NCBI GenBank assembly: GCA_964575575.1 | Contig: CAZNQQ010000002.1 | Location: 1-56,981 of the forward strand | Direction of reading: 5' to 3' | From: an uncultured Candidatus Saccharibacteria bacterium | Lineage (GTDB): Bacteria > Patescibacteriota > Minisyncoccia > Phycocordibacterales > UBA2163 | Length of the DNA: 56,981 nt | In this document: in pieces, positions 1 to 56,981 of the stretch | Layout of the letters: every line of letters starts with the position of its first letter | Position numbering within the stretch: the first letter of the stretch is position 1 | Notes under the pieces: generated by a model | Told to the model about the DNA's origin: nothing | The model's database searches: none | The model's input: only the letters and a program-made list of their open reading frames with translations | Position numbers and translations under genes: made by a program

Positions 1-1649
1 GCGTTGAATGAATTCATAACAATTTCCCCTGTTACAGCAAGTTTTGCATAAGGGGAGGTGGTGCCGATGCCGATGTTGCCGGATTGTGTTACAGACAATG
101 TATCCCCTGAAGTTAACGTCCATATACGTAAATCATTAGAATTTGCAGGTCGATAAATTGATGATTCCCATGTACTACCTGACAAAAATCTTAATTCGGA
201 TTTACTATCTGAAGCAGCATCAATACCTAGACGAACATGATCACTTGCATTAGATAAATGCAATGTTACTCCTGGCGTCGTCGTCCCAATCCCCACCCGA
301 TTGTTTGTAGAATCTACGTATAGTGTGTTGGTGTTTACCGTAAGGTCACCTGATATTGATGCACTGTCTGCAGTAAGTGAGCTGGAGAATGTTCCACTTG
401 TTCCAGAGAAAGATGAACTTTGTATTGTTGAGTTTGATATTGTTACGTTTCCTAGTTTGTCTATTTTGTTTGTTGGTGCTGATACGTTTGTGTAGTTGTT
501 TATTATTCTTGTTTCGTTAGCTGATGTTAAGCTACTCATGTCTGAATAGATTTTGTTCTGTGACTGCTGTATTGCCAGCTCTAAGTCACTACGTGTAATA
601 CCGCCTACTGTGAGGATTTCTCTAGTTTCTACTATACGTTCTATGACTGGTTGGTTTACTATTGTTTGCCCCGTTAGCTTGTCGTTCGGGGTTTTGGGTC
701 GAGTTGTAACTACCGTTTTCTCTTCAGGAGCTTCTTTTAGAACCTGCACTAAGACCTTACCTTCTATATCGTTATCACAGATAGAGAATTTACATATAAG
801 ATTATTTACTGTTTTGTTTATATAAAGAGCTTCCTCTCTGATGACTAAGCTTATACTATCAGTTATGCTTGCAAATACATTAGCACGTATATTTTGTAGG
901 TTTGTATATGGATTAAGTATACTAGTTACATTAGCAAAAGACTGTGTAGCTATTTTTTTCACACTGGAGTTCATAGAAGCTAGTGAGCTATTTACAGTGC
1001 TAATTACATTATTCTTTAGACTTTCCCATTCTTTTCTATCTCCTTTTGTAAGAAGGTACGTACTATTTGCAGTTTGTGATGCAAAAGGTCTACTCTTCTC
1101 CATACCTTTATGTACATTAAGTGCCACATCTTTACTTACATCTTTAAGTGTAAATATTGAGCTTACTCCAAACCTTGCTGGGTCAAACTTTGAAACTGCA
1201 TCTAAGCTCGTTACAACAGCTTGTGAAAATCTATGGAAACCTGCTTTTGCAATGTTAGTGTCACTTGCAATATATCCACCTAATACAAAAGTGACAGCTA
1301 CTACAAATGCAACACTTTTTTTAAATAATTCTGTTTTAAAAACAGAAGAAACATTTGATCTAAACTTTCTAAAGTCTTCGTTTATCTGTCTTTCTCTTTG
1401 AGAATATTTTAGATCATTAACCCTCTTATCAGATAATTTTTTATGTAATTGTGTTTTTTGAACTTTATTATCTTTTATAAAATTTTGTAAAGAATTCTCT
1501 TCTACATACCAACTTCTTCCAACCTTCTTTCCAAGAACTTTCTTTTGACGCGCAAGCCTAGCTACATAGTCATTTGTATAACCTGAAATCTCTCCTGCAT
1601 ATTTTGAGGAGAGATATTTTTTATTGTTAAATGTTAGTTTCTTATCCAT
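1..1649 (-). CDS. Partial (3' end beyond window) membrane-anchored surface protein. N-terminal excisionase/MerR-like HTH, one TM helix, then a long Ser/Thr/Asn-rich extracellular region with tail-fibre-like G-I-G-T-T-x-P repeats
   Basis: Absent from the ORF track because no stop lies inside the window. My translation of the minus strand from the ATG at 1649-1647 reads MDKKLTFNNKKYLSSKYAGEISGYTNDYVARLARQKKVLGKKVGRSWYVEE, followed by the hydrophobic segment SVAFVVAVTFVLGGYIA. The frame stays open wherever spot-checked: ITRSDLELAIQQSQNKIYSDMSS near 530-600, NRVGIGTTTPGVTLHLSNASDH near 235-300, SGNIGIGTTSPYAKLAVTGEIVMNSFNA at 2-85. Plus-strand ORFs 301-1401 are antisense shadows. Confidence 0.6.
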   Translation of the reverse strand, partial: MDKKLTFNNKKYLSSKYAGEISGYTNDYVARLARQKKVLGKKVGRSWYVEENSLQNFIKDNKVQKTQLHKKLSDKRVNDLKYSQRERQINEDFRKFRSNVSSVFKTELFKKSVAFVVAVTFVLGGYIASDTNIAKAGFHRFSQAVVTSLDAVSKFDPARFGVSSIFTLKDVSKDVALNVHKGMEKSRPFASQTANSTYLLTKGDRKEWESLKNNVISTVNSSLASMNSSVKKIATQSFANVTSILNPYTNLQNIRANVFASITDSISLVIREEALYINKTVNNLICKFSICDNDIEGKVLVQVLKEAPEEKTVVTTRPKTPNDKLTGQTIVNQPVIERIVETREILTVGGITRSDLELAIQQSQNKIYSDMSSLTSANETRIINNYTNVSAPTNKIDKLGNVTISNSTIQSSSFSGTSGTFSSSLTADSASISGDLTVNTNTLYVDSTNNRVGIGTTTPGVTLHLSNASDHVRLGIDAASDSKSELRFLSGSTWESSIYRPANSNDLRIWTLTSGDTLSVTQSGNIGIGTTSPYAKLAVTGEIVMNSFN

Positions 1650-1936
1650 GTCTTTTAGAATGTCTTTTTGAGTTTTTTTATTAGAGCCGAATTACCTATA
1701 TTTTACCTTAAAAAAACGTTAAAAAATGTCCTTTAAAACGCTTAAATGTGGATAACTTTCGTATGGTCGTCCTAACGAAATGTCTTTTATTTTCGTCAAA
1801 CTAAAATTATAATTTTTAATAAAAATTTATAAAAAACACCTCTTAATTTAATTTAAAATTAACTATAATAACTACCTATAAAATATTTAAAATAAAATAG
1901 ATAAAACAGTCTTTTAGAAGCTTATTTAGTAGATAA

Positions 1937-1968
1937 TAAAACAACTCAACATTAAGTTGAGTTGTTTT
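1937..1968 (-). terminator. Rho-independent terminator-like hairpin downstream of CDS 2047..2754
   Basis: 13-bp perfect stem aaaacaactcaac / gttgagttgtttt with a short loop. It is T-rich at the 3' side on the minus strand and sits in an AT-rich intergenic region. Confidence 0.55.
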
Positions 1969-2046
1969 ATTCATATATAAATTATTTTATAACTTAATTA
2001 TATATCGCTATATATAACTATCTTGTCTAAACGAGATTTTTTATAT

Positions 2047-2754
2047 CTAGAAATCTAGAAAGTTGGTTACTCCTGCTAACTGATACTCTGTATCTAGCGT
2101 GTTACCAGAAGAAGCATATCTTATAGTCTGTTGTAACGTAAGTGTACTTGCAACAAATAACAATACTAGAAGTACTAATATAGTTGCTAGAACCTTACTT
2201 ATAGGTAGTCTAATAGGGCTCTTTTGGGGGAGTAATTCTTTCCTTTTAACAATCTGTTTTGTTGGGTTGATAATAGCTTCCTGTTTAACCTCTCGTAAGT
2301 CAACTACAGGACTTTCAATCATGTGTAGTACTGATACTATATCTTCTTCTTCTTTCTCTTGCCCTGAGCTTGTCGAATGGGTTATTTCTTGCACATCATC
2401 TCTAGAGTTTATTTGAACCGCTTCTTCAGAATCTTTCTCTTTTTCTTCTACTACTATAGGCTTTTTATTTAAATTAATATTATTAGAACGGTCATCGTTA
2501 CTATAATACATTGGCTCTAGATCAATTTTTTTATATTCTATAGCTCTGTCAGCTTCCTTTAATTGTTCTTTTTTAAAACTCTTTTTCTGCCCCTTTACTG
2601 CTTCATCATTGATATACCAATTCCTACCAACAAGCTTACATGCCATCTTACCTCCACGACACATTTGCCCGATATAGTCAGTAGTGTAGCCCATTAACTT
2701 CCCTGCTCGCTTAGACGAGATGTACTTGTTTCCTGCGAATATTAGTTCATCCAT
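2047..2754 (-). CDS. Excisionase-like HTH protein with a C-terminal TM anchor; paralog of the N-terminus of CDS 1..1649
   Basis: ORF track 2047..2766. MDELIFAGNKYISSKRAGKLMGYTTDYIGQMCRGGKMACKLVGRNWYINDEAV aligns with the N-terminus of the neighbouring gene, and the G-R-x-W-Y motif is typical of HTH_17/excisionase domains. An acidic/Lys-rich linker follows, then the TM helix VLATILVLLVLLFVASTLTL. Start moved to the MDEL Met by analogy with the paralog; 2766 remains possible. Confidence 0.6.
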   Translation of the reverse strand: MDELIFAGNKYISSKRAGKLMGYTTDYIGQMCRGGKMACKLVGRNWYINDEAVKGQKKSFKKEQLKEADRAIEYKKIDLEPMYYSNDDRSNNINLNKKPIVVEEKEKDSEEAVQINSRDDVQEITHSTSSGQEKEEEDIVSVLHMIESPVVDLREVKQEAIINPTKQIVKRKELLPQKSPIRLPISKVLATILVLLVLLFVASTLTLQQTIRYASSGNTLDTEYQLAGVTNFLDF

Positions 2755-2979
2755 ATTACTTATCATTATACTCTACCCTTAAAATACTTAGTAATCACGA
2801 TATGTGGAAAAGTACAAAAAACCGCCAGTTCCCTGACGATTTTAAATATATTTATAAGCGTAGACATAGTCTTTTTCAAAAGCCTTGCGCAGTCTTGTCT
2901 CAACAAGACGAGCAGAGCAAAATTCGTCGATACGAATTTATGTGTGCTTTTTGGGAAAGAGCTATGTCGAAGCGAAAAG

Positions 2980-4410
2980 CTATTTAATATTTTCTATAAA
3001 GAGCTTTTTCAATACTTCTGGGTTTGCAGAACCTTGGGTTGCTTTCATACCCTGCCCTATCAAAAACTGTAAACTTGCTTCTTTTCCATTTTTATATTCA
3101 GTTACTACTTTTTCGTTTTCTTTAATTATCTTTGCAATAATTTCTTTGAGCTCTCCTTCGTCACTTTTCTGGAATAAGTTTTTCTCCTCTGCGATCTCAC
3201 TCGGCACTCCACCTCTCTCGTACATCTCACTTAGAATATCTTTTGCTCCACGAGATGATATTTCGTTCTTGTGTATCATAGACATTAACTGTGCAAAGTT
3301 TTCTGCAGAAATGTTTTTGTGTAATTTATCGCTCTCTCCACTTCCCTGTTTTACAAGACCTGCAATGTCAGATGTGATGTAATTGGAAGCGGTCTTGATG
3401 AGCTTTTTGTCTTCAGCAAACTCTTTTGAAACTGCATCAAAAAGTTTTGATAAGAATTCGTCTCGTACGAACATGTCTGCATCTTCCCCCTTGATGTCAT
3501 ACTCACTCTGATACCTTTCTCTCTTCTCCCACGGAAGCTCTGGCAAAGAACTCTTCAGATTCTCTTCTTTAAATTCTTCTATCTTACTTATGTGGAGTTT
3601 GGGTAGGTCTGGGTCTGGGAAATATCTGTAGTCAGCAGAACCTTCTTTCATGCGTTGTGAGAAAGTCTCTTGTTTGTCCTCATCCCAACCACGTGTTTCT
3701 TGTACTACCTTGCCACCTTCATCAAGCAGTGTGCTCTGTCTTTTGATCTCATACTCTATAGCTTTTTCTACAACTTTAAATGAGTTAAGGTTTTTAACTT
3801 CCACCTTTGTGCCAAATTCACTGTCTCCTTCTTTCTTAACAGAGATGTTGGCTTCAACGCGCATTTCACCCTTCTCCATGTTTGCGTCTCCTACTTGAAG
3901 CGTACGCAGTAAAAGCTGTAGCTCTTTAGCAAAAAGACTTGCTTGCTTGGCATCTTTAACTACAGGCTCTGTAACAAGCTCCATAAGTGGCACACCAGCT
4001 CTATTGAAGTCTACTAGACTATAGTCGCTATGGTGCGTTGATTTGGCTGTATCTTCCTCTAAGTGTACTCTTGTTATATCAACCCCTGCTAAAGAGCCCC
4101 CTGATACAAGTGGGTACTTGTATTGGCTTATTTGGTATCCTTTTGGAATATCGGGATAAAAATAGTTCTTGCGGTCAAACTCGGTAAAATCGGCTAATTT
4201 GCCACCAAGAGCGGTGCCTACAGTCAAAACATGCTTAACAGCCTCTTTGTTGATAACAGGAAGCGTCCCAGGGTGCCCCATACATATAGGACATATATTT
4301 GTATTAGCTTTTTCTTCATTTGGGTCGTTCTTGGAGCTACAGAACATCTTAGTCTTCGTCTTTAGCTCTGCATGTATTTCAAGCCCAATAGTTGGTATAT
4401 ATTTACTCAT
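2980..4410 (-). CDS. gatB: Asp-tRNA(Asn)/Glu-tRNA(Gln) amidotransferase subunit B
   Basis: 476 aa. Shows IGLEIHAEL, CPICMGHPGTLPV, NYFYPDIPKGYQISQ and a C-terminal GatB/YqeY-type tail. Classic GatB signature. Confidence 0.95.
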   Translation of the reverse strand: MSKYIPTIGLEIHAELKTKTKMFCSSKNDPNEEKANTNICPICMGHPGTLPVINKEAVKHVLTVGTALGGKLADFTEFDRKNYFYPDIPKGYQISQYKYPLVSGGSLAGVDITRVHLEEDTAKSTHHSDYSLVDFNRAGVPLMELVTEPVVKDAKQASLFAKELQLLLRTLQVGDANMEKGEMRVEANISVKKEGDSEFGTKVEVKNLNSFKVVEKAIEYEIKRQSTLLDEGGKVVQETRGWDEDKQETFSQRMKEGSADYRYFPDPDLPKLHISKIEEFKEENLKSSLPELPWEKRERYQSEYDIKGEDADMFVRDEFLSKLFDAVSKEFAEDKKLIKTASNYITSDIAGLVKQGSGESDKLHKNISAENFAQLMSMIHKNEISSRGAKDILSEMYERGGVPSEIAEEKNLFQKSDEGELKEIIAKIIKENEKVVTEYKNGKEASLQFLIGQGMKATQGSANPEVLKKLFIENIK

Positions 4411-4437
4411 AATTAGTATTATAAAGGAAATACAGCA

Positions 4438-5121
4438 CTATTTAAAGTGCTCTTCTTTATATTGTATCTTTCTACCAGCTCGATAGATTTTATATAAAAT
4501 ATACAAAACCCCAAACCCCAAAATAGCTCCTGCTGAATATACTATAAATACAATGTATTGCTTTTGTGTTAGAGCGTCACTTATATAGGAAAATATAAAT
4601 GCAAAAGGAGCTACACCTAAAAATGTAGCTAGCATATATTTTTTAAACGAGATTTTGCTTAAAAGCCCTACCGCATAACTTAGAAGATCGACAGGCATGA
4701 CCATCCGCAAAAGCACTAAACCCCAAAACTCTATCTTGCCTGACAAATACTCTTCATACTTTTCTATCTTCTCGATAGAAATAAACAAAGAGAGAAAAGG
4801 TTTGCCCAAATGACGCGCTATGACAAATGCTATAAGTGAACCGAGCAACCAACCTAAAGTAGCATACACACTTACAAGTAGTGGCCCGAAGATAGCACTT
4901 CCAGGCACTATAAGAGGTAATGCAGTAAGCGGCACAAGGACTGTTATCAGCGCAAAGACTACAATAAAAAATATTGTACCCAAAAGATCGCCTTTTATAA
5001 ACTGACTTAAGTAGTCAATAATATCGGCTCTGCTACCAAAATATACTGCAAGTCCTACAAGAACTATAAATATAATGTGATGTGATTTTATTGATTTCCA
5101 AATTTTTTGAAAAGATACCAT
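4438..5121 (-). CDS. TVP38/TMEM64 (DedA-related, SNARE-associated) family membrane protein
   Basis: 227 aa, polytopic. Motif LPLIVPGSAIFGPLLVSVYATLGWLLGSLIAFVIARHLGKPF is typical of the YdjX/TVP38 family. Confidence 0.8.
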   Translation of the reverse strand: MVSFQKIWKSIKSHHIIFIVLVGLAVYFGSRADIIDYLSQFIKGDLLGTIFFIVVFALITVLVPLTALPLIVPGSAIFGPLLVSVYATLGWLLGSLIAFVIARHLGKPFLSLFISIEKIEKYEEYLSGKIEFWGLVLLRMVMPVDLLSYAVGLLSKISFKKYMLATFLGVAPFAFIFSYISDALTQKQYIVFIVYSAGAILGFGVLYILYKIYRAGRKIQYKEEHFK

Positions 5122-5125
5122 TTAA

Positions 5126-5335
5126 TTACAGGCCAAACAATGATTTCCATGCGTCCCAAATGTTTGCTGATGTTCCATCATCTGAAGTATTTGTTGTATC
5201 GGCAGGTGGCGGTTCTGGAGCAGGTTCAGGCTCTGGTTCGTGTTCTTCAGCTGAAGCTACTCCTATATTAAAAATGAATAAAGAAAAACATACTAAAAGA
5301 ACAAGTCCTATAGTAGTGACTAAACTTTTTTTCAT
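5126..5335 (-). CDS. Small secreted Pro/Glu-rich protein (signal peptide plus EPEPEPAPEPPP tract)
   Basis: ORF track 5126..5368. The internal start MKKSLVTTIGLVLLVCFSLFIFNIGVASA gives a canonical signal peptide, with a low-complexity PE-rich mature part. No recognisable family. Confidence 0.5.
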   Translation of the reverse strand: MKKSLVTTIGLVLLVCFSLFIFNIGVASAEEHEPEPEPAPEPPPADTTNTSDDGTSANIWDAWKSLFGL

Positions 5336-5476
5336 GAAGCATGAAAAAGTATTTGTATTTGTGTACATATTAAAAGTGTGGACTATATAATAAGCCCGTA
5401 AATAATGTTAATAATAGACTGACACAAATATTATCGCACCATAAACTCAACAAAACCACTAACTTATCCCCACAGA

Positions 5477-5650
5477 CTATTTCCAGTCGGAGATGAGTAT
5501 TTTATCCTTTCCGTACTGCTTAACCTCCACCTTTTGCCTTTCCCGCCAACTCATATTACGAATTATTTCTATTGGAATAGTAATATAGTAAGACCCTTTT
5601 GACTTTTGAATATTTCTAATATGATTGTTATTTAATTTTCTTCTTGCCAT
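5477..5650 (-). CDS. AbrB/MazE/SpoVT-type swapped-hairpin DNA-binding protein, 57 aa (below the ORF-track length cut-off)
   Basis: My translation: MARRKLNNNHIRNIQKSKGSYYITIPIEIIRNMSWRERQKVEVKQYGKDKILISDWK, then TAG at 5479-5477. The pattern x-Y-x-I-T-I-P-x-E-I-x-x-x-x-x-W-x-x-x-x-K-V-E-V matches the AbrB/MazE fold consensus. Confidence 0.55.
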   Translation of the reverse strand: MARRKLNNNHIRNIQKSKGSYYITIPIEIIRNMSWRERQKVEVKQYGKDKILISDWK

Positions 5651-5670
5651 AGTTATATTATAAAAGAATA

Positions 5671-5702
5671 CTAGGATTAATCCTAGGGATAACCCTAGGA
5701 TT
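5671..5702. promoter_or_regulatory. Overlapping palindromes (candidate operator) upstream of the AbrB-like gene
   Basis: Perfect 16-bp palindrome CTAGGATTAATCCTAG at 5671-5686. It overlaps the 8-bp inverted arms TCCTAGGG / CCCTAGGA at 5681-5700. A third CTAGGATT lies at 5695-5702. The site sits 21-52 bp upstream of the ATG at 5650, just upstream of a TATAAT at 5657-5662 (minus strand). Confidence 0.4.
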
Positions 5703-5738
5703 CTATGGTGTTGGTGAGTTTTTTACTTCCTATATCTT

Positions 5739-5761
5739 ACTTAGGAACCCTGCCACTAAGT
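5739..5761 (+). repeat. Hairpin repeat copy A (ACTTAGGAACCCTGCCACTAAGT), overlaps the transposase stop codon
   Basis: 6-bp stem ACTTAG/CTAAGT with an 11-nt loop. One mismatch to copy B. Confidence 0.85.
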
Positions 5762-6403
5762 AACTAGAAGTTCTTCTAACTCTTTTTCTTCTTCTCTTTG
5801 TTTCTTTATACTTACTAGTAATTCTTCTGCAAATTTTTTATATTCTTTTTTGTTATCAAATTGATCTAAAACGATATCCTTTTTACAGAAATTATTATTC
5901 CCCTTTCCAACATATTCATCCCAACTAGATTTTATCAACTTAGGAACCTTGCCACTAAGTGAGTGAACTTTATAGTTTAGATTTACATATACACTATTAT
6001 GTAACAAGTGATCTTCTGGAGACAAATAAACTGCTTTAAATTTCCCTTGAAATAATGCTCCGCTCCTTTTATATTTCAAATTAAAATATCTTGAATATCC
6101 TCCTATTCTTTGCATAAATTTTGGTATACCATTATCAACAAGTTGTTCCAATATAAAATGAAAGTGATTTGGATTTAAACAATAACAAATTACATTTACT
6201 AATTTATCTTGATGATTATTTTTATTTTTGTGAAATGAATTTTTGTGGATACTACCTATCGGATCAACCACATTAAATTCTTCCATACTTTTAAAAAATC
6301 TTTCAATGTCATTACTGTCTAAAAATATGTCTCGTTTATCTACACCACGATTAAAAACATGAAAAAATTCACCATTTGCAAATTCAAATTTCCTTATAGA
6401 CAT
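5756..6403 (-). CDS. HUH-Y1 single-strand DNA transposase, IS200-like / REP-associated tyrosine transposase (RAYT)-like (COG1943 type)
   Basis: 215 aa. Shows FHVFNRG, the HUH motif in YCLNPNHFHFILEQ, a Tyr-containing block GGYSRYFNLKYKRSGALFQGKFKA, and a C-terminal SSWDEY block typical of this family. Confidence 0.8.
   Translation of the reverse strand: MSIRKFEFANGEFFHVFNRGVDKRDIFLDSNDIERFFKSMEEFNVVDPIGSIHKNSFHKNKNNHQDKLVNVICYCLNPNHFHFILEQLVDNGIPKFMQRIGGYSRYFNLKYKRSGALFQGKFKAVYLSPEDHLLHNSVYVNLNYKVHSLSGKVPKLIKSSWDEYVGKGNNNFCKKDIVLDQFDNKKEYKKFAEELLVSIKKQREEEKELEELLVT
5938..5960 (+). repeat. Hairpin repeat copy B (ACTTAGGAACCTTGCCACTAAGT), inside the transposase CDS
   Basis: Exact reverse complement of copy C. 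Lies in the codons for HSLSGKVPKL. Confidence 0.85.
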
Positions 6404-6426
6404 ACTAAAATATTACAAAATGTATT

Positions 6427-6449
6427 ACTTAGTGGCAAGGTTCCTAAGT
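6427..6449 (+). repeat. Hairpin repeat copy C (ACTTAGTGGCAAGGTTCCTAAGT), between the secA stop and the transposase start
   Basis: Perfect inverted copy of B, and an inverted copy of A with one mismatch. Confidence 0.85.
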
Positions 6450-6461
6450 GAATAAGTTATT

Positions 6462-8960
6462 TTATTGTCCGTGGCATTTTTTGAATTTTTTGCCGGAGCC
6501 GCAGTAGCAGGGGTCGTTGCGTCCTATCTTCTCGCCTGTTGGTGTGTGTGTATTGTCTGTAGCGGGAGCGGTCGCGACTGGGTCTTGTGGTTTTTGTGCT
6601 TGCTTTGCTAAGATACTTCCCTCTTCGTGAACTTCTTTTACTTTCTGACGTTCTTGTGCAAATGCATCACCGCCTATGTTTGGTAATAGCTTTAATACAT
6701 TGTCATCTATAGACATCTCCATATTTTTAAACAAATGTAACCCTTCTTTTTTGTATTCTATTAGTGGATCTCTTTGACCATATGCACGCAAGTTCACAGA
6801 ACCTCTTGTATAGTCCATCACCTCCAAATGCTCTACCCAAAGCATATCTATCACTTGTAGTGTTAACTTTCTAAATGCATTTAGGAACTGTTCTTCACCG
6901 AGTTGTTCTGTTTTGCTCGCTATTACTTTCTGTAGATTTTCGTCGCCTACTGTTAGCTCTTCAAGCTCTTTCTTTATCTCATCTGGAGTTCCAAGCATTA
7001 TCTTTCGTCTTCTTTCATACACAGCGGAACGTTGCTGGTTCATAATATCGTCATATTCAAGCACATGCTTACGTGAATCAAAGTTGAAGCCTTCTATCTT
7101 GGTTTGTGCTGACTCAAGAGAACGAGTTATGAGTGAGTTTTGTATTGGCTCGTCTTCTGCTATACCAAAGCGCCCCATCATCTTCTTTATCATATCTGAC
7201 GCAAATACGCGCATTAGGGAATCCTCTAACGATACAAAGAACTGTGTCTCACCTTCGTCTCCTTGCCTACCAGAACGCCCGCGAAGCTGGTTATCAATCC
7301 TTCGTGCTTCATGTCTTTCAGTACCTAGCACAAACAAACCGCCGAGTTTCTTTACCTCTTCGTATAGCTCTTGTGACCCTGGGTTACCACCTAGCTTGAT
7401 GTCTACCCCACGGCCCGCCATGTTTGTAGCGATAGTCACTCTCCCCTTTATCCCTGCTTGAGCTACTACTTCACCTTCTTGTTCGTGCTTTTTGGCATTT
7501 AAAACTTCGTGAGCTATGCCCTCGCGTGTCAGATATGCGCTTAGGAGTTCGTTCTTCTCAATAGACGCCGTACCGATAAGCACGGGTTGACCCTTTTCGT
7601 TGAGCTCTTTTACAGCACGAGCTATGGCTTTAAACTTGCCCTTTTCCGTCTGAAAAATAAGATCACCGTTATCTATTCGTTTAGTAGTGACATTTGTAGG
7701 TACAGCTATAGTATGAAGTCCGTATACACTGTAAAACTCTTCTTCTGAAGTAAGCGCCGTACCTGTCATACCGGAGAGCTTGTCGTACATCCTAAAGTAG
7801 TTTTGGAAAGTAACAGATGCAAATGTACGAGATTCTTTCTGGACGTCTACGCCCTCTTTTGCTTCTATGGCTTGATGCAGGCCCTCGGACCACCGGCGTC
7901 CTGGTTGCAAGCGACCTGTAAACTCGTCTACTATTACAACTTCACCTTCTTTGATTACATAATCTTTGTCTTTTTCAAACAGAGCTTTAGCGCGTACTGC
8001 AGTCTCTAGGTGATGCACAAACTTAATCCCCTTCTCTGTGTAAAGATTATCAACACCCAAGATCTTCTCTGCTTTTTCTACGCCTTCGTCAGTGAGCGAC
8101 GCTGCTCGCATCTTTTCATCTACTGTAAAATCCTCTTCTTTATTCATCTGCTTAGCAATCCCTGCAAACTGCGCGTACATCTCACCACTCTCTGCAGCTG
8201 GAGCTGAGATAATAAGCGGTGTTCGCGCTTCATCTATAAGTATAGAGTCTATTTCATCAACTATTGCAAAGTTGTGACCTCTTTGACGTAAGTTTGCTGG
8301 TTCGTATTCAATATTGTCTCTCAAATAATCAAAACCAAACTCATTGTTTGTACCATATGTAATATCAGCTGCATAAGCTTCTTTTCTTGTTACAGGACGT
8401 AGAAATTCATTGACTACTTTGAAAGAACCTGTTTCGTCGCGCTCTTCGTCAAGTTCTTTGTGTTCCGGATCATATATAAAAGAAGATTCATGATTAATAA
8501 TACCCACAGAAAGACCTAAGAAATCATAAACTTGCCCCATCCATACTGCATCACGCTTTGAAAGATAGTCGTTAACAGTGATTACGTGTACACCCTTTCC
8601 AGAAAGCGCGTTGAGATACACAGGGAGTGTCGCAACTAAAGTCTTTCCCTCACCTGTACGCATCTCGGCAATATTTCCTTGATGCATAATAATACCTCCT
8701 ATAAGTTGAACATCGAAGTGTCTTTGTTCTAAATTACGCTTGGCTGCTTCACGTACTACTGCATACGCCTCTGGCAGAAGCTCATCAAGCGTTTCGCCCT
8801 TTGAAAGTCTTTCTTTAAACTCTGTGGTTTTCTCTTTAAGAGCATCATCTGAAAGCGCAGAAATACCACTCTCAAAAGAGTTTACTTGTGAGACTATAGG
8901 CTCTATACCTTTTAGAGCCTTTTTATTTTCGTCGCCAAATAGCTTTTTCAGTGAAAACAT
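6462..8960 (-). CDS. secA: Preprotein translocase ATPase SecA
   Basis: 832 aa. Shows MRTGEGKTLVATLP (Walker A), DEIDSILIDEARTPLIIS (DEAD-like), TNMAGRGVDIKLGG, and the C-terminal zinc finger CYCGSGKKFKKCHG. Confidence 0.97.
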   Translation of the reverse strand: MFSLKKLFGDENKKALKGIEPIVSQVNSFESGISALSDDALKEKTTEFKERLSKGETLDELLPEAYAVVREAAKRNLEQRHFDVQLIGGIIMHQGNIAEMRTGEGKTLVATLPVYLNALSGKGVHVITVNDYLSKRDAVWMGQVYDFLGLSVGIINHESSFIYDPEHKELDEERDETGSFKVVNEFLRPVTRKEAYAADITYGTNNEFGFDYLRDNIEYEPANLRQRGHNFAIVDEIDSILIDEARTPLIISAPAAESGEMYAQFAGIAKQMNKEEDFTVDEKMRAASLTDEGVEKAEKILGVDNLYTEKGIKFVHHLETAVRAKALFEKDKDYVIKEGEVVIVDEFTGRLQPGRRWSEGLHQAIEAKEGVDVQKESRTFASVTFQNYFRMYDKLSGMTGTALTSEEEFYSVYGLHTIAVPTNVTTKRIDNGDLIFQTEKGKFKAIARAVKELNEKGQPVLIGTASIEKNELLSAYLTREGIAHEVLNAKKHEQEGEVVAQAGIKGRVTIATNMAGRGVDIKLGGNPGSQELYEEVKKLGGLFVLGTERHEARRIDNQLRGRSGRQGDEGETQFFVSLEDSLMRVFASDMIKKMMGRFGIAEDEPIQNSLITRSLESAQTKIEGFNFDSRKHVLEYDDIMNQQRSAVYERRRKIMLGTPDEIKKELEELTVGDENLQKVIASKTEQLGEEQFLNAFRKLTLQVIDMLWVEHLEVMDYTRGSVNLRAYGQRDPLIEYKKEGLHLFKNMEMSIDDNVLKLLPNIGGDAFAQERQKVKEVHEEGSILAKQAQKPQDPVATAPATDNTHTPTGEKIGRNDPCYCGSGKKFKKCHGQ

Positions 8961-8981
8961 AGTAATTTAACCATTTTAACA

Positions 8982-9013
8982 CAAAAACAAAGCCCCGTAT
9001 ATACGGGGCTTTG
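8982..9013 (-). terminator. Rho-independent terminator after the H1-like gene
   Basis: Perfect 26-nt palindrome caaagccccgtat/atacggggctttg at 8988-9013 with a GC-rich stem. Followed on the minus strand by tttttgtg. Confidence 0.7.
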
Positions 9014-9031
9014 TTTAGCTTTGAGACGAGA

Positions 9032-9325
9032 TTATCGTCGTCGTCGCTTTGCTGGCTTTCGCTTTGCAGCTTTTCTTTTAGCCGGCTTTCGCTTTGCAGC
9101 TTTTCGCTTTGGAGCAGCTTTCTTTCTTTTAGCTGGCTTCCTTTTAGCAGCTTTTCTTTTAGCTGGCTTTCGCTTTGCAGCTTTTCTTTTAGCTGGCTTC
9201 CTTTTAGCAGCCTTTCGCTTTGGAGCAGCTTTTCTTTTAGCTGGCTTTCGCTTTGCTACTTTTCGCTTTGGAGCAGCTTTTCTTTTAGCTGGCTTCCTTT
9301 TAGCAGCTTTTCTTTTTGTTGCCAT
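9032..9325 (-). CDS. Histone-H1-like Lys/Ala/Arg/Pro tandem-repeat basic protein (putative nucleoid-associated)
   Basis: 97 aa: MATKRKAAKRKPAKRKAAPKRK... Imperfect 10-aa units AKRKPAKRKA, ending in RRRR. A strong terminator lies immediately downstream. The two long plus-strand ORFs over the same DNA translate to implausible F/L/S repeats. Confidence 0.65.
   Translation of the reverse strand: MATKRKAAKRKPAKRKAAPKRKVAKRKPAKRKAAPKRKAAKRKPAKRKAAKRKPAKRKAAKRKPAKRKKAAPKRKAAKRKPAKRKAAKRKPAKRRRR
9040..9320. repeat. Imperfect ~30-nt tandem DNA repeats (coding repeats of the H1-like gene)
   Basis: Units such as gcagcttttcttttagctggctttcgcttt recur head-to-tail across the CDS. Confidence 0.8.
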
Positions 9326-9529
9326 AATGATTTTAATTGATCAATTAATTATTAGTAACCAAACAACAACAACTGCCGACCAATCTAATTTTATTTTTAA
9401 ATTTAAAATAAAATTTAAAAATAAAAACGTTGCATGTGTTTACTTATATTATCTAATACAAAAAAAGTTAAAACAATATTTTTTTTAAAAAAGTGGGGAT
9501 AACTAAAAAAACTTTTTTATAAAACTTTT

Positions 9530-10462
9530 TTAAAATTTTCCAACAAAAATTATTTCTGGAGTAATTTTTATTTTTCTTTCATTAAAAACTTTTTGTGCAA
9601 CACTGTCAGTAAACTTTTTTATTTCTTTTGCATTTGTGTTGCCCAAATTTACAACAACGAGTGGTTGCTTTTCGTAAAGCGCAACATTGTTTTCTTTATA
9701 TCCCTTTAGTCCAAGTTCATCTAATATTTTAGCCAGATGTATTTTATTGCCGTCTATTATAGGGTTTTTAAAAAAGGATCCAGCAGTGCCATACTTGTTT
9801 AAATCAGGAAACTTATTGCCTCTTATATTTCCTATAGCGTCTCTTAATTGCCCTATACTTGGAGTTTTAGAGGCAAAATACGCCTTAATGTCTTTATATG
9901 ACAGATTTAACTCTCTGTCTTTAAAAAGCTGTAAACAAACCTTTGTGACGACATAGTTTTTATTTTTCTTAAACACGCTGTTTCTGTATTCAAACTCGCA
10001 TTCATTGTTTTCTAAAATAAAAGTTTTTAAAGTTTCTAAATCAAACACTTCCACATACTTCACGATGTCCTTTATCTCACTTCCATATGCGCCGATGTTC
10101 CCTATTACGCCAGCGCCAACTGTGCCTGGTATGAAAGACATGTTTTCTATTCCGTATAACTCTTTCTCTACTGCAAGTTTAACTATGTCGTCCCAACTCT
10201 CCCCTGCACTCACAATTACTTTACTGCCTTCAAATACAATACCTTTTAATTCTATTTTTATAACCAAACCTTTAAAACCGTTGTCAGATATTAAAACGTT
10301 TGAGCCACTACCTAAAATAAAAACTTCCAAATCTTTTTGCTTTGCAAACTGTACAGCTTCTTTAAGTTCGTCTAATTGAGATACTTTACAAAAATAATCG
10401 GCTGGACCGCCGACCTTAAAAGTGCTGAGTTGCCTAAGAGATATGTTTTTCTCTATATTCAT
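9530..10462 (-). CDS. murB: UDP-N-acetylenolpyruvoylglucosamine reductase
   Basis: 310 aa. Shows LSTFKVGGPADYF, FILGSGSNVLISDNGFKGLVI (FAD-binding), and the C-terminal MurB block GSFFKNP. Confidence 0.9.
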   Translation of the reverse strand: MNIEKNISLRQLSTFKVGGPADYFCKVSQLDELKEAVQFAKQKDLEVFILGSGSNVLISDNGFKGLVIKIELKGIVFEGSKVIVSAGESWDDIVKLAVEKELYGIENMSFIPGTVGAGVIGNIGAYGSEIKDIVKYVEVFDLETLKTFILENNECEFEYRNSVFKKNKNYVVTKVCLQLFKDRELNLSYKDIKAYFASKTPSIGQLRDAIGNIRGNKFPDLNKYGTAGSFFKNPIIDGNKIHLAKILDELGLKGYKENNVALYEKQPLVVVNLGNTNAKEIKKFTDSVAQKVFNERKIKITPEIIFVGKF

Positions 10463-10563
10463 ATGATTCCGTCAAATTATGACCGGCGAGAGCGAGCTCC
10501 AATAAAAGTCTATGTGAGTGCCGACGCCGGTCGTAGCTTGAAACAATCAGTTAGGTACATAAT

Positions 10564-10592
10564 AATAGTAATACATTTGACAAATATCTGCA
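10564..10592 (-). promoter_or_regulatory. Candidate murB promoter (TTGCAG-17-TACTAT), back-to-back with the plus-strand promoter
   Basis: Read on the minus strand: -35 at 10592-10587, 17-nt spacer, -10 at 10569-10564. Would give a ~95-nt murB leader. Confidence 0.3.
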
Positions 10593-10603
10593 ATCTGCTA
10601 TAC
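10576..10603 (+). promoter_or_regulatory. Near-consensus sigma-70-type promoter (TTGACA-16-TATACT) with no CDS downstream
   Basis: TTGACA at 10576-10581 and TATACT at 10598-10603. It shares TTGACAAATAT...ATCTGCT with the promoter at 46299. Confidence 0.5.
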
Positions 10604-10609
10604 TACTTA

Positions 10610-10678
10610 TGTGAGTGTCACTTTAGGGTGGCTCTAACGAAAGTCTACAAAAACCCCGCCTCACGGCGGGTTTTTTGT
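10610..10678 (+). ncRNA. Candidate ~70-nt small RNA defined by promoter plus intrinsic terminator; family unknown
   Basis: The predicted transcript starts about 7 nt after the -10 and ends at the hairpin/T-tract at 10651-10680. The only ATG is followed at once by TGA. Contains GTGAGTG (10610-10616) and AAAGTCTA (10639-10646). Confidence 0.35.
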
Positions 10679-10680
10679 TT
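10651..10680. terminator. Bidirectional intrinsic terminator (sRNA candidate on +, Wzy_C/TPR gene on -)
   Basis: Stem cccgcc/ggcggg with loop tcac, flanked by an A-run upstream and TTTTTTGTTTTT downstream. Immediately follows the stop of CDS 10681..12858. Confidence 0.7.
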
Positions 10681-12858
10681 TTATGGATTTCGTCCTGCCT
10701 GTATCTCTTTTATAAAGAATTCTCCTTGATCTTTGAAGTTAGGGTCAAGGTCTATCGCTTTTTGTATTTCAGTTATAGCATTTTGTCTTCTACCGACCTG
10801 CAGATATGCTGCAGCTAAAGATACGTGGAATTGTGGATTTTCTGGATTTTTCTCAATAGACAACTCCCACGAACGTACTACGTCATTAAACCGCCCTGCT
10901 CGAGTGTATGCATTTATAATCCTGCCTTCAGTTCTGTCTTTGTCTGATATAGGGCCAATCTCAGCATCTACTTGCGCTTCTTTACCGGCGTATATCGCTC
11001 CTACTCTATAGATTATCTCAGCGTTTTTGAAGTTAGTATCAAGTTCATAGGCGTCTTTAAATATTTCAAATGCTTTGTCGGTATCTCCAAGATTTAGATA
11101 TGTAGTCCCTAGTTCAAACCTGATGGTTTGTTTGTCAGGAGAAAGTTCAACTGCTTTTTTGAGGTGCGGAAGGGCTTCATTGAACAAATTAAACTGATTT
11201 AAAAATCCACCGTAGAAAATCCTCAATCTAGCATCGTTTGGCACTTCTTCGATAAGCGCACCCATGGTTTTGTTGGCAAGTTCAAAAAACTTCGTTTGTG
11301 TTTCAATATCTGCTCCTTGGTTTCTTATATTAAGCGCAGTGGTTATCATTTGTTCTGCCACCTCTTGCTTGCCGACAACTCCATATGTCGTAGCTTTCTC
11401 AAAACTTGCAATGTTCGCATCAAAACCTTCTGCTTGTGGTGATATACTAGCTATAATAGCTTTTGCTGTTGACATTCCTTTTATATTAAAGAAATAAAGA
11501 GAAAAGATTACTGCAACAATAATAAAAGGTACAGCGACTTTCTTCATACTACCGTTTTCTATGTTTTGCTGTTGAGTATTGTCATCGTCTGCTTTTTTCA
11601 TAACAGAATGTGCGTAGATATACGCAGCGACAGAGAAGAACAAGATGTAACTTATGATATTATCAAACACAAACAAATTGTGGAAGAAATATCCTGCCAA
11701 AAGCCCCGTAAATATACTTTTTTCTGTCACCGACAAACTTATCTCAAGTCGGCGCCATAGGTAATAAAGCATAAATATAGGTATAGCTATGTAAGAGAGA
11801 AAACCGAGTATACCTCCAGCTATTAACCAGTCAAATACAATGTTGTGTACTCTGTCAAACCACTGTTCTTGCGCATAAAGTGATGGCTTATAGTTTTTAT
11901 TAAACACAAGATTAAAGTTCTCCTGACCCCAACCAAGTATAGGCCGCTCTTTAACTCCTTCCCAAGCCATTCCCCAAATAGTAAAACGTGGAGCACCTTC
12001 TTCAAGAGTTATGTGAGAAAGCCTACTTAAAACTTGTCCTTGTTTTACAAACTTAGTATCCTTTATAGCAACAAAAACACCTACTAAAACTACAATCACA
12101 ATGAGTGATATTGTTGATACCTTTCTTATTCTTCTTCTGTTTTTCTCAAATAAAGCAATCAGAAGAGTCGTAAGAAATGCTCCTGCTACGATACCGAGCA
12201 GTGTACTTCTTGTTGCTGTAAAATATAAAGTAACAAACTGTAATAAAATAACTGCACCATATAAATACTTCACCCACGAAGCACCGCGCCATCTTACAAG
12301 CAAAAATAGCGTAATAAATATATGGAAAAACATATAAATTGCCAAGTACGATGCATTACCAAAAGTACCATCGAGACGTACTCCACCCTGATTTATATTA
12401 ATCTTTCCTGCAAGTTGTAATAATCCATATATACCAATAATGGCACTTACTGCAACAGTTGTATTCCAAAACCAATTCCAAAGTTTTTCAGTATTTAATA
12501 CTGTACCAGCAACAATGAAATATCCAAGAAGATGAACTAGGGTAAGAAGCCCCTCCATTCTTTCAAAGTTTGACCAGAAGCTTTTAAAGAAATTTGCACC
12601 AAATATATCAGCGATAGCAATAATACCCACAAAAGAAAGTACGGATATCAAAAGCCAAGAAAACTTAGGCCTATACGCTTTGTCAAATACAGCTAGGATT
12701 GCCCATCCACCTAAGAGAAGCTCGATTAATATTCTAAACAAAAAGTTCTTCCCCGTAATAAAAGGGAAAAACATAGTACTGGATATAACAAATGGTATAA
12801 AAGGTATTATAAATATACCGCCAATTAGTAGATATTTAAGAATTCTTCTGATTTTCAT
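10681..12858 (-). CDS. O-antigen ligase/polymerase-like (Wzy_C domain) polytopic membrane protein with C-terminal TPR repeats
   Basis: 725 aa with about 10-12 TM segments. Shows GVRLDGTFGNASYLAIYM and TATRSTLLG, which are Wzy_C-like. The C-terminal ~230 aa have TPR-like repeats (LGDTDKAFEIFKDAYELDTNF, AAAYLQVGRRQNAITEIQKAIDLDPNF). Confidence 0.8.
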   Translation of the reverse strand: MKIRRILKYLLIGGIFIIPFIPFVISSTMFFPFITGKNFLFRILIELLLGGWAILAVFDKAYRPKFSWLLISVLSFVGIIAIADIFGANFFKSFWSNFERMEGLLTLVHLLGYFIVAGTVLNTEKLWNWFWNTTVAVSAIIGIYGLLQLAGKININQGGVRLDGTFGNASYLAIYMFFHIFITLFLLVRWRGASWVKYLYGAVILLQFVTLYFTATRSTLLGIVAGAFLTTLLIALFEKNRRRIRKVSTISLIVIVVLVGVFVAIKDTKFVKQGQVLSRLSHITLEEGAPRFTIWGMAWEGVKERPILGWGQENFNLVFNKNYKPSLYAQEQWFDRVHNIVFDWLIAGGILGFLSYIAIPIFMLYYLWRRLEISLSVTEKSIFTGLLAGYFFHNLFVFDNIISYILFFSVAAYIYAHSVMKKADDDNTQQQNIENGSMKKVAVPFIIVAVIFSLYFFNIKGMSTAKAIIASISPQAEGFDANIASFEKATTYGVVGKQEVAEQMITTALNIRNQGADIETQTKFFELANKTMGALIEEVPNDARLRIFYGGFLNQFNLFNEALPHLKKAVELSPDKQTIRFELGTTYLNLGDTDKAFEIFKDAYELDTNFKNAEIIYRVGAIYAGKEAQVDAEIGPISDKDRTEGRIINAYTRAGRFNDVVRSWELSIEKNPENPQFHVSLAAAYLQVGRRQNAITEIQKAIDLDPNFKDQGEFFIKEIQAGRNP

Positions 12859-12907
12859 TCTGTATACTATATCATATATTATATATTAAACATAAATCAG
12901 ATAAATT

Positions 12908-13603
12908 TTACTTTTTTTTCAAGAAAAAACATACTCTGTCTGAAAAAGCTTCGCAACGTGGTAATATTCTATTTTTTGCTGGGAAATTAACCCCCGGCAA
13001 GAAATTTAGTCGTCCTAGCATCGGCATAGGGCCTCTGTTGTAGTGAGTTTTTACTAAGTCAAAGTCCTTCAAATAAGTCTTCTTGAAAACGTCTTTTGTG
13101 GTAAAAAGTAAATGATTATTATCAAGTGTCCAACCAGACATACTGCCAGTAAGTGCAAATTTTATTCTATAGAAGATATTAAATTGATTTGGGATTGAAA
13201 ATATAAACATCCCGTCTTTCTTTAAAGTTCTTGATGTTTCTTGTGCAATTAGAAAGTAATTTTCTAGATGTTCAACTACCTGAAAAGCGACGACGACATC
13301 TAGTTCGTCATTTTTGAAATTTAACTTCTCGATATTCAAATCTAATGACTGATGTTTGTATTTTTTATTCTCAAGATAGTTTGCTAAATCGGCACCATAT
13401 AAATCCTGGAAGCCTATTTTGTCTAATTTATCAAGAAAATAGCCTCTACCACACCCTATTTCAAGTATCTTGGAATCTTTTTTAATGAATTTATTAAAAT
13501 AATCAAAGATAAAGGGCTCTTTTAAAATCCAGCTCAATGACTCTTTAATACCAACGTACAATTCTGGCTTCTCTTTTATTTTTTTTGATTCTAAATATTC
13601 CAT
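12908..13603 (-). CDS. Class I SAM-dependent methyltransferase
   Basis: 231 aa. Motif I ILEIGCGRGYFLDKL; post-I/II DVVVAFQVVEHL. Confidence 0.75.
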   Translation of the reverse strand: MEYLESKKIKEKPELYVGIKESLSWILKEPFIFDYFNKFIKKDSKILEIGCGRGYFLDKLDKIGFQDLYGADLANYLENKKYKHQSLDLNIEKLNFKNDELDVVVAFQVVEHLENYFLIAQETSRTLKKDGMFIFSIPNQFNIFYRIKFALTGSMSGWTLDNNHLLFTTKDVFKKTYLKDFDLVKTHYNRGPMPMLGRLNFLPGVNFPAKNRILPRCEAFSDRVCFFLKKK

Positions 13604-14548
13604 TTATATATTTAAATGTTTTTTGAGCTTATTCGCAATAAACACGTCTGTGGCTACTCTAGATTCATAAGTCATTCCCCCTATATGTGGAACAATTATC
13701 AAGTTTTGATTTTGTTTAGCATATTCAACAAGTGGATGATCAGAAAAATTTTCAGCAAATTTAAGTTCATCTGCTAACACATCTGTTCCATATCCTGCTA
13801 TTTGCTTTTTTTCAAGCGCTTTGACTAAATCATCTTCGTTGACTATCTTACCACGCGATGTGTTTACAATATAAGCATTATTTTTTATTTTCCCCAAGAC
13901 TTTAGAATCAAACATGTTCTCAGTTTCATTATTTAAAGGTGCGTGGATTGAAATTATGTCACTGTTTGAAAGCAATTCATCAAAAGATTTTTTTTCATAT
14001 TCAGTATCATCAACATATGGATCACAGTAAATCACATTCATATTGAATGCTTTTCCATATCGCGCCATCCATCTACCCAAACGCCCTAATCCAACAATAC
14101 CAAGTGTCTTGCCATACAGATTATGCCCACGAAATTTTTCTCTATCCCACTGATAATTTTTTACAGAATCAAATGCTGCTGGTGTTAATCGCAATAATTG
14201 GACCATAAGACCAAATGCAAGTTCTGCTGTACCTGTAATAGAATTTAAAAACTCTGTCTCCTCTTTTAGACTTAGCACTTCTACACTCTTTGACTGTGCA
14301 TATTCCAAATCAATATGATCAAGCCCTGTTGCGGGAACTGCGATAGCTTTCAGATTTTTTGCTTTTTCAAGTATGTCTTTGTCGAAATTAAGACCAAGTC
14401 CAATGACAGCCATGTCATACTTTTCTATAATCTCCACCAGCTCATTTTGTGTCGGTGTAATATAATCAACTTCTCCAAGCTCACCCAAAATAGCCTTTGC
14501 TTCATTAGCATAATCTTCCCCAATTGTATTTAAAATTTTATATAACAT
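13604..14548 (-). CDS. D-isomer-specific 2-hydroxyacid dehydrogenase (phosphoglycerate-dehydrogenase-like), NAD-binding
   Basis: 314 aa. Shows GKTLGIVGLGRLGRWMARYG, NTSRGKIV and VPHIGGMT. Confidence 0.85.
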   Translation of the reverse strand: MLYKILNTIGEDYANEAKAILGELGEVDYITPTQNELVEIIEKYDMAVIGLGLNFDKDILEKAKNLKAIAVPATGLDHIDLEYAQSKSVEVLSLKEETEFLNSITGTAELAFGLMVQLLRLTPAAFDSVKNYQWDREKFRGHNLYGKTLGIVGLGRLGRWMARYGKAFNMNVIYCDPYVDDTEYEKKSFDELLSNSDIISIHAPLNNETENMFDSKVLGKIKNNAYIVNTSRGKIVNEDDLVKALEKKQIAGYGTDVLADELKFAENFSDHPLVEYAKQNQNLIIVPHIGGMTYESRVATDVFIANKLKKHLNI

Positions 14549-14552
14549 ATTA

Positions 14553-15260
14553 TTATTTCTTAAGCCTGTTCATCCAGAATTCTGCGAGCTCAAAGTCAAT
14601 TGGTTCATTTATATCAGTAGAGCGTTCTTCTGGCATAACATAGGGTCGCGACACTTTGCCGAACAAATCCCCTTTCATTATGTATTCGACTTTTGTGAGA
14701 TATATTGCACAATTTCTTTTATATACTTTTGAAAGCTCTTGTCTTCGTGCAGATTTTTTTCCCTCATCTTCTAAAAATGGCAAGATCTTATCGTCTTCTA
14801 TTTTCTTCAATTTTTTAAGCGAGAAATCTGTAAGTTCCACCATACTCATCACTGAATCTGCGTCCGTATCAACAATTTTTTTAATACATTCATCTATATC
14901 TTCTACACTGCGCAATGGCGAAGTCGGCTGTAAAATCATCAAATGATCGTATTCTTCATTATCATTTTCTTTAAGCCATTTTAGAACATGCTGCACAACC
15001 TCCATTGAAGTACTTTTATCTCCAGCTATTTCTTTTGGACGCATAAATGGCACGTCCCCTTTATATTTTTTAGAAACTTCTGCGATATCATCATCATCAG
15101 TTGATACTATTGTACGCGTTATATATTTACTTTTATTTGCAGCTTCAATAGTGTATGCAATCAAAGGTTTTCCTGAAAATGGTTTTATATTTTTACCAGG
15201 GATTCCTTTTGAACCGCCACGCGCTGTTATAACAGCTAATACTTTTTTTTCTTTATACAT
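14553..15260 (-). CDS. neuA: Acylneuraminate (nonulosonate) cytidylyltransferase, CMP-NulO synthetase
   Basis: 235 aa. AVITARGGSKGIPGKNIKPFSGKPLIAYTIEAA and LQPTSPLR are typical of the CMP-NeuAc synthetase family. The sugar specificity (Neu/Leg/other) is not determinable here. Confidence 0.8.
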   Translation of the reverse strand: MYKEKKVLAVITARGGSKGIPGKNIKPFSGKPLIAYTIEAANKSKYITRTIVSTDDDDIAEVSKKYKGDVPFMRPKEIAGDKSTSMEVVQHVLKWLKENDNEEYDHLMILQPTSPLRSVEDIDECIKKIVDTDADSVMSMVELTDFSLKKLKKIEDDKILPFLEDEGKKSARRQELSKVYKRNCAIYLTKVEYIMKGDLFGKVSRPYVMPEERSTDINEPIDFELAEFWMNRLKK

Positions 15261-15271
15261 AATTAATATAA

Positions 15272-16435
15272 TTACTCATGAAACTTTTTTTGTATAGCTG
15301 GATTTATTGTTGCCAAAATTTTAGCAATCTTCTTTCCTGTATTTTCTTTATAATATATATCGTCTTTATTATATCTACCAATTTTGATCTGTCCTCGCAC
15401 AGCTTTTTTAATATCATCTTTATTATGCTTATTTACATCAACAACATTGCTTCCTCGCATCCTTCCGTTTTGCCTACTACCGATATTAACAGATGGTATC
15501 CCAAGATACGAACATTCTTTTATACCAGAAGATGAATTCCCCACAACACAAAGTGTATTTTTCAGTAAACCTGTAAATTCTTCAGGTGGTAAATATTTAA
15601 TAAAACGTATATGTTTTGGATTATTGTTTTCTCTAAAAGCACGGATTGCTTTTGACACTTCATCAGCACCAGCGTCAACGTTTGGCCAGAACCAGATAGT
15701 TGGTATTTTAAGTTCGTGTATAGCATTGAGTATCTCTAAAGTATGTTTTCTATTTTTTCCATATTCTGTAGTAACAGGATGATTTAATACTAAAAGATAT
15801 GGTTTGTTTATATCAATAGAATCTCCTACTCCGAAATGATTGACGAGTTTGTTATGAGCCTTATAATTATTTTTTGCTATAAATTCTATATCCGGAGAAC
15901 CTACATTGAATACATAGTCTGAATGTTCCCCCATTTTTATTATTCTGTCTTTAGATAAATCATTTGTTGAAAAATGAATATGTGACAATTTAGTAATTGC
16001 ATGTCGTACACTCTCGTCTATTGTTCCTGACAAATCACCACCTTCAATATGTGCAATTGGAATATTTAAATATGACGCAGTCAAAGCAACCGCAAGCATT
16101 TCGTATCTGTCACCACGTATAATAACAACGTCAGGTTCAAGATTCTCAAATACTGTCGCAAATTCTGTAATACCAATACCAGCTGTTTTTGCCATAGCAG
16201 TAGGGCTTCCACCCGCTAAAGTCATAATGATTTTAGCGCTACATTTAAAGCCGTCTTTTTCCATTATAGAAAGCACGTCACCGTATTCTGGCAGAAGAGC
16301 GGAAGCACCAACTATGATTTGGAGCTCTACGTCTTTGCGTTTTTTCAATTCCTCCAAAAGAATCTTATTCCTACCATAGTGAATCACTGAAGTAATCACA
16401 AAGCATATTTTTCTTTTTTTCTTAATAGTTGTCAT
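15272..16435 (-). CDS. neuC: Hydrolysing UDP-N-acetylglucosamine 2-epimerase (NeuC/LegG type)
   Basis: 387 aa. Shows HIEGGDLSGTIDESVRHAITKLSHIHF and VGNSSSGIKE. Confidence 0.85.
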   Translation of the reverse strand: MTTIKKKRKICFVITSVIHYGRNKILLEELKKRKDVELQIIVGASALLPEYGDVLSIMEKDGFKCSAKIIMTLAGGSPTAMAKTAGIGITEFATVFENLEPDVVIIRGDRYEMLAVALTASYLNIPIAHIEGGDLSGTIDESVRHAITKLSHIHFSTNDLSKDRIIKMGEHSDYVFNVGSPDIEFIAKNNYKAHNKLVNHFGVGDSIDINKPYLLVLNHPVTTEYGKNRKHTLEILNAIHELKIPTIWFWPNVDAGADEVSKAIRAFRENNNPKHIRFIKYLPPEEFTGLLKNTLCVVGNSSSGIKECSYLGIPSVNIGSRQNGRMRGSNVVDVNKHNKDDIKKAVRGQIKIGRYNKDDIYYKENTGKKIAKILATINPAIQKKFHE

Positions 16436-16442
16436 AATTTTA

Positions 16443-17546
16443 CTATTCTAGCACATCGAGTATTATTGGATCATATTTTTTAATACTCTTTTTTATTTTT
16501 CTACCGACCACTTCATCAAATTTTTCTGAAGGCAATCCTTTTGCATACATTTTCGGGCGCATAGCGAACACCATATCTTTTGTTATAACAGTTCCTTCAG
16601 GGATATCACACCCCGCCATAAGCGACTTGTTAAAATATGGCCTAAATTTATTGTCAGCACCTTCAAGTTCCTTTTCTTTATTTCCATAAAACGGAGCTTC
16701 GTTGATGTCTTTGTATCTATGACTTTTTATTGCACTAACCATCGATTTCATCTCTTCTGGCGTCATTGAAACTTTGTGGTCCGAACCCCATAAATCTCGT
16801 GATAGAGAAAAATGTTTTTCTATTATACTCGCACCAAGCTTTACTGCAGCGAGAGAAATATCGTAACCCACAGAGTGATCAGAAAAACCTACTGTAATAT
16901 CTGGATATTTTTCTTTTAATTTCTCTATTGTACTCAAATTAAAATAATCAGACGAAGCAGGATACTGACTAATACAGTAAAGCAAAGCTACTGGAGCATT
17001 TTTTGATTGTAAATATTTAACTGTTTCATCAAGCTCATCAAAACTCACCATACCGTTTGAGATAATGATGGGCTTCCCTGTGCTCGCTAGATAATCAAGT
17101 GTTGGATAATCTTGTGCATCACCTGAACCAACTTTCCAAAATGGTACGTCAACTTTTTGAAGTTTTTGTGCTGCCTTTTTACTCATTGGAGTTGAGAAAA
17201 AGATTATTCCTTTTTCGTCACAATATTTTTTCAGTGGCTTTATAAAAGTTTCAAGCGGGGTTGCATTTGTGTTTCTAGTTACCCAGCTATACCTATCACT
17301 CCCTTTAAAATGCGGAGACACTATGTTGATATTAAGTTGTTCATCTTCAACTTCATGTGTTTGAAATTTCACAGCATCAGCACCTGCTTCTACTGCCGCA
17401 TCTACCAAGTCTTTCGCATTCTGTAGATACTCTTCAACAGAGCGATTATCTTCGCTTTGAATAAAATTCTTACCTATTTCTGCAATCACAAAAACATAGT
17501 CTTTATCAAGTAAATTAGCTGTATTTTTTGTATTTATTGAAATCAT
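16443..17546 (-). CDS. neuB: NeuB-family nonulosonic acid synthase (divergent) with C-terminal SAF domain
   Basis: 367 aa. Shows FVIAEIGKNF, GADAVKFQTH, KVGSGD, FSDHS, and a C-terminal SAF-like block DIPEGTVITKDMVFAMRP. The N-terminal motif differs from the canonical AEIGxNHNG. Confidence 0.75.
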   Translation of the reverse strand: MISINTKNTANLLDKDYVFVIAEIGKNFIQSEDNRSVEEYLQNAKDLVDAAVEAGADAVKFQTHEVEDEQLNINIVSPHFKGSDRYSWVTRNTNATPLETFIKPLKKYCDEKGIIFFSTPMSKKAAQKLQKVDVPFWKVGSGDAQDYPTLDYLASTGKPIIISNGMVSFDELDETVKYLQSKNAPVALLYCISQYPASSDYFNLSTIEKLKEKYPDITVGFSDHSVGYDISLAAVKLGASIIEKHFSLSRDLWGSDHKVSMTPEEMKSMVSAIKSHRYKDINEAPFYGNKEKELEGADNKFRPYFNKSLMAGCDIPEGTVITKDMVFAMRPKMYAKGLPSEKFDEVVGRKIKKSIKKYDPIILDVLE

Positions 17547-17608
17547 TTGTATTTAATATGTTGTGCTTTATACAACCAATATAAGCCAAAAAAGTGACTA
17601 TTTTAGCA

Positions 17609-18706
17609 TTATCTCGGATTTGGCCTATCTTGGTCGCAATCACCGCGAGTTATGTAAAAATAGCTATATTCTGCCGTACCAAGACTTTTAATATCTTCAT
17701 CTATAATTTTAAATGCAAAGTTTGTTGAACGACGTTTATGGTCTATCGGACTGAAAAGATATGGTACAAATACATAGGGCTCTTTGTTGGTTTCCTCAAA
17801 CCCCACACTTCCAAGCGCGCTATTATAAAAATCTCCAGTAAAAGAAAAGTCTACTAGACATGCTTTTCTTTCAGCAAACCATTCACATACTGCTGTGAAC
17901 ATAAATTCTTCTATCTCGTCTTCTGATGCAAAATCAACTATACGTCCAACCATGTACTCTCCCGACTCTTCCAATCTTAGGACAGCAAACGCTTTTATTT
18001 TATTATCTTTTTTTGCAACAAAAAGTTTATAGTCAAAAATTGGGTGGTTAGCATATCGCCAATTTAAATATTTACTATTTCTATTTACTGCGACTTTGTA
18101 TTTATTTCTCACACTTCCCCAAAAACTATCTACGTCCTTATTAAATAAATTAATTTGTAAAAACTCAAACTCACCTTTCTTAGATAAATTTTTTGTCTCA
18201 TCAAACACCAAACCTTCTTTACTAATCATTTTTTTAACTTTTTCTGCATCAAATATTTTTACAAATCTACGAACTAGCATCTGCTCTTGCTTATCAGTAT
18301 GAATTTGCCAACCATTTTTATCAAAAAGTTTTTCAAGTGCTAGCTTATAAGATGTAGTGTAAGCAATCTGTGAATCCTTGAGCGCAACATCCAACATCTC
18401 ATGCCCAAATCCTTTAGAGTGAAGTACTTCCTCTGTCTGCCAATTAGCAAGACATACTCCATAAATATCTTTCCCGAAATAATTAAAAGAAAGTGGAATA
18501 ACACCAAGAAATCCCATTATTTTTTCTTTTATTTTAATAATAAATATATTTATGCCTGATATTTTTGAAAAAGGAGTTTTGTACTGCCAGTTAACAAATT
18601 CTTTGTTAGTTAAAATATAACGATCATGAAACCAACCTCCAACAAAAGCAACAAACTGCGCCCAATCTTTCTCATCTAGTAATTTTATATATTTTTTGAG
18701 TTCCAT
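17609..18706 (-). CDS. Two-lobed GNAT-fold (FemAB/Acetyltransf_6-like) acyltransferase candidate
   Basis: ORF track 17609..18751. Start moved to MELKKYIK (ATG at 18706), 1 nt after the ACP stop. The internal repeat of a beta-alpha pattern (FGHEMLD... and VGRIVDF...) is compatible with tandem acyl-CoA N-acyltransferase folds. The family call is weak. Confidence 0.45.
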   Translation of the reverse strand: MELKKYIKLLDEKDWAQFVAFVGGWFHDRYILTNKEFVNWQYKTPFSKISGINIFIIKIKEKIMGFLGVIPLSFNYFGKDIYGVCLANWQTEEVLHSKGFGHEMLDVALKDSQIAYTTSYKLALEKLFDKNGWQIHTDKQEQMLVRRFVKIFDAEKVKKMISKEGLVFDETKNLSKKGEFEFLQINLFNKDVDSFWGSVRNKYKVAVNRNSKYLNWRYANHPIFDYKLFVAKKDNKIKAFAVLRLEESGEYMVGRIVDFASEDEIEEFMFTAVCEWFAERKACLVDFSFTGDFYNSALGSVGFEETNKEPYVFVPYLFSPIDHKRRSTNFAFKIIDEDIKSLGTAEYSYFYITRGDCDQDRPNPR

Positions 18707-18707
18707 T

Positions 18708-18932
18708 CTATAAAACTTTATGTTTTTTAAGTATAGATTTAATATCGCCAATATTTTTTATAGCAATCACTTCTTCGATATCAAATTTAACATTAAAATT
18801 TTTCTCAAGTTCTGACACAAGCAAAAGACCATTGAAAGAATCCCACTGGCCAGTATTTTCTGGGCTTGTATCATCATTTATTTTATCTGGATCAATATTT
18901 AATATTTTTCCAACTGTTTCTTCTACTGTCAT
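18708..18932 (-). CDS. Acyl carrier protein
   Basis: 74 aa. The phosphopantetheine-attachment context is GQWDSFNGLLLVSELE, within an acidic four-helix-like sequence. Confidence 0.75.
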   Translation of the reverse strand: MTVEETVGKILNIDPDKINDDTSPENTGQWDSFNGLLLVSELEKNFNVKFDIEEVIAIKNIGDIKSILKKHKVL

Positions 18933-18940
18933 GATTAAGT

Positions 18941-20623
18941 TTAATTTAATTCTATAAAACTAGGTGTCTTAAAATCGCGTGTTATATGATACTCATATAT
19001 ATGTATTTTATCGCTTTTTGAGACTTCTTTGAAGCCAATATCTGCAAAAAACGTCTCACTTGGCTTGTTTTTCTGTGTTGGAATGAATTTCCCTACAATA
19101 GTTGATATATTTTCTTTTTTTGCATTATCCAATATATAACCAAACAATACTTCCTCAACTTTCCTTCCCAAAATCCTACAGCTAAGTAAAAATGTATCTA
19201 TATTCCATATATCTCCTTTAGGCTCTAATATAACAACCCCGACTATGCCATAGTCACCAAACTTATCACTTGCTTCAAGTGTCCAGATTTTCCAGCCTTT
19301 CTTAACAAAATTCTTAATATCATCTTCAGAATATCTTCTTGTAGTTAGGTTAAATTGATTCGTCTTTTGAGTTAACTGACTAGTTCGCGGAATCGTCTCT
19401 TTGGAAACTTCTTTAATTTTAACTTTTAGTTCTAGTGTTCTTAGATAATCGTCTACATCTATAGACGAGAATTTCAATTCATTTCTCTTTTTCTCATCTT
19501 TATACATTTGACTTCTTTTTTTATCCTCTTCTGTAATACCCTTTGATGAAAAACCTGTATATGTATTCAAACGATTTATAGGCACAACTGCAATCTCTGG
19601 AAATGAACTTCGTATTAAGTCCTGCTCAAAAGCGCTGTCATCGACAAATACAAAACTGTCCATACCCAAGTTAAGTTCGTCTGCCAGTTCGCGCATGTTG
19701 GTTGCTTTGTCATTCCAATTTATACGATGAGCGGCAAAATGTTTTCCTTTAAGTATCATGTCTTTGTTATTATCTATCGCGTCATATGCATCTTTTTCAT
19801 TGTTTTTACTATTTATTGCAAGAAGTACCCCTTTGTCATATAAACTTAGAATATATTTTTGAAAATCTACATCTGGCACAATGCCATCCACACCATCTTC
19901 GCCTACTATCCCCTTCCAAAGAGTATTATCTAAATCAAGTACAAGACATTTTTTTGTCACACCAGTCTTCACTACTACATATTCTGCAAATACTTCCGAA
20001 AGTGCTGGAAATGCATCTACAGCAAGACGTATGTCTCCCAATTCTGTAAACTTTGTATACCAATATTTATCTTTTCCAATTTTCTTTAGAAAATCCTCAA
20101 AATTAAATACGGAAAAATTTTTATATTCATTAACAATTTTCTTAAGAATTTTATTTAACTCTTCTACTCTCATCTCATCAACTGTATTACCATATTCTTT
20201 TGGTGATACTACAAAATTTGAAAATATTATTTTTGCATTGGTATTTAGAGAAAGAGAACTGACTAAATCTTCTATATGCTTATTGTCTCTAATATCTCTT
20301 GCATCAACTAAAACATAGACTATATCTGGGTTGAATTTATACAAGCCACTCCCATTATCCAAGATTTCCTGTGTAAATTGATTATATGGAGCATTATATG
20401 TGTCAACAAATACGTTATGAAATAATGCGTTTGAAGAAAACACCTCTGACAAACCCTGCACTGTAAAACTGCTCAGAAACGCGACTTTTGTCTTTCGCAT
20501 ATATTGTGGAATCTTGTTTTTAATATTCTTTAAATCTTTTCCCATCAAAATATAATCACCCACCGAGGCAGACTTATCGGAATAAAGATTACTTACTTTG
20601 TGTTGTATTTCTTTAAGCTCCAT
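18941..20623 (-). CDS. FkbH-like HAD-IIIC phosphatase/ACP-loading enzyme with C-terminal GNAT-like domain
   Basis: 560 aa. Shows CLVLDLDNTLWKGIVGEDG (DxDxT HAD motif in the FkbH context), INSKNNE, FVDDS, and a C-terminal FGDYGIVGVVIL...LLSCRILGRKVEE. Confidence 0.8.
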   Translation of the reverse strand: MELKEIQHKVSNLYSDKSASVGDYILMGKDLKNIKNKIPQYMRKTKVAFLSSFTVQGLSEVFSSNALFHNVFVDTYNAPYNQFTQEILDNGSGLYKFNPDIVYVLVDARDIRDNKHIEDLVSSLSLNTNAKIIFSNFVVSPKEYGNTVDEMRVEELNKILKKIVNEYKNFSVFNFEDFLKKIGKDKYWYTKFTELGDIRLAVDAFPALSEVFAEYVVVKTGVTKKCLVLDLDNTLWKGIVGEDGVDGIVPDVDFQKYILSLYDKGVLLAINSKNNEKDAYDAIDNNKDMILKGKHFAAHRINWNDKATNMRELADELNLGMDSFVFVDDSAFEQDLIRSSFPEIAVVPINRLNTYTGFSSKGITEEDKKRSQMYKDEKKRNELKFSSIDVDDYLRTLELKVKIKEVSKETIPRTSQLTQKTNQFNLTTRRYSEDDIKNFVKKGWKIWTLEASDKFGDYGIVGVVILEPKGDIWNIDTFLLSCRILGRKVEEVLFGYILDNAKKENISTIVGKFIPTQKNKPSETFFADIGFKEVSKSDKIHIYEYHITRDFKTPSFIELN

Positions 20624-20624
20624 A

Positions 20625-21581
20625 TTATTTAATATTACTTTGATTAAGAAAATCTTTTATATCGTTTGTATCGTATCGTGGAATAGTAAGAGGATTGTCA
20701 TTTTCTCTAACATCATGTGGTTCTGTTGTAACAGCGTATTCAATACCTTCTTTATTTAAAACTTCAAACATACCATTCAAGTCTTTGCCCAGACGACCAT
20801 AAGGATAACAAAATATATTTGGCTTTTTTGCAAAAAGTTCTGTTAATTGTTTTTGTGAATCTGATAATTCTTTTTTCATCTCATGGACTGAGATACTATC
20901 AAATGCTGGGTGGTTGTTAGTATGGTTACCTAAAATAAAACCCACGCTAAACAACTTCTTAGCTTCTTCTATGCTCATAAAAAATTCTTCTATGAGCTTT
21001 TGTTCATCCAAATCATATTCTTTGAAAAGCCATTTGAAAAATTCTTTCTGCTTACCAAGATCAAGCTGTGACAGAGCTTCTTTAAAATTTTTTATTGATA
21101 CTTTTTTTTCATGTCTTCGTTTTTCTGTAATCGCTATATCTTCGGATATGCGCAATTCTTCAGCGTCACCTTTAAGATATGTGTCAACATATTTGTTGAA
21201 TGTATTTATAAGTTCTTCTGGTACTTTTATAGATAAAAGTATATGAATCTTATGTGCAGTCGGTATATAGCCCTCGTATATTCCACTTATAATAAAAAAA
21301 GTTGCAATTGCTCTATATTTTTGCAAAATCGGTAATGCGTTTTCATACTGATCCTTTAGTCCATCATCAAAGGTAATAGCGCACACTCTTTCATCGCTCC
21401 CCTTACTCGCCTCATTGTATACTTCTTCTATAGAAGCAAAACGGTAATGTTCAGACAAAAAACGTATTTGGCGTTCAAATTCATCAACCGAACATGGGAA
21501 AATACCCCGACGCTTATCGCTTGGATTTTCTACATAATGATATGTAATAGCAATATGTTTATTGTCTAGAGAAAAATTCAT
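20625..21581 (-). CDS. Polysaccharide deacetylase (NodB homology domain)
   Basis: 318 aa. Shows ITFDDGLKDQYENALPILQKYRAIATFFI, GNHTNNH and YPYG. Confidence 0.8.
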   Translation of the reverse strand: MNFSLDNKHIAITYHYVENPSDKRRGIFPCSVDEFERQIRFLSEHYRFASIEEVYNEASKGSDERVCAITFDDGLKDQYENALPILQKYRAIATFFIISGIYEGYIPTAHKIHILLSIKVPEELINTFNKYVDTYLKGDAEELRISEDIAITEKRRHEKKVSIKNFKEALSQLDLGKQKEFFKWLFKEYDLDEQKLIEEFFMSIEEAKKLFSVGFILGNHTNNHPAFDSISVHEMKKELSDSQKQLTELFAKKPNIFCYPYGRLGKDLNGMFEVLNKEGIEYAVTTEPHDVRENDNPLTIPRYDTNDIKDFLNQSNIK

Positions 21582-21584
21582 AGA

Positions 21585-21920
21585 TTATTTAGCAACCATC
21601 GCTACAGCGACAGCTACTCCCGCATCATGGCTTATACTAACCTCTATTTTATGTGTTTTTTTTATTTTTAACACAATTTCTGGCTTACCTTCGTCATTAT
21701 GGACAACTTCAATAAGATCGTATCGTTTCATTATATCATTGCCGACCGCCTTCATTACAGCCTCTTTAGAAGCAAAAATGCCAGCAAGATGCATTGCTGA
21801 ATTTACTCCTTTGAAACAATATTTCCATTCACTCTTTGTGAAGACTTTTTCCCATGAAGAATAATCATTCTCTGAAATCTTTTCAAACCTATTTATATCT
21901 GTAATATCAACACCAATCAT
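21585..21920 (-). CDS. acpS: Holo-ACP synthase (4'-phosphopantetheinyl transferase, AcpS type)
   Basis: ORF track 21585..22031. The AcpS-like sequence starts at MIGVDITDINRFEK (ATG at 21920), 1 nt after the upstream stop. Also shows FASKEAVMKA and ISHDAGVAVA. Confidence 0.8.
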   Translation of the reverse strand: MIGVDITDINRFEKISENDYSSWEKVFTKSEWKYCFKGVNSAMHLAGIFASKEAVMKAVGNDIMKRYDLIEVVHNDEGKPEIVLKIKKTHKIEVSISHDAGVAVAVAMVAK

Positions 21921-21921
21921 G

Positions 21922-22734
21922 TTATTTATATGCAACCAAAAAATGTGCTTGGGCAAATAATTTATTTGTTTTATATGGATACTTCTGAAACAAGCTTCGA
22001 GCCTTAAGAACAGCTTTGTTAAATTTTGCAATTTTTTTGTCTAACTTAATAGAAAGCGGTGCATATATCGGAAGCGGACATACATAGATAATTTCAACTT
22101 TTTTAAATCCAGCCTTAAGTGCAGATTGTTTATATTCTTTTGCTGTTAAAGAATTTCTATAATAATCTTTTCTCATCTCAACATCTTTACGTAAAACTTT
22201 TCTCTTAATAAATTTCATAATTTTATTAAGGAATTGTATTGAAAACTTTTTTGGTATATTCAGCGAAATCATTACACCACCATCTGTAAGTACTCTGTAC
22301 TGCTCTTTGAACAATTCATCAACACTCTCAAAATGCTCGGCAAGGCCTATAGATATTGTAGCGTCAAATTTATTATCCGGAAGACCTGTCTTGAGTGCGT
22401 CTTTTACACAAAACTCTGCTTTTTCTTTATATTTATTAAATTCTTTTTTTGCAATTTCAATCGCATCGGGAACACTGTCTAGAAGTGTAGTGTCTAGATT
22501 TAAATATTTTTTTATATATAGCGACATTGTTCCTCTACCACACCCTATTTCAAGCACACTATTTGCATTAACCTTTTTTAAAATATTTTTTGCAAATAAA
22601 AAGTAATAATACAAATCAAGCTGTCGTTGTGTTATTGGTACACCCCCAACATCGACAAAAATAGATTTTTCGTCAGAATCTTTTGTATTTTTTTCGGCAA
22701 TATTTGCCCATTTTGAAGAAAATGAATAGGACAT
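21922..22734 (-). CDS. Class I SAM-dependent methyltransferase
   Basis: 270 aa. Shows VLEIGCGRGTMSLYI and DATISIGLAEHF. Confidence 0.8.
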   Translation of the reverse strand: MSYSFSSKWANIAEKNTKDSDEKSIFVDVGGVPITQRQLDLYYYFLFAKNILKKVNANSVLEIGCGRGTMSLYIKKYLNLDTTLLDSVPDAIEIAKKEFNKYKEKAEFCVKDALKTGLPDNKFDATISIGLAEHFESVDELFKEQYRVLTDGGVMISLNIPKKFSIQFLNKIMKFIKRKVLRKDVEMRKDYYRNSLTAKEYKQSALKAGFKKVEIIYVCPLPIYAPLSIKLDKKIAKFNKAVLKARSLFQKYPYKTNKLFAQAHFLVAYK

Positions 22735-22735
22735 A

Positions 22736-24124
22736 TTATATATTACTCAAAACAACATCGGCTAATCTTCTGCTGGCCATACCGTCACCCTTATAACACA
22801 ATGTTTCAAATGCTTTCATACGTGCTTCTTTTTCATATTCAGGGTTATGTAAATATCTATTTATATTTGATGTTAATTCATCTTTATCTGACACAAGCTT
22901 AATAGCGCCGTATTCTAACAACGGTTTATAATGCTCATGCATATACATTACATAAGAAATATCATTTCCTTCTTTGTCATAGAGCCCATTAAATGCAGTG
23001 TTTATAACAGGCTTATCACAACACAAAGCATCCAAAACCAATGTTGAACAAAGGGATATAATAACATCCGCGTGATAAATGGTGTTTACAAATTTTATAA
23101 TCTCAGGAGTTGTAGCATCAAAATTATCACGGAAAAATTCAGAAAAAGTATAATTATCATCAACGATCACATTTTTTCTATCTTTTAAGTAGTGGAATCT
23201 CTTCTTAACAGCATCTGTAAAATGTGAACGAATAAATAAATTAGCTGGCATATCAAGTTTGTTGTTTTCTATAGTATCAACAAGCAATTCACACACATTA
23301 TTATCATCAGGAGTCCACATACCAGACGATCCCCAGAAAATTAATTTTTTGGTTGGGTCATCAAGGCCGATTGATTTGAAAAAATCTTCTCTTGATAACA
23401 AAATATTTTTTCTTTCATATAAATCAAATTGTGGGAAACCTATAACAACTATATTTTGTGGTTTTATATTTTGACAACGTATTGCGTCACTCTTCATTAC
23501 TTCATTTTGTACGACCAAAATATCTGGAACAACTCTGTAGAAAGTGGTTGCGACATTGTCCCATCCTCGTGGCATACCTACAGTTCTTACACCTCTCTTT
23601 CGAGCTTCTTTTAAAATATCTACATCAAAACTAGATATAATAGATGTTGAGAAAACAACATCAGGATTATATTTATCAAAATACTTTTCACACCAACTAC
23701 TTGAAAATATTTTCTGCTCAACCAGACGAGTAGCTGATTTAAGTATGTGCATTCTACTTATAACGCCAAAGAAAATATTTTCAGCAAACAATAAGATTTC
23801 CCCTGCAACAGTTCTTTTACCACGTCTTAAATAACGTAATTTTCTATCCGTTTTGTTATACACAAGTAATCGACTTAACGTCCAAAATTTCCTGCGAAAT
23901 TTATTTTTATAAGGGAAAGACACAACTTCAATATCTACATCCACATCTTTAAATTCATCTACTAGATACTGTGGTAATTCTTTTCCACGAATATCAGAAA
24001 AGAGTAAAACAACTTTTGCTTTATTTTCTTTAAGATAATCCAAAAAACCTGTCCTCAAAATATTACGGACGCCAAAACCTCTTGAAATTGTAATGAATAC
24101 TGTTTTATGTTTTTTATCGTTCAT
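22736..24124 (-). CDS. Uncharacterised GT-B-like transferase (TagF/capsule-type); paralog of 43280..44674
   Basis: ORF track 22736..24160. MNDKKHKTVFITISRGFGVRNIL aligns with MNTRKTIIITIIRGMMARNLL of the paralog. Shared blocks: VGMPRGWDN/VGMPKSWDN, IGFPQFD/IGIPQFD, IRSHF/IRPHF, YHADVIISLCSTLVLDALCCDKPVI/YHADVVVNVASTIALDAMALDRPVI. Confidence 0.5.
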   Translation of the reverse strand: MNDKKHKTVFITISRGFGVRNILRTGFLDYLKENKAKVVLLFSDIRGKELPQYLVDEFKDVDVDIEVVSFPYKNKFRRKFWTLSRLLVYNKTDRKLRYLRRGKRTVAGEILLFAENIFFGVISRMHILKSATRLVEQKIFSSSWCEKYFDKYNPDVVFSTSIISSFDVDILKEARKRGVRTVGMPRGWDNVATTFYRVVPDILVVQNEVMKSDAIRCQNIKPQNIVVIGFPQFDLYERKNILLSREDFFKSIGLDDPTKKLIFWGSSGMWTPDDNNVCELLVDTIENNKLDMPANLFIRSHFTDAVKKRFHYLKDRKNVIVDDNYTFSEFFRDNFDATTPEIIKFVNTIYHADVIISLCSTLVLDALCCDKPVINTAFNGLYDKEGNDISYVMYMHEHYKPLLEYGAIKLVSDKDELTSNINRYLHNPEYEKEARMKAFETLCYKGDGMASRRLADVVLSNI

Positions 24125-24204
24125 GTTGAAATTAATGGAGAAACTTTGTACACTAAACACACGTTTGATTATATAACGACGTATATGTCGCTCAATATAA
24201 CACT

Positions 24205-25206
24205 ATGTATAACACCTTTCAAGGCAAAAACGTTCTAATTACTGGCGGAACCGGTTCGTTTGGCAAAAGTTTTGCAAAACATCTGCTAAAAAAATCAAAG
24301 CTCAAAAAGCTTGTTATATTTAGCCGTGATGAATTTAAACAACATCATCTTGCAAAAGAACTTAATGACGATAGGGTACGTTTTTTTCTAGGAGATATAC
24401 GGGATCAATCACGTCTTCACAGGGCTTTTAAAGATATTGATATAGTAATACATGCTGCTGCACTCAAACAAGTTCCGGCACTTGAATATAATCCAGACGA
24501 GGCTATAAAAACTAATGTAATTGGTACACAAAATGTCATTGAAGCAGCTGTGGATCAAAAAGTACCTAAGGTATTGCTTGTGTCTACAGACAAAGCCGCA
24601 GAACCAACCAATCTTTACGGCGCTTCAAAACTGTGCGCTGAAAAGCTTCTGATATCAGGAAATACATACGCACCCAAGAAAACTAGATTTTCAGTAGTGA
24701 GATATGGAAATGTAATAGGCAGTCGTGGAAGTATAGTTGAATCATTAATTGCTAATCCAGATACCAAGAAGGTAAATATCACCCACATGGATATGACAAG
24801 ATTTTGGATTACACTTGAACAAAGTTTTGATTTGGTTTTGTTTGCAATCAAAAATATGGTTGGTGGCGAGATATTTATACCAAAAATTCCAAGTATGAAA
24901 TTAGTTGACCTATTTGATGCAATGGCGCCAAACGCAAAAAAAGAAGTTGTCGGAATTAGACCTGGCGAAAAACTTCATGAAGCTCTGTTAACTAGCAACG
25001 AGGCGCGAACAGCAAAAGAACTGAGTAAATATTTTGTAATTCTACCTGAATCACATAACTGGTCAAAGAACAACCCTTATACAAAATACTCTAAACAAGG
25101 AAAAAAAGTGGCTTCTGATTTTGTGTTTAAAAGCGATACTAACGATAAATGGCTTTCAGTTAATGATTTCAATAAAATACTAATTAAATTTAAGAAACAA
25201 ATATAA
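24205..25206 (+). CDS. pseB: UDP-N-acetylglucosamine 4,6-dehydratase (inverting), PseB/FlaA1 type
   Basis: 333 aa. Shows NVLITGGTGSFGKSF, VIFSRDEFKQ, STDKAAEPTNLYGASK and VRYGNVIGSRGS. Confidence 0.85.
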   Translation: MYNTFQGKNVLITGGTGSFGKSFAKHLLKKSKLKKLVIFSRDEFKQHHLAKELNDDRVRFFLGDIRDQSRLHRAFKDIDIVIHAAALKQVPALEYNPDEAIKTNVIGTQNVIEAAVDQKVPKVLLVSTDKAAEPTNLYGASKLCAEKLLISGNTYAPKKTRFSVVRYGNVIGSRGSIVESLIANPDTKKVNITHMDMTRFWITLEQSFDLVLFAIKNMVGGEIFIPKIPSMKLVDLFDAMAPNAKKEVVGIRPGEKLHEALLTSNEARTAKELSKYFVILPESHNWSKNNPYTKYSKQGKKVASDFVFKSDTNDKWLSVNDFNKILIKFKKQI

Positions 25207-25208
25207 AT

Positions 25209-26309
25209 ATGATTCCATATGGACGTCAAAATATCGATAGAAGCGATATTCAAGCTGTATTAAAAACACTCAAGTCAGATTTCCTCACACAAGGACCAAA
25301 AATATTAGAATTTGAAAAAGCGGTGGCAAAATACTGTGGTGTCAAATATGCTGTGGCGGTAAGCAATGGTACAACAGCTCTTCATCTTGCATATCTTACA
25401 GCTGGAATTAAAAATGATGATGAAGTTATAACCTCCCCAAATACATTCGTCGCTACTACAAATATGCTGATTGCCATCGGAGCTAAACCTGTATTTTGTG
25501 ATATAAGAACAGATACATACAACATTGACGAGAAAAAGATAGAAAAACTTATAACCAATAAAACAAAAGCGATTGCTCCTATACATTTTGCCGGTCACCC
25601 ATGCGAAATGGATACTATTAAAAAGATTGCTAAAAAATACAACCTTCTAATCATAGAAGATGCATGTCATGCACTTGGAGCACGATATAAAAACAAGAAA
25701 GTCGGTGGTATTAGCGATATGACAATATTTAGTTTTCACCCAGTGAAACCTATTACCACAGGTGAAGGCGGTATGATAGTTACTGATAACAAAAAATATT
25801 ATGAAAAACTTTTATCATTACGAAGTCACGGCATACATAAAGATAAAAAAGGTAAAAATGTAATGACAGAACTTGGCTATAATTATAGGATAACAGACAT
25901 ACAAGCAGCACTTGGAGAAAACCAACTAAAACGATTAGATAATTTTATTAAAAAACGACATCAAGTAGTAGGTTGGTACAATAAAGAACTATCTATCATT
26001 AAAGATATTATCTTGCCAGAAGAATTAAATGGTGTTTATTCTGGATGGCATTTGTATATTGTACGAACAAAAAGACCAATGGATCGCGACAAACTGGCTG
26101 AATATTTGAAACAAAACAAGATTGGAGTGAACTTTCACTACCCCGCTGTATATTCACATCCGTATTATAGAGAAAACGGATATAAGAACACAAAATTAGA
26201 AAACACAGAACTGTACCAAAACACATGTATTACACTACCGCTTCATGCAAAACTTACAAAAAAAGATGTTGTATATATAAGTAATAAGATAAAAGAATTT
26301 TATGAATAA
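25209..26309 (+). CDS. pseC: DegT/DnrJ/EryC1-family PLP aminotransferase, PseC type
   Basis: 366 aa. Shows MIPYGRQNIDRSDIQAVLKTLKSDFLTQGP and SFHPVKPITTGEGG (PLP Lys). Confidence 0.85.
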   Translation: MIPYGRQNIDRSDIQAVLKTLKSDFLTQGPKILEFEKAVAKYCGVKYAVAVSNGTTALHLAYLTAGIKNDDEVITSPNTFVATTNMLIAIGAKPVFCDIRTDTYNIDEKKIEKLITNKTKAIAPIHFAGHPCEMDTIKKIAKKYNLLIIEDACHALGARYKNKKVGGISDMTIFSFHPVKPITTGEGGMIVTDNKKYYEKLLSLRSHGIHKDKKGKNVMTELGYNYRITDIQAALGENQLKRLDNFIKKRHQVVGWYNKELSIIKDIILPEELNGVYSGWHLYIVRTKRPMDRDKLAEYLKQNKIGVNFHYPAVYSHPYYRENGYKNTKLENTELYQNTCITLPLHAKLTKKDVVYISNKIKEFYE

Positions 26310-27054
26310 AGTATTATGCATAGTACAAGCAAGAATGGAGTCAACACGGTTACCGGGTAAAATACTAAAGAAAGTTAAAGGTATTCCTCTTCTTGAACAT
26401 GAAATAAATCGTCTACAAAAAACAAAATTAATTGATAAAATCGTTGTTGCAACAACAGACCAACCAGAAGATGACGTCACAGAAAATCTATGTAAAGAAA
26501 TAGGTATTGACTGTTTCAGAGGAGACGAGAAAAACGTACTCAACCGTTACTATGAGTGCGCACAAAATTATCCAGAGTATAATGCAATTGTACGTATTAC
26601 TGGAGATTGCCCGTTGGTAGATGAAAAAGTAGTTGATGAAGTAATTGGTTTTTTCAATGACAGTGAATACGAGTATGCGAGCAATATAGAATTTGGAAAG
26701 CATGGATATCCAGACGGTATAAACGCTGAAATATTTACAAAAGAAGCATTAGAAAGAACAAGTAAAGATGTGAAATTAGAATCAGAGAAAGAGCATGTTA
26801 CACTACACATGAGAAATAATCCATCCTTATTTAAAAGTGGACATATATCACTTGATGAAGATTTGTCACATTACCGACTTACAGTAGATAACCCAGAAGA
26901 TCTTGAGGTAATAAGGTTTTTAATAGAAACAATCGGAACAGATGCTGGTTATAAAACATACATAGAAACACTGAATAAAAACCCAGATATACTTAATAAG
27001 AATTCACACCTTAAAAGATATGAGGGGTTGAAAAAATCAATCAAAAATGACTAA
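26302..27054 (+). CDS. SpsF-type cytidylyltransferase (COG1861)
   Basis: 250 aa. Shows IVQARMESTRLPGKILK, RITGDCPLVD, EHVTLHMRNNP and YRLTVDNPEDLEV, closely resembling Bacillus SpsF. Overlaps pseC by 8 nt and pseI by 8 nt. Confidence 0.75.
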   Translation: MNKVLCIVQARMESTRLPGKILKKVKGIPLLEHEINRLQKTKLIDKIVVATTDQPEDDVTENLCKEIGIDCFRGDEKNVLNRYYECAQNYPEYNAIVRITGDCPLVDEKVVDEVIGFFNDSEYEYASNIEFGKHGYPDGINAEIFTKEALERTSKDVKLESEKEHVTLHMRNNPSLFKSGHISLDEDLSHYRLTVDNPEDLEVIRFLIETIGTDAGYKTYIETLNKNPDILNKNSHLKRYEGLKKSIKND

Positions 27055-28171
27055 AGAAATCAAAATTGGAAATAAGAAAATTGGCAATAATCAGCCCGCA
27101 TTTATCATTGCTGAGCTTTCTGGGAATCATCATCAAAATTATGATGAAGCTGTTGAGCTTATTAAAAAAGCCGCAGATAGCGGAGCAGATGCAATAAAGA
27201 TTCAGACATATACAGCCGACACACTTACACTTAATTCAAAGAACAAATGGTTCATAGTTGGAGGTAAAGACCAACCAGACATATGGAAAAATCAATCCAT
27301 TCATGATCTTTACAAAACTGCTTACACACCTTGGGAGTGGCAAGCAAAATTAAAAAAAGTTACAGAAGATCTTGGTATGCTTTTCTTCTCTACCCCATTT
27401 GACGATACTGCTGTAGATTTCTTAGAAGATATGGGAGTGCTCTTCTATAAGATAGCATCGTACGAAGCAGTTCATATTCCACTTTTGAAAAAAGTCGCCC
27501 AAACTGGAAAGCCGGTGATTATGTCTGTTGGGTTTGCAACACTTCCAGAAGTAGAACTCGCCGTTAAAACACTTAAAGAAAATGGTTCTGGAGAGATTGT
27601 AGTGCTTCATTGTGTTACAGAATATTCTGACAATGCACGCCTGCAATATATGAATCTTAAAACAATTAGGGACATAGCAGAGCGCTTTGACGTACTGAGT
27701 GGCTTCTCTGACAACAATGCCGGTATTCAGGTGCCCACTATAGCTACAACAGTTGCTGGTGGATCTGTTGTTGAAAAACATCTGACACTGCGACGCGAAG
27801 ATGGCGGACCAGATGCAAGGTTTTCAATTGAGCCAAAAGAGTTCAAACAAATGGTAGCTGATATCAGAAAGATTGAAAAAGATTCTTCTGCAATTAATGA
27901 GGTTGCATCAAAAGAAGAGATTGAAACAATGATGGGCAATACCCATTACGGTCCAGCTAGTGAAAAAGAGGAGGAGAATACATTGTTTCGTCCATCAATA
28001 TGGGTAAAAAAATCAATCAGGAAGGGGGAAATATTATCAATAGATAATATACGTGTAGCACGTCCAAAGCATGGACTCGCTCCAAAACATTTTGATAAGG
28101 TGTTAGGGAAAAAAGCAAAAGAAGATATTCCAGAAGCAACTCCGCTATCATGGGATGTTATAGAAAATTAA
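27047..28171 (+). CDS. pseI: Pseudaminic acid synthase (NeuB family with SAF domain)
   Basis: 374 aa. Shows PAFIIAELSGNHHQNYDEAVELIKKAADSGADAIKIQTYTADTLT and FSDNNAG. The C-terminal SAF block is GEILSIDNIRVARP. Confidence 0.85.
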   Translation: MTKEIKIGNKKIGNNQPAFIIAELSGNHHQNYDEAVELIKKAADSGADAIKIQTYTADTLTLNSKNKWFIVGGKDQPDIWKNQSIHDLYKTAYTPWEWQAKLKKVTEDLGMLFFSTPFDDTAVDFLEDMGVLFYKIASYEAVHIPLLKKVAQTGKPVIMSVGFATLPEVELAVKTLKENGSGEIVVLHCVTEYSDNARLQYMNLKTIRDIAERFDVLSGFSDNNAGIQVPTIATTVAGGSVVEKHLTLRREDGGPDARFSIEPKEFKQMVADIRKIEKDSSAINEVASKEEIETMMGNTHYGPASEKEEENTLFRPSIWVKKSIRKGEILSIDNIRVARPKHGLAPKHFDKVLGKKAKEDIPEATPLSWDVIEN

Positions 28172-28316
28172 TCTTAATTTTATTATAGAAGAGATTCTCA
28201 ATTCATTAGAGAGTTTCTTTTTTTTAATTTTTATAAATGAAACTTTTATACCCTGTACACCGTTATACTGCGTAGATAGTAATTGTTAATAATTAATACA
28301 ATAGGAGGAACAAGAT

Positions 28317-28904
28317 ATGAAAATCCTTTTTTTAGGGGCAAAAAAAGATAAATATAATAAGCTGCTCAAATATCTTCAACACAGGGAAAATGAGGTAATG
28401 TCAACAGAAGAACCGATAAATCTAGATTTTCTTAAAAAACATAATCCAGATTTTATAGTAAGCTACGGATACCGTCACATCATCAAAAAAGATATTCTTG
28501 ATGAATACGAAGGACGTGCAGTAAATCTTCACATATCGTACTTGCCGTGGAACAAGGGAGCAGAACCATGCTTTTGGAGTTTGATTGAAAACACTCCACG
28601 AGGCGTAACTATTCATTATCTTGACGAAGGTGTAGACACTGGTGATATAATCGCCCAAGAAATAGTTGAATTTTCATCAGAAGAAGATACTCTGCAAACA
28701 AGTTACGAAAAGTTACACGAAGCAATCAGAATACTGTTCATGGAAAACTGGAGCTGCATAAGGACAAGTACTTGCAAGAGAGAAAAGCAGGTTGAAATAG
28801 GGACATTTCACAAACTTAAAGAAAAAGAAGTTCTGGAACACTTATTAACAAATGGTAAAGACACACCAATACGTGTATTAGAAAAGTACAATATTGACGA
28901 TTGA
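28317..28904 (+). CDS. Formyltransferase (Formyl_trans_N domain only)
   Basis: 195 aa. Shows DFIVSYGYRHIIKKDIL, AVNLHISYLPWNKG and HYLDEGVDTGDIIAQ. A strong SD (aggagga) lies 7 nt upstream. Confidence 0.8.
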   Translation: MKILFLGAKKDKYNKLLKYLQHRENEVMSTEEPINLDFLKKHNPDFIVSYGYRHIIKKDILDEYEGRAVNLHISYLPWNKGAEPCFWSLIENTPRGVTIHYLDEGVDTGDIIAQEIVEFSSEEDTLQTSYEKLHEAIRILFMENWSCIRTSTCKREKQVEIGTFHKLKEKEVLEHLLTNGKDTPIRVLEKYNIDD

Positions 28905-28910
28905 AGAAAT

Positions 28911-28946
28911 AACTCCCTTTATTCTGAAGAACAGATAAAGGGAGTT
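28911..28946 (+). terminator. Hairpin after the formyltransferase gene (weak T-tract)
   Basis: 11-bp stem aactcccttta/taaagggagtt with a 14-nt loop, followed by taattt. Confidence 0.4.
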
Positions 28947-28973
28947 TAATTTAAAAATCTATAGGTAGTCAGA

Positions 28974-28982
28974 TGTTATAAT
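28974..28982 (+). promoter_or_regulatory. Extended -10 element TGtTATAAT, 8 nt upstream of the ATG at 28991 (leaderless candidate)
   Basis: Exact TGnTATAAT. No SD lies between it and the start codon. Confidence 0.4.
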
Positions 28983-28990
28983 TAAACCAT

Positions 28991-30379
28991 ATGAATAAAC
29001 AAACTAATTGGATATTTTTTGACTTGGATGGAACTCTCCTGGATAATTTCGACACTCTATATGAAGCTTATATAGACTTTTTGAGTGAGTTCAATATAAA
29101 AAGCAATAGAAAAGAATTTAACAAATTAAATGGTCCGTCAATTCCAGAAATAGTGTGTATTCTAAAGGATAAATACAAACTAAATGGTGATGAAAACAAT
29201 TTGATTCAAATATACTTGAATCAAATTGATAACGTATATAAAAACAACATAAAACCTGTAGCCAATGCTAATTATATTCTTGAAAAATTAAGTAAAAACT
29301 ATAAGTTAGCGTTAGTTACTTCATCGAGTCATAAAATCGCATTTGAACTTATTAAACAGCAAGGATGGGGAAAATATTTTCAAGATTATGTTTTTGGAGA
29401 TGAAGTTAAATATTCAAAACCAAATCCGCAAATATATGAATTAGCACTTAAAAGAACAGCTGCAGTTCCTGACGAAGCAATAGTTGTGGAAGACTCAATT
29501 AATGGTATAAAATCCGCAAAACAAGCAAAAATCTTTACTGTGGGATTTGCAAATAATCAGCCTGAAGAAAAGTTATTCAAAGCAGGTGCTGATAAAACAA
29601 TCACAAAACTAAAAGATATTGTGGCTATTTTAGAAAATAAAAATAACCATGAAATAATAGTTACTGGAGATATTCATTTAAAAGAAGTTAGAAATAATCT
29701 ACAAACAGAAAAATTAATAGATAAAAATAAAGATCTTATAAAAAATACATGGGAGGATGCTTTAAAAAATAAAAAAATGTTTAATGGGAAGCTTTTGAAT
29801 TTTTGTGAAATCAATAAAAATGAAAATCAAATAAATATCAGTGGAAATTTTATAGAGTATAAAAACTTTTTTGCGCAATTACACAAAGATATAAATCTAA
29901 ATATCAAACCAGTTGGAGTAAGTGGTATTACTCTAATAAAAGAAACAGATACTGAATATCTAATTTTTGCAAAAAGAGCCAACGACGTGACACAATACCC
30001 AAACTTTTTTGAATTAGTACCATCTGGCAGTATTGATGAAGAGTGTATAGATGCAAACGGAAATATAAATTATAAATCTAAATTATTGTCTGAATTTATA
30101 GAGGAAACCGGTTTGTCAAAAGAGCTGGTAAAAGATATTTCAAGTTTCACCTTAATTCTAGACAAAAACCACGGTGTCTATGATATTGGTTGTAAAATCA
30201 TACTTAATACTAAAATAGAGATTGTTGAGGAAAAATTTAAAAATTCTAAAGAATACAATAATCCAGCATTCGTAGCTATAAACGAACTAGATGATTTTGT
30301 TAAGAAGCATTCAGATTCAATTGTACCAACCTCTATAGCACTGATTGAAGCCTATAAACGCGGTGTCACTTATCAATAG
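28991..30379 (+). CDS. Fusion protein: N-terminal HAD-superfamily phosphatase (beta-PGM-like) and C-terminal Nudix-like domain
   Basis: 462 aa. HAD motifs IFFDLDGTLLDN, LVTSSS and VVEDSINGIKSAKQA. The C-terminal GSIDEE-x16-LLSEFIEETGL approximates the Nudix box Gx5Ex7REUxEExGU, with Ser replacing Arg. Confidence 0.65.
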   Translation: MNKQTNWIFFDLDGTLLDNFDTLYEAYIDFLSEFNIKSNRKEFNKLNGPSIPEIVCILKDKYKLNGDENNLIQIYLNQIDNVYKNNIKPVANANYILEKLSKNYKLALVTSSSHKIAFELIKQQGWGKYFQDYVFGDEVKYSKPNPQIYELALKRTAAVPDEAIVVEDSINGIKSAKQAKIFTVGFANNQPEEKLFKAGADKTITKLKDIVAILENKNNHEIIVTGDIHLKEVRNNLQTEKLIDKNKDLIKNTWEDALKNKKMFNGKLLNFCEINKNENQINISGNFIEYKNFFAQLHKDINLNIKPVGVSGITLIKETDTEYLIFAKRANDVTQYPNFFELVPSGSIDEECIDANGNINYKSKLLSEFIEETGLSKELVKDISSFTLILDKNHGVYDIGCKIILNTKIEIVEEKFKNSKEYNNPAFVAINELDDFVKKHSDSIVPTSIALIEAYKRGVTYQ

Positions 30380-30425
30380 CTATATGGGTTATATCTAGAA
30401 TCAGGCAATAAAGGACTTATTAGCA

Positions 30426-30434
30426 TGCTATAAT
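30426..30434 (+). promoter_or_regulatory. Extended -10 element TGcTATAAT upstream of the CBS-dehydrogenase gene
   Basis: Exact TGnTATAAT in the 136-nt gap before the ATG at 30516. Confidence 0.35.
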
Positions 30435-30515
30435 AACGATACTTTATATATTAATAAGCAATAAAAACTGACATAAACACAATAAATACTATTGTGTGAA
30501 TTAATTTTACAAAAC

Positions 30516-32225
30516 ATGAAACAAAGAGTTGAAGCAATCCTAATAAAACCAAATATCTCTATAAGAGGTGCTATGCGTGTAATACAACAAGAAACACACA
30601 AAGCACCTGACACTCCTGGCAATATAGCTCTGGCGGTTGATAAAGATGGCAAACTAATCGGCATAGTAACTGATGGCGACATAAGACGCGCTATTCTTGG
30701 TGGTATAGATATAGACGATTGCGTAGATAAAATCATTAACACAAATCCGGCTACATTTCATAAAAACACTACGACAGAAGAAATCCTTGAACAAACGATT
30801 GATATTGTCAAAGAAAGAAAAACTGCAAACAGCCGGCTTGATGTAATAATCACAGTTGATGATGATAACAAGCCACATGATGTCTTTCCTTTTTTTGAAT
30901 TATGGAAAAGAGGTGAAATAAAAACCAGAGTAGTTTCAATAGTAGGTCTTGGCTATGTTGGACTTACACTCGGACTTACGCTTGCTGATCTTGGTTTTAA
31001 AGTAATAGGAGTAGACAGTAACAAAAAAGTGGTAAAACAATTAAAAAATAAAAAAAGTCATATACATGAACGCGGGATAGAGACACTGTTAAATATGCAC
31101 TTGAACAAAAATTTCTTTATCCAAGACAAATTTGAAAATAACGACAGCGACGTTTATGTTATCTGCGTTGGCACACCAGTCAATGAACAAGGAAGAGTAA
31201 ACACCGAAGCACTTAAAAATGCATTGCAGTATATTACAAACACTATCAAAAAAGATGATTTGGTAGTACTGCGTTCCACTATACCAGTTGGTTCATGTCG
31301 TGACATTGTAGTGCCGTTTATAGAGAAAAAAACCAACATGAAAATCGGTGAAGATTTTCATGTTGGTTTTGCACCTGAAAGAACCATTGAGGGTGACGCT
31401 CTCAACGAACTAAGAACACTACCACAAGTTATCGGTGGATATGACAAAAAGAGTACCGAGCTCACTGTAAAACTATTCAAACATCTTACAGACTCGATTG
31501 TTCTTGTAGACAACATTGAAGATGCCGAGATGGTAAAACTTATAAATAACACGTACCGTGATTTTACATTTTCATTTGCAAATGAAATGGCGCTTATATG
31601 CGACAAATTTAATCTGGACAGTCATAAAGTAATAAACGCCGCAAACTATGGGTATGCTCGATCTTTAGTACCAAAACCAAGCCCTGGTGTTGGAGGATAT
31701 TGTCTTACAAAAGACCCATATATACTTGTCGATTCTGTAAGAAAAAAAGGGTACGATGCAAAATTACCACTACTTGCAAGGAATATAAATGATAAAATGC
31801 TCGACCATGTATGCGAAAAAGTTGATACTTTTGCAAAAAAACAAAAACTAACAAAATCAAAGATTAAGATCTTTGCAATAGGTCTAGCGTTTAAAGGTGA
31901 ACCAGAAACATCTGACATCAGAGGATCTACATCAATGACAATAATAAATAAACTTAAGAAAAAATATAAAAACATTGTTGTATACGATCCTGTTATTAAA
32001 AAAGGTGAAATAAAAAAATTAGGTCTAACTCACAACACACTGAACCAAGGCTTTAAAGATGCCGACTGTGTTCTTGTATTAAACAATCACAAATCATATA
32101 AAGATTTGGATATATATAAACTTCTATCAACTATGAATAAATCTGGTATGTTCTTTGATGCGTGGCACTTATTTGACAAAACCGCTATTGAACAAATAAA
32201 TAATATTGATTACCAAAGCATTTAA
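30516..32225 (+). CDS. CBS-domain pair fused to a UDP-glucose/GDP-mannose dehydrogenase-family enzyme (UDP-ManNAc/GlcNAc dehydrogenase-like)
   Basis: ORF track begins at the TTG at 30492; the ATG at 30516 (MKQRVEAIL) is preferred. N-terminal CBS-like segment: GIVTDGDIRRAIL. This is followed by IVGLGYVGLTLGLTLADLGFKVIGVD, FAPERTIEG, the catalytic GVGGYCLTKD and GLAFKG. Confidence 0.8.
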   Translation: MKQRVEAILIKPNISIRGAMRVIQQETHKAPDTPGNIALAVDKDGKLIGIVTDGDIRRAILGGIDIDDCVDKIINTNPATFHKNTTTEEILEQTIDIVKERKTANSRLDVIITVDDDNKPHDVFPFFELWKRGEIKTRVVSIVGLGYVGLTLGLTLADLGFKVIGVDSNKKVVKQLKNKKSHIHERGIETLLNMHLNKNFFIQDKFENNDSDVYVICVGTPVNEQGRVNTEALKNALQYITNTIKKDDLVVLRSTIPVGSCRDIVVPFIEKKTNMKIGEDFHVGFAPERTIEGDALNELRTLPQVIGGYDKKSTELTVKLFKHLTDSIVLVDNIEDAEMVKLINNTYRDFTFSFANEMALICDKFNLDSHKVINAANYGYARSLVPKPSPGVGGYCLTKDPYILVDSVRKKGYDAKLPLLARNINDKMLDHVCEKVDTFAKKQKLTKSKIKIFAIGLAFKGEPETSDIRGSTSMTIINKLKKKYKNIVVYDPVIKKGEIKKLGLTHNTLNQGFKDADCVLVLNNHKSYKDLDIYKLLSTMNKSGMFFDAWHLFDKTAIEQINNIDYQSI

Positions 32226-32231
32226 AGCAAG

Positions 32232-32996
32232 ATGAATAGGTTAAAAACAAGTAAAGGTCTTAAGACTCTATATAATAAAGTTTACAAAAAAGGAAAAGAT
32301 GATTTTTTTTCTTTTAATACAGACTATATAACCAAAGAAATAATAAAATCCGTAAACTTTAAAAATAAAAAGGTTCTAGAAATTGGCTGTGGAGTTGGTG
32401 ACACTGCACTTGCGATAGTAAAAAAAGGAGGTAATGTGCTTGCAACCGATTTCTCAAAAGAAGCTGTAGCCATAGCACAGAAAAAAAAGTGCAGTAATTT
32501 AGAATTTAGAACGACTACACATGACAAGATAAAAGACGAATTTGACATTATAGTACTTCAAGAAGTTATTGAACATATGGATAAACCATTACAAGATTTG
32601 CGTAAACTAAAAAAGAAACTGAAGCGAAATGGAAAGATCGTAATAACTTGTCCTTCATTTATGAATATACGGGGATACGTATGGATGACTCTCGTAAAAC
32701 TTTTTGATGTACCAATGTCTCTATCTGATATCAACTTTCTCTACCCTTTTGATTTTGAAGAATATGCAAAAAAATTAGATATGAAACTAAAATGGCATAC
32801 ATTCAATACTGATCTTGGCAACAACAAGAAAATGCTTATAGACATGAAAAAACGCCTAACTAACGCCCTATCTGACGCAAAAATGAAAGCTGATGTAAGA
32901 TCCCTTATGAAATGGCTTGAAAAAGTAAGCGAGTTTGACCATACAAGCCCGATAAGCGGTGCTAAAGGTTTTTATATATTGGAAAAGAAAAAATAA
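32232..32996 (+). CDS. Class I SAM-dependent methyltransferase
   Basis: 254 aa. Shows VLEIGCGVGDTALAIVKKG and DIIVLQEVIEHM. Confidence 0.75.
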   Translation: MNRLKTSKGLKTLYNKVYKKGKDDFFSFNTDYITKEIIKSVNFKNKKVLEIGCGVGDTALAIVKKGGNVLATDFSKEAVAIAQKKKCSNLEFRTTTHDKIKDEFDIIVLQEVIEHMDKPLQDLRKLKKKLKRNGKIVITCPSFMNIRGYVWMTLVKLFDVPMSLSDINFLYPFDFEEYAKKLDMKLKWHTFNTDLGNNKKMLIDMKKRLTNALSDAKMKADVRSLMKWLEKVSEFDHTSPISGAKGFYILEKKK

Positions 32997-34153
32997 TGAA
33001 ATATATTATTCTTAATTTTGCATATGGTTTTGGTCCGCCACTTAGAACTACAGAATTAGCCATTGCGGTTAATGACATGCTCAAAGAAAAGACTGGGGAG
33101 AAATTTGGTATTATAGTCCCGCTTATTTATGGCGATGATCAGAGAAGAATAATGCGTGAATCTTTTTCTGAAACAATACAACAAAATCCAGATGCTATAC
33201 TACTTGATGAGACTTTAGGGAATTATCTGAAGTCTGTTTTTTACGGTGAAAAAAGTTATGAAGAATCATTAAAATTTCTCCTTAAAAATAAGACAAAAGT
33301 TGAAACAACTATAAAAGATTATATCTCAAACGGATTAACTGCTGAAACATTTGATGGAACAACTATCTCTATTGATAAAAAAGATATTGCATTTGAAATA
33401 AATAGAAACCCAAGATTAAATTTTAATATCTACCCGTCGTATTCAGTTAGTTTTGCTTACAATTCAGATATTTTAAAACAAACACTAAAAGAAAATGTAG
33501 GCAATACTGATAAAAAAGTTATAAGAGAAGTCATTCCATTGTTTGAAGAGATTGAAAATGACCAACAACTTTACTTTGTCGCAGATCCTGCAACATTTTC
33601 AAACAAAGGTAAAGAATTTAGAAAAAGTAGAAAAAATGAAGTGTATACTCCACCAACATTACACAAATTAAAAAATACCGATGATAATATCAAAAAAGGT
33701 ATTTACGTAACTGTAACAGGTATACCTGGACTCAATAGACTGTTTGAAGAGGCACGCAATATAGGATTACAAATTTACTCCAACAAGCCAGAATCTGTCG
33801 CTGGAAGCATTAAAGCATCACCGTCAATTATGGCTCATGAAAATATATTGTTACATTTTGCAAGATCTGGGTGGGGATCAGTATGGCTTTCTCAATTTAC
33901 AAAAACACCTTTTATTACACCATCTTACGATAAGGACGATGACCCTGAAATTTATTTCAACAATATTTGTATTGAACAACTTGGCCTAGGGACAATTTAT
34001 AAAAACCAAAATTTAGACGAATTACTAGAAATTAAAGACGTATATGTATCAAATATAGAAAAAATAAATAAGTATCTTATGGATACCTATGGTACTCTTG
34101 ATGGAATAGAGTATACTACTAAAAAGATCGTTAATCACTTTTTAAATATATGA
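32996..34153 (+). CDS. Hypothetical protein, possibly GT-B fold (MurG/PseG-like C-terminal motif)
   Basis: 385 aa. The only recognisable element is LLHFARSGWGSVWLSQFTKTPFITPSY, which resembles the xRxGxxTxxE..PxIxxP block of the GT28/PseG family. Start overlaps the upstream stop (ATGA-type). Confidence 0.35.
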   Translation: MKYIILNFAYGFGPPLRTTELAIAVNDMLKEKTGEKFGIIVPLIYGDDQRRIMRESFSETIQQNPDAILLDETLGNYLKSVFYGEKSYEESLKFLLKNKTKVETTIKDYISNGLTAETFDGTTISIDKKDIAFEINRNPRLNFNIYPSYSVSFAYNSDILKQTLKENVGNTDKKVIREVIPLFEEIENDQQLYFVADPATFSNKGKEFRKSRKNEVYTPPTLHKLKNTDDNIKKGIYVTVTGIPGLNRLFEEARNIGLQIYSNKPESVAGSIKASPSIMAHENILLHFARSGWGSVWLSQFTKTPFITPSYDKDDDPEIYFNNICIEQLGLGTIYKNQNLDELLEIKDVYVSNIEKINKYLMDTYGTLDGIEYTTKKIVNHFLNI

Positions 34154-35121
34154 CAAAAATAATAGTGGAAATATGCCAAAACCATAATGGCGACAGAAAG
34201 CAGCTTGAGGAAATGATAGCTCAAGCGGCTAAAAGTGGTGCTGATATTGTTAAGATGCAGTCAATATATTCTGCTGATTTGACCAAAAGAGACCGTTTTG
34301 AAGAAGGTGTGACTGATGAAAATGGTGAACAAACTTCAATCAAAAGACCGTACAAAGATGAATATGAGAGATTATCCAAACTAGATCTTACTATGGATGA
34401 TGAAGCTTTCTTTATTGAGAAATGTAAGGAGTATAACGTTACGCCAATGACTACAATTTTTGCAAGACATAGAATTAAAGAAGTCGCATCTCTTGACTGG
34501 CCAGAAAAAATAATAAAAGTTGCAAGTTATGACTGCGCTAGTCTGCCAATGCTAAGAGAACTCGCTGAGCACTTTGATCACTTTATTATATCAACAGGTG
34601 CTACATACGACAGTGAGATAGAAAGTACTGCTAAATTGATGAAAGATTTGGGTAAAAATTTTTCTTTTCTTCATTGTGTTACGAGTTATCCAAACACACT
34701 GGAGATGGCCAATCTATCACGTATGGAGTGGCTAAGACAATTTACACCAAAAGTCGGATGGTCAGATCATACACTTATTGAAAGAGATGGCATTACAGCA
34801 GCAAAGATAGCGATCATGCTTGGTGCTGATTTTATTGAGCGACATTTTACAACACTGGGACATGGTGATACAAAAGACGGTCCAGTGTCTATAACCCCAG
34901 ACCTACTTAAAGAGCTAAGTGAATTTAGAAAACTCTCATATGAAGAACAGAAAAAACAAATTGAAAAAGAATACCCTAATTGGAAACTACTATTAGGTGT
35001 TCAAACAAGAGAAATGACAAAAACCGAACTACTCAACAGAGACTACTATCGTGGAAGATTTGCCAGCCCAACAAAAGATGGGTGGATTGATAACTGGGAA
35101 GAAAAAGATATAAACAAGTAA
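34150..35121 (+). CDS. NeuB-family aldolase-type synthase (third paralog), lacking a clear SAF domain
   Basis: 323 aa. Shows IIVEICQNHNGDRKQLEEMIAQAAKSGADIVKMQS, KVASYD, WSDHT and IERHFT. A ~30-aa acidic insertion follows the first strand-helix unit. Confidence 0.7.
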   Translation: MTKIIVEICQNHNGDRKQLEEMIAQAAKSGADIVKMQSIYSADLTKRDRFEEGVTDENGEQTSIKRPYKDEYERLSKLDLTMDDEAFFIEKCKEYNVTPMTTIFARHRIKEVASLDWPEKIIKVASYDCASLPMLRELAEHFDHFIISTGATYDSEIESTAKLMKDLGKNFSFLHCVTSYPNTLEMANLSRMEWLRQFTPKVGWSDHTLIERDGITAAKIAIMLGADFIERHFTTLGHGDTKDGPVSITPDLLKELSEFRKLSYEEQKKQIEKEYPNWKLLLGVQTREMTKTELLNRDYYRGRFASPTKDGWIDNWEEKDINK

Positions 35122-35123
35122 CT

Positions 35124-35867
35124 ATGAACAAAAATAAAGAATTAAAAATAATTGCAGTTATGCTTGCACGTGGTGGCTCAAAAGGAATACCAGGAAAAAA
35201 TATTAAAAACCTTGCGGGTAAACCTCTTATCGCATGGACTGGAGATGAAGCGCAGAAATCAAAATATATACAACGCACTATTTTAAGTACAGACTATGAA
35301 GATATCGCAAAAGTCGGAAAAGAGCATGGACTAGAAGTGCCTTTTATAAGACCATCTGAACTCGCTGAAGACATGACTCCAGACCCCCCTACTATTGAGC
35401 ACGCAATCAAATGGCTAGAAGAAAAAGAGGGCTATATACCTGATATTATAGTCCATTTACGCCCCACAGGACCGTTGGTTACAGCAAAAGAGCTCGACGA
35501 AGCAATCAAGCTTTTGATAGATAACCCAGAAGCAGACAGTGTCCGCTCTGTACAAGAACCACCAAAGCCTCCATTTAAGATGTGGACTGTAGATGAAGAA
35601 TATATGACTCCTTTTATAAAAGAGGTAAAAGGTTCAGATGGTAATATAATTAAAGACGCTCACACCGCTCCAAGACAGTTGTTACCAAAAGTTTATCAAA
35701 CAACTGCTGACATTGGTGTGCTAAGACTTAGCACACTTCTTGAAAAGAAATCTGTTATAGGTGATAAAGTATTGCCGTATCATTTAGATAGAGAAACTAT
35801 AGACATAGACACACCGATTGATTTTGAAATTGCGCGTATGATGCTCGAAAAAAGAAGGAAGGCTTAA
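35124..35867 (+). CDS. Acylneuraminate cytidylyltransferase-family enzyme (third CMP-sugar synthetase)
   Basis: 247 aa. Shows IAVMLARGGSKGIPGKNIKNLAGKPLIAWT and LRPTGPL. Confidence 0.85.
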   Translation: MNKNKELKIIAVMLARGGSKGIPGKNIKNLAGKPLIAWTGDEAQKSKYIQRTILSTDYEDIAKVGKEHGLEVPFIRPSELAEDMTPDPPTIEHAIKWLEEKEGYIPDIIVHLRPTGPLVTAKELDEAIKLLIDNPEADSVRSVQEPPKPPFKMWTVDEEYMTPFIKEVKGSDGNIIKDAHTAPRQLLPKVYQTTADIGVLRLSTLLEKKSVIGDKVLPYHLDRETIDIDTPIDFEIARMMLEKRRKA

Positions 35868-37072
35868 TCGCTTTTTATAAATTTAATTATTTTATTTATT
35901 GAATCTAAATCAATATGACCATTGTCGTATTGATTTTCTAATTTATTATTCTTAAACTGATTTAATTTATCCAAAAACATATTATCATTTACTACAACAT
36001 CTTTTACTTTATAATATTTTTTTGCAACTTTATTAAAAGCATCTGACAAAAACAGATTAATGAAGATGGCCGGAACACCACTTGCAAGCACCATGTAGTT
36101 AGTACTTGTCCACGCATCTGTAATACACAAGTCCGACATACAAAGTAGTTCATCTGTATCTGATTCATCCGCAAAAATTTTTACACCAAGCTCTTTGTAG
36201 AATTCATACATGTCTGGCTTATCCGATGGATGTAATTTTAATAAAACATCAGCCTCATCTTTGGTAAATATTTTTCTTACTGTTTGGACAATATTACGAT
36301 ATCTTTTAATCTGTCCTTCTGTTGTAAGATTAGTCCCAGCTTTTAGATGGTGACTTTGTGCGATTATTATAATATTAAGTTTATTAGAATCAATACCGTA
36401 CTTACTCTCCATCTCACACTTAAACATTTGATCTGAAGTAATTTTTTTTCTCATATTATAAACTTTCTGAAAATCTACAATACCAACAGTTTGTATAGTA
36501 TCTAAATCAAAATCAAATTTGAGATTAAAACTCTCTACAGCGTTTTCATCTATAACTCCAACTTTTTTTGGTTTATCTAAAGAATTAAAAGCATTAAAAA
36601 TGAAATCGATAATATAATAGTAGATTTTTTTTATAAATGATTGTTTTATGTGTCTGTCAGAAAATAGGTTTTCAGATGGAATAAGTGCTGTTTGTAAGAC
36701 AATCGTTTCAATATCTAACTTATTAGCTTCACTGATAATCGTATTAAACGGCGGCAACGCTTTTGTCAGCACAATTTTCTTAGGTGATTTTTCTTTTAAG
36801 AAAGATCTGACCGCCTGTGTATATTCCCTTTTACCATATAAAGCTGAAAAAAACGGTACTCTAAACTTTGTCTTATTTAGTCCACTTTCCACAAGATCAT
36901 AATGAAAATTGTTTTCTTTGCAGAATTTTTCCATCTGTTCTCTTCTCTCATTTTTCCCTCTAACAATCAGAAATCGAGCATCATAGCTATCTGAGAGATA
37001 CAGAAAAAGCTTTGCGTAATATTTCATAGAGGCAATATATACTGGCACAAAATATATCTTTGGTTTTTCCAT
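35864..37072 (-). CDS. TagF-like / capsule-type GT-B transferase candidate with an HP motif (CDP- or CMP-activated donor?)
   Basis: 402 aa. VLLKLHPSDK followed by ELLCMSDLCITDAWTSTNYMVLASGVPAIFIN matches the K-x-HP ... LITDYSS ... P-x-I-F pattern of the Glyphos_transf/TagF-type family. Confidence 0.45.
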   Translation of the reverse strand: MEKPKIYFVPVYIASMKYYAKLFLYLSDSYDARFLIVRGKNERREQMEKFCKENNFHYDLVESGLNKTKFRVPFFSALYGKREYTQAVRSFLKEKSPKKIVLTKALPPFNTIISEANKLDIETIVLQTALIPSENLFSDRHIKQSFIKKIYYYIIDFIFNAFNSLDKPKKVGVIDENAVESFNLKFDFDLDTIQTVGIVDFQKVYNMRKKITSDQMFKCEMESKYGIDSNKLNIIIIAQSHHLKAGTNLTTEGQIKRYRNIVQTVRKIFTKDEADVLLKLHPSDKPDMYEFYKELGVKIFADESDTDELLCMSDLCITDAWTSTNYMVLASGVPAIFINLFLSDAFNKVAKKYYKVKDVVVNDNMFLDKLNQFKNNKLENQYDNGHIDLDSINKIIKFIKSD

Positions 37073-37087
37073 TAAATTTATTTAATA

Positions 37088-37113
37088 AACTAACCGCAAT
37101 ATTGCGGCTAGTT
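37088..37113 (-). terminator. Intrinsic terminator closing the fcl-to-DUF4956 gene string
   Basis: 12-bp stem aactaaccgcaa/ttgcggctagtt with one mismatch. Followed on the minus strand by tttattaaataaattt. Confidence 0.55.
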
Positions 37114-37150
37114 ATTTATCTATTATAACATCTCTAATGTATAGAGGTTA

Positions 37151-37837
37151 CTAATATTCTATATCAGACTTTGAGCTTATAATGTGCACATTGTCTACCC
37201 CTTCAATCCTTGAGACCTCTTTTACAAGTTCACTACTTTTTGCCTCATCAATAAACCTCACGCTGTATACCATCTCTGATGAGTGTCCACCTCCTTTTGA
37301 TGAAATATTTAGAAGCATACTGTTTTTTAAATATTTTTCAAATACACCTGAGAAAGAATCTGGTGGATTTCTGTCTGAATCAACTACAAAAGTCAGAAGA
37401 TAGTCATTGTGATGTATTGAACCAAAATTTGTTTTATACATAAGCCAGATAACAACAAGCATAACAACCGTAGATGCAATGGCGATAGTGTAGTTATTTG
37501 TACCAACTGCCATACCCATAGCAAGAGAGAGGAAAATAAAACCTGTGTCTCTCACCTCTTTTACAACAGTACGAAAACGAATAATTGAAAAAGCTCCAAG
37601 CAAACCAAAAGCTACTGCTAGACTGTTTCCAATAACCATCATAATAATTGATGTAACCATACTGACGATTATAAGAGTTGAAGCAAAGTGTTGAGAATAT
37701 GAAAATCCTTTATGTGTTATCTTGTAAACATAAGTAATTGAAATAACCAAAACTAATGTCAAAAACAAATTGAGTACAACATGTCCTATTGTAAAATTCC
37801 CCGCTACATCACCAATTGTAAGTAAATTTTCTATCAT
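37151..37837 (-). CDS. DUF4956-family membrane protein
   Basis: 228 aa. Four N-terminal TM helices with GLLGAFSIIRFRTVVKEVRDTGFIFLSLAMGMAVG (DUF4956 signature as I recall it), then a soluble C-terminal domain. Confidence 0.75.
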   Translation of the reverse strand: MIENLLTIGDVAGNFTIGHVVLNLFLTLVLVISITYVYKITHKGFSYSQHFASTLIIVSMVTSIIMMVIGNSLAVAFGLLGAFSIIRFRTVVKEVRDTGFIFLSLAMGMAVGTNNYTIAIASTVVMLVVIWLMYKTNFGSIHHNDYLLTFVVDSDRNPPDSFSGVFEKYLKNSMLLNISSKGGGHSSEMVYSVRFIDEAKSSELVKEVSRIEGVDNVHIISSKSDIEY

Positions 37838-37842
37838 ATAAA

Positions 37843-38658
37843 TTAATCATTAATCAATAATCTATTTTTGTTTAACCTTAGAGAGTCAGATTGAGAATTA
37901 TTACCCAACGCATGCAACAATGGTAAAGTATAGCACGCCTCAACCCCCTCACAATACTTTGAATATGGCACCCTTTCTAAATTATAAGTCTTTATAATAT
38001 TTTCTATATAAAACGGTAATGCTCCTGTGAACTTTATCTCCATAATAACCTTCGTGCCAGACAGGTCAATAAAACCATTTTCATCATGCAACAAATGCTC
38101 TCCACGCTTTGCTTTTATAGCATAATCAAAGGTGATTCTAACATTTTTATTAAATTTACCCAAATACGGCTCACGATTATATGAAATTAGGATTTTGGGT
38201 GATATGAAGCGGCGTCCCTTTACAGAATGAAATTCTTCCAATATTTCTTTCCTATTTTCATCACGTATTGAGTCAGAATTAAAAAAATCTCCGCGTTCTA
38301 TTAGATTCTCATAATCATTACCCTTTAATACAAAACGGTCTTTAAGAACAACTGAGTCATGCTTTCTTTTTATTTCAAAAAACATATTGGGGCTCAAAAC
38401 TCCGTCGGTACGATATGTTCGCAAACGTATCTTTTTTCTTTTCTTTGCACCGTCTACTTTTTCCCAGTATGAATAGAACTTTGGGCTGTCATAATACAAA
38501 CTTAAGACTTCATAAAAGCCATGCTTTGTATTACCTACAAATTTATCAAGCTCAACATAATTACAAAGAATCTCACGAATTTCTTTAAATTGTTTTGCGT
38601 CTAAAATATATTTGAATTCTAAACGTTGAAAATGAAGTTTTGGTTTTTCTTGTTGCAT
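37843..38658 (-). CDS. VTC-domain (triphosphate-tunnel, polyphosphate-polymerase-like) protein
   Basis: 271 aa. Shows QRLEFKYIL, LSLYYDSP, KKIRLRTY, FFEIKRKHDSVVLKDR and MEIKF, the alternating basic strands of a TTM/VTC tunnel domain. No TM segment. Confidence 0.8.
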   Translation of the reverse strand: MQQEKPKLHFQRLEFKYILDAKQFKEIREILCNYVELDKFVGNTKHGFYEVLSLYYDSPKFYSYWEKVDGAKKRKKIRLRTYRTDGVLSPNMFFEIKRKHDSVVLKDRFVLKGNDYENLIERGDFFNSDSIRDENRKEILEEFHSVKGRRFISPKILISYNREPYLGKFNKNVRITFDYAIKAKRGEHLLHDENGFIDLSGTKVIMEIKFTGALPFYIENIIKTYNLERVPYSKYCEGVEACYTLPLLHALGNNSQSDSLRLNKNRLLIND

Positions 38659-41498
38659 TATTTTATATCTCTTACTAATCCAATTGAAATTATATCTATA
38701 TCCAGAACATCTTTTAGAATATCAGACACCATATCAATATTACCTACATTTTGCAAAGCTTTGTTCTTTGATACGTTACGGATATCCCAAGATGAGATGA
38801 GTGGATCTATAGAAATATTCCCTTCCCCATCATATCCACCCTCAACATCAGAGTAGTAAATCTTTGTTTTTGAAAATTTATCATCTTGTACTTCCACATC
38901 ATTACCCCAAACAATTGAATTGTATACTTTCGCTTCTCCACCATCTTTAAATATTGCCTTTTTCCTGTATGCGTTGAGACCAATCTCGTTGCCGATAATC
39001 ACATTGTTTATAATTCTTGGTGTTGAACTATCTTTTGTTTCAATACCAATCTTACATTTTTTAAGTACATTATTAAAAATAATTGGCTTTTTTGAATTTT
39101 CTCCAATACTAATGCATTTATCTCCTGATTCATTTATATAATTATCAGAAATTAATATACTTGAGCCAGATATATCAATACTGTCGTTTCCATTCTTATC
39201 AAAAAAATTACTCTTAATCTCTCCATCTGCATAATCAATATCTATAGCATCAGCCGAGTTTCTCACAAACTTATTGTCAAAAATATTTGCTACAGCGTAT
39301 TTTACATTAATACCGTCATCTCCTTTTGCATCTTCAATGGTACTATTAGAGACTTCTATATTAGAATGGTAAGCTGACAATTGACCTGAGAAAAACACAC
39401 CATTTATGTAAGCATTACTCCCACTCTCAAATACAGTATTTTTAAAGATACTTTGGCTCTCTTCTGCCCCTAAAACGCCCAAAATGCCCCATATTTGGCC
39501 CGTAAACGGCCTAAATACGATCGGACTATAGAAAGTACCTACTGCCTCAATTGGGCTGTAAGAAACTAAGGAAACGCCTTTTGCGAAGTTCAGTACTGCA
39601 CCGGGCATAATTTTCAATCTATAGCCTTTTGGCACTACTATATTTTCACTAAAATAGTAGTTACCGCTTGGAAGTATTATGTTGTCACCAGAGCGTATAA
39701 ACATCCAGTGCTTAGCGACAAACTGATTAATCGTCTGACTTATATCAGAAAAGTAATTAAAAGTAGTTGCATCAACATATCTCTTGTCTTTTATTTTCAC
39801 TTTTTTATTTGTTATAGCGTTGTCAGTATTTATTTTTATATCTGTTGGATTTATAGCTTGCGCATTATCATTTAATTTTATGAATACAGTGTGTTTTGTA
39901 TCATACAAAAAGTAATCAATATTATCGAATAGAATTTTGTCGTCTTCTTTTTTTGCTGAGTAAACTAAAAATTCATCATTCAAATCAAACTCTTCATCTT
40001 TATCAGTATCGTAATAAACAGAACCGTTGAATACATCGCTTGGAATTGATATTGATTTAAGTGTAAGCCCTGCAAAATTATCAACAAAGAAATCGAGTGC
40101 TATAAGATTTTTATCAGTGTCATACCTGATCACTAATCTCGAATTATCTGTTTTAAATAATTCTTTTATGTCATCTATATTATTTTCAAATTGTTTACGA
40201 ACTTGCTTAACTTTTTTATCAAATTTAAAATTACTGTCGTGCTTCTTCCAATCAGAATAAAAATTTGCTTTCAGTCTTTTGTACATTTTATCATAAAAAT
40301 CAAAATCGTCTTTTATATTATCTTTGTCGTTCACATACTCCCATAATATTTTATTGCGCTCATATACACGCCCTGAATCACTAAAGAGTTTTCTTCCTAC
40401 AAGAGTATTTATGGATATCCTACTTGGAGGAGCAGGAAATACTTCTAAGTCCCATGGTATAAATTCAAATTTTCCACTACTGTTGTTAAAATACAAACGT
40501 ATGTTGCCTTCGTCACTTGGGTGGTCACTTCCTGCAAGCATTAAAGCCACTTGCCATTTATATAAACTTTCTACATCAATCAGGTCGCCTGCAATTTCTG
40601 AAAAGTTTTCTTGTTCTATTACTTTCGTAAGCATGTCAATTTCTGCATAGTTTTCATAATCAAAAATCTTATCATTTACTGGTTTTGTCCAAAATCTCTC
40701 GTCCTCAAAAATAGATCTACCATCTTCTTCAAAAGTAGAGTTTTGTATATATTCGTCATCATTTGAATAAATATTTGCATCTGCTGGAAGCTTGTTTTTT
40801 TCAAGAGATTCACTACTCCAATCCTCAATCTGATAATACACACCATGGTTACTGCCATTTATTCTAAGTCCTACATATTCGGCTTCTGGGAAACTAAGTC
40901 CTAGCTTATCTGCACGGTAATTATTAAGATATTCTGCAAAGTATGCTCTGTCGTCGGGTATTATAAGTTTAATAATGCGCAAACCTTCAAATAAATCGTC
41001 TTTATCAAACTTTATTTGCCATGAACGTTTTGCTCGTGTCCAATGGTTTGGATTGTCTCCCCTATAACGTACCTTTACATCATATTCTTTACCTTTATAT
41101 GTAAATTTAGCTGGGACTGTTTTTTTATGTTCTTCAGAAAGCCACTGGGTCCCCGCAAGTACTCCATCAGACAAAGAGCTTGGTAAGTTTTTATTAAGTG
41201 CACGTAAATCTTTGCTTTTTATTACTAACTTATATTGTGGTATGTCAGCGCCACCCAACATCTTTGGAATATAGAAAATATTTAGCCCTGTTTTGCTTAT
41301 CTCCCTAACAGAACGATAAACGGGTAGAAGGATTTTTACTCCTTTATTGAATACAAGCTGTGATCTATTTTTAGACACATATTGAAATGCAAAAACGAAA
41401 TTTCCGACAACTAACATGGCAAGCAAAACAAGCACACCGTACTTTATATATCTGCGAGTAAGTAATCTTTTTAAATATTGTTTATAAAAATATTTCAT
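38658..41498 (-). CDS. Membrane-anchored CotH-kinase-family protein with C-terminal right-handed parallel beta-helix repeats
   Basis: 946 aa. N-terminal TM YGVLVLLAMLVVGNFVFAF. CotH-like core: KVRYRGDNPNHWTRAKRSWQIKFDKDDLFEGLRIIKLIIPDD and NGSNHGVYYQIEDW. C-terminal PbH1-type repeats: NSADAIDIDYADGEIKSNFF, NGNDSIDISGSS, GDKCISIG and IINNVIIGNEIGL. Confidence 0.8.
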   Translation of the reverse strand: MKYFYKQYLKRLLTRRYIKYGVLVLLAMLVVGNFVFAFQYVSKNRSQLVFNKGVKILLPVYRSVREISKTGLNIFYIPKMLGGADIPQYKLVIKSKDLRALNKNLPSSLSDGVLAGTQWLSEEHKKTVPAKFTYKGKEYDVKVRYRGDNPNHWTRAKRSWQIKFDKDDLFEGLRIIKLIIPDDRAYFAEYLNNYRADKLGLSFPEAEYVGLRINGSNHGVYYQIEDWSSESLEKNKLPADANIYSNDDEYIQNSTFEEDGRSIFEDERFWTKPVNDKIFDYENYAEIDMLTKVIEQENFSEIAGDLIDVESLYKWQVALMLAGSDHPSDEGNIRLYFNNSSGKFEFIPWDLEVFPAPPSRISINTLVGRKLFSDSGRVYERNKILWEYVNDKDNIKDDFDFYDKMYKRLKANFYSDWKKHDSNFKFDKKVKQVRKQFENNIDDIKELFKTDNSRLVIRYDTDKNLIALDFFVDNFAGLTLKSISIPSDVFNGSVYYDTDKDEEFDLNDEFLVYSAKKEDDKILFDNIDYFLYDTKHTVFIKLNDNAQAINPTDIKINTDNAITNKKVKIKDKRYVDATTFNYFSDISQTINQFVAKHWMFIRSGDNIILPSGNYYFSENIVVPKGYRLKIMPGAVLNFAKGVSLVSYSPIEAVGTFYSPIVFRPFTGQIWGILGVLGAEESQSIFKNTVFESGSNAYINGVFFSGQLSAYHSNIEVSNSTIEDAKGDDGINVKYAVANIFDNKFVRNSADAIDIDYADGEIKSNFFDKNGNDSIDISGSSILISDNYINESGDKCISIGENSKKPIIFNNVLKKCKIGIETKDSSTPRIINNVIIGNEIGLNAYRKKAIFKDGGEAKVYNSIVWGNDVEVQDDKFSKTKIYYSDVEGGYDGEGNISIDPLISSWDIRNVSKNKALQNVGNIDMVSDILKDVLDIDIISIGLVRDIK

Positions 41499-41501
41499 AT
41501 T

Positions 41502-43283
41502 TTACTTCCTAATATTATACATCTTGTAGAAATACGACTCTTTGTCTTTTAATAGCTCTTTTGGTGAACCTTTTTCACTGATTACGCCGTTTTCGATTAC
41601 TAATAGTTTATCAGAGTTTGTAATAGTTGAAAGTCTATGTGCAATGACAAGTATTGTTGTATCTCCTTTTAATTCTTCTATTACTTTCTGTACCTGCATT
41701 TCTGATTCATTATCAAGCGCACTTGTCGCTTCATCAAGCAAGAGAATGCTCGGCTGTTTTACAAGCACGCGCGCAATAGCAACTCTTTGTCTCTGACCTA
41801 CAGAGATCTGTATGCCACGCTCCCCAACTACAGTATTGAAACCGTCTGGAAGTGTTTTTATAAAATCATATATGTTTGCTTTCTTTGCTGCATCTATTAT
41901 TTCTTCTTCACTTATTGAATCTCTGTAAAATCTAATATTGTTTGCAATCGTATCATTAGTTAAGAAAATATCTTGAGAAATATAACCTACATTTTCACGC
42001 CAATCGCCCATCTTAATTGAATGAATATCTTTACCATCAAGATTAATTGAACCAGAATCTGGCGTAAAGAGCCTTAGAAGTAGATCGAACAATGTGGTCT
42101 TACCAGCACCTGACAGACCTATAATACCTATCATTTCACCCTTTTTTATAGACAAATTAACGTCTTTGAGTACACCTCTCTTTTCTTCGTACGAGAACAC
42201 AACATCCTTAAACTCTATAGAATCCTCAAATTCAAATGGGAGTTCGCCTTTGTCACCCTCTTGGTTTTCAAGTGCTTTTTGTCTATACTTCATAGTTTCG
42301 TAAAGATATGGGAACAGATTGTTTACCGTATGATAGTTTGACTGTAATATCTGAATGTATGAAAAGATTCTCTGTATCAAATACACCACAGCAAGTAATA
42401 CTGCAAAATTAAAAGCCGGAATAATATGTACCGAACCGGCAAATACAACTGCAATAAATATTACACTTATAGGTTGTATAAATACGGTTGAAAAAGCGCC
42501 AAGCATTGATGTCCTTATCTGAAAATCTTTCAAACTGTCAAAATGCTTGTTAGCTCTTTTTACAATAGCGTTTTCTGCTTTCATTGACTTCACCACCTTC
42601 ATGCCAAAGATTGATTCACTTACAGTGTTTGCAACTGTTTTATTCATTAGACTTCCTTTGTGCGATAATTGGCGTGTACGATATACCAATGGTTTAAATG
42701 AGATAAATATTAAAACACCAATACCTAATGTAACTACAGTAATCTGCCACGAAATATTTATAGCAACAGCAACGTACATTGTAAGTGCTGTAAAAATCAT
42801 GATTGTTTCTGCAATACTGGAGAACAACTTTGCACTTTGACGCACATCTGTAATAAGCACTGTTTCAAGATTTCCTGAGCGTTGTTTTAGTAGATATGGC
42901 CATTTGCTTTTGAGAGTACCACCAAACAAATCGCTTCTCATCTCTCTTTCATAATCAGCACGAATCTTTATCTTTATATAATTAAAAATAAGTAATACAA
43001 CCGCCTTAAGTAAGAAAGAGACAGAAATAAATATAAGTAGATATACTAAAGTAAATGGAATCCCTGCAAATGTAAAAGCTTTCTCAAGAGTTCGTGAAAT
43101 GAAATCTACTTCTCCAGCAGGATTACCAAAGAAAGAAGACAGTAACGGAATAAAGGCATTAACTCCAACACCTTCAATAATGCCGCTCAAAAAACCAAGT
43201 CCAGTCAAAACAATCACTTGGAATTTGTATTTTCTAAACGCGCGAAGAAATAAATCTATAAATATTTGATACTTTTTTTTCAT
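41502..43283 (-). CDS. ABC exporter, fused permease-ATPase (MsbA/lipid-glycan flippase-like)
   Basis: 593 aa. Six N-terminal TM helices, Walker A GLSGAGKTT, signature VGQRQR, Walker B ILLLDEATSALD. Confidence 0.9.
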   Translation of the reverse strand: MKKKYQIFIDLFLRAFRKYKFQVIVLTGLGFLSGIIEGVGVNAFIPLLSSFFGNPAGEVDFISRTLEKAFTFAGIPFTLVYLLIFISVSFLLKAVVLLIFNYIKIKIRADYEREMRSDLFGGTLKSKWPYLLKQRSGNLETVLITDVRQSAKLFSSIAETIMIFTALTMYVAVAINISWQITVVTLGIGVLIFISFKPLVYRTRQLSHKGSLMNKTVANTVSESIFGMKVVKSMKAENAIVKRANKHFDSLKDFQIRTSMLGAFSTVFIQPISVIFIAVVFAGSVHIIPAFNFAVLLAVVYLIQRIFSYIQILQSNYHTVNNLFPYLYETMKYRQKALENQEGDKGELPFEFEDSIEFKDVVFSYEEKRGVLKDVNLSIKKGEMIGIIGLSGAGKTTLFDLLLRLFTPDSGSINLDGKDIHSIKMGDWRENVGYISQDIFLTNDTIANNIRFYRDSISEEEIIDAAKKANIYDFIKTLPDGFNTVVGERGIQISVGQRQRVAIARVLVKQPSILLLDEATSALDNESEMQVQKVIEELKGDTTILVIAHRLSTITNSDKLLVIENGVISEKGSPKELLKDKESYFYKMYNIRK

Positions 43284-44674
43284 ACTGTTTCGACTTCACT
43301 AATAATAACATCTGCAAATCTTTTGCCAGAGTTTCCGTCGACTTTATAACAAAATCTGTCTCTTAACTTTTGCCTTTCGGAACCTTCAAGCTCTGGGTTT
43401 TCCAAATAACGATTTAGAATGTCTCTAAATCCCTCTCGCGACTCTGCAAGCTGTGTCGCGCGAGAATTAACGATTTCTAGATTATAGTCACTTGCATAAC
43501 AAAGCTTTAATGAATGCGACTTTTCCATTTCCTTGTATACATCATACGCAAAATGTATTACCGGTCTATCCAACGCCATAGCATCAAGAGCTATTGTCGA
43601 AGCCACATTCACCACTACATCGGCATGATATAGGCTATTCATAAAACGTTCCAGATGATACCAAGAATAATCAGCATGGTCCCTGAAACCTGCAGATGGA
43701 TTGTTGGAAAGATCCACTACTACATCCTTCTTTCCTAACAAATGAGTGAATTTCTTTTCTTCATCTTTGTAGAAAAAGTGGGGGCGAATCAAAAGTTGAC
43801 AATCTTTCTTAAGTTCGTTTTTGTCTATAAAATCGTGGATGATTGTTGCTATCTCCTTGTCCTCAGGTATTGCCTTGCCTTCCGATGTAAACAAAATGAT
43901 TGGTTTGTTTATATCAAGTCCAAATTCATTGCAGAACTTTTCTTTATTCCAAATCCTGTTTTTGTCTGTATAGTAATCAAATTGAGGTATACCAATAACT
44001 TTTATATTCTTTCTTTTATAGTTCTGAAACTTTTCTGACTGCTCTGCCATAAAGTCACTCCACACTACTAAAGTATCGACTTTTGCACGAAAACCTGCGC
44101 GTGATGGATTGTCCCAACTCTTTGGCATACCTACAACCCTTACTTTCATTTTTTTTGCAGCTTTTATAACAGCGGTTTCAATATCAGACATAATAGAAGT
44201 ACTCACTACAAGTGAGGGATTCTCTCTTTTAATCAGTTCTTTAAATTCTTTTACATCTTTTCTCTGCACAAAAAGATAATCCAACCATTTAACAAAATCC
44301 CGCAATATTCTCAATTTAGAAAGTGGTTTAAATATAATCTTGAAAAGCCAATAACGAAACGTGCTTAAGTCTTCTGGTTTTGAAAGTCCTCGTATGCCGT
44401 GCTTTAGTTTTAGTCCTATGTATTTGTTGTAAATAAGATATTTATTCAATCCTACAAATATTTTGTCAGGTAATGAATGTCCACGCTCTTCAAAATAAAC
44501 AAACTTTACATTTGGATGAGTAAACTCCTCCACAAAACGCTCATCGTTTGCAGCGGGTGTCAGTATTACAATATTGAATTTCTCACGCAAGATTTTATAG
44601 AAATCATTCTTTAGGAGATTCCTTGCCATCATTCCACGGATTATTGTTATTATTATTGTTTTTCTTGTATTCAT
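43280..44674 (-). CDS. Uncharacterised GT-B-like transferase; paralog of 22736..24124
   Basis: 464 aa. See the shared blocks listed for 22736..24124. 4-nt overlaps with both neighbours. Confidence 0.5.
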   Translation of the reverse strand: MNTRKTIIITIIRGMMARNLLKNDFYKILREKFNIVILTPAANDERFVEEFTHPNVKFVYFEERGHSLPDKIFVGLNKYLIYNKYIGLKLKHGIRGLSKPEDLSTFRYWLFKIIFKPLSKLRILRDFVKWLDYLFVQRKDVKEFKELIKRENPSLVVSTSIMSDIETAVIKAAKKMKVRVVGMPKSWDNPSRAGFRAKVDTLVVWSDFMAEQSEKFQNYKRKNIKVIGIPQFDYYTDKNRIWNKEKFCNEFGLDINKPIILFTSEGKAIPEDKEIATIIHDFIDKNELKKDCQLLIRPHFFYKDEEKKFTHLLGKKDVVVDLSNNPSAGFRDHADYSWYHLERFMNSLYHADVVVNVASTIALDAMALDRPVIHFAYDVYKEMEKSHSLKLCYASDYNLEIVNSRATQLAESREGFRDILNRYLENPELEGSERQKLRDRFCYKVDGNSGKRFADVIISEVETV

Positions 44675-45294
44675 GTTTTGTGTATTATTGTATCCACAAT
44701 TTTTTTAATATCATCTTTTAATGAGTCAAAAACAAATGCGTCTTGCTTCATAAAAATATCTGTAAATATATTTGTATTATTACTAATAGTTTTTTGCCAC
44801 TCTTCTTTGTCTAAATTTAAAAACGCACGAGGGATTCTTTTTCTTTTTTCCATACGTTTTATCCTTTCAGAGTCATTGCACAAAATTACAACTTGAATCT
44901 TATTTTGTACTGTAGCGAATCTATCAATGTATTTTTTTGCATCTAACTTAGAGATATTCTTCTCATACAAAGAAAGTCCGTATTGTACTAACCCTTCATC
45001 TAAAATAACATTGTGTTTCCTTCCAATTATTCTTGCTTTTTCGTTTCGTGCTATATACTCACTCAATAAATGAAGTTTGTGCCTTGTAAGACTAAAAGAG
45101 CCTCCTCCTTCTGATATTGTTTTTATGAAAAGTGAGAAAAACTTAATGAAAGAATGAAATAAAAAAATAACATTGTATTTAAATTTTTCTTTCCGAGAAT
45201 TAACAACGATATATTCCCACCCTGTATTAAGATTTAGCTCTCTAGCAATAGTTGTCTTTCCAGCGCCAGATGGACCAAAAAATTCGATTATCAT
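44671..45294 (-). CDS. P-loop NTPase (small kinase-like), function unknown
   Basis: 207 aa. Walker A FFGPSGAGKTTIAREL at the extreme N-terminus and a possible Walker B ILDEG. Confidence 0.5.
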   Translation of the reverse strand: MIIEFFGPSGAGKTTIARELNLNTGWEYIVVNSRKEKFKYNVIFLFHSFIKFFSLFIKTISEGGGSFSLTRHKLHLLSEYIARNEKARIIGRKHNVILDEGLVQYGLSLYEKNISKLDAKKYIDRFATVQNKIQVVILCNDSERIKRMEKRKRIPRAFLNLDKEEWQKTISNNTNIFTDIFMKQDAFVFDSLKDDIKKIVDTIIHKT

Positions 45295-45297
45295 AAT

Positions 45298-46251
<954 letters not shown>

Positions 46252-46267
46252 TCAATATATTACCATG

Positions 46268-46276
46268 ATTATAACA
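46268..46276 (-). promoter_or_regulatory. Extended -10 element TGtTATAAT (minus strand) upstream of fcl
   Basis: The reverse complement of attataaca at 46268-46276 reads TGTTATAAT, about 25 nt upstream of the GTG start. Confidence 0.4.
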
Positions 46277-46298
46277 AGGATTATCGCAAATCAGTGAC

Positions 46299-46327
46299 TT
46301 GACAAATATATAATTATCTGCTTTACT
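46299..46327 (+). promoter_or_regulatory. Sigma-70-type promoter TTGACA-17-TTTACT for the Nudix gene
   Basis: TTGACA at 46299-46304 and TTTACT at 46322-46327. The first 11 nt are identical to the promoter at 10576. SD aaggcggtg precedes the TTG start at 46381. Confidence 0.45.
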
Positions 46328-46380
46328 GTAGGTTGAAATATCTTAGTTTTTTGACTTTACATACAGAAAGGCGGTGAAAA

Positions 46381-47025
46381 TTGAACGCAGCAATAGAACA
46401 ATTTAAGAAAATAGCAGGAGAAGAAAGATTCAAAGGGTGGCCGTTAGTTGGAAAACATGAACTCGGTGAAAAAATTCCATTTTTTGGACAAGTGCTGAAT
46501 TACAGACTCCAAACTGGCGCTGGAGTGGAAGATTATACTTCTATTCTCCGTTACTTTGGATGGGCTGTCACATTTGGTGTCACTAAATACAATCAGGTTA
46601 TTACTTTAATACAGTGGAAACCTGGTGTAAATTGCGCCAGCTGGGAATTACCTCCTGGAGGGATCGGCAAAATTGATTCTAATGCCACAAACGAGGAAAT
46701 ACTTGCGAAAACAAAAGAGATATATCTTCGCGAGACAGGTTTCGGTGGTGGTAATTGGGAAAAACTTGGTCAAATAATGATGGAAACTGGTAAATACAGA
46801 GGTGCTGGACCAGACGATCATGGTCTTCCTGCACACCTGTTTCTTGCAACCGACTTAGAACATCAAGTAGCTGCAAGGAATCCGAAAGCAAACGAAATCA
46901 TGGAAACCTTAATGGTACCGCTAGATGAATTTGAAGAGGTCATATTGTCAGGACATTTTGCTGAAGCAAGTGCAGTTGCATGCGCATTGCTCGCATTAAG
47001 AAAACTCTCTCCAGTATCTGTCTGA
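46381..47025 (+). CDS. Nudix-family hydrolase (possibly GDP-sugar hydrolase, by context)
   Basis: 214 aa, TTG start with a good SD. WELPPGGIGK-x17-EIYLRETGF approximates the Nudix box. Sits between fcl and gmd. Confidence 0.55.
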   Translation: MNAAIEQFKKIAGEERFKGWPLVGKHELGEKIPFFGQVLNYRLQTGAGVEDYTSILRYFGWAVTFGVTKYNQVITLIQWKPGVNCASWELPPGGIGKIDSNATNEEILAKTKEIYLRETGFGGGNWEKLGQIMMETGKYRGAGPDDHGLPAHLFLATDLEHQVAARNPKANEIMETLMVPLDEFEEVILSGHFAEASAVACALLALRKLSPVSV

Positions 47026-47055
47026 TAGAGTGTTGTGTAGTTTTAGTTAATAATA

Positions 47056-47095
47056 ATTGCGATTGAAAAGAATTTTTTTCAATCGCAATTTTTTA
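47056..47095. terminator. Bidirectional intrinsic terminator between the convergent Nudix and gmd genes
   Basis: 14-bp perfect stem attgcgattgaaaa/ttttcaatcgcaat with a 6-nt loop, followed by tttttatt. Confidence 0.75.
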
Positions 47096-47096
47096 T

Positions 47097-48089
47097 TTAT
47101 AATCCATGCTGCTTCAAATCTGATTGAACCATAACCTTTACTAAATCATCAAATTTTGTTTTTGGTTCCCAACCGAGTTTTTCTTTTGCTTTTGAAATAT
47201 CAGCTTTAAGCACATCTACTTCGGACGGCCTATAATAACGCTGATCAATCTCAACATAGTTCTCCCAATCAGGAATACTTGCATGCCGAAAAGCACTTTC
47301 CACAAAATCTTTTACAGAGTATGTCTCCCCTGTACCTATTACATAATCATCAGGCTCATCCTGCTGAAGCATAAGCCAAGCAGCTTCCATGTATTCTGGC
47401 GCATAGCCCCAGTCACGTTTAGCGTCTAGATTGCCAAGATAGAGCTTTTTATCAAGACCTGCTTTTATACGTGCAACCCCGCGTGTTATTTTCCTTGTTA
47501 CAAATGTCTCCCCTCTTCTTTCGCTCTCATGGTTAAAAAGTATTCCATTTACAGCAAATATTCCATATGCCTCTCTATAATTAACAGTTGTATGGTATGC
47601 AAATACTTTTGCGCAACCATATGGACTCCTTGGATGAAATGGCGTCTTTTCGTTTTGTGGAGGAAGGGCTGAACCAAACATCTCACTTGATGACGCTTGA
47701 TAGAATCTAATTTTCTTTCCACCTTGTTTTTGTAAATCTTTTATCGCCTCTAGAAGCCTTATGGTACCAAGACCTGTTATGTCAGCTGTATACTCTGGTG
47801 TATCAAAAGAAACTCTTACATGAGACTGTGCACCAAGGTGATAAACCTCATCTGGCTGAATATCAAAAATTAATTTTCTTATATTCCCTGTATCAGACAA
47901 ATCGCCATAATGCAAAAACAGTCTTCTTCCTTTGTCATGCGGATCTTGATATATGTGGTCTATCCTGTCTGTATTTATAGACGATGACCTTCGTTTTATA
48001 CCGTGTACTTCATACCCCTTATCAAGCAAAAACTCTGCTAAGTATGAACCATCCTGACCTGTTATTCCTGTTATAAATGCTTTTTTCAT
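47097..48089 (-). CDS. gmd: GDP-mannose 4,6-dehydratase
   Basis: 330 aa. Shows [49 protein letters not shown] and [19 protein letters not shown]. Confidence 0.95.
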
Positions 48090-48090
48090 A

Positions 48091-49224
48091 TTAATTGTTT
48101 ACAAAATTAAGAATCTTCTCTACTCTTTTTTGCCATGTAAATTCATGGACTTCACTATATGCTTTGTTTGAAAGTTTTTCTCCCATAGAATGATTTTCTA
48201 ACAAAGTGTTTACTTTTTCTGCAAGACTTTTAGGATTATCTGGTTCAAACAAAAGTGAGTTTTCATTATCTTTAAGATATTTAGAAAAACTCGGAAGGTC
48301 ACTTGCAACTACTGGAACACCTGATGCCATGTATTCAAATAATTTAATGGGTGTTGTATACATAGCAGACCTTTTCTCTTTTGCTGTATTGGGAAGTACT
48401 AATACGTCCGCTGATTTGATAAATTGTATCACTTTTTTATGGGGAGAAAAACCTCTAACAACAACTCTCTCTATATTATTTTCAGATATATATTTATTGA
48501 TATCATCCATATTTTCTACAGTGCCTCCCACAAGCACTAGAGTTGCGTTTTCAGATATTTTATTAACACTGTCTAACAACGTATATACACCTTTCCATGT
48601 ATAAAAATGCCCCACATAAAGAACCACCTGTGTATTTTCTTTTAAACCAAATTGTTTAAATACTGACCTATCTCTCTCAAGCCTGACAAACTCACCAATA
48701 TCAACACCGTTTGGTATAGTTATATAACTATCTTTTTTAACATGAAGTTGCTCATAAACAGCCTCAAGATTATGCGCTACTATTACCTTTCTTTTAATCT
48801 TTCTAAGAAAAGCTCCGTAGACAAACAAGCTAGACTTCGGTAGCTCATGATCTTCAAAGATAACCTTTATACCAAAAAGTGTCATTGCAAAAGCGAGCAC
48901 AATCTCTCTTACATAGACAATATCTGGCTTCTTTTTAAAGACGTAAAATATAGAGCTAATAATAAAAGAAAGGTACTGTAACCAGAATTTTATTCTTCCA
49001 AGCTTACCTAAATCAAAATCAAAAGAAAAAACTTTTGTTATATTAAATTTTTTCCCCTCACCGTAGTATACAAAAGGGTCTTCTTTCAAATGGTTGAACC
49101 TTTTTGGTATTACAAGTTCTACATTATTTCCAGATTGCGCAAAAGCGCTACACATTTTCATTATCTGAATACCATGCGCTCGCTCTGTGGGTAATCTTAT
49201 ATGTGCGATGTATAGAATTTTCAT
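48091..49224 (-). CDS. Glycosyltransferase family 4
   Basis: 377 aa. Shows [20 protein letters not shown] and the C-terminal EX7E-type block [18 protein letters not shown]. Confidence 0.8.
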
Positions 49225-49227
49225 ATA

Positions 49228-50412
49228 CTAAATAATTTTTGAAAGTATAGCTTCCATGTTTTTTGTGAATCTTTCTTTTGAATATTCATCGAGTGCAAAG
49301 GATTGTGTTTGGCTGATTTGTCGATTAAGTTCTTTTTCATCCATGTTATATATTTGTCCAACCTTTTTTTCTATCTCATCAACACTACAATCATTTAGAT
49401 ACATGCCATAACCCTCTGGTAATTGTACACCTGTGCCCACACTTACAAGCGGATATAGTCCTGTCTGCATCATGGTTGTACAAGCTACAGAGATCGACTC
49501 ACTTGCACTAGGTGCAATAAAACATACGCATCGTCTGATTATATCTCTAAACTCTTTGCTTTTTGGATTCATATGTCCATGGAGTTTTATGTTCGGCAAT
49601 TCTGAAAGTTCATGTTTATATATCTTCATAAAATCAGGTTCGCTCTCAACAGAGCCAACAATATTAAGCGTCCATTGTGGGTTCTTTGCAAAGACATCGA
49701 GTATGAGATCCAAACCTTTGAGCACAGCCCCTACGCCAAAATACCATATAAATTCTCGCTCACCCCCAACAAGCTCTTCTTTATTTTTAATATATACAGA
49801 AGAAGACGCCACTGGTATTGCTATTATTTTGCTATAGAATTCTTCGTGGAATGTTCTTTTTGCATTTTCTCCAAAAACAATAACCTTGTCTGACAACTTC
49901 AAAATAGCATCTTCCATTTTCTCGTATGGCTCTTGCCTTTTGGGTGAATACAAAGCTCCTGTTCGTCTGTCTGAAAGTTTATTTATACGCTCTATCTCCT
50001 TTAGGTTTGTATGCTTAAGTGATGATGTTCCAGGGTGCCATATCTTAATAGCATCTCTACCTTCAGGTGCGTATGCGACAAGTCTTAACAAATCTCCAGA
50101 GAAAGAAAAAATAGCGTCATATTTTTTTTGTGGAATGAAATTATGATTATTATAGTGAATACAATCTACAACGTAACCATACTTATTAAATATAGAAATT
50201 ATTTCATTACTCATCCATGCACACGAATGAAAGTCTAAAGACTTGTGATCCTTGGGAAGTCCAGCAGAAGTAATAGAATAGCTCACTAATGCACGACCTT
50301 TTATAGGACCTTTTTTAGGCTTTATAGTTGCACACTTAAAATACTTCTTTTGATATTTTAAAGGAAGATATTCTCTATATTTTTTGAGGTAATTACGTAT
50401 TAATTTTTTCAT
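49228..50412 (-). CDS. GT-B-fold glycosyltransferase (GT4-like, divergent)
   Basis: 394 aa. Shows FGVGAVLKGLDLILDVF and IAPSASESISVACTTMMQTGLYPLVS. Confidence 0.55.
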   Translation of the reverse strand: MKKLIRNYLKKYREYLPLKYQKKYFKCATIKPKKGPIKGRALVSYSITSAGLPKDHKSLDFHSCAWMSNEIISIFNKYGYVVDCIHYNNHNFIPQKKYDAIFSFSGDLLRLVAYAPEGRDAIKIWHPGTSSLKHTNLKEIERINKLSDRRTGALYSPKRQEPYEKMEDAILKLSDKVIVFGENAKRTFHEEFYSKIIAIPVASSSVYIKNKEELVGGEREFIWYFGVGAVLKGLDLILDVFAKNPQWTLNIVGSVESEPDFMKIYKHELSELPNIKLHGHMNPKSKEFRDIIRRCVCFIAPSASESISVACTTMMQTGLYPLVSVGTGVQLPEGYGMYLNDCSVDEIEKKVGQIYNMDEKELNRQISQTQSFALDEYSKERFTKNMEAILSKII

Positions 50413-50476
50413 AAAAAAAGCTATTCACCCAATCTAGCTCATTAGTATATATAACCATTAAAAACCCCTAAAGTTA

Positions 50477-51421
50477 TTAATTTTTAGCTTTGAGATTATC
50501 TTTTTTTGCCCATTCTATATACCTATCTATGCCTTCCCACATGTTAACTTTTGGAGAATATCCTAGACTTTTAGCAAACGATACATCAGCTGGAAAACGA
50601 GTAACTTCTCCTGGCCGTGGATCACCATGCACGACATTCACATTGAGTTTCTTTGCTATGTACTCAACAATATCTTTAACACTTGTATTTTCACCGGATG
50701 CCAAATTTACCGTCTTTCCAGCAAGGGAGTCGTCTTTTAATATAAGATTATACCCATCTATTATGTCGTCTATATGAGAATAATCTCTTGTTGAACTTCC
50801 GTCTCCAAAAATAGTTAAATCTTCTCCACGGAGTGCTTTAGCAACAACTATAGGTATAAGTGCTCCAAATGTACCACTTTTTTGTCTTTCTCCATAGATA
50901 TTAAAAGGTCTAACAATGGTTACATCGACACCAAATGATTTAAAGTAGGAATAACATATTCTGTCAGCTGCGGCTTTAGACGATGCATATGGGCTATTTG
51001 GCTTTAGCTCTGCTGTTTCGTCTAGCTTCTCACCTTCTTTAAGATTTTGTCCGTCTCCATATACCTCGCAAGTAGAAGTTAATATAAGTCGGTTTTTGTT
51101 TTCTCTTGTAGCTTCAAGAATATGATATGTACCCAAAATATTGGTATAAAAAAAGGCAACAGGGTCTTTGAGTGACTCGTCAACATTTATACGCGCGGCA
51201 AGATGAAAAACAACATCATGCCCTCGAACACTTTTATGAATAAGCTCTTTGTCTGTTATGCTGCCCCAAATAAGATTAATTTTGTCCAATACATTAGACA
51301 AACTAGACAAAGCTCTTTTTGAATATGTGTTTAAAACAGAGACTTCGTGACCTTGATTAAGTAAAGATTCAACAAGATGACTTCCTTGAAACCCTCCACC
51401 ACCTGTTACAAGTATTTTCAT
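50477..51421 (-). CDS. SDR-family NDP-sugar dehydratase/epimerase (RmlB/UXS-like)
   Basis: 314 aa. Shows KILVTGGGGFQGSHL, STCEVYGDG and the YxxxK in PYASSKAAAD. Confidence 0.8.
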   Translation of the reverse strand: MKILVTGGGGFQGSHLVESLLNQGHEVSVLNTYSKRALSSLSNVLDKINLIWGSITDKELIHKSVRGHDVVFHLAARINVDESLKDPVAFFYTNILGTYHILEATRENKNRLILTSTCEVYGDGQNLKEGEKLDETAELKPNSPYASSKAAADRICYSYFKSFGVDVTIVRPFNIYGERQKSGTFGALIPIVVAKALRGEDLTIFGDGSSTRDYSHIDDIIDGYNLILKDDSLAGKTVNLASGENTSVKDIVEYIAKKLNVNVVHGDPRPGEVTRFPADVSFAKSLGYSPKVNMWEGIDRYIEWAKKDNLKAKN

Positions 51422-51517
51422 AATTAAATTTATAGATTAGTCTTGTAAATATATCAAAAGATGCTCGATTGGACAAGAACACTTTATTGATATTTAATTA
51501 GTTGTAATATACTGACC

Positions 51518-52702
51518 ATGCAAAAAACAAAACATATAGCAATAAACGCACTCTGGCTGTCACACAAAAATATCACAGGGGTTTTTGTATATACTCAAAA
51601 TCTTCTAGATAATATTTTTGAAACTGACCAAAACAATACATATACTATATTTCTAAAAAAGCAAGATTTCTCTTATTTCAAAAATAGATATGGCACATAT
51701 AACAATGTGTCTTTTGTGGTTGTTGATATCAGGCAGGATGTAGTATTACACCAACTGCGTGCTATCTACAAATTGATTGCAAAAATTAAGAAAGATGATG
51801 TAAAAGCTGAAGAGATTGTAAGAAGAGAAATACAAAGACATATAAACAGAAAGGATATTGATATATTTTTCTATCCATCCGGAATAATATACCCTAAAAA
51901 ACTTACTGGGGTTAAAACAATATCAACAATGTATGACCTGCAACACGAATATTACCCAGAGAACTTTTCTGATGCTCAGATAGCTTTTAGAAAACATAAT
52001 CATAAATATACAGCTCAAAACTCTGACCATGTTATTGCAATCTCAAACTATACCAAAAAGACTATTTTAGAAAAATATAATATAGATCCAGATAAAATCA
52101 GCACTGTATACCTAGATGCTGTAAAGCTAAAAGAAAGCATAAACACTGATAATATTGAGCTTCCAAAACAATTTTTGCTATACCCCGCTGCTCTATGGCC
52201 ACATAAGAATCACAAAATATTAATTGAAGCTTTAAATGATTTAAAAGCTAAGTTTCCAAATCTACATATAGTATTTACCGGAGTAACCAAAAAGAAAAAG
52301 CTTCGAGAGGAAATCGACAGCTTAATTAAAAAATATAATTTGTCTAACAAAATACACTTCCTAGGCTTTGTATCAGACGAAACACTTAGTTATATATATA
52401 AAAAAGCAAGTGCTCTTGTATTCCCATCTTCTTTTGAAGGATTTGGTATACCGCTTATTGAAGCTTTTAGATACGAGCTACCAGTCATAGCTGCCAGAAA
52501 CAGTAGCATTACAGAGATGGTTGGTGATGCAGGGTTATTGTTTGAAACAAATAATATAAAAGAATGTAAACAACACATTGAAGATGTTCTGACAGATGAA
52601 AATCTACGACACGAACTTATTGATAAAGGATTAAATAGAGCAAAAGACTTCTCTTGGATGAATACCGCAGAAGAGACACTAGGTGTATTTGATAATATTT
52701 AG
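51518..52702 (+). CDS. Glycosyltransferase family 4
   Basis: 394 aa. Shows FPSSFEGFGIPLIEAFRYELPVIAARNSSITEMVGDAGLLFE. Confidence 0.85.
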   Translation: MQKTKHIAINALWLSHKNITGVFVYTQNLLDNIFETDQNNTYTIFLKKQDFSYFKNRYGTYNNVSFVVVDIRQDVVLHQLRAIYKLIAKIKKDDVKAEEIVRREIQRHINRKDIDIFFYPSGIIYPKKLTGVKTISTMYDLQHEYYPENFSDAQIAFRKHNHKYTAQNSDHVIAISNYTKKTILEKYNIDPDKISTVYLDAVKLKESINTDNIELPKQFLLYPAALWPHKNHKILIEALNDLKAKFPNLHIVFTGVTKKKKLREEIDSLIKKYNLSNKIHFLGFVSDETLSYIYKKASALVFPSSFEGFGIPLIEAFRYELPVIAARNSSITEMVGDAGLLFETNNIKECKQHIEDVLTDENLRHELIDKGLNRAKDFSWMNTAEETLGVFDNI

Positions 52703-53752
52703 AAATTCTTTTCCAATAGCTTTTGGGTTTAGTTTATCTTTATAAAGACAGTACCCGCTCTCAGCTATTTCTTCTTGTAATTTTACATTGTTTTTTAATT
52801 CTAAAATCTTCTCTGCCAAATCATTTGCATCTGCCGGTCTTACAAACAAACAGTTTTCTTTATCTTTAAGTAGCTCTCTATTACTTATAGATTCCATAGT
52901 AATGTACGGCATCTTAAGTGCTAATGCTTCAAATGTTTTGTTCTGTATTGTTCTGTGCATCCTAGAGTGGTCTGCAAATTGCCCTAGAATTGCATTGCAA
53001 GAAAGCATCTTTTCTCTTAGGACATCGTCTGGTAAAAATTCTGTGATTAACTCTACATTATCTAAGTCGTATTTTTTTATCATATCTTCAATTTTTTCGC
53101 GTAACATACCTCGCCCAATAACTAAGAATTTTATATTTTTATCTTTTAGGATTTTTGCTGCTTCAATTACATACTCAGCACCAGTTGCAGGTAAAAACCA
53201 TCCCCTAAATACTACAGAAAAATTATCGTTCTTTTTTATATCCTCTGACGGATAAAAAACATCACTACTTGCACCAGTAAGAAGAACTTTCATTTTATTT
53301 TTATTAATAAAAAATGTCTTAGACAAAAACTTCTTCTGGCTTTCACTTTCAACTAATATCAAATTAGCAGAATGAAAAGCAATGAAATCTCTTGCCCATA
53401 TATAGAATGCGCCAAAAGAGATCTTTCTATACTTTTCTCTATCAAGTATCTCTCCCTCATACATAGAGCACAAAGCATTATATATAACTTTCTTTTTTGA
53501 TATAAGGCGTGCCAAAGGAACAACAATATTGCTTAAATACCCAACAACCATAAAATCATAATCATTTTTGATTAATCTATGTTTTTTTATCAAATTAATA
53601 AATTTAGAAAAAGATTTTGAATTATCTACACATTCCACACATTCAAGACTGTTTTCTTTAAGGCCACGCCATAGGATTTGGTTTCGTGCCATTTCTGTTG
53701 GCTCATATATACCAAAATAACAATATTTATTTTTCTTTTTATTTTGCGCCAT
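52679..53752 (-). CDS. Glycosyltransferase (GT4-like)
   Basis: 357 aa. Shows VVFRGWFLPATGAEYVIEAAKIL and NKTFEALALKMPYIT. The 3' end overlaps the convergent gene by 24 nt. Confidence 0.7.
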   Translation of the reverse strand: MAQNKKKNKYCYFGIYEPTEMARNQILWRGLKENSLECVECVDNSKSFSKFINLIKKHRLIKNDYDFMVVGYLSNIVVPLARLISKKKVIYNALCSMYEGEILDREKYRKISFGAFYIWARDFIAFHSANLILVESESQKKFLSKTFFINKNKMKVLLTGASSDVFYPSEDIKKNDNFSVVFRGWFLPATGAEYVIEAAKILKDKNIKFLVIGRGMLREKIEDMIKKYDLDNVELITEFLPDDVLREKMLSCNAILGQFADHSRMHRTIQNKTFEALALKMPYITMESISNRELLKDKENCLFVRPADANDLAEKILELKNNVKLQEEIAESGYCLYKDKLNPKAIGKEFLNIIKYT

Positions 53753-54377
53753 TTTTTACTGCTTTTATAAAATATCCGATAGGATATTCTGACCCTGTAT
53801 ATTTTTTGCCCATCCTTTTTGATATAGATTTTATTAAAATATCTAAACCAACTGCAATTCTTTCCAAGAAAAAATTAACAAACGCTGGGAAAAATCTATG
53901 AACGAGATTAAATGCTGCACTAAATGCCCCCTCGCCTATCTCTATGATTTGCACTCCAGCAAAACCGTTTTCTTTCATCATCTTTTCAATAGCTTGTTTG
54001 GAATACCTAAAATAATCTCTTGGACTTGAATGCACATAATAAAGAAACGGTATCACCATAACAATACTTCCGTTTTCTTTCAAAATCCGTGCGCTGTCTT
54101 TGAGAAGATTGTCGTAATTATAAATATGCTCTAGCAAATTTATCATGAGCACAGCATCGCAAGAATCACCGTCAACAGGCATGGGTGTATTCTCAAGATT
54201 ATGTAATATATCTGGATTTGTATTCTCTTTAGAGTTAAGCACGAGAATTGAATTTTCACCACCAACAAGATTATGATAGTCCGCATTTTTCACACCACCA
54301 AGATCAACAATCTTTCCATCGAGTTTGATTTCTGAAAGTTTTTTATATGTTAGTTTTCTAAATAGACTTTGTTTCAT
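53739..54377 (-). CDS. Class I SAM-dependent methyltransferase
   Basis: 212 aa. Shows KIVDLGG, DAVLMINLLEHI and ENGSIVMVIP. Confidence 0.7.
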   Translation of the reverse strand: MKQSLFRKLTYKKLSEIKLDGKIVDLGGVKNADYHNLVGGENSILVLNSKENTNPDILHNLENTPMPVDGDSCDAVLMINLLEHIYNYDNLLKDSARILKENGSIVMVIPFLYYVHSSPRDYFRYSKQAIEKMMKENGFAGVQIIEIGEGAFSAAFNLVHRFFPAFVNFFLERIAVGLDILIKSISKRMGKKYTGSEYPIGYFIKAVKNGAK

Positions 54378-54379
54378 AC

Positions 54380-55468
54380 TTAATCGTTTGCAGTTACTTT
54401 TATTTTTTTGGCAAGAGTAGACAAGTCATGCTCTTCAATTATCTTTTTTCTCATATTTGTACTGTAAGTATTTTTTTGATCTTGCGACATGCTTAAAATA
54501 TTCTCTATTTTATCCGCCAAATCATCTGCATTTCTTTCTTCAAATAAAAACTCTTTAGGTAGAATACTTTCAAATGCAGGACTTGAAACTAATGTGAGTG
54601 TCTCGCAAGCCATAGACTCAAGTACAGTTTTATCAAAATTACCTTCAGGTGTTAAATTTACAGATACTTCATGCTTGTTAAAAACTTTTGGGCTTTTATA
54701 GTTTGGAATACTACCACAAAAACTTACAATACCATTTTTCTCCATTTCTTCAGCGTCTTTTCGTAATCCATCATAATATTCTTTATCACGTTCTGGCGCA
54801 GAACCATATATATCTAATGTTGTCTTAACACCTCTATTGTTAAGTATTTTTACAGCATTTAACAGAATATCTACATATTTTACTGGTGATATTCTTCCTA
54901 TATAAAGTATAGAATTAGGGATTTTTTGCAAACCCACATCTCTCTTAAACATATTGGTGTCTATGCCTGCAGGCATTTTCATGGCGTTTTTAAACCTAGC
55001 CGTAAAAGCAAAAGGCGAAGTATGGAAAGTTTTATTTGTAATAATCCCAGCAATGCGAGCAGATAATGTGCCGTAAGTGTGGTTATACCAAAGGAAGACC
55101 TTTTTTCTTGTTAATCTCAACCACACACCACCAAGAATAATGTACTCAATATTCATGTGCACAAAGACTACATCGTAGTTTTTACGCTCACTCCAAATAT
55201 ATTTATAAAATCTGTAAATATATTTCAGTCTTGACGCCCCATCTTCTTTACCTAATGAAAGAACTTTCACCCCAGTACCAGAAAATTCTGCTGAATTTTC
55301 GCTACGGGGCTTCGCATTTTTTACAGAATAAAAATCGTGACTACCCTCCTTCAGGCAGATAACTGTTACGAATTCAAAATGTTTTGCAAACTCCAAAATC
55401 CATCGATGAAAGAACCCGAGGACGTCATCGTTCTTATCTACTTTTTGAGTAACTAATAATAATTTCAT
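54380..55468 (-). CDS. Glycosyltransferase family 4
   Basis: ORF track 54380..55507. The start MKLLLVTQKVDKNDD (ATG at 55468) avoids overlap with the upstream gene. The C-terminal block is FDKTVLESMACETLTLVS. Confidence 0.75.
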   Translation of the reverse strand: MKLLLVTQKVDKNDDVLGFFHRWILEFAKHFEFVTVICLKEGSHDFYSVKNAKPRSENSAEFSGTGVKVLSLGKEDGASRLKYIYRFYKYIWSERKNYDVVFVHMNIEYIILGGVWLRLTRKKVFLWYNHTYGTLSARIAGIITNKTFHTSPFAFTARFKNAMKMPAGIDTNMFKRDVGLQKIPNSILYIGRISPVKYVDILLNAVKILNNRGVKTTLDIYGSAPERDKEYYDGLRKDAEEMEKNGIVSFCGSIPNYKSPKVFNKHEVSVNLTPEGNFDKTVLESMACETLTLVSSPAFESILPKEFLFEERNADDLADKIENILSMSQDQKNTYSTNMRKKIIEEHDLSTLAKKIKVTAND

Positions 55469-55481
55469 TGTATATGAAAAA

Positions 55482-56333
55482 CTACTTGATTTGACTTCCG
55501 TACACACCCTTTAGTAATTCCAAATCTTTGTTGCTATCGCACAAAAGTTTTATATTTTTGTTATTCATTATTTCTAGTAAATCTTTTCCCTCATTATCTC
55601 CAACCATCTTATTATACATTTCAGAAAAAGCTGCGAAATCTTTTATAAAACAATTTCCACCTGCCCCACGACCGCTTTTATGAATTGGGTCTAAGTGAGT
55701 CTTACCAATACGTGTATCCGCTGTCATATTGCTCTGTATTACTTTCCAATCAACATCTTCAAAACTTTGTGACAAATCATAAAGCATATTTATAAATATT
55801 ACTTTAAAATAAAACCAACAATTGCCTCCGTATTTTGTAAGCTCTGCCTCTTTCGCATTGCATATCGATTCGTACGGCGCTTTGGGAAGTGTGTCTATTA
55901 CTTTTTGTGCTGCATCTTTATATTTTTGAGAATCTTCAGGGATACCAACAATATTTCTGTCTGGACGTGACGCATCTTCTGATGCTGTAAGTTCAGTAAG
56001 AAACTCTGGTGAATGCACCACTAATATATCTGGGTTTTCTTTTTGAATACTTTCGGTTGTGCCAGGTATAATCGTAGATTTTATTACAGCGATTTTCCCT
56101 TTTCCTACAAGTTTTATAACTTTCCTTATAATACTGTCATCAAAACCTTCTGGAGTTGTAGGTGTTGGAACTGCAATAAATACAATATCGCAAGTTTCGA
56201 TATGTTCCTCATTTTTATAATGAGGCTCTTCAAGAGCATAACGAACAACATGAAATCCACGATTTTCAAAATCATCGGCATAATTCTTACCTATAAACCC
56301 TTGCCCTATAAACCCTATTTTTTCTTTTTGCAT
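55482..56333 (-). CDS. UDP-glucose/GDP-mannose dehydrogenase-family protein, short form (no C-terminal UDP-binding domain)
   Basis: 283 aa. Shows KIGFIGQGFIGKNYA (Rossmann) and the catalytic-Cys context GRGAGGNCFIKD. Ends about 100 aa earlier than typical family members. Confidence 0.6.
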   Translation of the reverse strand: MQKEKIGFIGQGFIGKNYADDFENRGFHVVRYALEEPHYKNEEHIETCDIVFIAVPTPTTPEGFDDSIIRKVIKLVGKGKIAVIKSTIIPGTTESIQKENPDILVVHSPEFLTELTASEDASRPDRNIVGIPEDSQKYKDAAQKVIDTLPKAPYESICNAKEAELTKYGGNCWFYFKVIFINMLYDLSQSFEDVDWKVIQSNMTADTRIGKTHLDPIHKSGRGAGGNCFIKDFAAFSEMYNKMVGDNEGKDLLEIMNNKNIKLLCDSNKDLELLKGVYGSQIK

Positions 56334-56981
56334 ATGAACGATTCTTTAAACTGCTCTAAATAATCTTGTTTATTTTTGTACGGATAATTGACCAATCTTG
56401 CCTTTTTTGGCTCGTTTTCTATATATTTAACTATGTTTTGAGCCAAATAGTCACTATCTGTAATATATGCTCCAACTTCGCGAGCTATACCAACATCTGT
56501 AGAAAATACAGGAAGTTCTGAAGCCAAAGCCTCCACTATGGTAAGTCCATAACCTTCATAATCTGAAGTTACCAGTAGCATGTCCGCAGACTTATAATAC
56601 GAATAAATAGTTTCTTTATTTTGCCAACCATCAAAGATGATACTAGTTTTTAGTCCATAGTTGTTAGTTATTAGTTCTAGGTTCTCTTTTTTACTTCCCT
56701 CTCCCACCACCACCAATCCTGTTTTTGGATATTTTTTCACTACATCTTTCATAGCTGATATTGCAAGCGGAATATTTTTTTCTTTTTCTAATCGTGAAAC
56801 CATAAGAATAATCTTCTCAAACTGTGGATATTTTTTATGTAAATCTATTGTTACATTAGTATTTTTTATTTTTTCTATATCTACAAATATTGGTAATACT
56901 GAAATGTTTGAAGATTCTATACTAAATTGCTTTATTAATTTATTTTTCATACTCTCTGACACCACACGAATACAATCTGCA
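56315..56981 (-). CDS. Glycosyltransferase family 4, C-terminal part (5' end beyond window)
   Basis: The reading frame stays open to the window edge (ADCIRVVSESMKNK...). Shows LVVVGEGS and SDYEGYGLTIVEALASELPVFSTDVG. Confidence 0.7.
   Translation of the reverse strand, partial: ADCIRVVSESMKNKLIKQFSIESSNISVLPIFVDIEKIKNTNVTIDLHKKYPQFEKIILMVSRLEKEKNIPLAISAMKDVVKKYPKTGLVVVGEGSKKENLELITNNYGLKTSIIFDGWQNKETIYSYYKSADMLLVTSDYEGYGLTIVEALASELPVFSTDVGIAREVGAYITDSDYLAQNIVKYIENEPKKARLVNYPYKNKQDYLEQFKESFICKKKK

What the first reader, a model, noticed from the sequence alone, without database searches (positions are those of the whole stretch)
12908..22734. ACP / FkbH-like loader / AcpS / NodB deacetylase / GNAT-fold / methyltransferase cassette fused into a nonulosonic-acid operon: candidate route to an unusual N-acylated sialic-acid-like sugar
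Seen: 13 co-directional minus-strand genes run from 24124 to 10681. Gaps are at most 10 nt, apart from two of about 50-60 nt.

Directly upstream of neuB-neuC-neuA-like genes lies a self-contained carrier-protein system:
- AcpS-type PPTase (21585..21920);
- NodB deacetylase (20625..21581);
- FkbH-like HAD-IIIC enzyme with an intact DLDNT motif and a C-terminal GNAT-like lobe (18941..20623);
- a 74-aa ACP with a DSF serine (18708..18932);
- a two-lobed GNAT-fold protein (17609..18706).

The cassette is flanked by two SAM methyltransferases (21922..22734 and 12908..13603) and a phosphoglycerate-dehydrogenase-like 2-hydroxyacid dehydrogenase (13604..14548).

Established: FkbH-type enzymes load a glycolysis-derived C3 (glyceryl) unit onto a dedicated ACP. 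NodB enzymes remove N-acetyl groups from sugars.

Inference, proposed sequence of steps:
1. The deacetylase exposes an amine on the nonulosonate or its hexosamine precursor.
2. The ACP-bound C3 acid, possibly oxidised and O-methylated, is transferred onto that amine by the GNAT-fold protein.
3. The product is CMP-activated.

A dedicated PPTase inside a glycan operon is unusual and argues that the ACP is not borrowed from fatty-acid synthesis.
Basis: partly seen in the sequence, partly recalled or inferred. Interest (0 to 1): 0.75.

Follow-up and report, generated by a model that had tools for sequence, protein, structure and literature searches.

The report
Carrier-protein cassette re-acylating a sialic-acid-like sugar
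A sugar operon, probably from a tiny uncultured (candidate-phyla) bacterium, carries its own acyl-carrier system that most likely replaces the N-acetyl group of a sialic-acid-like sugar with a glycerate-derived group, and the same cassette recurs across many phyla.

Summary
One minus-strand operon (promoter-like sites near 24170-24220, terminator-like hairpin at 10655-10670) encodes, in order:
- a TagB-like transferase and a methyltransferase;
- an AcpS-type PPTase and a signal-less CE4 deacetylase;
- a bona fide FkbH (327 bits against a cut-off of 147) and a 74-aa ACP;
- an unannotated 365-aa protein;
- NeuB-, NeuC- and NeuA-like enzymes;
- a PGDH-like dehydrogenase, a second methyltransferase and a Wzy_C/TPR protein.

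The unannotated protein models confidently (pLDDT 93.6) as a tandem GNAT and belongs to a large family with no curated model.

1. Natural FkbH-ACP-GNAT and ACP-GNAT fusion proteins exist.
2. Nine of ten long FkbH-containing relatives carry all three nonulosonate genes within 10 kb.
3. The loader is interchangeable (FkbH or an AMP-ligase), while the GNAT-deacetylase pair persists.

Some relatives have no sugar aminotransferase nearby, so N-acetyl removal would be needed to free an amine.

N-glyceroyl and N5-(2,3-di-O-methylglyceroyl) nonulosonates are known chemically, but I found no described enzymology.

Still inferred: the acceptor stage, which amine is acylated, and the roles of the dehydrogenase and methyltransferases.

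The PPTase sits in the cassette only in CPR/DPANN-type genomes.

The parts
24168..24222 (-). Promoter-like sites in the 80-nt divergent intergenic region between this operon and pseB
   Evidence: One search finds TTGAAA-17-TATATT and TTGAGC-16-TATAAT on the minus strand. One search gives the sequence. These are consensus matches only.
22736..24124 (-). TagB-like GT-B protein, a candidate nonulosonate transferase (first gene of the operon)
   Evidence: PF04464 scores 28.2 bits against a cut-off of 22.1. The NCBIfam BFO_1060 family scores 54 bits, below its cut-off of 200. BFO_1060/Tanf_01245 are genetically implicated Pse/Leg-derivative transferases (PMC5420450). Homologues accompany the cassette in many loci.
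21922..22734 (-). SAM-dependent methyltransferase 1 (270 aa)
   Evidence: Methyltransf_11 E = 7e-18. No equivalog match. Substrate unknown.
21585..21920 (-). AcpS-type 4'-phosphopantetheinyl transferase (111 aa)
   Evidence: PF01648 scores 63.2; TIGR00516 scores 64.4 against a cut-off of 59.8. D5, E53 and K57 are invariant in 18 homologues.
20625..21581 (-). Cytoplasmic CE4 (NodB-superfamily) deacetylase with an insertion of about 100 aa
   Evidence: PF01522 scores 83.9. D72-D73, H220 and H224 are invariant in 51 homologues. No N-terminal hydrophobic segment in any of the 51. Nearest solved structures are 6dq3 and PgdA.
18941..20623 (-). FkbH-family loader: FkbH_N domain, HAD-IIIC domain and a C-terminal transferase-like lobe
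   Evidence: TIGR01686 scores 327.4 against a cut-off of 146.65. DLDNT (D230/D232/T234), K273, D328/D329 and C482 (in LSCR) are conserved. Residues 29-347 align to PDB 3slr.
18708..18932 (-). Dedicated 74-aa acyl carrier protein
   Evidence: PF00550 scores 31.3 against a cut-off of 20.8. W30-D31-S32 are invariant in 28 homologues. It scores below all fatty-acid ACP equivalog cut-offs.
17609..18706 (-). Tandem-GNAT protein, the proposed acyl-ACP:amino-sugar N-acyltransferase (a family with no curated model)
   Evidence: No Pfam or NCBIfam hit on this protein. The family has 3967 cluster representatives at E <= 1e-3. The AF2 model has pLDDT 93.6. Foldseek matches NMT and Eis-like tandem GNATs. 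Fusions with ACP and FkbH exist.
16443..17546 (-). NeuB-family nonulosonate synthase (subtype unresolved)
   Evidence: PF03102 scores 237 bits. It is below both the NeuB (265 vs 400) and the PseI (230 vs 340) equivalog cut-offs. It is closer to N. meningitidis NeuB (167 bits) than to PseI (133 bits) among solved structures.
15272..16435 (-). NeuC/LegG-type hydrolysing 2-epimerase
   Evidence: TIGR03568 scores 388.3 against a cut-off of 235.9.
14553..15260 (-). CMP-nonulosonate synthetase (NeuA/PseF-like)
   Evidence: PF02348 scores 95 bits. PseF scores 179 against a cut-off of 205.7.
13604..14548 (-). PGDH-like D-2-hydroxyacid dehydrogenase, role unresolved
   Evidence: 2-Hacid_dh_C scores 176 bits. 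PGDH scores 221.6, below its cut-off of 454. Where a homologue is detected it usually lies just downstream of NeuA, in loci with either loader type.
12908..13603 (-). SAM-dependent methyltransferase 2 (231 aa)
   Evidence: Methyltransf_23 E = 3e-16. No equivalog match.
10681..12858 (-). Wzy_C (O-antigen ligase/polymerase-like) membrane protein with C-terminal TPR repeats (last gene of the operon)
   Evidence: Wzy_C scores 74 bits, with multiple TPR hits. Strongly hydrophobic.
10655..10670 (.). G+C-rich hairpin with T-runs on both strands; a terminator-like site closing the operon
   Evidence: a 6-bp all-GC stem followed by T-rich tails on both strands.

Best explanation
The operon makes a CMP-activated sialic-acid-like (nonulosonic) sugar whose N-acetyl group has been exchanged for a glycerate-derived acyl group. 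It then hands the sugar to a TagB-like transferase and a Wzy_C/TPR membrane protein for display.

**Proposed steps**
1. The in-operon AcpS converts the dedicated 74-aa apo-ACP to holo-ACP. (Domain identities shown; activity inferred.)
2. FkbH takes a glycolytic C3 unit, 1,3-bisphosphoglycerate by analogy with characterised FkbH enzymes. It dephosphorylates the unit through its DLDNT HAD site and loads glyceryl onto the ACP. (Family membership shown; substrate inferred.)
3. The cytoplasmic CE4 deacetylase removes the N-acetyl group from a pathway intermediate. Candidates are UDP-GlcNAc, ManNAc, the free nonulosonate or its CMP form. (Inferred; the stage is unknown.)
4. The tandem-GNAT protein transfers the ACP-bound acyl group to the freed amine. 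(Inferred from fusions, synteny and fold.)
5. NeuC, NeuB and NeuA build and CMP-activate the sugar. (Family membership shown; order relative to steps 3-4 unknown.)
6. The two methyltransferases may O-methylate the glyceroyl hydroxyls. That would give a 2,3-di-O-methylglyceroyl group like the one at N5 of a Campylobacter jejuni pseudaminic acid. (Speculative.)

The role of the PGDH-like dehydrogenase is unresolved.

The cassette is one form of a modular N-acyl-exchange system. The core is the GNAT plus the deacetylase. The loader is interchangeable: FkbH, an AMP-ligase, or none detected in some loci. The PPTase is carried along in host lineages that probably lack their own.
For: **Domain and motif evidence.**

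**Fold of the acyltransferase.**
- The model has pLDDT 93.6.
- It gives full-length Foldseek matches to N-myristoyltransferases (E about 1e-13) and to the Eis-like protein 2ozg (TM 0.59).
- The GNAT motif-A glycines G99 and G101 are nearly invariant.

**Natural fusions.**
- P0141 has FkbH (19-583), ACP (637-700) and GNAT (726-1068) in one chain.
- P0011, P0110 and P0112 are ACP-GNAT fusions.

**Loader swapping.** In eight relatives I inspected, AcpS is followed by an AMP-binding ligase and an ACP directly upstream of the GNAT gene. Four of these proteins were checked against Pfam.

**Synteny.**
- Carrier-type loci are enriched for nonulosonate genes: 31/44 against 4/36, p = 8e-8.
- 9 of 10 long FkbH loci have synthase, epimerase and cytidylyltransferase genes.
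- A deacetylase lies within 5 kb in 32 of 44 carrier loci.

**Need for deacetylation.** Loci such as L028 and L029 (contigs over 1 Mb) show no PseB/PseC-type genes in the 10-kb flanks. N5 would then be the only nitrogen, and deacetylation would be required to free it.

**Location.** The deacetylase and all 51 homologues lack an N-terminal hydrophobic segment.

**Chemical precedent.**
- C. jejuni makes CMP-Pse5(2,3-di-O-methylglyceroyl)7Ac, which depends on cj1295 (PMC3068675).
- An FkbH-domain gene, cj1302, lies in the same C. jejuni locus (PMC7099621).
- T. forsythia makes Pse5Am7Gra, whose genetic basis is unknown (PMC5378307).
- A Kuenenia Leg-type cluster has a deacetylase, and free-amine CMP-nonulosonates were detected (bioRxiv 10.64898/2026.04.20.719630).

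**Established FkbH function.** PMC7489565 and PMC3679948.
Against: - There are no biochemical or mass-spectrometric data for this organism or its relatives.
- The window's GNAT protein hits no curated profile. Its acceptor and donor are inferred.
- The divergent operon makes a PseC-type 4-amino sugar and lacks a recognisable PseH. The GNAT could therefore acylate that amine (N7) without any deacetylation.
- Some related loci also carry dehydratase and aminotransferase genes (L004, L048, L065, L077).
- Methyltransferase homologues were detected in only a handful of relatives, with either loader type.
- The dehydrogenase tracks NeuA rather than FkbH, so the final acyl structure is uncertain.
- The deacetylase lacks the CE4 motif-3 arginine (CYPYG).
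- The related loci were chosen through the GNAT gene. The association has not been tested starting from FkbH.
Confidence: 0.6

Rival explanations
1. The tandem GNAT stands in for PseH/LegH. It puts the ACP-bound acyl group directly on the 4-amino group made by the neighbouring PseB/PseC enzymes (or by LegB/LegC in other phyla). That would give an N7-glyceroyl sugar, as in Tannerella Pse5Am7Gra. The CE4 deacetylase would then act separately, for example freeing N5 for another substituent or leaving it unsubstituted.
For: - PseB and PseC score above their equivalog cut-offs and sit divergently next to the operon. No PseH-like gene was recognised in that operon.
- L003 and L033 keep the same divergent arrangement.
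- Several acidobacterial and archaeal loci combine the cassette with PseB/PseC-like genes (L004, L048, L065, L077).
- N7-glyceroyl pseudaminic acid exists (PMC5378307).
Against: - Loci with only NeuC, NeuB and NeuA in the 10-kb flanks (L028, L029, L043, L046, L081) still have the cassette.
- A deacetylase lies within 5 kb of the GNAT gene in 32 of 44 carrier loci and is often directly adjacent.
- The cassette sits in the NeuB/NeuC/NeuA operon, not in the Pse operon.
- The plus-strand operon has a formyltransferase-like gene that could itself fill the PseH step.
Confidence: 0.22
2. The carrier-protein cassette modifies something other than the nonulosonate monomer, for example the finished glycan, a lipid anchor or a protein. 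It is linked to the sugar genes only because all belong to one surface-glycan island.
For: - FkbH-ACP pairs also occur with a membrane MBOAT next to capsule-export genes on S. meliloti pSymB. This suggests a different, Dlt-like use of glyceryl-ACP in glycan decoration.
- Enterobacterial flagellin glycosylation islands carry ACP/LuxE/LuxC/ligase sets of unknown role (PMC4875605).
Against: - The GNAT and CE4 proteins are soluble, with no export signal.
- The cassette is inserted between the transferase gene and NeuB within one operon, with gaps of 1-8 nt.
- Co-occurrence is specifically with the synthase, epimerase and cytidylyltransferase genes across at least six phyla.
Confidence: 0.1
3. The glyceryl-ACP is processed further before transfer, as in the methoxymalonyl-ACP pathway. 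The dehydrogenase and a methyltransferase would make a hydroxymalonyl-, methoxymalonyl- or hydroxypyruvoyl-type acyl group instead of (methylated) glyceroyl.
For: - A PGDH-like dehydrogenase and two methyltransferases lie in the operon.
- The FkbH, ACP, dehydrogenase and O-methyltransferase logic is established for polyketide extender units (PMC7489565).
Against: - No FkbK-type (3-hydroxyacyl-CoA dehydrogenase) or FkbI-type (acyl-CoA dehydrogenase) domains are present. The dehydrogenase is a D-2-hydroxyacid dehydrogenase.
- It co-occurs with NeuA in AMP-ligase-type loci as well (L013, L015, L018), so it is not tied to FkbH.
- The methyltransferases are generic class-I enzymes, and homologues were detected in only a few relatives.
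Confidence: 0.08

Closest known systems
Campylobacter jejuni NCTC 11168 flagellin-glycosylation locus, which makes CMP-Pse5(2,3-di-O-methylglyceroyl)7Ac (cj1295; FkbH-domain gene cj1302)
   Same: - The product is a nonulosonate whose N5 acetyl is replaced by a glycerate-derived, doubly O-methylated acyl group (PMC3068675).
- An FkbH-domain gene lies in the sugar locus (PMC7099621).
- The window has FkbH, an ACP and two methyltransferases.
   Different: - The C. jejuni gene tied to the modification (cj1295) is aminopeptidase-like, not CE4.
- The sugar there is pseudaminic acid. Here the cassette sits with NeuC/NeuB/NeuA-type genes.
- I recall, but did not check, that the C. jejuni locus also has ACP and FabH-like genes.
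- I found no biochemical assignment for the C. jejuni genes in the papers I could search.
- I could not compare sequences, because no Campylobacter genome was accessible.
Nod-factor N-acylation (NodB deacetylase, NodA acyltransferase, NodF carrier protein) and lipid A LpxC/LpxD
   Same: The logic is the same: remove an N-acetyl group from a GlcNAc-derived sugar, then N-acylate the free amine from an acyl-ACP donor. In the Nod system the donor is on a dedicated ACP. The deacetylase is in the same CE4 superfamily as NodB. (Established knowledge; comparison from memory.)
   Different: - The acyltransferase here is a tandem GNAT, not a NodA or a left-handed beta-helix protein.
- The acyl group is a C3 hydroxy acid loaded by FkbH, not a fatty acid.
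- The acceptor is a nonulosonate-pathway intermediate.
- The deacetylase fails the NodB equivalog model (27.5 against 240 bits).
FkbH/FkbJ glyceryl-ACP loading in methoxymalonyl-ACP and tetronate polyketide pathways
   Same: - An FkbH-family enzyme scores above its curated cut-off, with an intact HAD motif and a conserved cysteine.
- A stand-alone ACP is encoded next to it (PMC7489565).
   Different: - There are no FkbK/FkbI dehydrogenases, no PKS and no FabH-like partner.
- The consumer is a GNAT N-acyltransferase in a sugar operon.
Tandem-GNAT acyltransferases (N-myristoyltransferase; Eis-like proteins 2ozg, 3n7z, 2i00)
   Same: - Two GNAT lobes in one chain, with full-length structural matches.
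- The donor-binding motif lies in the N-terminal lobe.
   Different: - Sequence identity is 9-13%, and TM scores are only 0.5-0.6.
- Those enzymes use acyl-CoA. Here, fusions to an ACP argue for an acyl-ACP donor.
- A conserved C-terminal G-D-x-D-x-D-R-P-N motif is specific to this family.
Tannerella forsythia Pse5Am7Gra / Leg-derivative system with TagB-like transferases (Tanf_01245, BFO_1060)
   Same: - An N-glyceroyl nonulosonate.
- A TagB-like candidate transferase encoded beside the sugar genes (PMC5378307 and PMC5420450).
   Different: - The glyceroyl group there is on N7.
- The window's transferase scores only 54 bits against the BFO_1060 model (cut-off 200).
- Whether Tannerella has an FkbH/ACP/GNAT cassette was not determined.

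Membership tests
FkbH family (TIGR01686; HAD-IIIC glyceryl-ACP loaders) | Scores above the curated family cut-offs | tested here: met
   TIGR01686 scores 327.4 against 146.65. TIGR01681 scores 66.5 against 35.75. PF21211 scores 34.6 against 27.
FkbH family (TIGR01686; HAD-IIIC glyceryl-ACP loaders) | HAD motif I (DxDxT nucleophile) and the other HAD catalytic residues | tested here: met
   DLDNT is at 230-234. K273 and D328/D329 are conserved in at least 96% of 24 homologues.
FkbH family (TIGR01686; HAD-IIIC glyceryl-ACP loaders) | Conserved cysteine in the C-terminal lobe (thioester intermediate; role recalled from memory) | tested here: met
   C482 in LSCR is conserved in 96% of 24 homologues and is present in fusion protein P0141. 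Its catalytic role was not tested.
FkbH family (TIGR01686; HAD-IIIC glyceryl-ACP loaders) | Loads glyceryl from 1,3-bisphosphoglycerate onto a cognate ACP | not testable with these tools
   Needs an enzyme assay with intact-protein MS. The adjacent ACP and the FkbH-ACP fusions are consistent with it.
AcpS-type phosphopantetheinyl transferase | Profile scores above cut-off and single-domain size of about 110-130 aa | tested here: met
   PF01648 scores 63.2 against 25. TIGR00516 scores 64.4 against 59.8. The protein is 111 aa.
Acyl carrier protein (PP-binding) | PF00550 hit and an invariant Asp-Ser attachment site | tested here: met
   Scores 31.3 against 20.8. W30-D31-S32 are invariant in 28 homologues.
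Fatty-acid-synthesis AcpP | Reaches an AcpP equivalog cut-off | tested here: not met
   Best scores are 27 against 66 and 21 against 70.45. This is a dedicated carrier, not AcpP.
CE4 / polysaccharide deacetylase superfamily | PF01522 above cut-off, with the catalytic Asp and the Asp-His-His metal triad | tested here: met
   Scores 83.9 against 23.1. TFDDG (D72, D73) and H220-x3-H224 are invariant in 51 homologues.
CE4 / polysaccharide deacetylase superfamily | Motif 3 arginine (RxPY) | tested here: not met
   The window has C-Y-P-Y-G. Y259-P260 are conserved but there is no arginine at that position. R302 is conserved elsewhere.
NodB (chitooligosaccharide deacetylase equivalog) | Reaches the TIGR04243 cut-off | tested here: not met
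   Scores 27.5 against 240. It should be called CE4-family, not NodB.
GNAT superfamily, tandem type | Sequence profile hit to a GNAT model | tested here: inconclusive
   The window protein has no hit. 45 of 60 relatives hit PF00583. The family profile hits AAC(2') at 1e-7 and NMT at 7e-6 among PDB sequences.
GNAT superfamily, tandem type | Two GNAT lobes in the 3-D fold | tested here: met
   The model has pLDDT 93.6. It aligns over 340-380 columns to NMT, 2ozg, 3n7z and 2i00 with probability 1.0 and TM 0.5-0.59.
GNAT superfamily, tandem type | Uses an acyl-ACP donor and an amino-sugar acceptor | not testable with these tools
   Supported indirectly by ACP-GNAT and FkbH-ACP-GNAT fusions and by synteny.
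Nonulosonate core pathway (NeuC/NeuB/NeuA type) | Hydrolysing 2-epimerase, PEP-condensing synthase and CMP-synthetase encoded together | tested here: met
   TIGR03568 scores 388 against 236. PF03102 scores 237 bits. PF02348 scores 95 bits. The genes are adjacent.
Nonulosonate core pathway (NeuC/NeuB/NeuA type) | Assignable sugar type (Neu, Leg or Pse) from the synthase | tested here: inconclusive
   Below both the NeuB and the PseI equivalog cut-offs. Nearer to N. meningitidis NeuB than to PseI among solved structures. No phylogeny was made.
Methoxymalonyl-ACP pathway (FkbG/H/I/J/K) | FkbK-type and FkbI-type dehydrogenases and a PKS consumer | tested here: not met
   No 3-hydroxyacyl-CoA or acyl-CoA dehydrogenase domains and no PKS in the operon or the window.

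The most novel reading that the evidence does not exclude
The GNAT-deacetylase pair with plug-in loaders is a widespread but undescribed, modular 'N-acyl exchange' machine for sialic-acid-like sugars. The loader is FkbH for glyceroyl and an AMP-ligase for other small acids. A new tandem-GNAT family would act as an acyl-ACP:amino-sugar N-acyltransferase. The system would span CPR bacteria, DPANN archaea, Acidobacteriota, Planctomycetota, Verrucomicrobiota and others. It would supply the missing enzymology behind the N-glyceroyl and di-O-methylglyceroyl nonulosonates of pathogens such as Campylobacter and Tannerella. In loci with only NeuC, NeuB and NeuA it would yield an N-glyceroyl neuraminic acid, a bacterial counterpart of N-glycolyl sialic acid made without a hydroxylase.
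Probability: 0.45. Interest if true: 0.75.

Novelty: new variant of a known kind. Interest (0 to 1): 0.62.

Why it matters
**A gap in known biochemistry.** Sialic-acid-like sugars carry N-acyl groups that shape immune recognition, phage binding and motility. For the glycerate-type groups, known chemically since 2001-2009, I found no described biosynthetic enzymes. A 2017 paper called the genetic basis 'a major challenge' (PMC5378307).

**What this cassette offers.**
- A complete candidate pathway of soluble enzymes that can be tested directly.
- A new acyltransferase family with thousands of members and no annotation.
- A modular design in which the loader is swapped. That could be used to predict, or engineer, N-acyl variants of nonulosonates.

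**Wider biology.**
- Genome-reduced CPR/DPANN organisms appear to invest in elaborate surface sugars.
- They carry their own phosphopantetheinyl transferase to do so.

Tried and rejected
- **Structure prediction, first attempt.** With only 5 close sequences the model was useless (pLDDT 40.7). The 60-sequence alignment fixed this.
- **Word-indexed homologue search.** It found only 4 close relatives of the GNAT protein. The exhaustive profile search was needed.
- **Genome scan with the 60-sequence alignment.** A 13-sequence alignment worked.
- **NCBIfam scan of the family.** No informative model was found.
- **Literature searches.**
  - FkbH with 'glycan' or 'nonulosonic' returned only the C. 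jejuni FlaGrab paper.
  - A broad six-term search was not selective.
  - A gene-name search for cj1298-cj1303 gave nothing useful.
  - A search to verify my recollection that V. cholerae O1 rfbKLMNO (tetronate on perosamine) is an ACP-dependent analogue found nothing. That parallel stays a recollection and is not used as evidence.
  - 'pseudaminic' with 'Patescibacteria' returned nothing relevant.
- **Plasmid search with the GNAT protein.** It found only isolated, distant homologues on Escherichia albertii plasmids, with no informative neighbours.
- **Considered and rejected.**
  - Membership of the methoxymalonyl-ACP pathway, because there are no FkbK/FkbI/PKS genes.
  - The label 'NodB', because the protein fails that equivalog model.
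  - An exported polysaccharide deacetylase, because there is no signal sequence.
- **Not possible here.** Co-folding the ACP with FkbH or the GNAT (structure jobs exhausted, and no multimer option). Direct comparison with C. jejuni or T. forsythia genes (no accessible genomes).

Full report
**1. The observation**

The ORF list shows 13 co-directional minus-strand genes between 24160/24124 and 10681. The gaps are 1, 1, 3, 1, 8, 1, 62, 7, 11, 4, 0 and 49 nt.

A promoter-like TTGAGC-16-TATAAT site ends at 24168. A 6-bp all-GC hairpin with T-runs on both strands follows the last gene at 10655-10670.

The exact FkbH protein is recorded in 40 blocks of the assembly index, and 23 contigs carrying it were read. 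Independent gene calls give the same 111-aa AcpS and 365-aa GNAT-fold gene.

**2. Domain assignments**

Pfam and NCBIfam support every named assignment:

| Gene | Result |
|---|---|
| FkbH | TIGR01686 327.4 vs 146.65; HAD-IIIC 66.5 vs 35.75; FkbH_N 34.6 vs 27 |
| AcpS | PF01648 63.2; TIGR00516 64.4 vs 59.8 |
| ACP | PF00550 31.3 vs 20.8; below every fatty-acid AcpP cut-off |
| Deacetylase | PF01522 83.9 vs 23.1; only 27.5 vs 240 for the NodB equivalog |
| NeuC | TIGR03568 388 vs 236 |
| NeuB family | PF03102 237 bits; below both the NeuB and PseI equivalog cut-offs |
| CMP-synthetase | PF02348 95 bits; PseF 179 vs 205.7 |
| Dehydrogenase | D-2-hydroxyacid type; closest to PGDH, 221.6 vs 454 |
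| Two flanking genes | Generic class-I SAM methyltransferases |

The deacetylase is therefore CE4 superfamily, not a NodB orthologue.

The first gene is TagB-like: PF04464 scores 28.2, and the BFO_1060 family scores 54 against a cut-off of 200. That family contains the genetically implicated Pse/Leg-derivative transferases of Tannerella forsythia (PMC5420450).

The last gene is a Wzy_C membrane protein with TPR repeats.

**3. The unannotated 365-aa protein**

- It has no Pfam or NCBIfam hit.
- The word-indexed search found only four close relatives.
- An exhaustive profile search found 3967 cluster representatives at E <= 1e-3 and 965 at E <= 1e-10.
- Of 60 relatives, 45 hit Acetyltransf_1 in the N-terminal half. 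None hits an informative NCBIfam model.
- A family profile matches aminoglycoside 2'-N-acetyltransferase, an Eis-like protein and the N-lobe of N-myristoyltransferase among PDB sequences.
- With 5 sequences AlphaFold failed (pLDDT 40.7). With 60 it gave pLDDT 93.6 and pTM 0.92.
- Foldseek aligns that model over its full length to N-myristoyltransferases (E about 1e-13, TM about 0.5) and to the tandem GNATs 2ozg (TM 0.59), 3n7z and 2i00.
- The GNAT motif-A glycines (G99, G101) are nearly invariant. A C-terminal G-D-x-D-x-D-R-P-N motif is characteristic of the family.

**4. Evidence that FkbH, the ACP and the GNAT work together**

*(a) Fusion proteins.*
- P0141 (1068 aa) is FkbH (19-583), ACP (637-700, with the WDS motif) and GNAT (726-1068) in one chain.
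- P0109 is a fragment with the FkbH C-terminus, an ACP and the GNAT.
- P0011, P0110 and P0112 are ACP-GNAT fusions.

*(b) Loader swapping.*
- In related loci L008, L009, L011, L013 and L015-L018, AcpS is followed by an ORF of about 500 aa and a small ORF of about 80 aa upstream of the GNAT gene.
- Pfam confirms an AMP-binding ligase in L008, L013 and L016, and an ACP in L008 and L013.
- L008 adds Fe-ADH, LuxE and LuxC genes. This resembles sets noted in enterobacterial flagellin glycosylation islands (PMC4875605).
- The GNAT protein therefore goes with a carrier protein, whichever enzyme loads it.

**5. Link to nonulosonate genes**

A scan of one genome per species returned 80 loci. I annotated them by tblastn and phmmer with the window's proteins.

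- The closest is a Parcubacteria MAG (L003). It has the same gene order and 69-86% identity over eleven genes, so the window is probably from a Patescibacteria/CPR genome.
- The cassette recurs in Parcubacteria, Saccharibacteria, Uhrbacteria, Nanoarchaeota, Verrucomicrobiota, Chloroflexota, Planctomycetota, Acidobacteriota and Binatia.
- Among 44 loci with a carrier system next to the GNAT gene, 31 hold at least one NeuB/NeuC/NeuA-type gene. Among 36 loci without a carrier, 4 do (Fisher p = 8e-8).
- Many of the 13 carrier loci that lack such genes are contigs under 15 kb.
- Of ten FkbH loci with at least 18 kb held, nine have all three gene types.

**6. Evidence for deacetylate-then-reacylate**

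- A CE4 homologue lies within 5 kb of the GNAT gene in 32 of 44 carrier loci, and is often directly adjacent.
- Its catalytic Asp pair and His-His metal ligands are invariant in 51 homologues.
- Neither it nor any homologue has an N-terminal hydrophobic segment, unlike exported polysaccharide deacetylases.
- Loci such as L028 and L029 (contigs over 1 Mb) have NeuB, NeuC and NeuA but no PseB/PseC-type genes within 10 kb. In a Neu-type pathway the only nitrogen is N5, which arrives acetylated. An N-acyltransferase there would need a deacetylase.
- Independent support that deacetylases act on nonulosonate precursors comes from a 2026 preprint. It reports free-amine and formylated CMP-nonulosonates and a deacetylase within a Leg-type cluster of Ca. 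Kuenenia.

**7. What the acyl group is**

- The window enzyme keeps DLDNT, K273, D328/D329 and C482.
- N-glyceroyl nonulosonates are known (T. forsythia Pse5Am7Gra, PMC5378307).
- C. jejuni 11168 makes CMP-7-acetamido-5-(2,3-di-O-methylglyceroyl)amino-Pse, which depends on cj1295 (PMC3068675). An FkbH-domain gene, cj1302, lies in that locus (PMC7099621).
- The window's two methyltransferases fit a di-O-methylglyceroyl product. However, methyltransferase homologues were detected in only a few relatives, and with either loader type.
- The dehydrogenase follows NeuA even in AMP-ligase loci.

These last two roles are therefore speculative.

**8. The in-operon PPTase**

AcpS is part of the cassette in 12 of 14 CPR/DPANN loci and in 0 of 19 loci from Acidobacteriota, Planctomycetota, Verrucomicrobiota and other phyla. 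Five further loci of uncertain taxonomy also have it.

Many CPR/DPANN genomes lack fatty-acid synthesis (general knowledge). If so, the cassette would have to bring its own PPTase.

**9. What remains open**

- Which intermediate is deacetylated and acylated.
- Whether the target is N5 or N7. The neighbouring plus-strand operon has PseB, PseC and PseI above their equivalog cut-offs and no recognisable PseH.
- The sugar type of the divergent NeuB. It is nearer to N. meningitidis NeuB than to PseI.
- The final acyl structure.

No biochemical evidence exists for any step.

**10. Comparison with what is known, and verdict**

- The logic matches NodB/NodA/NodF and LpxC/LpxD. The product class matches the Campylobacter and Tannerella sugars.
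- The enzyme set is not described in any paper I could find. That set is FkbH, a dedicated ACP, a new tandem-GNAT family and a cytoplasmic CE4, placed in a NeuB/NeuC/NeuA operon.
- I rate it a new variant of a known kind, with interest 0.62.

Noticed in passing
window 24205-35867 (+ strand): A divergent operon holds a second and a third nonulosonate route. Its genes are PseB, PseC and PseI (each above its equivalog cut-off); a KdsB/PseF-like cytidylyltransferase; a formyltransferase-like gene (28317-28904); a 462-aa HAD-IA fusion; an NDP-sugar dehydrogenase with a KpsF-like N-terminal extension; a methyltransferase; an unannotated 385-aa protein; and a third NeuB-like/cytidylyltransferase pair (34150-35867). 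No PseH or PseG was recognised. Counting the NeuB and NeuA genes of the minus-strand operon, that makes three NeuB paralogues and four cytidylyltransferases within about 22 kb (14553-35867).
   Followed up: partly
window 37151-44674 (- strand): This stretch holds a second TagB/BFO_1060-like transferase (43280-44674) and an ABC exporter (41502-43283). It also holds a 946-aa CotH-kinase-like protein with a beta-helix domain (38658-41498), a VTC-domain protein (37843-38658) and a DUF4956 protein (37151-37837). It looks like a surface-polymer export module with a possible polyphosphate link.
   Followed up: no
L008 4782-10005; L009 3836-8953; L013 8201-9975: In relatives, the FkbH loader is replaced by an AMP-binding ligase plus an ACP. 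L008 (Pfam-confirmed) additionally has Fe-alcohol dehydrogenase, LuxE and LuxC genes upstream of the GNAT gene. L009 has ORFs of matching size and order that were not scanned. This implies other acyl groups on the same scaffold.
   Followed up: partly
P0141 (1068 aa); P0109; P0011, P0110, P0112: Natural fusion proteins exist: FkbH-ACP-GNAT and ACP-GNAT. They would be good candidates for single-chain biochemical characterisation.
   Followed up: yes
L085 (S. meliloti pSymB, CP140934.1 1032913-1037948): An FkbH-like gene and an ACP gene lie in a run with an MBOAT gene, with one further gene between the MBOAT and the ACP. Capsule-export genes (RkpR, an ABC transporter) lie about 5-9 kb downstream. 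This looks like a different, Dlt-like way of using a glyceryl-carrier protein to decorate a polysaccharide.
   Followed up: no
L084 (Escherichia albertii plasmid CP043243.1 11627-12694): A distant homologue of the tandem-GNAT family (21% identity, 91% coverage) is annotated only as 'GNAT family N-acetyltransferase'. It sits alone on 62-kb plasmids, with no carrier-protein or sugar genes nearby.
   Followed up: partly
window 1-56981: No tRNA genes were found in 57 kb. The housekeeping genes gatB (2980-4410), secA (6462-8960) and murB (9530-10462) directly flank the glycan island. That suggests a chromosomal locus, not a mobile element.
   Followed up: partly

Follow-up and report, generated by a model that had tools for sequence, protein, structure and literature searches.

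Genes for CotH, VTC, and DUF4956 family proteins have already been described as neighbors (PMC7112168, PMC12345266, PMC2879425). One such trio lies beside Gram-positive Pel operons and in Streptococcus intermedius consists of SIR_1594, SIR_1593, and SIR_1592 (PMC7112168, PMC12345266). There, the genes stand on one strand in the order CotH, VTC, DUF4956, appended to the exopolysaccharide locus; the CotH protein is predicted to be secreted, and the DUF4956 protein was reported to resemble MgtC and to contain an ACT domain. Knock-outs of the S. intermedius genes have mild phenotypes: deletion of the CotH or DUF4956 homologue altered the Pel level and halved aggregation, with Pel higher in the DUF4956 mutant and lower in the CotH mutant, whereas the VTC deletion had no phenotype and left aggregation unaffected. 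Opposite changes in Pel, together with a silent VTC deletion, are a poor fit to a simple linear pathway. No mechanism for the trio was found in the literature searched; a first-pass annotation of the DNA analyzed here had stated that, to its author's knowledge, the neighborhood has no experimentally assigned function.

A second described counterpart is NELoc-2 of Clostridium perfringens, which encodes a VTC protein, a "tubulin/FtsZ-like" membrane protein, CotH, a 685-aa protein, a HEAT protein, and a chitin-synthase-like glycosyltransferase (PMC2879425). About 20 Firmicutes loci in our survey share this layout. The small cytoplasmic-membrane protein of NELoc-2 is presumably DUF4956, and it accompanies VTC and CotH there as it does in the locus described below; however, the NELoc-2 genes run VTC-DUF4956-CotH, a synthase-type GT2 makes the glycan with no ABC exporter present, and the CotH protein is short (~500 aa) and keeps the Asp at its catalytic column.

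The gene string in a CPR bacterium

The window, i.e., the whole stretch of 56,981 nucleotides analyzed, belongs to a CPR bacterium, and in it the trio is embedded in an extensive island of surface-sugar genes. A tight string of seven genes on the minus strand begins, downstream of gmd (47097-48089), with an fcl-like NAD-dependent epimerase/reductase of the GDP-fucose branch (45298-46242; Pfam Epimerase 1e-52, GDP_Man_Dehyd 2e-25). This is followed by a small P-loop protein of 207 aa (44671-45294; AAA_18-like, 3e-07), a TagF-like protein of the glycerophosphotransferase fold (43280-44674; Glyphos_transf, PF04464, 9e-16), and a fused TMD-NBD ABC exporter resembling MsbA, HepA, and PglK (41502-43283; ABC_membrane 7e-16, ABC_tran 7e-36, top NCBIfam match HepA_fam 1e-113). 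The last three genes encode a signal-anchored CotH-family protein of 946 aa (38658-41498; Pfam CotH 1e-18, plus Beta_helix and NosD), a VTC-type triphosphate-tunnel protein of 271 aa (37843-38658; Pfam VTC 1e-42, profile positions 2-234 of 235), and a DUF4956 membrane protein of 228 aa (37151-37837; 3e-17, with a weak MgtC match). All three family matches exceed the curated Pfam cut-offs, bearing out the domains first assigned to them, and gene calling done independently on two public contigs recovers the same genes.

The fcl/P-loop junction is a 3-nt gap and the next two are 4-nt overlaps; a 3-nt gap then separates the exporter from CotH, with AGGAAG preceding the CotH ATG, CotH and VTC overlap by 1 nt (TAATG), and VTC and DUF4956 are 5 nt apart. 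An open-reading-frame check reproduced the coordinates, strand, and trio spacings of the first-pass annotation, as well as its gene order, except that the gene it had called GT-B is the TagF-like one. The latter also has NCBIfam BFO_1060 and surf_polysacc matches, both under their cut-offs; its product may polymerize the exported glycan or serve as its transferase, and in relatives a Capsule_synth gene occupies its position. Tight packing by itself is ordinary in a compact genome; what speaks against chance is the co-occurrence across phyla described below.

Past the DUF4956 gene, a stable hairpin on the minus strand (37088-37113; 11-bp stem), a possible terminator or attenuator, lies in a 78-nt spacer that folds at -20.8 kcal/mol (z = -5.0). 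The hairpin is real, but its U-tract is interrupted, and a same-strand gene of 402 aa (35864-37072), weakly TagF-like (Glyphos_transf 2e-4, below cut-off), starts 78 nt past the DUF4956 stop codon and ~15 nt past the hairpin, a position identical on the two public contigs. Consequently, closure of the string by a terminator, as first proposed, is plausible rather than certain, and this gene may or may not be co-transcribed with the trio.

Despite sharing families and order with the S. intermedius accessory genes, the window differs from them in context: an ABC exporter, TagF-like genes, and nonulosonic-acid and fucose pathways surround the trio, no pel genes were found among the window genes scanned, the DUF4832 hydrolase is absent, and the host is a CPR bacterium. 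Its CotH carries a fused beta-helix in place of FN3 and differs at the catalytic-Asp column.

Linkage across phyla and an exporter signature

The comparison set comprised 74 species loci from at least 10 phyla. In 71 of them DUF4956 comes immediately after VTC; two of the three exceptions are contig ends, and the third carries an integrase insertion. CotH is found within 10 kb in 57/74 loci, and in 43 of the 49 (88%) that have at least 4 kb on both sides. Correlations between the proteins' pairwise distance matrices (r = 0.91-0.94) indicate that the three are co-inherited; no natural VTC-DUF4956 fusion was seen. Co-occurrence beyond the window is very strong. In the surveyed loci the module is always within exopolysaccharide or surface-glycan loci: those for Pel, with PelG in L037 (a Pel-type context was reported earlier; PMC7112168), GT2-synthase loci of the NELoc-2 type, and CPR loci with an ABC exporter and nonulosonic-acid genes. 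The GT2-synthase, CPR ABC-exporter, and double-membrane loci found here contradict the published claim that synteny of the trio is limited to Pel loci. An ABC exporter adjoins the trio in L003, L005, L077, L078, and L079 and is a conserved neighbor among close CPR relatives.

In 14 loci from double-membrane phyla, a HlyD-type membrane-fusion protein comes directly after DUF4956, and in four of these the adaptor is itself followed by a TolC-like outer-membrane protein (OEP), often with CotH next. None of the 14 has an adjacent ABC, RND, or MFS pump, and none of the ~50 monoderm and CPR loci has an adaptor after DUF4956. Judged by gene order, VTC-DUF4956-adaptor(-TolC-like) with no conventional pump is an exporter signature, and it lends new support to the export part of the model developed below. 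DUF4956 occupies the position of the inner-membrane pump in tripartite envelope exporters built with HlyD-family adaptors and TolC-family channels; unlike in those systems, no ABC, RND, or MFS pump is there, and the polymerase itself would have to supply the energy. The arrangement is absent from the window, whose host is a CPR bacterium of assumed envelope type.

The VTC and DUF4956 proteins

The VTC protein is soluble, with no membrane helix, as had been annotated, and its family matches Pfam VTC, not CYTH, across its full length; a profile match links it to the Vtc4 structure 3g3q (7e-13). Residues R12, K16, R78, R80, E95, K97, K106, Y160, R162, and R174 align, in the same order, to Vtc4 R196, K200, R264, R266, E279, K281, K294, Y359, R361, and R373; these ten tunnel residues, along with E207, K209, and K234, are invariant in 72-76 of 76 sequences, and the Lys/Arg/Glu set expected of a tunnel enzyme is thus present. 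The C-terminal third (E207, K209, S233, K234) is not explicitly alignable to Vtc4, but an invariant S233-K234 pair lies where the catalytic Lys458 is expected. By our own motif mapping (PMC4641920), three of the four positions that form an acidic patch in hydrolase-type tunnel enzymes appear to be occupied by basic residues (R12, K97, and K209), a polymerase-like feature shared with Vtc4. E14, where Vtc4 has Thr198, is invariant, and one hydrolase-typical position is therefore retained. This residue, and the fact that tunnel enzymes other than Vtc4 are mostly hydrolases, with Vtc4 the sole polyphosphate maker in a side-by-side test (PMC4641920), would suit a tri- or polyphosphatase, cyclase, or other NTP-using enzyme working with DUF4956; given the full-length VTC match, the basic patch, and the placement of S233-K234, we regard such an activity as improbable.

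The AF2 model of DUF4956 (pLDDT 80) has five membrane helices (residues 17-136), one more than first annotated, and the soluble tail is a cytoplasmic ACT-like domain (146-221). Its invariant basic and polar positions are concentrated in the two loops that face the cytoplasm (T41, H42, Y47, S48 and R87, R89, K93). No structural relative of the membrane part was found; Foldseek matches were to ACT domains and the MgtC C-domain (2lqj). The MgtC/SapB/YhiD family shares the five-helix plus ACT-like layout and weak HMM similarity, but DUF4956 scores under that family's cut-offs and is obligately paired with VTC, a pairing not described for MgtC in the literature surveyed. To our knowledge, no member of the MgtC family is an established transporter. 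DUF4956 and VTC could instead tune the cell's phosphate or ATP level or send signals to the glycan machinery, with no export involved. CotH would then be an ordinary ATP-dependent protein kinase, active before secretion, in the course of it, or with ATP that has been released. The MgtC/SapB similarity and the ligand-binding ACT-like domain are consistent with this, as are the opposite Pel changes in the S. intermedius mutants, the GGDEF-EAL proteins and two-component regulators that recur around Firmicutes loci, and the effects of Salmonella MgtC on ATP synthase and PhoR, cited in PMC12345266. Such a regulatory role would leave unexplained the tight DUF4956-adaptor-TolC coupling in double-membrane phyla, the lack of a directly coupled adaptor in monoderm and CPR loci, the invariant polymerase-type tunnel, and the near-universal CotH export signal, and it was judged quite unlikely.

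The eukaryotic VTC complex, a Vtc4 tunnel with a Vtc1/2/3 membrane channel, shares with the window a tunnel domain with matching catalytic Lys/Arg/Tyr residues and, in the logic proposed here, synthesis in the cytoplasm linked to translocation via a membrane protein as partner, plus a ligand-binding regulatory domain. The window VTC, however, has neither an SPX domain nor a Vtc-type membrane domain, differs at E14, and has an unrelated, MgtC-like five-helix partner; the proposed destination is the cell exterior, not the vacuole.

CotH and the proposed pathway

Bacillus CotH works in the mother cell during spore-coat assembly, where ATP is present, and has neither a membrane helix nor a beta-helix. 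The window CotH, in its AF2 model (pLDDT 90.7), comprises a membrane helix (residues ~16-43; 41370-41453, minus strand, by hydropathy and charge count), a stalk, a kinase-like domain (~88-450; 40149-41237, minus), a beta-sandwich, and a right-handed parallel beta-helix (~600-880; 38859-39701, minus). Seven K/R in 19 residues precede the single helix and 908 residues follow it; a hydrophobic segment is likewise present at the N terminus in 58 of 62 relatives. The protein is predicted to lie outside the cell, in agreement with the first-pass annotation. The beta-helix, likewise anticipated, is recovered by Pfam (Beta_helix, NosD) and by Foldseek, with matches to GH87 glucanase, AlgG, NosD, tailspikes, and alginate lyases, and is of a carbohydrate-binding or -processing, polysaccharide type. 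The kinase fold stands (Foldseek TM 0.80, E 1.6e-15 to 5jd9, B. cereus CotH), with R146, G147, K157, D183, N214, E225, N332, and D350 conserved, including the metal-binding Asp (D350) and Asn332 shared with the Bacillus spore-coat kinase (5jd9/5jda). At the catalytic-Asp column (Asp228), however, the window protein has His326, the Asp being replaced in its clade; D228Q inactivates B. subtilis CotH (PMC7821199).

The pathway we tentatively favor, at somewhat under an even chance, is that a phosphate polymer is made inside the cell, exported, and passed to the surface-anchored, kinase-like CotH. The Vtc4-like VTC would turn cytoplasmic nucleoside triphosphate into a phosphate chain, and DUF4956, its obligate neighbor, would carry the product across the membrane, perhaps regulated by its ACT domain as SPX regulates the eukaryotic complex. 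On the outer face, which has no ATP, the anchored CotH phosphotransferase would bind glycan from the ABC exporter through its beta-helix and phosphorylate or decorate it, or a surface protein, with the exported phosphoanhydride. We know of no protein-kinase-fold enzyme with polyphosphate as donor. Domain identities, residue conservation, predicted topology, cross-phylum linkage, the adaptor/outer-membrane coupling, and the glycan-locus context were observed directly or modeled; that polyphosphate is the VTC product, that DUF4956 is its conduit, and what CotH uses as donor and substrate are inferred.

Exported polyphosphate might itself be the end product, as an anionic matrix component or exopolysaccharide cross-linker, with CotH binding or anchoring glycan or acting elsewhere and polyphosphate not its donor. 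The adaptor/TolC-like export evidence applies equally here, the Pel and GT2-synthase/deacetylase loci that the module adjoins make partly deacetylated, cationic polymers (PMC7112168), nearby CotH is missing in 6 of the 49 loci flanked by 4 kb or more each way, and His326 may mean that the window CotH is not a kinase. Nevertheless, CotH accompanies and diversifies with VTC-DUF4956 in most such loci, its nucleotide- and metal-site residues, D350 and N332 among them, are conserved, and aggregation did not suffer in the S. intermedius VTC deletion; this end-product role is unlikely, if less so than the regulatory one.

Three checks that could have refuted the first-pass proposal, on the tunnel residues, the location of CotH, and the co-occurrence of the families, all came out in its favor, and the proposal is partly supported. 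The synthase-translocase-external-kinase model is strengthened but unproven. CotH, VTC, and DUF4956 may form a single conserved unit of function inserted into extracellular-glycan loci, a possibility we hold with a little less than even confidence.

Gene string and the surrounding glycan island

The seven minus-strand ORFs of the string lie exactly where the first-pass annotation had placed them: an fcl-like epimerase gene, a P-loop gene, a TagF-like gene (PF04464) that had been read as GT-B, an ABC exporter, and then the trio of CotH (38658-41498, 946 aa), VTC (37843-38658, 271 aa) and DUF4956 (37151-37837, 228 aa). The junctions are also as described: 3 nt separate the ABC exporter from CotH, which overlaps VTC by 1 nt (TAATG), and DUF4956 follows VTC after a gap of 5 nt. 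The CotH start is preceded by an AGGAAG motif, and the junctions further upstream are similarly tight (one 3-nt gap and two 4-nt overlaps). The domain assignments were upheld by Pfam, all above curated cut-offs (DUF4956 3e-17; VTC 1e-42, full-length; CotH 1e-18), and the CotH protein additionally matched Beta_helix and NosD, likewise above cut-offs. The same gene set was recovered from independent gene calls on two public contigs with an identical CotH. The hairpin at 37088-37113, which had been taken to terminate the string, does have an 11-bp stem, and the spacer that holds it folds well beyond shuffled sequences (z = -5.0), but the U-tract after it is interrupted and a further same-strand gene begins 78 nt past the DUF4956 stop codon. 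Promoter scans gave fewer matches than in shuffled sequence and were left out of the analysis.

The nearest homologues carry the names Candidatus Pacebacteria or Parcubacteria, which makes the host a CPR (Patescibacteria) bacterium. The first ~10 kb of the window holds housekeeping genes (GatB, SecA, MurB), and from about 10.7 kb to the 3' end it is mostly a surface-glycan island. This contains three NeuB genes (paralogues at 16443, 27047, and 34150), three CMP-cytidylyltransferase genes (14553, 26302, and 35124), PseB-like, DegT, gmd, and fcl genes, at least seven GT4 genes, three TagF-like genes, and one Wzy_C-TPR protein (10681-12858), which has 725 amino acids and carries a Wzy_C / O-antigen-ligase domain followed by C-terminal TPR repeats. 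The NeuB/cytidylyltransferase clusters (14553-17546, 24205-28171, and 34150-35867) are accompanied by PseB-like, DegT, UDP-GlcNAc 2-epimerase, and formyltransferase genes, so that up to three nonulosonic-acid pathways seem to be encoded in this single segment of a CPR genome. The grouping of an FkbH-like protein, a polysaccharide deacetylase, and a 4'-phosphopantetheinyl transferase at 18941-22031 suggests acyl-carrier-dependent glycan modification. The plus-strand ORF that separates gmd from fcl (46381-47025) encodes 214 amino acids from a TTG start and matches no Pfam family; after it comes a bidirectional hairpin that is perfect over 16 bp (47055-47090). The window genes scanned contained neither PelG nor another Pel-specific family.

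Conservation of the trio across phyla

A scan of one genome per species yielded 74 loci with VTC relatives, spanning CPR, Firmicutes, Actinobacteria, Planctomycetota, Verrucomicrobiota, Gemmatimonadota, Myxococcota, and other groups; their six-frame ORFs were searched with HMMs iterated from the window proteins. The loci were seeded by one conserved VTC peptide, making the sample broad but not free of bias. The trio is adjacent on one strand in the window, and the same arrangement is seen in several phyla. Across the sample, DUF4956 lies directly downstream of VTC on the same strand in 71/74 loci, and CotH is found no more than 10 kb away in 57/74 (43/49 of those with at least 4 kb on both sides). 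The exceptions to VTC-DUF4956 adjacency are two contig ends and one locus of Collinsella ihumii (L037 6694-12323), in which an integrase gene stands after PelG, CotH, and VTC where DUF4956 would be, apparently a disruption of the module. Compared by their pairwise distance matrices, the three proteins correlate at r = 0.91-0.94, and chance adjacency was rejected on the strength of these correlations together with the locus counts. There is good support for the trio being inherited as a single functional unit linked to extracellular glycans.

The neighborhood varies with lineage. In about 20 loci of Firmicutes (for example, L063 9833-14970, L053 9974-17691, and L045 10326-11435), three proteins are encoded after the trio: a conserved one of ~720 amino acids that matches no Pfam family, one with HEAT repeats, and a chitin-synthase-like GT2 synthase. 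This layout agrees with that of NELoc-2 of C. perfringens, and GGDEF-EAL proteins frequently occur close by. The closest CPR relatives (L077 5249-12833, L078 5168-12893, and L079 3524-10825) have the order CotH with its beta-helix, VTC, DUF4956, ABC exporter, Capsule_synth (PF05159), and nonulosonic-acid genes, whereas in the window the ABC exporter and the TagF-like gene lie on the opposite side of the trio. Because an exporter adjoins the trio in these close relatives, that of the window is a conserved neighbor within the CPR subclade. In another locus, the gene after DUF4956 has a faint CYTH match (L020 11490-12626, E 0.007) and could be a second tunnel-type protein or noise.

The trio is a known kind of module, uncharacterised so far. 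The genes for CotH, polyphosphate polymerase, and DUF4956 have been recorded as accessories to the Pel operons of Gram-positive bacteria (PMC7112168), and the trio is visible in NELoc-2 (PMC2879425). In S. intermedius, deletion of the DUF4956 or CotH homologue changed the amount of Pel and cut aggregation in sputum medium by half, whereas deletion of VTC gave no phenotype; the same authors reported synteny of the trio to be absent outside Pel loci (PMC12345266). The window trio, in contrast, is not attached to a pel operon; it is further marked by the conserved ABC-exporter neighbor in the CPR subclade, the beta-helix fusion, and a histidine at the catalytic column of CotH. A mechanism for the trio was neither proposed nor tested in the literature searched. 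One rival explanation would make polyphosphate itself a matrix component; we regard this as unlikely.

Predicted properties of the three proteins

The VTC protein is soluble, as had been claimed, consisting of the VTC domain only and having no transmembrane helix; compared with eukaryotic Vtc2/3/4, it has neither the N-terminal SPX domain nor the C-terminal Vtc membrane helices. It scores 146.6 bits against PF09359 (cut-off 23), covering profile positions 2-234 of 235. As a single query against PDB sequences it gave chance matches only; a profile was required, and one built from 22 relatives matched yeast Vtc4 (3g3q) at 7e-13. The conserved tunnel residues of Vtc4 have counterparts in the window protein: in an explicit alignment, R12, K16, R78, R80, and E95 correspond to Vtc4 R196, K200, R264, R266, and E279, and K97, K106, Y160, R162, and R174 to Vtc4 K281, K294, Y359, R361, and R373. 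These residues, together with E207, K209, and K234, are invariant in 72-76/76 sequences. For the C-terminal third, a profile of the last 63 residues did not reach Vtc4, and E207, K209, S233, and K234 were mapped by motif only, which assigns the invariant E207 and K234 to Vtc4 E426 and K458; Lys458 is catalytic in Vtc4 (Martinez et al., PMC4641920). Hydrolase-type tunnel enzymes typically have an acidic patch where Vtc4 has basic residues that steer the growing chain (Martinez et al., PMC4641920). When we mapped this patch onto the window protein by motif, three of its four positions appeared basic (R12, K97, and K209), whereas the fourth, E14, is acidic and invariant. Except for E14, the protein thus looks polymerase-like, and it may synthesize polyphosphate from ATP. 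That it is instead a tunnel enzyme of a non-polymerase type seems very unlikely. The VTC profile matched 14,905 clusters (50% identity, E up to 0.001), and the best 150 of these relatives are all stand-alone proteins of 197-346 amino acids; among these and 120 DUF4956 relatives, there was no natural VTC-DUF4956 or VTC-CotH fusion.

The DUF4956 protein scores 63.2 bits against PF16316 (cut-off 30.6). Its AF2 model (pLDDT 80) predicts five membrane helices, at residues 17-41, 49-69, 73-89, 95-112, and 116-136, rather than the four first counted; the soluble tail is modeled as a beta-alpha-beta-beta-alpha-beta domain at residues 146-221. The charge distribution predicts that the N-terminus is outside and the ACT-like tail cytoplasmic. 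Invariant residues cluster in the two predicted cytoplasmic loops (Y38, T41, H42, Y47, and S48 in the first; R87, F88, R89, T90, K93, and D97 in the second). Foldseek found no structural match for the membrane part and otherwise only weak ACT and ferredoxin-like matches, including the MgtC C-domain 2lqj. The ACT-like C-domain is common to DUF4956 and MgtC/SapB, but membership of that family fell below the cut-offs (PF02308, 24.3 bits vs 31.4; NF007431, 28.7 vs 214), leaving a distant relationship only; an MgtC-like regulatory role for the module is considered quite unlikely.

The CotH protein scores 68.4 bits against PF08757 (cut-off 23.8), matches 5jd9 by phmmer (4e-14), and has the fold of B. 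cereus CotH by Foldseek (TM 0.80). Seven K/R among the first 19 residues are followed by a single membrane helix and then by 908 residues predicted to lie outside the cell, and an N-terminal hydrophobic segment is present in 58/62 relatives. In the AF2 model (pLDDT 90.7), a stalk is followed by a kinase-like domain (88-450), a beta-sandwich (454-576), and a beta-helix (600-880), the last matching GH87 glucanase, AlgG epimerase, NosD, phage tailspikes, and alginate lyases by Foldseek. Catalytic residues were taken from PMC7821199 and the 5jd9 alignment. The metal-binding Asp (B. subtilis D251) corresponds to D350, in a PWD motif, and is found in 53/57 sequences; N332 is also conserved. The catalytic Asp (B. 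subtilis D228) appears to be absent, both MAFFT and hhalign placing H326 (40521-40523, minus strand) in that column, by alignment only. Histidine is at least 90% conserved there in the CPR, Peregrinibacteria, and Gracilibacteria clade, whereas Firmicutes and double-membrane relatives keep Asp; the D228Q substitution inactivates B. subtilis CotH (PMC7821199).

Export signature and proposed mechanism

In 14 double-membrane loci (L018, L024, L025, L028-L035, L039, L046, and L070; for example, L032 6284-10719), an HlyD-family membrane-fusion protein is encoded directly after DUF4956 on the same strand. The L032 adaptor, whose sequence was inspected, has the usual N-terminal anchor, lipoyl halves, and coiled coil. 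A TolC-like OEP gene follows the adaptor in L032, L033, L034, and L039, and CotH then follows in several loci. Adaptors and TolC proteins act together with an inner-membrane exporter; no ABC, RND, or MFS pump adjoins the DUF4956-adaptor pair in the double-membrane loci, and DUF4956 sits in the position of the inner-membrane exporter. In the ~50 monoderm and CPR loci, DUF4956 is not followed by such an adaptor, the only matches being weak and kilobases away, and neither an HlyD-family adaptor nor a TolC-family gene lies beside the trio in the window. The gene between DUF4956 and CotH in Gemmatimonadota was considered as an adaptor and rejected, having weak sub-threshold TPR matches (L023).

The first-pass annotation had proposed that VTC and DUF4956 form a polyphosphate synthase-translocase feeding an external CotH, or that CotH phosphorylates glycans or surface proteins. 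The gene arrangement behind this proposal is confirmed, and the interpretation has partial support. In the favored reading, VTC would produce a phosphate chain, DUF4956 would carry it out of the cell, and the external CotH-beta-helix protein would act, with that chain, on an exported glycan. The export step alone is probably correct; the whole sequence from synthesis to action on a glycan is plausible, but we would rate it somewhat below an even chance. Counting most against it are the VTC knock-out without phenotype, E14, His326, and the lack of a known precedent for a kinase-fold enzyme using polyphosphate.

More tentatively still, and on balance doubtfully, the module might be a bacterial VTC-type polyphosphate synthase-exporter, comprising the tunnel enzyme and a DUF4956 channel, with an adaptor and a TolC-like protein in double-membrane species, that powers ATP-free surface phosphorylation by a secreted CotH-fold enzyme. 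In this reading, phosphoanhydride energy would be supplied to the cell surface, the targets would be exported glycans or surface proteins, and the CPR clade would employ a His-containing CotH active site. The export hypothesis is open to direct test through the comparison of envelope types. The module occurs in loci for biofilm and virulence (Pel in streptococci, NELoc-2 in C. perfringens) as well as in CPR surface-glycan islands. If true, the proposal would add a third type of bacterial polyphosphate-making enzyme beside PPK1 and PPK2 and the first dedicated route of polyphosphate export, would explain how secreted kinase-fold proteins work where ATP is absent, and would give a role to three large families, of which VTC alone accounts for the thousands of clusters matched by its profile.
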